Positions 1 to 21,766 of a DNA stretch of 21,766 bases are shown piece after piece. Both the position numbers and the translations under genes were made by a program. The stretch comes from Methanobacteriaceae archaeon 41_258 (GTDB lineage Archaea; Methanobacteriota; Methanobacteria; Methanobacteriales; DSM-23052). The notes under the pieces were generated by a model. It did not search any database. It was not told where the DNA came from and saw nothing but the letters and a program-made list of their open reading frames with translations. Position 1 is the stretch's first letter, and each line of letters begins with the position of its first letter. Location: NCBI GenBank assembly GCA_001507955.1, contig LGEU01000008.1, forward strand, positions 1 to 21,766. Direction: 5' to 3'.

Positions 1-201
1 ATTAACTCGTTCTCACTATATTACCCTTCGAGGATCACAGCAGATCACCTTTGAGTCGTGTGATTAATACCTTAATGATCCTCCATTATTATATGATTTT
101 TACAGAGTCAAATTTTAATCAAAAGATTTGAAAAGGTGGTTGACAATGCTTAGTCGAGTCTTCGAGCACCTTTGAAGCCTACTAATCTTGGGAGGGCTGG
201 C

Positions 202-1440
202 ATGATTAAAATATGTTTCACGGGACCTACTGATAAATATAATAGGGGAACAGAGGCATTAATTGTAAGTCGTGTTAAGTTATTGGATTTTCTTTTGAAA
301 TCCCCTTTATTTTTTGTTCCATATAATTTACCTAAATATATACCAAATATCAATTCCAGAATGAAACCATTCAAAAGGATAGGTTTTATAACTCCTTCAT
401 TTTTATCTTTAAAGACGCTTTTTATCATAATTTCAGTTTTAATATGGAGAATCGTATCAAAATTTAGGAGAGTTGATTCTCTTTTATCATGGAGTGAAGG
501 TTTAAAGGCATTTTATGATTCAGATATTGTGATTACAACTGGTGGTGATGTTTTATCGGAAGATTATGGGATCTTTAATTTTCTAACTGAATTTTGTGGA
601 TTAAGTATAGCTATTCTGCTTAAAAAGCCGGTTTTCGTTTATGCGGAATCAATAGGTCCTTTTAAGAATAATATCACGCGTTTTATTGCGAGAACGGTCC
701 TTAATAAGACTCATGTTATAACAACTAGAGATGAAATATCATTTAATTATCTTAAAAAAATTGGGGTTGAAAAACCTTCAATTTATTTCACAGCAGATTC
801 AGCATTTTTATTGGATAAAAAAGAAGTTAATAATCCTTTATTAAATAATTTTTTAAGTAGAGGGAAAATAATCGGCTTTTCACTTAGTAATGCAATTTCA
901 GAATGGGCTGATGGAAATTACAATGAATATGTAAATGTAATTGCAAAAATTATCGACATCATTATAGAAAGTTATGATGTGAATGTTTTATTGATAGCCC
1001 ATGTAACAGGGAGCGGCTTGAACGATGATAGGATTATAAACAAAAATGTTTTAAAGAAAGTTAAAAATAAGAAGAGAATTTTCAATTTAAAAGGGGATTA
1101 TAACTCAGAAGAACTCAAGTATATAATATCGCATTGTGAGCTTTTTATTGGAGCTCGTATGCATGCTAATATAGCTGCATTATCGAATTGCATACCAACA
1201 GTTGCAATATCATACAGTATAAAAACTCCAGGACTTATGAAACTTTGTGGTCTTGAAGATTATTATATTGAATTCACGGATCTTAATGAGCATACATTAT
1301 TATCTAAGATTTCAGATGCATGGGAAAATAGAGAGAAAATAAAGGCACACCTTAAGAATGTAATCCCTAAAGTTAAAAAAAAGGCGTTGAAAAATGGTGA
1401 ACTAGTAAAAGAACTCTGCGAATCGCTGAGAATCTCATAA
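202..1440 (+). CDS. polysaccharide pyruvyl transferase family protein
   Basis: ORF 172..1440. The best start is ATG 202, preceded by GGAGGG at 191-196. Motif blocks TTGGDVLSEDYG, VFVYAESIGPF and ELFIGARMHANIAALSNCIPTVAISYSIKTPG fit the CsaB/WcaK-type pyruvyl transferase pattern as I recall it. Confidence 0.8.
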   Translation: MIKICFTGPTDKYNRGTEALIVSRVKLLDFLLKSPLFFVPYNLPKYIPNINSRMKPFKRIGFITPSFLSLKTLFIIISVLIWRIVSKFRRVDSLLSWSEGLKAFYDSDIVITTGGDVLSEDYGIFNFLTEFCGLSIAILLKKPVFVYAESIGPFKNNITRFIARTVLNKTHVITTRDEISFNYLKKIGVEKPSIYFTADSAFLLDKKEVNNPLLNNFLSRGKIIGFSLSNAISEWADGNYNEYVNVIAKIIDIIIESYDVNVLLIAHVTGSGLNDDRIINKNVLKKVKNKKRIFNLKGDYNSEELKYIISHCELFIGARMHANIAALSNCIPTVAISYSIKTPGLMKLCGLEDYYIEFTDLNEHTLLSKISDAWENREKIKAHLKNVIPKVKKKALKNGELVKELCESLRIS

Positions 1441-1445
1441 ATCCC

Positions 1446-1451
1446 TTTTTT
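1446..1451 (+). terminator. oligo-T tract directly after the pyruvyl transferase stop (archaeal-type terminator candidate)
   Basis: TAA at 1438-1440 is followed by atccc-TTTTTT (1446-1451). Archaeal termination commonly uses oligo-T runs. Confidence 0.35.
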
Positions 1452-1715
1452 AGAACGTGTATAACAATTTCAATAATTAAGTCGTAAAGAGGTAGTATTT
1501 TTCACATAATAAATAGCTCTAAAGACAATGTTAAAGTATTAAATATCTTTAGGTATTAGAGTAATATTTTTTGCTTATGGGACATTCCCTGTATATCTTT
1601 CAGCACCAGGATCACTCTAAAATCGAAGTCAAAACACTCTATTGATTTTATCTCCAAGAGCCTTTTTGTGGTGAATTACTCAGTATAGTGTGTAAAACAT
1701 ATAATTGAATAGAAA

Positions 1716-2294
1716 ATGCCAAATGGTGATGGTGATCACCTTCAGGAGAGCATATTAGATCGAGTATCATAACATCGATGAATCTTTTATATGCCCTTTT
1801 ATTGGACAAGTTTCTTGTATTACTTTCAGAAAGTTTAGGTCCATAAAAACCCTATAGTTAAGAGATTATTGGATTATTTCCTTGAAAGGTCCGATCTAAT
1901 CCTTTTAAGGGATAAATCATATCTATTTTCAAGAAAATATTGAACTGAAGAATTAAAATTTATAATAGGCAACTGCAATCTTTTTATAGGTGCCAGGATG
2001 CATGCCACCATAGCTTCTACTTCAATGTTTGTCCCAACTGTCGGGATAGCATACAGTCATAAAATGCATGGAATAATCGGTGAAATGCTCGGCCTTGAAG
2101 ATTATATAATCGATCTGGAAGATCTAAACCATGAAATATTAATCGAAAAGGTGATGGAGGCATGGAAGAACAGGGAGAGAATAGTTGAACATCTTAAAAA
2201 GACAATCCCGAGAGTGAAAGAAAGAGCCTTAAAAAATGGCGAAGCTTTAAAAGAGGTGATTCACTTTCCTAGAAAATCCCTTTCTAGCTTTTAA
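1716..2294 (+). pseudogene. decayed paralog of the adjacent polysaccharide pyruvyl transferase
   Basis: Translated pieces align with the intact gene: GDGDHLQES vs TGGDVLSED; LLYALLLDKFLVLLSESLGP*KPYS*EIIGLFP vs SIAILLKKPVFVYAESIGPFKNNITRFIARTVL; LERSDLILLRDKSYLFSRKY* vs LNKTHVITTRDEISFNYLKKIG; EELKFIIGNCNLFIGARMHATIAS...ALKNGEALKEV vs EELKYIISHCELFIGARMHANIAA...ALKNGELVKEL. In-frame stops sit at 1844, 1859, 1883 and 1941. There is at least one frameshift, and roughly 110-120 codons are missing between the YLKKIG-like and EELK-like blocks. Confidence 0.75.
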
Positions 2295-2464
2295 GGATAC
2301 GATAATGTAGAGAAACACATATTATTAGTTACCAGGGGATTGGCTTCTGTTTTTTCCTCGAGCTAAATGAGGAAGTCATTCAGAAAAGTAATTAACTTTC
2401 AGATTTTCCCCACAAGTATCCTACCAACATGTGAGAATTTTCAGCATCCTTATTGATAGTAAGA

Positions 2465-3228
2465 TTAGGCTCTGTTTTTGACTTTGAAGCCTGATTTTTC
2501 AAGTTTTTCTTTGAGATTCTTGTAACCATAATGATAGTCCATTATTATCTCCTGGAAAGCTTTCAGAGTCTTTTTTGGCGTTTTAAGTATGCTGTATTCG
2601 CAGCCTTCACAATCCATTTTCAGACAAGCGTTTTTTAAATTGAATCTTTCCACTATTTCTTTTAAAGTCGTTAATTTTATGGGTTTGCCCTCTGCAGAGG
2701 ATTTCAAATCGGAACTAGGTGGGTTCTCATATTTTTCATTTAATTTTGTTTCACCTAGTTTTTTGGCAAGAGCTTCATTAAATGGTACGATCTTCCCTTC
2801 TAAACCATTGCCTTTGATGACTTTTAATAATAATTTATATGATGAGGGATATGGTTCGAAAGCATATACTTTTTTGGCTCCCTTTAAAATGAAATAGACA
2901 GAGGAATCTCCTACGTATGCTCCTATATCTACCACAACTTTTCCACTTACGTCCATTCTACTATATATGTCATCTACAAATGTTTCCTTTAATGTACCAA
3001 CAATAGTAAGACATTTCTTCCTTGAATCAGCATAGAACTTAAGATTTCTACCTTTATAATAAAATTTTATTAAACTATTTTTCTATTTTCACTATTCCCC
3101 CTTCAAATTCCCCCGTGAAACCATTTAATAAACCAATCTTAAATAATAAGGCCCCAAGCCAATTCTTATAATTTTTTCTAAGTTGTGTGAAATTTTCTAT
3201 GTAATTCTTGATACGATTTGAAAACATG
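2465..3228 (-). pseudogene. FkbM-family SAM-dependent methyltransferase, N-terminal third disrupted by two frameshifts (intact 163-aa ORF 2465..2956)
   Basis: ORF 2465..2956 has VVVDIGAYVGDSSVYF...KKVYAFEP (SAM-binding) and LKMDCEGCEYSIL, the FkbM/Methyltransf_21 pattern. Upstream, the same reading continues in two other frames: MFSNRIKNYIENFTQL* from ATG 3228, then NFRKNYKNWLGALLFKIGLLNGFTGEFEGGIVKIEK*, then KNSLIKFYYKGRNLKFYADSRKKCLTIVGTLKETFVDDIYSR-MDVSG. Frame breaks coincide with homopolymers at 3172-3177 and 3078-3082. Confidence 0.7.
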
Positions 3229-3507
3229 ATGTAATTTATCTGCCTTCTATTAATAAAATTTATTGAAAAGGGTCTGTCAAGAAGTTGAGGGTTTGATGTT
3301 CAAAAAGCTTTATCTGATTTAATGTTCGGGGTTTATGTGTGGATTTTACACCCTTTATTTGTTTTATGCTCTGGGGAAAACTTTTCCGGGTGTTCTCCTA
3401 GTGGGTTTGGCTCAATATTCTCATCAAATCAGGCTAGGAATGTCTTAGAGTATGGAAGGATCCTAACGTTATTGCCCCACTATAACCTTCGAATAGCTTT
3501 TTATGTC

Positions 3508-4363
3508 TTATAGTATCTTGTTTAGTTTGGCTTCTGGCTCCTTTGTAGGTTTTTGAATTGAATATCGAATTAATTCGAATTTTTCTCTTCTTATATTGTC
3601 TATCTGGTCTCTAGGCAAGTTTTTTTGACATGGTTTTCTGTGAAGCCTTTTAATGCGTGGAAGAGGCACCATTGGTGTTTGAAGCCCAGATGATTCTATT
3701 ATTGGCTCATCAGGGCCCGTTGTTATGGCTATCTTTTTAATAGGGTGTTTCTTTCCAGGGAAAGTCCCTTCTTACAGTGATTTTCTTCGGGGTATAATTT
3801 CGTCGGCCACGATAATATCCCTTCTAACATACATTTGTCTTTGATCTTGGATCTCCTATCAAAGATGTAATATTCAGAATAAGACTCCCCAAAATCCTAT
3901 CCAGACCTTTTAGGGATTCTCAGTCTTCGAAATGGTCTGTCTGGATTTTAATACCCCTTATAGGTGATTCTACGAAACCAAAAAATGGAGCCGCTAATTC
4001 AAAGGGCACTTCTCACCTGAACCCATAAGTAAACTGTTATCCTCCCATGATATATCAGCTTTTAAATCTTTTATCGCATCTGGTGCATCTATATGCTTGG
4101 GATCTCAGCGTCCACAACCCCCATAGGATAAGTTTCCTTCCGCATATAACCATCTCTAATCACATTTTTTATTTGAAGCCGCGGATTCATCCTGTATACG
4201 CAAAACATCCAATTTAGACCATTCTTTTGGCGTCCTAGATGATTTGACAAGCTTTTTGAATGATTAGCCCGACTTTCAATGTACTCTGAAAAAGACAAGG
4301 ATAGGAAAGCTTATAAGTCCGATCCAGCAAAACAACATTTGGAACAAGTGTTTTCTTTGTCAT
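3508..4363 (-). pseudogene. stop- and frameshift-riddled gene relic, weak sulfotransferase-like motifs
   Basis: ATG at 4363 is preceded by GGTGGAG about 12 nt upstream. The N-terminus reads MTKKTLVPNVVLL, like the start of a PAPS-binding strand. An internal (Y*)NPDRPFRRL resembles the RNPxDRxxS motif. The C-terminal frame RDQIDNIRREKFELIRYSIQKP... ends at TAA 3508-3510. No frame stays open for more than about 70 codons. The family assignment is tentative. Confidence 0.3.
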
Positions 4364-4927
4364 GTTAAACACTCTGCTCCACCCCACATAGACTTTAAGG
4401 TTCCATTCTTTCAGTAGTACTTTTTATAGGTGTGAGAACAGGTCATGGTGGATAAATTAAAAACCCACAAGTTTTTGACAGTGCCAAAGGTTAATGAAAA
4501 AACAAAATTTAGTTCTATATTTAAATCTTACGTTAGAAAATTAGTATTATCAATTGTTGGTGTGTGGTGACAATGACTTTGACACCCGTTGACGCAATCA
4601 TTTAAACCCATCTCAAAAAAGCGAATCATAGCTTGTAGTATGTGACTTTTTTTGTTCTTTTTTGCTACTTCAACCTCAGCCCAAGGTGTAAAACAAAAAA
4701 TTGAGTCTTTATGTTGCTTTTTGTTTTTGTGTCATTTGAGATTTAACTTATAAAATTTTTTTCACCACCAAGATTTTACTTTTTATTTCACTTTTACCTC
4801 CATATGCCCTAAAAGCGCTTGGCCGAAGTTTCACAGCAAAAAATTTTATTTACCTATATTATGAACCAAACAACCTGATTTACTCGCTAAAAGTAAACAC
4901 TTGAAAGTCCCCATAAATAGATCTGCC

Positions 4928-6181
4928 TTACTTGTCCAAATTTTGGAAAAACTTGAAAATTGGCCATAAATACTTTTTCGTTGAAAGCTCAGTTTTAATA
5001 TAACGAACCAGACTCCATACGTACATTCCAGTCGAAATTCTCTTTTCTTTGGAACTTGAAACTCCATAAGAAGGCACTTTATTTCCAAATAATTTTAAAA
5101 TGCCTGTATTAGGCTTTAAAAAATCTCTTTTGAACTTCTCCATCTCCTGTAATCTCTTGAGTCCATTTTTGCCTTCCACGCGTAGCATTTTCATTTCACT
5201 TCCATTTAATCTTTTTATCATTCTATCAGCAAATTCACTTCTCGTTATTATTAACGAATGATTTTTTAGATTATACTGTAAATAAGGAAACCAACCGCTA
5301 CCAATAGATATATCTGCTAATTCACATGTTTGATCGCGACATGCCATACACCTTTTGCTGCTACAAAAAATCAAATGATTAAAAACTAAATTCCAAAATT
5401 TAACATGGCTAACCTTTTTTGTACTTCCATTCATGCACTTGATTATCATATAACCAGGTGGAAAGTCTCCGGTTCGATATACCATTTCCTTAACTTCTTC
5501 TTCTGCTATTCCAAGTTTATATAATAAGTACTGGGTTGCCAAAAAAGTTATTCCATAAGAACAAAATAAGCCAATATGCAAAACAATTTTTTCTTTAAGT
5601 TCCTTTTTGAGCCTTTCGGCCTTTCTAAGACCATGAATATGGCATGGTAAACCGACCACTGCAAATTTTTTAAAATTAGAATTCAAAATTTCATTTAAAG
5701 CGACATTAGCTGGGACTGGGCAATACTTAGATCCTATAGCATCAATTAACTCATCTTTAGTCGTCGCTATAAACGCTTCGGGCTTTAAAGGATCATTTTT
5801 ACTCATTCTAGTAACCAAGGCACCGTCAATTATCTTTCCATCTAACAAACTGAGCAATAACTGAAGTACAACTCCCCCAGAAGATGATTCAGATCTCAAC
5901 TTTTCATTTAACGAGTGGCCAACATAAATATTTTTATAAGTTCCCAAAATGATGTCCTTTGGTTTTTCTTGAAATACAAATTCATTAAGTTCTTCAAAAT
6001 TAACTGCTATTCCCGGGCAAACTTTAATACAGATCATGCATTCATTGCATTCCCCTTTGATAATTGGCACATAAGTTCCCTTTTTTTGGTCGATCTCCAT
6101 TTTTATAATATTTTGAGGGCATAGGCCTGCGCAGGTCCCGCAACCAGTGCACAGATCCTTCACTTCAGTGATGTTTTTCAT
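4928..6181 (-). CDS. coenzyme F420 hydrogenase/dehydrogenase beta subunit (FrhB/FdhB)-like protein with N-terminal 2x[4Fe-4S] ferredoxin domain
   Basis: 417-aa ORF. It has two Cys clusters, CTGCGTCAGLCP and CNECMICIKVCP, followed by SSSGGVV...GLPCHIHGL, typical of the FrhB_FdhB N/C domains. Its start overlaps the flippase stop (ATGA at 6178-6181). Confidence 0.8.
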   Translation of the reverse strand: MKNITEVKDLCTGCGTCAGLCPQNIIKMEIDQKKGTYVPIIKGECNECMICIKVCPGIAVNFEELNEFVFQEKPKDIILGTYKNIYVGHSLNEKLRSESSSGGVVLQLLLSLLDGKIIDGALVTRMSKNDPLKPEAFIATTKDELIDAIGSKYCPVPANVALNEILNSNFKKFAVVGLPCHIHGLRKAERLKKELKEKIVLHIGLFCSYGITFLATQYLLYKLGIAEEEVKEMVYRTGDFPPGYMIIKCMNGSTKKVSHVKFWNLVFNHLIFCSSKRCMACRDQTCELADISIGSGWFPYLQYNLKNHSLIITRSEFADRMIKRLNGSEMKMLRVEGKNGLKRLQEMEKFKRDFLKPNTGILKLFGNKVPSYGVSSSKEKRISTGMYVWSLVRYIKTELSTKKYLWPIFKFFQNLDK

Positions 6182-7626
6182 GCTTCTTTCCCCAACAAGT
6201 TATTCAATAATAGCCTGTCATCATCTCCAAAGGTTTTCAACAGGAAGAGGAATAAGAAATAAATGATTGTGGCAAGACCAATAATGATAAATGTGTTCAG
6301 GTTTTTTATTGGATATATTGTTATGGCCATTATGATTGATGCTATTAAGGGTTTTGTGAATGTTCGATTCACATTTATGGTCTTATAATAGCGTCCTATA
6401 TAAAATAGGAATAGACAGTATAGTAGGAGTTCTGATAGTACTGTGGCTATGCTTGCGCCTATGTAGCTGTAATATGGTATTAGTATAAGGTTTAGGATGA
6501 TGTTGAAGGCTGCGCTTATTCCTACGCTGAACATTCTGTAGCCTTGTCTGTTTATGGAGCTTAAGAGTGTTCCTGTGATAGTGCTGACGAGCCGAATGGG
6601 TATGAAGAGTGCCAAGATTTGGAATGCTATTATGGCGCCGGTATATCCTCCAGCATAAAGTATTAGTATGAATTTGTCTGCGAGTATGAAACATCCAATG
6701 GCAATGGGAAGGCCAAAGATTGCAAGATACTTAGATGAAACAATTGTAAGTTTTCCTAGGGATTCTTTATTTTCTTTATAGTATTTTGACATTACAGGGT
6801 AGATTGCGGCTGACACTATCCCCGCGACAATCATACTCAGACTTAGAAGGGGATTATAGGCTGCATTGTAGATTCCAACGGCGACATCACCTTTTAAAAA
6901 ACCTAGGAGTATAGTGTCTATTTTGAAGAAAAACACTGCAAATAGTGCGTTCAAACCAAATGGTAATCCCATCATTAAAAGTTTTTTCTGCAGTTTCCAA
7001 TCAATCTTAAAGAGGGGTTTTATTAACTTTTTGAAGGTTATGGTTGCTGCGAGGATCATATCTATGATGCCTGCCAGGATATAAATGTATGCGACTGCTA
7101 TCACACCGTAGCCCATGAATAGGACCGTTAAAGTAAAAGTTGCGATTATTACACGTTCTATGATCTGGAATAGTGCGACATATTCCATTTTCTCCCAAGC
7201 CTGGAAGAGTGAAAGGTAAGTGCTTGAGAGTGTGAATAAGATATTGTAAATTCCGAAAAGATAGAGTAGAATGGATAATGTCTTAGGGAATCTAAGAGTC
7301 CATGTTATCAGAATGATACCTATGAATGTTAAAATTGAAAGCAGAATCTTTAATAGGATGGCATTGTTCACATAATATTCTGATAATTGTTTTTTTCTAG
7401 CTATCTCTCTTATGAGTAATTGGCTAATGCCGAGGTCGGCGAATATCGCGAAAAGGTTTGTAAATGAAAATGCAAAATTATATTTTCCAAAATCGGCTTC
7501 TCCAAGGAACCTTGCAAGGTATATGAAAAGCACGAAGGATATTAGCGCGGTTAATACTTGCGCTGCTCCCATCACTCCCATATTCTTTACTATTCTCTGA
7601 ATTTGATTCATTATAATCACTGACAA
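6178..7626 (-). CDS. oligosaccharide/polysaccharide flippase (MOP superfamily, Wzx-like)
   Basis: 482-aa ORF that is hydrophobic throughout, with many predicted TM helices. The N-terminus KNMGVMGAAQVLTALISFVLFIYLARFLGEADFGKYNFAFSF matches the polysaccharide biosynthesis protein pattern. The track start at 7626 is TTG; the first ATG is at 7611. Confidence 0.85.
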   Translation of the reverse strand: MSVIIMNQIQRIVKNMGVMGAAQVLTALISFVLFIYLARFLGEADFGKYNFAFSFTNLFAIFADLGISQLLIREIARKKQLSEYYVNNAILLKILLSILTFIGIILITWTLRFPKTLSILLYLFGIYNILFTLSSTYLSLFQAWEKMEYVALFQIIERVIIATFTLTVLFMGYGVIAVAYIYILAGIIDMILAATITFKKLIKPLFKIDWKLQKKLLMMGLPFGLNALFAVFFFKIDTILLGFLKGDVAVGIYNAAYNPLLSLSMIVAGIVSAAIYPVMSKYYKENKESLGKLTIVSSKYLAIFGLPIAIGCFILADKFILILYAGGYTGAIIAFQILALFIPIRLVSTITGTLLSSINRQGYRMFSVGISAAFNIILNLILIPYYSYIGASIATVLSELLLYCLFLFYIGRYYKTINVNRTFTKPLIASIIMAITIYPIKNLNTFIIIGLATIIYFLFLFLLKTFGDDDRLLLNNLLGKEA

Positions 7627-7627
7627 G

Positions 7628-7756
7628 CTAGGTGCAGATAATTTTCCTCTTCTTTTTTAGAGACCAATTTCTAAAGTTGAGAGATTGGATCCAGGGAAAT
7701 ATGATTATAGCAGCTAATATTATACTTATAAGTCTGGATTGAGCTTTTTCATCCAT
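7628..7756 (-). CDS. possible small membrane protein (42 aa), below the ORF-track cutoff
   Basis: The sequence is MDEKAQSRLISIILAAIIIFPWIQSLNFRNWSLKKKRKIICT*, with one hydrophobic helix and a basic tail. AGGTGG lies 3 nt before the ATG. The stop is 17 nt upstream of the flippase ATG. There is no homology evidence. Confidence 0.25.
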   Translation of the reverse strand: MDEKAQSRLISIILAAIIIFPWIQSLNFRNWSLKKKRKIICT

Positions 7757-7851
7757 TTACCACCTAAAAAAGTCTCACCCTCAACCCTCGTAATTTTTTC
7801 CCTGGTCTTCGGATACCTTTTATTTAGGGGATTTCCGAGAAACTGCCAGCT

Positions 7852-8754
7852 TTAAATTTTTGAGGTGTCCTTGTATGCTGTGGTTGCTGCGATGGCACCC
7901 TCAGCGCATGCTGTAACCCACTGATTTAACCCGCCTGTTATGTCCCCAGCGGCATAAACTCTTTCTATATTGGTTCTTTGTTGCTTGTCAGTTATTATGT
8001 AACCTGCCTTGTCTGTTTTGACTCCTAGGTCTTGGGCGAGTTTGTTTAGTGGTTCTTCTCCTATTGCTATGAATATACCATCAGTTTTTATCGTGATGGT
8101 TTGGCCCTTTTTGTTTTCTATTATGGCCCCCTGAACTGCATTGTTGCCTTTGATTTCTTTTAGGGTGCTGTTCCATATTATGGGGATTTTTAGTTTTTTT
8201 GTCTGGTCTTGTAGGTATTTTTGGGCCCTTAATTGATCCCTTCTGTGTATTATTGTGGGTTTGGATCCTATTTTGTGTAGGAATATTGCTTCTTGTAGTG
8301 CGCTGTTCCCTCCTCCGACAACTAGGACTTTTTTGTCTTTGTATAGTGGTCCGTCGCATGTTGCACAGTATGATACTCCTCTTCCTAGGAATTTTTCTTC
8401 GCCGGGGATTCCCAGTCTTTTGTGTCGTGTTCCGGTGGCTAGGATTATTGTTTTGGTCTTGTAGGTGTCTTTTTTAGTCCCTACCTCGAATCCTTCACGT
8501 GTTTTTTCGATTTTTGTAACCTCTTCCAGTTCTTTGAGTTGCGCGTGCTCTGTTGCCTGCTTTTTTATCTTTTGTATGAGTTCTTGACCTTCTATTCTTT
8601 CGTATCCTGGGTAGTTTTCCATTAACGGCACTTCTAGTCCTTTTCCCCCGGCTATTCCCTTTTCGAGTATGAGTGTTTTGCTTCCTTGTCTTCCGGCATA
8701 TATGGCGGCTGTTAGGCCTGCTGGTCCAGCCCCTATTATTATTATGTCATACAT
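7852..8754 (-). CDS. trxB: thioredoxin-disulfide reductase (low-Mr type)
   Basis: 300 aa. It has the FAD motif [17 protein letters not shown], the redox-active CATC (SYCATCDG), a second dinucleotide motif [12 protein letters not shown] followed by HRRDQLRA, and C-terminal AAGDIT. Confidence 0.9.
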
Positions 8755-8770
8755 TGTTCGGCCCCGAAAA

Positions 8771-8780
8771 TTTTATAAGT
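8771..8780. promoter_or_regulatory. TATA-box-like element between divergent trxB and the tRNA pair
   Basis: TTTTATAAGT is centred about 29 nt upstream of the mature tRNA-Glu 5' end (8804) and about 21 nt from the trxB ATG (8754) on the other strand. This is recognised by position and composition only. Confidence 0.35.
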
Positions 8781-8803
8781 ATTCTTTGGTAATATTATTT
8801 ATT

Positions 8804-8878
8804 GCTCCGATAGTGTAGTCCGGCCAATCATCTCGGCCTCTCGAGCCGAGGACCCGGGTTCAAATCCCGGTCGGAGCA
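8804..8878 (+). tRNA. tRNA-Glu (anticodon CUC)
   Basis: 75-nt cloverleaf. The acceptor stem is GCTCCGA/TCGGAGC with discriminator A. The anticodon stem is TCGGC/GCCGA with loop CTCTCGA (anticodon CTC at 8841-8843). The T arm is CCGGG-TTCAAAT-CCCGG. The 5' GCTCCGATAGTGTAGTCCGGCCAATCAT is typical of archaeal tRNA-Glu. No CCA is encoded. Confidence 0.9.
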
Positions 8879-8887
8879 TTCTCTTCA

Positions 8888-9558
<671 letters not shown>

Positions 9559-9741
9559 TTATCAACTCCCATTCTCCATTTATCCATTCTTTTTCTGATT
9601 TTTTCATGGTTCTTCTCATCATTTAGTGGATGATTATTATATTACTTGCTTGTCCAATTTATAATATTTTTGATCTAAACCTTGGGCGAAGATTATTTCT
9701 ATAATGGATGATCTAATTTGATGTTGGAGGTGTTCTTGGGG
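9559..9741. promoter_or_regulatory. divergent intergenic control region (TATA-like TTTATAATAT 9658-9667; repeated TGGATGAT at 9627-9634 and 9705-9712)
   Basis: This AT-rich spacer separates the CARF-HTH gene from the ACT-MBL gene. The TATA-like box lies 75-84 nt upstream of ATG 9742. An 8-mer direct repeat occurs 78 nt apart, and the first copy is embedded in TCATC-N8-GATGA (9616-9633). Confidence 0.3.
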
Positions 9742-11289
9742 ATGGCCACGTTTGAGGTTTGGAAGTCCACTACCGATAATTTATTCCTTGGTAGAGTGAA
9801 GGTTTATGTGCCGGATAGGCCAGGATCCCTTGCGAGGATAGCTGGTTACTTTGCAGATCATGATATAAACATATCATATTTTTATTATAATAGATCTGAG
9901 CATCCTAATCGCGTTCTTGTTGAGGGAAAGTCCAAAGAGAACGTTTTCCACTCCCTATACAATGATCTTGTCCATGGAGGATCCTTTAAGGAGTTATTTG
10001 AGGAAAATCTTCAAATCACAAAACCTGACAATATTCTTAAAGTCTCTGTCTATCTTGAGAACAAACCCGGAACCCTCAAAGATTTTGCGAAGGTTCTTGA
10101 AAGGTATGGTGCCAATGTCACTTACATGATCTATAATGAGATGATATCAGAGAACAAGGCTGAAATGGCATTCTATGTCAAAGACCCAGAGCAGATCCAA
10201 GAACTCGCCAAGGAATTAAACACACTCGGATATCATTACAATCTTGAATACACCGGGGCCGACGAGGAAAAAACTAATATGATGATCGGTTTGAACCTTA
10301 TTGAAAGGTTTTTCCTCAAACTCAGAGAGCTCCTAGATGATGAGGAAGTAGCGAAGATAAAAAGACTCGTTAACACTTCCAAGGAGTTATCCAATACCCT
10401 CATTGGTTTTAACCGGGAAGCTGGTCGGAACCTTGAAGCCGGCCAAGTCCTTGGGAACATATTGGCCTTCGCAATATCATCTAGGACGCGTAAAGATGAT
10501 GCATTCTACTATAGAAAGCTGCCCAGCCTACCACTCGGCAACCTACTATTACATGTTTTCAAACCCCCAACAGGCGGCAACATCCACATCCTAGAATATG
10601 ATAAAGACCTTGTAATGATCGACGGCACCTATGGCATATACTACAACAACATAAAAGAAATGCTAAGAGAGAATGGCCTAGACCCTTCAAGGATAAGTCG
10701 GATTTATCTTTCCCATGCTGACGCAGACCATGCCGGCCTCAGCGGATACTTCCATGAAGAATATGGTACAAAAGTTTTCATGCACCCACAAGCCAAGAAG
10801 ATCATAGAGGAAGAGAATCGTGCAGCAGGCTCAAAAACACCCCTCATGGAACTTAACCATTATTTCACAATCCTTGTAAACCATTTTACAGAGTGCAAGT
10901 TCCCCAAGAACTGGCAACCATACAAGACAAAGAAAAGGGGCGAAATCGGAGCATTCCACATAATAGACCATTTCAAGGTTGGTGGCTTAAATTTCAAGGT
11001 TCTGGAAAGCCTTGGGGGTCACATACCAGGACAAGTATTTTTCTTATCAGAAGAAGCAAAGGTACTATTCAGTGGCGATTATCTGCTCTATGTGCCAAGC
11101 TTGGAGGATGAGGAGAAAAAATTCCTAAACATTCCAAGATTCCTCATGACAAGTACCAATGCAAACTCAATGCTATTCAAAGAAGAAATGCAAGCATTGA
11201 AAGAAGTTGCAAAAGCGACTGATAAAAAGGTGAATGGTTTGATCGTGTTACCAGGCCATGGAGATTACTACCCCATAAGACTCCTATAA
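9742..11289 (+). CDS. tandem ACT domain + metallo-beta-lactamase-fold hydrolase
   Basis: The ORF is open from 9718 (TTG). ATG 9742 sits 9 nt after GGAGGTG (9726-9732). There are two ACT-like units (VKVYVPDRPGSLARIAGYFADHDINISY; VSVYLENKPGTLKDFAKVLERYGANVTY). MBL motifs follow: LVMIDGTYG, SHADADHAG, VFMHPQ, GGHIPGQ, FSGDYLL, LPGHGD. Confidence 0.8.
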   Translation: MATFEVWKSTTDNLFLGRVKVYVPDRPGSLARIAGYFADHDINISYFYYNRSEHPNRVLVEGKSKENVFHSLYNDLVHGGSFKELFEENLQITKPDNILKVSVYLENKPGTLKDFAKVLERYGANVTYMIYNEMISENKAEMAFYVKDPEQIQELAKELNTLGYHYNLEYTGADEEKTNMMIGLNLIERFFLKLRELLDDEEVAKIKRLVNTSKELSNTLIGFNREAGRNLEAGQVLGNILAFAISSRTRKDDAFYYRKLPSLPLGNLLLHVFKPPTGGNIHILEYDKDLVMIDGTYGIYYNNIKEMLRENGLDPSRISRIYLSHADADHAGLSGYFHEEYGTKVFMHPQAKKIIEEENRAAGSKTPLMELNHYFTILVNHFTECKFPKNWQPYKTKKRGEIGAFHIIDHFKVGGLNFKVLESLGGHIPGQVFFLSEEAKVLFSGDYLLYVPSLEDEEKKFLNIPRFLMTSTNANSMLFKEEMQALKEVAKATDKKVNGLIVLPGHGDYYPIRLL

Positions 11290-11297
11290 CAGAGGAG

Positions 11298-11633
11298 CTA
11301 TTGGGTTTTTTCTTTGAACCAACCAGCCTCTTCCATGGCCTTTAATGCTATTCTAGTGCTCGGATCGTCGCCTCTTGCAACACTTATCCCAACTTTTTCT
11401 TTAGTGGCTTCTATTATTTCGCCTATTGTTTTATGTGTGAATCCTGGACATAGGATTATTGAATGAACTCCCCCCTGGGCAAGTTCCTCGCACACCTTTA
11501 ATGCCTGGCTGTCATCTCTCACTAGGATGCTTGTAAGCTCATATAGGCTTGTTTCAATCTTGCACCTGTCCCTTTCAGGGTCTGCATCAGGTACGTGTGC
11601 TATGAATGCTGTCCTAAATTTTTTAGCCGTCAT
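11298..11633 (-). CDS. small conserved-looking alpha/beta protein of unknown function (tentatively DUF6506-like)
   Basis: 111-aa ORF convergent with the ACT-MBL gene (8-nt gap). The pattern AFIAHVPDADPERDR...ELAQGGVHSIILCPGFTHKTIGEIIEATKEKVGISVARGD resembles a family of ~100-aa uncharacterised proteins as I recall it. This is not verifiable here. Confidence 0.55.
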   Translation of the reverse strand: MTAKKFRTAFIAHVPDADPERDRCKIETSLYELTSILVRDDSQALKVCEELAQGGVHSIILCPGFTHKTIGEIIEATKEKVGISVARGDDPSTRIALKAMEEAGWFKEKTQ

Positions 11634-11718
11634 ACATATAAGGGTAATATACTAATATAGATATATAATTTTTGTATTGCCTTGGGGGGTTTTATTGTTG
11701 ATACATTATAGGTTGGAC
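11634..11718. promoter_or_regulatory. AT-rich divergent promoter region (ATATATAA 11661-11668)
   Basis: TAATATAGATATATAATTTTT lies between divergent starts at 11633 (-) and 11719 (+). This is recognised by composition and position only. Confidence 0.3.
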
Positions 11719-11877
11719 ATGCCCGATAGGGTTAAGTGTTCGGTTTGTGGTGGCGAGGCTGTTGAAATTGAAGAAGAATATACAGAAGGGGATTTTATCA
11801 TGATAACCTATAAGTGTAAAGACTGTGGACATATAGAAAAGAGACAATATGGTAGGCCCACAAGTATAATAGATTAG
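11719..11877 (+). CDS. small zinc-ribbon protein (52 aa)
   Basis: The ORF is open from 11677, and ATG 11719 gives MPDRVKCSVCGGEAVEIEEEYTEGDFIMITYKCKDCGHIEKRQYGRPTSIID. It has two CxxC pairs (CSVC, CKDC). It sits first in a same-strand trio with DUF169. Confidence 0.5.
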   Translation: MPDRVKCSVCGGEAVEIEEEYTEGDFIMITYKCKDCGHIEKRQYGRPTSIID

Positions 11878-11909
11878 ATCCCCCCATCAAACCATAAGGT
11901 GAGAATATT

Positions 11910-12581
11910 ATGAAAACAGAATATAAGAACATCTCCAAGAAGATGAAAGACAAACTAGGACTTGAAAGGTCTCCCGTGGCTGTTAAACTCGTACTCCACG
12001 AGGAGGACATGCCAGGGGATGTTGAAAGGATAAGCGAGCCGGCTAGGCACTGCGAAATGGTGATGCGGGCAAGTGAAGGCGAAATGTTCTACGCACTCGC
12101 AGAGGACCAGGAATGCAAAGGGGGAGCAGGTGCCATCGGAGCCGCTGAAACACCAGAAACTGTAAAGACCGGAGAATTCTATTATGGCCTGGGCAGATTT
12201 TCAAGTCTCCCAGCCGCCAAAAGAACACTAGACCAGATCCCAAAGATAAACCTTAAATTCTATGCTGTAGTATACGCACCACTAGAAAAAGTAGAATTCG
12301 ACCCTAATGTTATATTAGTGGTCTGTAACCCTGCCCAAGCACTCAAGATAATCCAGGCACTAGTCTACACCAAAGGTGGCAGGGTCAAGGGAGATTTCGC
12401 AGGCATACAATCAATCTGTGCAGATGCAGTGGCAGGACCATACACGCGAGGCGAAGCCAACATAACCCTAGCATGCAGCGGCTCAAGACAATACTCCAAC
12501 ATAAGAGATGATGAGCTTGTAATTGGCCTAACAGCCGAAAATATAGACTGTACAGTAGAAGCGCTCGAAGAAATGGCATAA
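11910..12581 (+). CDS. DUF169 domain-containing protein
   Basis: 223 aa, with AAGGTGA (11896-11902) 7 nt before the ATG. The N-terminal LGLERSPVAVKL, then HCEMV...ECKGGAG...PNVILVVCNPAQALKIIQAL...QSICADAV...ITLACSGSR, match the DUF169 pattern as I recall it. Confidence 0.7.
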   Translation: MKTEYKNISKKMKDKLGLERSPVAVKLVLHEEDMPGDVERISEPARHCEMVMRASEGEMFYALAEDQECKGGAGAIGAAETPETVKTGEFYYGLGRFSSLPAAKRTLDQIPKINLKFYAVVYAPLEKVEFDPNVILVVCNPAQALKIIQALVYTKGGRVKGDFAGIQSICADAVAGPYTRGEANITLACSGSRQYSNIRDDELVIGLTAENIDCTVEALEEMA

Positions 12582-12582
12582 C

Positions 12583-12804
12583 ATGGGGAGTGGATCAGCC
12601 TTGGTTGAAATAACCGACATATTAGATGAAGCACGTGACCTTGCAGAGAAGATAAAAAAGTACCGCGAAGAGGCTGAGAGTGAGACCATAGCATGTTGGA
12701 TCTATGATGTCATACTCTCAATGGAAGATCTGGCTAAAATCGTTGAAGAATTACAAGATAGGATAGACTTGCTCGAAGAGGAACTAGAAGGTAAAAAATT
12801 CTAG
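12583..12804 (+). CDS. small acidic coiled-coil protein, unknown function
   Basis: 73 aa. The ATG is 1 nt after the DUF169 stop. The sequence is E/D/L/K-rich with heptad character (LAKIVEELQDRIDLLEEELEGKKF). I recognise no homology. Confidence 0.45.
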   Translation: MGSGSALVEITDILDEARDLAEKIKKYREEAESETIACWIYDVILSMEDLAKIVEELQDRIDLLEEELEGKKF

Positions 12805-13433
12805 TTCCTCCTAATAATTTTTAGATAATCATCAAAGGTATTCAGGTTAATAAGTTCTATTCCATCTGACGGCCTTATAGCATACAAGATTATACCATCC
12901 CCTAGTATGTGCCAGAGCAATGGATTAACGTTACCACTATACAATGGTAAATATTTTAGTAGGAGTTTCCTGGGGGCTGCGAATGGCATCCCAAGACCCC
13001 TAGCATTGTCCAAGCAACCGAAAGAACCCCTCCCAAGTATCGACACTCTATCATCCCCCACGGCCCTGATAATCTTCTTGTAGGTCCTAGGAGTGACTGT
13101 TGGCTGGTCTCCGGCAACACAAAGACAAAAAAGTCCCCTAGCATTCTTCACACCATTCAATAACGAGCCAGTTAATGGCAGATCATCCTGGTTCTCCACG
13201 ATCCTAACATCCAAGTCACTGATCACAGGGATTATATCATCCTTCTGGTGTCCAACAACAACGATACACTCATCCACACCAGCACTCAGAACATTAACTA
13301 TGGTCTTTTCTATCACTGTTCCACCATTTAACTTTAGTAGGAGTTTATGCCTTGGCTTCAACCCCCTTTTTTTCATGTCAGCTTTCATCCTTTTCCCTTT
13401 ACCTGCTGCTGTTATAATCCCTGATACTTTCAT
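12801..13433 (-). CDS. MobA/MocA-like nucleotidyltransferase (NTP_transf_3-type)
   Basis: 210 aa. The N-terminal GIITAAGKGKRM is the nucleotide-binding loop, followed by K-LLKLNGGTVIEKTI, then ECIVVVGH, then CVAGDQP (the DQP motif of MobA-like enzymes). Confidence 0.7.
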   Translation of the reverse strand: MKVSGIITAAGKGKRMKADMKKRGLKPRHKLLLKLNGGTVIEKTIVNVLSAGVDECIVVVGHQKDDIIPVISDLDVRIVENQDDLPLTGSLLNGVKNARGLFCLCVAGDQPTVTPRTYKKIIRAVGDDRVSILGRGSFGCLDNARGLGMPFAAPRKLLLKYLPLYSGNVNPLLWHILGDGIILYAIRPSDGIELINLNTFDDYLKIIRRN

Positions 13434-13528
13434 GCCCTTTCACGTTGGGTAATATTTTTTGGTCTTGGATTCAAGCCCTATGCTCTTCACAAGTATTTAA
13501 AGTGGATTTTCGCGAAAGCATTTCTCAT

Positions 13529-14704
13529 CTACGTTGGTACTAATCTGAGGACTTTAGCATGTATCAGCATGCTCGGACCTGAACCTTCAGTCCACATGAT
13601 TATCATTATAGGATACCGCCCATCATTATACACTTTAACATCTGTAACCGGGTCGAAACCATACATGAGCGCGAAATATCCCCAGCTTATACCTGTGGGC
13701 GTGGGCAGCCCTGCCTCTGCAATAGCATCTCTGAGAGCTCTTGCCGGTGGACACGTACCATGTGAAGCATAACCTCCAGGAGCCTTGGGGTCCCTTGATG
13801 ATGTGAACTGGACTGTTTCCTTTCCAGGTGAACTCGTCCCAGGAGGCACTATGGTACCATTCCAAGCCTTTGTGAATTGTCTTGCATTATATTCCCTGTT
13901 TATATTACCATACTCTGGGTATGATTCAAGTTGGCTTGTGGCTGTTGCAACTTCCTCTACCTTGTAGTGGTGCATGTAGGCCATGATAGGGGCGCCCTCA
14001 GGATATTCCCGCATGTATTTTTTCGTTTTTTCACCAAAGAATCTGCTTATGTCCTCTGGTGGCACTTCTAGTCTGCCATCATTAAAATTGGAAAGTGAAA
14101 AGTCTATAGCTATCCGGTCACCTATCTTCGCTTCCTTGTACCATTCTTTAAGTTCTGTTTCATTAATATAATCAGAGGCCACACTATCTATCTCGTTGGG
14201 TGATAATGTCCTTATTGTTTTATTCTTCTCCACTATGCTTATACCATCCTCTGTTTTAACGGCATAGGTGTATGGTGTCTTATATGCCCATATGAAATTT
14301 GCTGGTGGCTGTACAACTAGCTTATCACCTTTCGTTGTTAGCATCCCAGGACCCTCTAATTTGGAGGCTTTTCCACTAGCATCAACACCCTCTGTAACTT
14401 CCTTTATTGGTGTCATCATGGTCCCTGTGAATAGGCCATAGATGACCGCACCTATATCTCCACTTTGCATGTTCTTGACTAGATAATCTGGGTGTATGAT
14501 TAGGGGTTCTTTCCTTATCTTTGCAGGGTCCGCCACTTGCATCCCAGACACTACTGTGCTCCCTATGGGTATGCTGCTTATCTTTTCAGGATTCTGTTGT
14601 GGTATCATGGTGTGGATGTGGTAATCTAGTGGGGTCATCACAGTCACTATCAATACTAGTATAACTATCATAATCCTAGGATCCTTTGAGGATGTTTTTA
14701 GCAT
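13529..14704 (-). CDS. membrane-anchored (N-in, bulk outside) protein of unknown function with a distantly VanW-like C-terminal region
   Basis: 391-aa ORF. An alternative ATG at 14671 lies 4 nt after the upstream stop. KDPR is followed by the hydrophobic IMIVILVLIVTVMTPL. The C-terminal NGTIVPPGTSS...GGYASHGTCPPARALRDAIAEAGLP...YGFDPVTDVKVYNDGRYPIMIIMW loosely recalls the VanW-domain pattern. Coding status is solid; function is unknown. Confidence 0.7.
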   Translation of the reverse strand: MLKTSSKDPRIMIVILVLIVTVMTPLDYHIHTMIPQQNPEKISSIPIGSTVVSGMQVADPAKIRKEPLIIHPDYLVKNMQSGDIGAVIYGLFTGTMMTPIKEVTEGVDASGKASKLEGPGMLTTKGDKLVVQPPANFIWAYKTPYTYAVKTEDGISIVEKNKTIRTLSPNEIDSVASDYINETELKEWYKEAKIGDRIAIDFSLSNFNDGRLEVPPEDISRFFGEKTKKYMREYPEGAPIMAYMHHYKVEEVATATSQLESYPEYGNINREYNARQFTKAWNGTIVPPGTSSPGKETVQFTSSRDPKAPGGYASHGTCPPARALRDAIAEAGLPTPTGISWGYFALMYGFDPVTDVKVYNDGRYPIMIIMWTEGSGPSMLIHAKVLRLVPT

Positions 14705-16145
14705 ATTTATAGCCTCCTTCCCCTATTATTAGGATGGTGTCATTTTTTTCTGCATGTTTTAGGGCTTTTTGGATGGCCTCATCCACCTGCTTCTTGCTGG
14801 CTCCTAATGTGCCTTGTTTCATTTTTTGTTTGCTAGACTTTATATGTATGATCTTGGCTCTTGTATGATCTGATGCCTTTCTCGCACTATATGATGCTGG
14901 TATTATGATGTTGGCGCTTGAGAGTATTCTTGCTATCTCTTTGTCGCCTTCTATTCCACTCTCAGAGGATATGGTATTCACTACTATGATTTTTCCAGGG
15001 GTTTCTTCTTTTACAAGTTGCATTATGGCCCTGACACCAGCTGGGTTATGGGCATAGTCTATGATTATCTTGGGCTCTCTTTTTATTATCTCATGCCTTC
15101 CAGCAGCGCCTTTAAATGAGCTTATACCCTCTATGATATGCTCGGGGTTGATGCCGAGGGTTAGGCTTGCGGCGGCCGCCGCAAGACTATTATAGACATT
15201 GAAAAGTCCGCCTGTTTTGAGTTTTATTGCCTTATCTGCTATGTTTAATCTGAACTTATCCATTTCTACTTTGGTGGCTTTAACGTCCAACTTTGGCCTT
15301 CTGTAACCGCATGTACAATAGTAGTCTCCAAGGTGGCCTAGGAACCTATTCTTGTATTTTAGGGGTTTGCCACAATAGGGGCATTCTCTGTCTTCTGGGA
15401 ATACCTCAAAGTGGGATTTGATTGATTCTATACCATAGAATGTTACTTTGTCCTTGGGGAGGCTTTTGGCGAAACTTGCTACTATAGGGTCATCAGCATT
15501 TAATATGATGTGCTGGGCGACGTCTATGATCTCTTTTTTACATTCTATGTATTTTGGGAAATCCTCTGGTGGTAGATGATCTCTTGAAATGTTTGTTATA
15601 ATAGCTATCTTGACTTTGCTGTCTGTAGCAGCCTTTTTTATTTCACCTGGTCTTCCAAATGTTCCTATTTCAACTACTGCTATGTCACCTTCTAGTCTTG
15701 CTTGTAAAGCTGGTATGAATTCTGTGTTTCCTTGGATGTTAAGATAATGTTCAGGGACCTTGTATCCTGCCACTCTTAGTATGTTTTTTAAAATCTGTGT
15801 GGTGGTGGTTTTGCCATTGGTTCCTGTGACGCCTACAACTGGCTTTTTAACTTTGCAGGATGCTATGATGTCCTCGACTGTTATGATCTCTTTGCCTTTT
15901 ATGAGTTGGAGTATCTTCTCATTTTCTAGTAGGCTTGGTGCCACCGCTATCTTATCAGCTCCTCTTATTATATTGGGGCTGTGACCTCCAAGGTCTAGTT
16001 TGATGCCCTCTGCTTGAAAGATTTCCCATAGGGGTGTTTTTTTGCGAATGTCTGATATTGTTACAGCAGCCCTCTTTGCTAGTATTCTGGCCATTAGGCT
16101 TCCTACTGTCCCGCACCCGCCAAGTACCACTATCCTCTCCATCAT
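14676..16145 (-). CDS. Mur ligase family protein (pseudomurein peptide ligase candidate) with MurT-like Cys4 ribbon insert
   Basis: 489 aa. It has an N-terminal VVLGGCGTVGSLMA Rossmann segment, the P-loop GVTGTNGKTTTT, ITNISRDHL, and a ribbon CPYCGKPLKYKNRFLGHLGDYYCTCGYRRP (nt 15309-15383). The C-terminal domain has YAHNPAG. ATGA overlaps the upstream gene. Confidence 0.85.
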   Translation of the reverse strand: MMERIVVLGGCGTVGSLMARILAKRAAVTISDIRKKTPLWEIFQAEGIKLDLGGHSPNIIRGADKIAVAPSLLENEKILQLIKGKEIITVEDIIASCKVKKPVVGVTGTNGKTTTTQILKNILRVAGYKVPEHYLNIQGNTEFIPALQARLEGDIAVVEIGTFGRPGEIKKAATDSKVKIAIITNISRDHLPPEDFPKYIECKKEIIDVAQHIILNADDPIVASFAKSLPKDKVTFYGIESIKSHFEVFPEDRECPYCGKPLKYKNRFLGHLGDYYCTCGYRRPKLDVKATKVEMDKFRLNIADKAIKLKTGGLFNVYNSLAAAAASLTLGINPEHIIEGISSFKGAAGRHEIIKREPKIIIDYAHNPAGVRAIMQLVKEETPGKIIVVNTISSESGIEGDKEIARILSSANIIIPASYSARKASDHTRAKIIHIKSSKQKMKQGTLGASKKQVDEAIQKALKHAEKNDTILIIGEGGYKYAKNILKGS

Positions 16146-17683
16146 CTGTTCCCCTTGTAATCTTCTATAGCCCTCCGAATGTCCATTTTAACATTTTGGT
16201 AGGCGTTAACAACCCCAGGACCCATGTGGATTATTATATTTCCTTTTTCAGAGTTTTTCAAGGCTTCTTTAATGGATTTGTAGACGTTTTCTACTATTAT
16301 GGTTTTTGTGGGGTTCGCCCCCTCTGCAACCTCTTCAGCCGCCTTCCAATCTATTTGCCCTGTTGTTTCATTTTTGGCACTTACAATGAGCAGATCAGCC
16401 GCTTTTGCAAGCGTCTTACCTATCTTGAATTTATCCCGCACTGTTAATGTGTCAGGATTGTCAAGGCTTATTATAAGCCCACTATCGAATTCCAAACCCT
16501 CAAATAATTTCTCCATGCTCTCTGGGTTGTGAGCAGCGTCCATATAAACTTTAACACCATCAACCACGCCCATGACCTCAAAACGCCCCCTTATACCCTT
16601 AAATTCGCCTATGCGCTCCTTCAGATAATCTATGTCAAAACCTAGTATCAATCCTGTTGTAATGGCAGCCAGTGCATTTTCAACATTGAATATTCCTGGA
16701 ACCTGTAAATTGATCCTCTCCTCATATGGTCCAACATATTCCCGCTTGAAATCCCCACATTCACAGTTTATACTCCCACATCTTTCACATAAGACTGTGG
16801 GTATTCTCCCACTTAAAAATGTGAATTCTGAACCCCTAAGACCCTTTAGTTTGATTTCTTCGGCTTTAACATCAACTGATAGGGGCCTTGTCACATATTT
16901 TCTACCATGGAATTCAACCAGTCTTTTCCTGCCCAAGCCATAAATGATGCGTGCGTCTATTTCATCTATGAATCCGCCTATTATGGGATCATCTCCATTG
17001 AGTATGAGCAAGCCCCTCTCATTGATAAGATCCTTAATGAGAAGGTTACGCCTGATATAATCATCATAATCCTTGAATTCGTCGAGGTGGTCTGGGGTGA
17101 GCGTGGTTATGATACCAGCGCATAATTCAAGGCCTTGTGTCATTCTTATGGTACCATGTGGCAGTTCAAAAACTGCGAATTCACCCTCCAGTTTATCCTC
17201 CACCAGCAAATCAACCAGGCCTTCAATGACAAGTGAATCTTCTAATGATGAAAATGATATCGTGGCATGCTTCCCCTTTAGGATATGTTTTATCATGTTT
17301 GTAGTTGTGGTTTTACCATCTGTGCCAGCCACTCCAACCATTGGAATCTTAATAAGGGAGTTAAGCATGCTGCCAATCATTGAAGGCGTTATATATTCAA
17401 TATCCTTTTTCTCTATTAGTTTGTATATCACCGAGTCTTTTGGGATGTTAGGTGAGATGAAAATGGCATCTGCCCATTCTATATCCTGAGGATGATGCCC
17501 CCCAAAATGGAACCTTATACCACTTTCCTGCATCTTTTTTATCCTTTTTTTAGCCTTTAGGGGTAGTTTTTCGAATTCTTTGATTTCTGTGACTAGCACT
17601 TCATTGCCAAGGTGGTGTAGTAGTTTTGCAGCGGGTCTGCCAGCATTCCCCGCACCAACCACTAGTATTTTCTTATTCCTCAT
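16142..17683 (-). CDS. Mur ligase family protein (pseudomurein peptide ligase candidate) with compact Cys4 cluster
   Basis: 513 aa. It has LVVGAGNAGRPAA, the P-loop GVAGTDGKTTTT, TTLTPDHLDEF, CERCGSINCECG (nt 16757-16789) and AAHNPES. It is a paralog of the 489-aa gene (FNVENALAAI vs FNVYNSLAAA; EFKGIRGRFEV vs SFKGAAGRHEI). There are ATGA overlaps at both ends. Confidence 0.85.
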   Translation of the reverse strand: MRNKKILVVGAGNAGRPAAKLLHHLGNEVLVTEIKEFEKLPLKAKKRIKKMQESGIRFHFGGHHPQDIEWADAIFISPNIPKDSVIYKLIEKKDIEYITPSMIGSMLNSLIKIPMVGVAGTDGKTTTTNMIKHILKGKHATISFSSLEDSLVIEGLVDLLVEDKLEGEFAVFELPHGTIRMTQGLELCAGIITTLTPDHLDEFKDYDDYIRRNLLIKDLINERGLLILNGDDPIIGGFIDEIDARIIYGLGRKRLVEFHGRKYVTRPLSVDVKAEEIKLKGLRGSEFTFLSGRIPTVLCERCGSINCECGDFKREYVGPYEERINLQVPGIFNVENALAAITTGLILGFDIDYLKERIGEFKGIRGRFEVMGVVDGVKVYMDAAHNPESMEKLFEGLEFDSGLIISLDNPDTLTVRDKFKIGKTLAKAADLLIVSAKNETTGQIDWKAAEEVAEGANPTKTIIVENVYKSIKEALKNSEKGNIIIHMGPGVVNAYQNVKMDIRRAIEDYKGNR

Positions 17684-18891
17684 TGTCCCACCATTTTTTC
17701 TATATTTTCTTGGATCTTTATGATCCTTTCTTGCCCATTACCCCCTATAAGTATTCTATGATATTCACTGCTAAACTCTTCGAGTAATTTGATGATTTCT
17801 TCCACGCCTTTTGCAGTTAAAACCTTTGAGGGTAGATTCTCTGCACACTTTAGGGCGATATCTGTTGTGTCCTCGAGGCCCGGGAATAATACAAGTATTC
17901 TTGGCGGTTTTTTACCTATTTCTTGTAGTGTTTCGAATCTCCAGTCCTCGTTTCTTCTTGGGGTTCCGAGGAATATTATGTCAAAATCAGTTTCCTTTAG
18001 TATGGTTTTCATGGCTGAGGGATTATCAATCTTCCCTATGACTATCTCCGCGTTATTTAATTTATATGTTTGTATACGCCCCCTTGGGGCTTCAAAATCT
18101 TCCAAGACGGAGTCTATTATATTTTTAGGCGTGCCGAGTATTTGGGCTGCTTTCGCGGCGGCGCCGGCATTTAACTTGTTAAATTTCCCGAAAAGGTTGA
18201 GTTTACCATCATATGGCCCATATAGTATTGACTTGGGGGTTTTTAATTGTAGTGATAGTAGGTCTTCTTTGTTTAGCAGGACGTTTTTGCCTTTTAGGAA
18301 TCTTTTGAGACTTTTCTTATAATTTTTGATGGTTTTGTGATGGTTCATGTGGTCTCGGCCTATGTTGGTTAAGATCACAAGATTTGGATTGAAACATTGG
18401 TCCGCGAAATCTAGTGTCATGTCACATATCTCAACGACTATGATGTCATATTTGTCCTCTGCGGCTTGTAGTATGAGTTCTGTGTAGCCTTGGAATCCTC
18501 CTCCTGCGTTGCCACCTACTAAGACTTTTTTACCCCACTTTTTTAGTATTTTTGTGAGCATGAGGGCTGTTGTTGTCTTGCCGTTGGTTCCGGTGATCCC
18601 TATGGTGTATGGTTTTTTGTGCTCTTGGAGGATGTTGCAGATTATTTTATCTTCTACTTTTTCTTTGAGTGGTGTGTTATAAAGGCTTGGGCTTAATATT
18701 ATAATGTCACATGCCTTTATCTTATCCATATCATGGAAGCCCAAATCTACTTCAACATCATCTAGACCCTCTAAATTTAGATTAGTGTTGATGTCAGTGG
18801 CGTATACCTTATATCCACGTTTTCTAAGTGATTTAACGGCTTTTCTGCCTTCAACGCCCAATCCTATCACTGCAGCTTTCATTGCGGACAC
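17680..18891 (-). CDS. MurD-like Mur ligase family protein (pseudomurein peptide ligase candidate)
   Basis: 403 aa. The track start 18891 is GTG; ATG at 18882 gives MKAAVIGLGVEGRKAV. It has the P-loop GITGTNGKTTT, VGGNAGGGF (cf. MurD GGNIG) and LTNIGRDHMNHH. There is no Cys ribbon. Confidence 0.85.
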   Translation of the reverse strand: MSAMKAAVIGLGVEGRKAVKSLRKRGYKVYATDINTNLNLEGLDDVEVDLGFHDMDKIKACDIIILSPSLYNTPLKEKVEDKIICNILQEHKKPYTIGITGTNGKTTTALMLTKILKKWGKKVLVGGNAGGGFQGYTELILQAAEDKYDIIVVEICDMTLDFADQCFNPNLVILTNIGRDHMNHHKTIKNYKKSLKRFLKGKNVLLNKEDLLSLQLKTPKSILYGPYDGKLNLFGKFNKLNAGAAAKAAQILGTPKNIIDSVLEDFEAPRGRIQTYKLNNAEIVIGKIDNPSAMKTILKETDFDIIFLGTPRRNEDWRFETLQEIGKKPPRILVLFPGLEDTTDIALKCAENLPSKVLTAKGVEEIIKLLEEFSSEYHRILIGGNGQERIIKIQENIEKMVGQ

Positions 18892-18923
18892 CAGAACTCT
18901 GATCGAGAATTCGACTTTTTAGT

Positions 18924-21437
18924 TTATCCTGTTTGGATTGTTGAAACCCCACCATTTTTTTCTACTGTGAATGTGTGATCTGCTAGGTTTTCTAGTTCTT
19001 CTTCGTGGGATACTATTATTACCTGTGAACATTCCAACTCTTCTAGTATTTCTCTGAATTTTAGGAGTTGTTCTTTGCTGAACCCGTCTGTTGGCTCGTC
19101 TAGTATGAGTATGTCTGATTTTATTGTGGAGTATCTTTGGATGATGGTGTTTAATGCTAGTCTGTAGGCTAGTGCGATGCTTGTTTTTTCACCTCCGCTG
19201 AGGTGTTCTATGTCCTGTTCGTAGCCTCCTTGTTCTATTATTGGTGTGAAGTTCTCGTCTATCCTTACAGTTTTTTCGTTGTCTTCTACGAGTTTTTGGA
19301 ACCAGCGCTGGAAGTGGCTGTTAAATTCTTGGTTTATTTGTATCATTACATGGGTTTCGATGTCGTGTAGCGTTGGTATGAAATATTCCTTGAGCCATTT
19401 CACATATTCTTTCAGTCTCTTTATAGATCTTTTTATTTTTTCCTTTTCTTTTATTTGCGCTTCTAAGTCTTTGACTTCTTCTTTTATCCTTTTGAGCGTT
19501 CCAAGATTTCTTGCACGTTCATTTTCGCATTCTCTTATCTTCTCCATGATGTGTTCTAGTCTGTTCTGTGTTTGGTCTTTTTTTTCTTTTACTTCATCCT
19601 TTTTTTCTAGTATTTGGTCTAGTTTTTCTATCTCCTCCTGGATGGATTCTATTTGGCTTGTTTTTTCCTTTATGATTTTTTTGTTTTCTTGGTATTCCAT
19701 GTTTTGGGTTGGTTTTAATTTTCTGATCATTTCTTGGTGTGAGCGTATCGAGGCTTTTATATTGGCTATTTTTTCTCTTAATGTGTTCATTTCACCCTCT
19801 AAATTCGCTTTTTCTGTTTTGAGTCGTCTCATTTCATCTGGGATGGTTGATTTCGCATTTATCCTCTCTTCTAGGCTCTTTTTCATATTTTTTATCTCTT
19901 TTGTTTTTTCTTTGATTTTCTTTATTGTTCTATTGTTTTTTTGAAGGTTTTGTTCCTTGTCTTCTAGTTTTTCTTTGAGGGTTTCTAGTTCTCTTTTAGC
20001 GTTTTCATATTCTATTATTTTTTCTTTGAGTTTTTTGTTTTCTTTTATTCTTGTAATGTATTCTTCTTTCATTTTTTCAAGTTCTTTTTTCTGGCTTTGT
20101 TTTTCTTCGAGTTTCTTTTTGATCTTGGATGGGTCAACTGGAGCTCCACATGTTGGACAGGTTTTTTCTTCTTTTATTGAGGAATAGTCATTTATCTTAG
20201 CGTTAACTTCCCCTATTTTCTCCTCTGTTATCCCCTTTTTTCTTTCATATTCTTCTATAATTTCTTCAATTTCTGTTAGGCTCTGATTGGATGGTCTTTT
20301 AATCTCTTCTAAGCTTTCAATTTCTTGGGTGATCTTGGATTGTTCCCTTATGATTTTTTTGTTGTCTTCTTGGATTTCTTGGAGTCTTTCGAGGTATTCT
20401 CGTTCTTGTTTTTTCAAATTTTCTAATTGGTTTTTATCTAATAGTATGCTCTCATAATCTTCTTTTATGTTCTCTATCTCCTCTTTTATCTCTTCCAGGG
20501 CTTTTTCCACCGTTTCTAGTCTTTTTTCTTGTTTGGATTTCTCTTTTTCCTTTTCATCCCTTTCTATGATGTGTCTCCTGTATTCTTCCTCTATTTTCTC
20601 GTTTTTCTTCTCGGCCTCTTCTATCCGCTCAGTTATAATGTTAATCTTATCTATTAGACTCTTTTTCCTATTATCAGCGTTTTTAATGTTTTCATATTCT
20701 CTTTCAAGCTCTGCAAGCTCATATTCTATGAATCTTCTATCCTCTTCCATTCTCTTCTTCTCATCTTCTATTTTTTCAATCAAAAGCTTGTATTTGTCTA
20801 TTTCATGTTTCCTCTCATCTCTTTTATCCTTTAACCCCTGGAGATCATGTATCATCCCCTTAAGCTCATCAGCTTTCCTATCAATCCGAACCGCCACCAT
20901 ATTAGCGTTCATGGCAGCTATGTTATAATCTTCCAATCTTAAAGCCTTTCTGATGGTTTTAAGCCGATCTTCAGGATTCATACTTATTATATTTTTCATC
21001 TCCTCCTGCGGGGTGAAAACAGCATACCTATAAATGCGACTCTTTGCACGCGGATTTAAAGGCTCATTATACTCCAATTTCCTAAGGATCCAATCCTTCA
21101 TATCTTTCGGTCTAAGGTTCACTCTACCATTCTCTGTCTCAATATAGCATATATCCTGACTTATACTCCCATCACTCCTCTTAAGACTCCTATAAACAGT
21201 ATATGTTTTACCATCCACTTGGAATGTGAGGGAAACATAACCCCTATTTGAACCTAAACGGAGCAGACCAGCCCCACGTTGACCACCCAAGCCAAAAAGG
21301 GCGAATTCAACCGCTAAGAGTATTGTCGTCTTACCAGAGCCTATATCCCCCTTAAAAAGTGTGACACCATCATAAAAATCGATCCTCGCCTCCCGGTAAC
21401 TTCGAATATTCTTAAGTTCCAAGGATTTAAGGATCAT
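18924..21437 (-). CDS. rad50: DNA double-strand break repair ATPase Rad50
   Basis: 837 aa. It has Walker A GDIGSGKTT, a very long K/E-rich coiled coil, the zinc hook CPTC (nt 20148-20159) near mid-protein, the signature LSGGEKTS, Walker B ILILDEPTDG, and SHEEE. Its start overlaps the upstream ORF stop (ATGA 21434-21437). Confidence 0.95.
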   Translation of the reverse strand: MILKSLELKNIRSYREARIDFYDGVTLFKGDIGSGKTTILLAVEFALFGLGGQRGAGLLRLGSNRGYVSLTFQVDGKTYTVYRSLKRSDGSISQDICYIETENGRVNLRPKDMKDWILRKLEYNEPLNPRAKSRIYRYAVFTPQEEMKNIISMNPEDRLKTIRKALRLEDYNIAAMNANMVAVRIDRKADELKGMIHDLQGLKDKRDERKHEIDKYKLLIEKIEDEKKRMEEDRRFIEYELAELEREYENIKNADNRKKSLIDKINIITERIEEAEKKNEKIEEEYRRHIIERDEKEKEKSKQEKRLETVEKALEEIKEEIENIKEDYESILLDKNQLENLKKQEREYLERLQEIQEDNKKIIREQSKITQEIESLEEIKRPSNQSLTEIEEIIEEYERKKGITEEKIGEVNAKINDYSSIKEEKTCPTCGAPVDPSKIKKKLEEKQSQKKELEKMKEEYITRIKENKKLKEKIIEYENAKRELETLKEKLEDKEQNLQKNNRTIKKIKEKTKEIKNMKKSLEERINAKSTIPDEMRRLKTEKANLEGEMNTLREKIANIKASIRSHQEMIRKLKPTQNMEYQENKKIIKEKTSQIESIQEEIEKLDQILEKKDEVKEKKDQTQNRLEHIMEKIRECENERARNLGTLKRIKEEVKDLEAQIKEKEKIKRSIKRLKEYVKWLKEYFIPTLHDIETHVMIQINQEFNSHFQRWFQKLVEDNEKTVRIDENFTPIIEQGGYEQDIEHLSGGEKTSIALAYRLALNTIIQRYSTIKSDILILDEPTDGFSKEQLLKFREILEELECSQVIIVSHEEELENLADHTFTVEKNGGVSTIQTG

Positions 21438-21766
21438 AAAAGACCACCCAAAGACTTGTCAATCGACAATACCCGGAGAGCATCCCGGAACAGCCCATCC
21501 TCATAATCAACCTTACGCTCATTAGGTTTCCTATCACGTCTCAAAGCATCTAAAAGTTCCATGGCAACATCAACATCACACTCCCTGAGAACATCCAAGT
21601 TCTCCCTATTCTCCTTGAAAAGACTCCTTTCAACCTGTGGAATATTTTCCACTTTAATCCTTATTCTCTGCCTCTCACGGCGCCTGAGACCATGACGGTT
21701 TATGTTAACATGTAAAGCACCCATCTCCACGAGCAGATCCCTTATCCTTAAAGGGTCTATCTCAGC
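21434..21766 (-). CDS. mre11: C-terminal part of the gene upstream of rad50, probably Mre11 nuclease (5' end outside window)
   Basis: The reading frame is open to the window edge (AEIDPLRIRDLLVEMGALHVNI...). It is translationally coupled to rad50, and mre11-rad50 is the standard archaeal order. The visible segment lacks the phosphoesterase motifs, so identity rests on context. Confidence 0.5.
   Translation of the reverse strand, partial: AEIDPLRIRDLLVEMGALHVNINRHGLRRRERQRIRIKVENIPQVERSLFKENRENLDVLRECDVDVAMELLDALRRDRKPNERKVDYEDGLFRDALRVLSIDKSLGGLL

Follow-up and report, generated by a model that had tools for sequence, protein, structure and literature searches.

An archaeal locus in which three consecutive Mur-ligase genes run into a gene for a membrane-anchored protein raises the question of which wall polymer it serves and what the anchored protein contributes. 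The locus lies on the minus strand of the window, a stretch of 21,766 nucleotides from an uncultured Methanobacteriaceae archaeon. An initial reading of 13529-18891 as an operon of three ligase genes and a membrane-anchored gene stands for those four; a fifth gene, at 12801-13433, falls outside it. Taken together, the two segments very probably constitute the five-gene pseudomurein ‘Gene Cluster 1’, pMurD2-pMurD1-pMurC-pmurA-pmurB, with the ligases, PmurA and PmurB in the roles proposed below. The locus is thus the previously described pseudomurein peptide cluster of Methanobacteriales, and this main finding is an ordinary one, not new. The new lead concerns PmurA, which may be an extracellular pseudomurein transpeptidase, and we put this forward as a hypothesis, not a result.

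Cluster identity, neighbours and distribution

The name Gene Cluster 1 is that of Subedi 2021 (PMC10117817); the same locus is cluster B in Lupo 2025 (PMC11915815). Curated NCBIfam models (NF053639, NF053640 and NF053645-NF053647) name the five genes as pMurD2, pMurD1, pMurC, PmurA (Mfer335) and PmurB (Mfer334), so that families and order are those of the Methanothermus fervidus example, Mfer340, 337, 336, 335 and 334, the last being an NTP transferase. The region is identical at the DNA level (100%) to public MAG contig DUIG01000010.1 (Methanobacteriaceae, NCBI), and among named organisms Methanothermobacter tenebrarum is its closest relative. The archaeal neighbours listed in the original prediction are all present: a Rad50 gene at 18924-21437, an FrhB-like gene, tRNA-Glu, tRNA-Gly and the tail of Mre11, the last recognised because gene order is shared with the public contig. 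Only 32-41 nt separate the end of rad50 from the cluster that follows it, and no promoter for the cluster was identified. Two ATGA overlaps and one overlap of 29 nt suggest, from the sequence, that genes one to four are translationally coupled.

The known cluster is confined to Methanobacteriales and Methanopyrales. Our distribution scan covered one genome per species across 185,579 species, required a linked PmurA gene and gave 112 matches; among the matches listed (80 of 112), all are labelled Methanobacteriales except two probable mislabelled bins. The possibility that the operon is common in pseudomurein-free archaea therefore fails as far as it is testable. PmurB comes next after PmurA in 71 of 80 related loci, the other nine being mostly cut by a contig end. 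An upstream ligase is present in 76 of the 80, with a make-up that varies: pMurD2 alone in 45/76, a pMurD2::pMurD1 fusion with pMurC in 14/76, and pMurD2 with a pMurD1::pMurC fusion in 11/76. Most related loci thus have pMurD2 only or fusions, whereas in the window the three ligase genes stand side by side without fusion, linked by ATGA overlaps.

PmurA, its predicted topology and its possible reaction

The pmurA gene (13529..14704, minus strand) encodes a 391-aa protein of the Mfer335 family (NF053640, 525 bits; cutoff 400), predicted to be extracytoplasmic and signal-anchored. What had been called an unknown exported protein consequently belongs to a named family, though its function is indeed unknown. 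As anticipated, its start is either ATG 14704, which overlaps pMurC by 29 nt (14676..14704, read directly) and has GGAGG 8 nt upstream, or ATG 14671, 4 nt past the pMurC TAG; a PmurA reading frame overlapping the upstream ligase recurs among related loci. The predicted membrane anchor was also borne out. A signal-anchor helix at residues ~9-31 (14612..14680, minus strand) is seen both in the hydropathy profile (KD19 maximum 2.05 at residues 11-12) and in the AF2 model (helix 9-31), and is preceded by the K/R-rich MLKTSSKDPR. All 80 orthologous reading frames have such a hydrophobic segment (KD17 >1.8), with a mean net charge of +2.4 before and -0.8 after it. This positive-inside pattern predicts a conserved N-in/C-out signal anchor and hence an outward-facing domain, the bulk of it outside the cell.

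Pfam assigned no family to the window PmurA, and its AF2 model (pLDDT 89, pTM 0.80) found no Foldseek neighbour in the PDB or BFVD. The family is restricted, with only 64 matches among 1.84 billion representative proteins. A single remote similarity recurs. Pfam VanW gives weak matches, in two colinear segments, to 32 of 122 PmurA orthologs; the best reaches 18.7 bits, short of the cutoff of 27, and the window protein itself has none. VanW proteins are Cys-dependent L,D-transpeptidases with an N-terminal transmembrane helix and an extracellular catalytic domain (PMC11348318). Profile comparison (hhalign) places a divergent VanW-like domain at residues ~268-386, the ~120 C-terminal residues (13547..13903, minus strand), with probabilities of 69-85% and P of 6e-6 to 4e-5. 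With a diverse VanW alignment the probability is 74.8% (P 2.6e-5, 111 columns) and 0/200 column shuffles reach the score; the C-terminal part alone gives 85% (P 6e-6) while controls give 0.2-0.3%. Using a narrow VanW alignment, an earlier run gave no significant match (P 0.048), and 4 of 160 shuffles scored as high.

Cys318 (codon at 13751-13753) of the invariant motif S-H315-G-x-C318-P-P-A-R322 aligns onto the VanW catalytic Cys. The PmurA model has the secondary-structure order of the AF2 model of VanW-B, and in both the Cys N-caps a helix. The C-terminal domain thus looks like a distant relative of the bacterial VanW wall cross-linking enzymes, to judge from profiles and models. Compared with the VanW L,D-transpeptidases (Pfam PF04294; Clostridioides difficile Ldt4 and Ldt5; Bollinger et al. 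2024, PMC11348318), PmurA would share the N-terminal anchor and extracytoplasmic catalytic domain, is colinear over ~110 profile columns, and like them has no structural neighbour in the PDB. It differs in falling under the Pfam threshold, in missing a segment of ~13 residues and the PG4 or G5 domains, and in its would-be substrate, the all-L pseudomurein stem. In the aligned PmurA columns nothing corresponds to the VanW Asp or to the VanW His, which is invariant in 19/19 VanW sequences; what PmurA does have is His315, three positions ahead of the Cys. We infer that the membrane-anchored PmurA would act on the exported stem peptide via a thioacyl intermediate, most likely in cross-linking transpeptidation, with carboxypeptidase removal of the terminal Ala as the alternative reaction.

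The rival that survives best, a real possibility though somewhat less probable than not, accepts an extracellular VanW-like protein and denies that it cross-links: PmurA could serve as a carboxypeptidase, as an autolysin or endopeptidase remodelling pseudomurein, as an enzyme that couples proteins or polymers to the wall, or as a non-catalytic wall-binding factor. The missing His and Asp favour this, as do VanW proteins that tested without transpeptidase activity and VanW L,D-transpeptidases that are also carboxypeptidases (PMC11348318, PMC12729407); transglutaminase-like proteins have, moreover, already been proposed as the cross-linkers (PMC10117817, PMC11915815). A non-catalytic role, however, sits poorly with Cys318, His315, Arg322, Arg325 and Asn360, invariant in 122 orthologs, which argues for catalysis. 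Against remodelling, PmurA is found as a single copy per locus, only in the pseudomurein-containing lineages sampled, and tightly coupled to ligase genes, so that a core biosynthetic step fits better.

The second rival, which we consider improbable, was proposed by Subedi 2021 and Cha 2026: PmurA as a cytoplasmic or inward-facing ATP-dependent enzyme that phosphorylates glutamate to start stem-peptide synthesis. The gene does lie between cytoplasmic ligase genes and a nucleotidyltransferase gene, Lupo 2025 predicted neither a transmembrane segment nor a signal peptide for the family (PMC11915815), and recombinant Methanobrevibacter ruminantium PMurA broke ATP down into ADP and AMP; glutamyl-phosphate, however, was not detected in that same study (Cha 2026, PMC12996149). 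Pfam and NCBIfam find no kinase, NTPase or P-loop family in the window PmurA or in 122 orthologs, the anchor and charge pattern in 80/80 reading frames predict an outward-facing domain, and the one remote similarity detected is that to a transpeptidase domain lying outside the cell. For the kinase step, cluster 2 offers an ATP-grasp protein as another candidate (PMC10117817). We do not think that PmurA is a cytoplasmic glutamate kinase.

The three ligases and the stem peptide

The three consecutive minus-strand Mur-ligase paralogs of the original prediction are the reading frames 17680-18891, 16142-17683 and 14676-16145, joined, as it had said, by ATGA overlaps at 17680-17683 and 16142-16145, which were read directly in the sequence. 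All three carry GxGxxG at residue 10 (GLGVEG, GAGNAG, GCGTVG) and a P-loop (GITGTNGKTTT, GVAGTDGKTTT, GVTGTNGKTTT). The N-I/T-x-x-DH motif claimed for each is present in two (NIGRDH, NISRDH); at that place the middle gene reads T-L-T-P-D-H. Pfam Mur_ligase_M matches all three (E about 1e-20 to 1e-23; 7.5e-20 for pMurD2), so the motifs are not a chance pattern. Each protein scores far higher with its own pMur model than with the next best family (573 vs 111 bits for pMurD2, 352 vs 154 for pMurD1 and 518 vs 146 for pMurC) and falls, in a neighbour-joining (NJ) tree, within its own pMur clade, apart from Escherichia coli MurC-F (18-23% identity), which upholds the pseudomurein reading.

pMurD2 (17680..18891, minus strand; NF053647, cutoff 550) is 403 aa long from GTG 18891. 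The start at ATG 18882 (400 aa) is more likely, because the NCBIfam alignment opens at residue 4 and the gene as called in the public contig is 400 aa long. Its C-terminal domain is short and divergent, with GKIDN instead of D-x-A-H-N-P and no Mur_ligase_C match in a Pfam search; GK(T/I)DN is found in 13/13 pMurD2 sequences examined.

pMurD1 (16142..17683, minus strand, 513 aa) has NF053646 as its best NCBIfam match, below the curated cutoff of 610, and its orthologs in other Methanobacteriaceae are likewise under the cutoff (408-494 bits). In the tree it is sister to a Methanothermobacter sp. ortholog. Besides the GTDGKTTT P-loop it has CERCGSINCEC at residues 299-309 (16757-16789), a small Cys knuckle. 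Its TN(L)TPDH motif has Thr where the otherwise conserved Asn of Gene Cluster 1 stands in the other 8/8 orthologs examined; Thr also occurs in an independent MAG, and judging from these sequences the replacement is lineage-specific.

pMurC (14676..16145, minus strand, 489 aa) also scores below its curated cutoff (NF053645, 560), and phmmer matches it to M. fervidus Mfer336 pMurC (PDB 6VR7) with E 1.3e-183 and 614 bits, aligned over the full length (residues 3-486 to 6-488). The two share the GTNGKTTT P-loop and a Cys4 zinc ribbon, and differ in genus; of the two, Mfer336 is the one with a crystal structure. The ribbon, a middle-domain insert with C255/C258/C277/C279 (15309-15383), is kept in 10/10 pMurC sequences examined and agrees with the Zn site reported in Mfer336 (PMC10117817). 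The second-best PDB matches, at 117 bits in the middle domain, are structures of the lipid II isoglutaminyl synthase subunit MurT (6GS2, 7Q8E). MurT carries a Cys4 zinc ribbon too; the window ligases differ from it in having a MurC/D-type N-terminal Rossmann domain (Pfam MurD-like_N) and no GatD partner gene nearby.

That shared ribbon and common membership of the Mur-ligase superfamily are what favour a role outside pseudomurein (coenzyme F430 through CfbE, MurT/GatD-type amidation, cyanophycin or folylpolyglutamate-type synthesis), a reading with next to no probability that is effectively excluded by the model scores (CfbE 43-61, MurT 25-119, cyanophycin synthetase 37-110 and FolC 32-64 vs 352-573 bits for pMur, on which the FPGS or cyanophycin-type alternative fails), the 6VR7 match and the NJ tree, with pMurC clearly orthologous to the structurally solved Mfer336, the linkage to PmurA and PmurB strict and confined to pseudomurein-bearing orders, and a PMurC ortholog active on a UDP-Glu analog (PMC12996149).

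In the pseudomurein pathway, the three cytoplasmic ATP-dependent ligases would extend UDP-activated L-glutamate into an all-L, isopeptide-linked stem peptide. pMurC would add L-Ala (Thr in some species) onto the gamma-carboxyl of UDP-Glu, and its ortholog adds Ala or Thr to the analog in vitro; pMurE, encoded elsewhere in the genome, would add Lys, as PMurE did in vitro in 2026 (PMC12996149). By elimination pMurD1 and pMurD2, for which that study saw ATP hydrolysis alone, would between them attach the remaining residues, an Ala on the Lys and a gamma-linked Glu. The view that these steps are largely untested biochemically is thus partly outdated, PMurC, PMurE and PMurB having been assayed, and still holds for what pMurD1 and pMurD2 add. 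The bacterial dcw cluster (ftsI-murE-murF-mraY-murD-ftsW-murG-murC-ddl) likewise encodes sequential ATP-dependent Mur ligases working on a UDP-linked acceptor and, if PmurA is a transpeptidase, would share a further trait, a gene for an extracytoplasmic transpeptidase embedded among those of the cytoplasmic ligases. It differs in that the acceptor here is UDP-Glu rather than UDP-MurNAc, that pseudomurein residues are all L-amino acids with partly gamma and epsilon isopeptide bonds, and that the window cluster has no MraY, MurG or FtsW gene.

pmurB and a predicted hairpin over its stop codon

The fifth gene, pmurB, lies 95 nt downstream of pmurA on the same strand and encodes a 210-aa nucleotidyltransferase of the Mfer334 family (NF053639, 260.0 bits at a cutoff of 260), with a Pfam NTP_transf_3 match (E 4e-19). 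A PMurB ortholog was assayed in vitro in 2026 (PMC12996149), and the enzyme would make or use the UDP-Glu starter. Over the pmurB stop codon, RNA folding predicts a hairpin (12776..12812, minus strand) with a 14-bp stem and a U-rich 9-nt loop (-18.7 kcal/mol, z -3.6 against shuffles), a possible candidate for the operon end.

Gene composition and ligase identity of the pseudomurein cluster

The four consecutive minus-strand ORFs on which the original prediction rests were all present, at 17680-18891 (pMurD2), 16142-17683 (pMurD1), 14676-16145 (pMurC) and 13529-14704 (PmurA, Mfer335 family), and the ATGA overlaps proposed between the ligase genes can be read directly at 17680-17683 and 16142-16145. 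The operon had been given too small an extent, as a fifth gene, pmurB (Mfer334 family), lies beyond these four at 12801-13433 on the same strand, and the unit therefore comprises five genes. Scores against the curated NCBIfam models were 573 bits for pMurD2 (NF053647; cutoff 550, next family 111), 352 bits for pMurD1 (NF053646; cutoff 610, next family 154), 518 bits for pMurC (NF053645; cutoff 560, next family 146), 525 bits for PmurA (NF053640; cutoff 400, no next family) and 260.0 bits for PmurB (NF053639; cutoff 260, next family 69). PmurB thus scores exactly at the cutoff; it also has an NTP-transferase fold (Pfam NTP_transf_3 at 4e-19). As suggested, the fourth ORF has two possible starts, ATG 14704 (29-nt overlap with pMurC) and ATG 14671 (4 nt past the TAG). 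We prefer ATG 14704 because only this start retains the K/R-rich segment seen in orthologs ahead of the hydrophobic helix; a GGAGG is found 8 nt upstream of it.

The pMur-ligase reading was correct, with the curated pMur models scoring best for all three ligases, and the cluster has been published before. The five-gene unit corresponds to ‘Gene Cluster 1’ in Subedi et al. 2021 and to ‘cluster B’ in Lupo et al. 2025, here as a further, unfused copy of a known and curated pseudomurein cluster. The sequence was also present in public MAGs beforehand: window 12801-18891 matches NCBI MAG contig DUIG01000010.1 (GCA_013330535.1) at 100% identity, and a second MAG differs at 4 positions. PmurA shares 93% identity with a protein cluster that has members from ‘Methanobacteriaceae archaeon’ MAGs and 80% with the Methanothermobacter tenebrarum protein. 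The cluster as such contributes nothing new; it is real, it was correctly interpreted, and its remaining value is the lead offered by PmurA.

All three ligases carry GxGxxG at residue 10 and the GxxGTxGKTTT P-loop, and all three match Pfam Mur_ligase_M (E 1e-20 to 1e-23), with Mur_ligase_C found in two. The N-I/T-x-x-DH motif also ascribed to each is exact in two ligases, while the middle one, pMurD1, reads T-L-T-P-D-H. In a neighbor-joining tree built with E. coli MurC-F and the orthologs of twelve related loci, all three window ligases group within their own pMur clades, each as sister to a Methanothermobacter sp. sequence. pMurC is below its model cutoff, yet this is its best family by 370 bits; it sits within the pMurC clade, matches the crystal structure 6VR7 of the M. 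fervidus ortholog Mfer336 over its full length (E 1.3e-183), and shares with Mfer336 a Cys4 zinc ribbon (C255, C258, C277, C279) and a GTNGKTTT P-loop. The pMurD2 match spans model positions 1-405 of NF053647, its C-terminal domain being short, and its GKIDN motif is common to all pMurD2 sequences examined.

The low score of pMurD1 could be taken to mean a different paralog. Four pMurD1 orthologs from other Methanobacteriaceae are likewise sub-cutoff, at 408-494 bits, and the score is therefore a property of a cutoff that leaves out the whole branch; the placement of pMurD1 within the pMurD1 clade and its clade signatures (GTDGKTTT, DAAHNP, CxxCx4CxC) also speak against another paralog. Membership of the FPGS or cyanophycin-type ligases, named in the original prediction as an outcome that would count against it, was not found: FolC models gave 32-64 bits and cyanophycin synthetase models 37-110 bits, against 352-573 bits for the pMur models, and CfbE (43-61 bits) and MurT (25-119 bits) pathways were ruled out by the same scores.

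Residues ~190-197 of pMurD1 read ITTLTPDH, with Thr replacing the Asn of TN(L)TPDH. The Asn is retained by the other eight pMurD1 orthologs, by every pMurC and pMurD2 sequence examined and by E. coli MurC-F. The Thr is no sequencing error, since it recurs in an independent MAG from this lineage.

Distribution and gene order of PmurA loci

Scanning the PmurA alignment against one genome per species (185,579 species) gave 112 confirmed matches, 80 of which were listed. All of these 80 are labelled Methanobacteriales except for one ‘Methanomicrobiales archaeon’ MAG (L004, JBNGDB010000006.1) and one ‘Bacteroidaceae bacterium’ bin (L061, CAVDAS010000079.1). Both contigs have the same PmurA-PmurB-DUF169 arrangement, and a wrong taxonomic label or bin contamination is the probable explanation for both; were the Methanomicrobiales label of L004 correct, it would affect the claim of restriction to pseudomurein-containing orders. 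That the operon might be common in pseudomurein-free archaea, the second outcome held to count against the pMur assignment, was not seen among the 80 listed of the 112 matches. A PmurA HMMER profile run against 1.84 billion representative proteins returned only 64 family members or fragments and no bacterial relatives. The two odd-labelled contigs aside, we judge the PmurA/Mfer335 family to be restricted to pseudomurein-containing methanogens. The most divergent full-length homolog (27% identity) is found on two contigs of 62.7% GC (L087 and L088; GCA_054046225.1 and GCA_054003095.1), probably from a Methanopyrales lineage. It is solitary, with no Mur ligase or PmurB nearby and with TP_methylase and MoaA-like radical SAM genes on its flanks, and it retains the invariant His and Cys of the family.

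PmurB is the next gene after PmurA in 71 of the 80 related loci; most of the remaining nine are truncated by a contig end. For the 76 loci with a ligase upstream of PmurA, pMurD2 alone is found in 45, a pMurD2::pMurD1 fusion and then pMurC in 14, and pMurD2 and then a pMurD1::pMurC fusion in 11. The pMurD2::pMurD1 fusion is ~934 aa long (14 loci) and the pMurD1::pMurC fusion ~1010-1160 aa (11-13 loci). Among the loci examined, three separate ligase genes with 4-nt overlaps are found solely in the window and near-identical contigs, and the junctions fused in other loci are the 4-nt ATGA overlaps of the window. The boundaries between ligase genes seem to alternate readily between fusion and coupling. 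Elsewhere in the Methanobacteriaceae, the fused ligases are single stop-free ORFs (for example L003:6961-9993 and L012:5667-8468, in two of the related loci).

Predicted topology of PmurA and its probable relation to VanW

The literature puts PmurA forward as a glutamate kinase (PMC10117817, PMC12996149) and, by prediction, places it in the cytoplasm (PMC11915815). In published assays, PMurA and the two PMurD proteins showed ATP hydrolysis only and no product was found (PMC12996149); the cytoplasmic kinase role given to PmurA has had no product detected for it. An N-terminal hydrophobic segment (KD17 > 1.8) is present in 80/80 orthologous PmurA ORFs, with a mean net charge of +2.4 ahead of it and -0.8 behind it. 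The AF2 model (pLDDT 89, pTM 0.80) places a helix at residues 9-31. Together, the hydrophobic segment, the charge pattern and the modelled helix predict a signal anchor with a 360-residue body facing outward, the opposite of the published cytoplasmic prediction.

No Pfam domain was found in the window PmurA, no structural neighbours of its model in PDB or BFVD, and no match of its profile to PDB sequences. An SHGxC motif resembling the SHGC of YkuD L,D-transpeptidases was considered and dropped, as there was neither a Pfam YkuD nor a Foldseek match. VanW (PF04294) was the only Pfam family to recur as a weak match, in 32 of 122 PmurA orthologs with a best E of 0.0012 (the next family in 4). The window PmurA itself does not match VanW at the gathering threshold of 27 bits, and the best ortholog reaches a sub-threshold 18.7 bits (E 0.0013). 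The weak matches are colinear, residues ~269-312 corresponding to model positions 1-44 and residues ~352-375 to positions 100-123. Work from 2024 established VanW domains as Cys-dependent L,D-transpeptidases; the proteins pair an N-terminal transmembrane helix with a catalytic domain outside the cell, and no structural relatives are known for them (PMC11348318).

In profile–profile comparison with hhalign, PmurA against a narrow alignment of VanW-B type was not significant (P 0.048; 4/160 shuffles as good), and a signal emerged only once 13 diverse plasmid-borne VanW genes from five bacterial phyla were added, giving a diverse VanW-domain alignment of 19 sequences. Against this alignment, the 122-sequence PmurA alignment gave a probability of 74.8% (P 2.6e-5; score 41.4 over 111 columns), a 25-sequence alignment 69% (P 4.3e-5) and the C-terminal part alone 85% (P 6e-6), supportive values that stay under the usual 90-95% probability bar. 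The controls gave 0.2% (P 0.32) for the N-terminal part of PmurA and 0.3% (P 0.2) for a ligase alignment. Scores from 200 column shuffles of the VanW profile averaged 14.7 and peaked at 26.2, all short of the real one, and the reversed profile scored 15.5. In the alignment, Cys318, invariant in PmurA, falls on the VanW catalytic Cys (GGGxCQ in VanW, SHGxCPP in PmurA), and an AGL/AGF turn and an xKVxN(D/T)xxxP(I/V)xI strand are also matched. The AF2 models of PmurA and VanW-B share the order of elements, with the Cys as the first helix residue in both. The rest of the VanW Cys-His-Asp triad, a His invariant in 19/19 sequences and an Asp, is without counterpart in the aligned columns; PmurA has its own invariant His315, Arg322, Arg325 and Asn360, with His315 located elsewhere than the VanW His. 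Weighing these observations, we consider it quite probable that PmurA is homologous to VanW. Our literature search found no paper connecting VanW with pseudomurein or Mfer335, and a scan found no VanW relatives on viral contigs. Separately, three actinobacterial plasmid VanW-family proteins (L099-L101, from Nocardia, Rhodococcus and Streptomyces) carry Ser at the position of the catalytic Cys (GGGISQ, GGGVSA), and may use a Ser nucleophile or be non-catalytic.

Parts of the cytoplasmic pathway have been assayed with orthologs: PMurB is a nucleotidyltransferase acting on the Glu starter, M. ruminantium PMurC joins Ala or Thr to a UMP-Glu analog, and M. fervidus PMurE attaches Lys (PMC12996149). 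The view that the order and specificity of the ligases cannot be read from their sequences therefore holds for pMurD1 and pMurD2, whose PMurD counterparts gave ATP hydrolysis only, and is superseded for pMurC by the ortholog assay (PMC12996149). By analogy with these orthologs, UDP-Glu would be made with PmurB, Ala added by pMurC, and Lys added by pMurE, which is encoded elsewhere; the terminal Ala and the gamma-Glu branch may come from pMurD1 and pMurD2, and the gene overlaps may couple translation of pMurD2, pMurD1, pMurC and PmurA. An outward-facing PmurA would act on the exported stem outside the membrane through a Cys318 thioester. Its most likely reaction would be cleavage of the Lys-Ala bond with release of the terminal Ala, after which the gamma-linked Glu of a neighbouring stem would accept the Lys carbonyl on its free amino group. 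In the scheme of König and Kandler, the terminal Ala is reportedly lost upon cross-linking. A precedent for mixing such genes is the bacterial dcw cluster, where ftsI lies among mur genes.

No enzyme has, to our knowledge, been identified as the cross-linker of pseudomurein. That PmurA is both a divergent archaeal member of the VanW superfamily and this missing extracellular enzyme is a tentative proposal, and one we regard as somewhat unlikely. If true, pseudomurein and murein would have in common not only cytoplasmic ligases but also a homologous Cys-transpeptidase that cross-links the wall, in contradiction of two published statements, that these archaea have no homologs of bacterial cross-linking enzymes and that transglutaminases do the cross-linking. 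A VanW-like, Cys-bearing, outward-facing PmurA offers a specific hypothesis that could be tested at little cost. PmurA would then also be a candidate target against gut and rumen methanogens, and since meropenem inhibits VanW L,D-transpeptidases, active-site-directed inhibitors might be tried on it.

Genes flanking the cluster

The neighbours are those originally described, namely Rad50, the tail of Mre11, tRNA-Glu, tRNA-Gly and an FrhB-like gene. On the public contig, Rad50 and the Mre11 tail are part of a NurA-HerA-Mre11-Rad50 block directly upstream of the cluster, and in about nine other loci, too, Rad50 precedes pMurD2. Cluster and rad50 share a strand, and only 32-41 nt separate the rad50 stop codon from the start of the cluster (gap 18892-18923; rad50 side 18924-21766). 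The 41 nt ahead of pMurD2 show no clear archaeal TATA box, and the cluster may thus be co-transcribed with the DNA-repair genes.

At the other end, a DUF169 (COG2043) gene at 11910-12581 on the plus strand is convergent to pmurB, an arrangement shared by the majority of the 80 related Methanobacteriales loci (42-67% identity). This linkage could be functional or could merely reflect gene order conserved within Methanobacteriales. A minus-strand hairpin at 12776-12812 (14-bp perfect stem, U-rich loop, -18.7 kcal/mol, z -3.6) encloses the pmurB stop codon and could be a terminator shared by the convergent transcripts; public annotations call a 67-73-aa ORF on the opposite strand there. Further along, a CARF-like domain (HFX_2341_N, Csa3/Cas_APE2256-type) is fused to a winged-helix HTH at 8962-9558 (minus strand), in a gene adjoining tRNA-Gly(CCC) at 8888-8961 and tRNA-Glu(CTC) at 8803-8879. 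The window holds no CRISPR array or cas genes.

The stretch at 1441-4927 looks degraded, with a GC content of ~35%, compared with 40-45% for the pMur cluster. ORF 1998-2294, a fragment, resembles the C-terminal end of the pyruvyl transferase from 172-1440, ORF 2465-2956 encodes a short methyltransferase of the FkbM type, and the about 1.9 kb at 2957-4845 have no ORF of at least 80 aa, no Rfam match and no tandem repeat. Three envelope-related genes lie in the low-GC left part of the window, the polysaccharide pyruvyl transferase at 172-1440 (plus strand) and, on the minus strand with a 4-nt overlap, an FrhB/FdhB-like Fe-S protein at 4928-6181 and a Polysacc_synt/MurJ-like flippase at 6178-7626. 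These three may form part of a distinct glycan pathway of the cell envelope.
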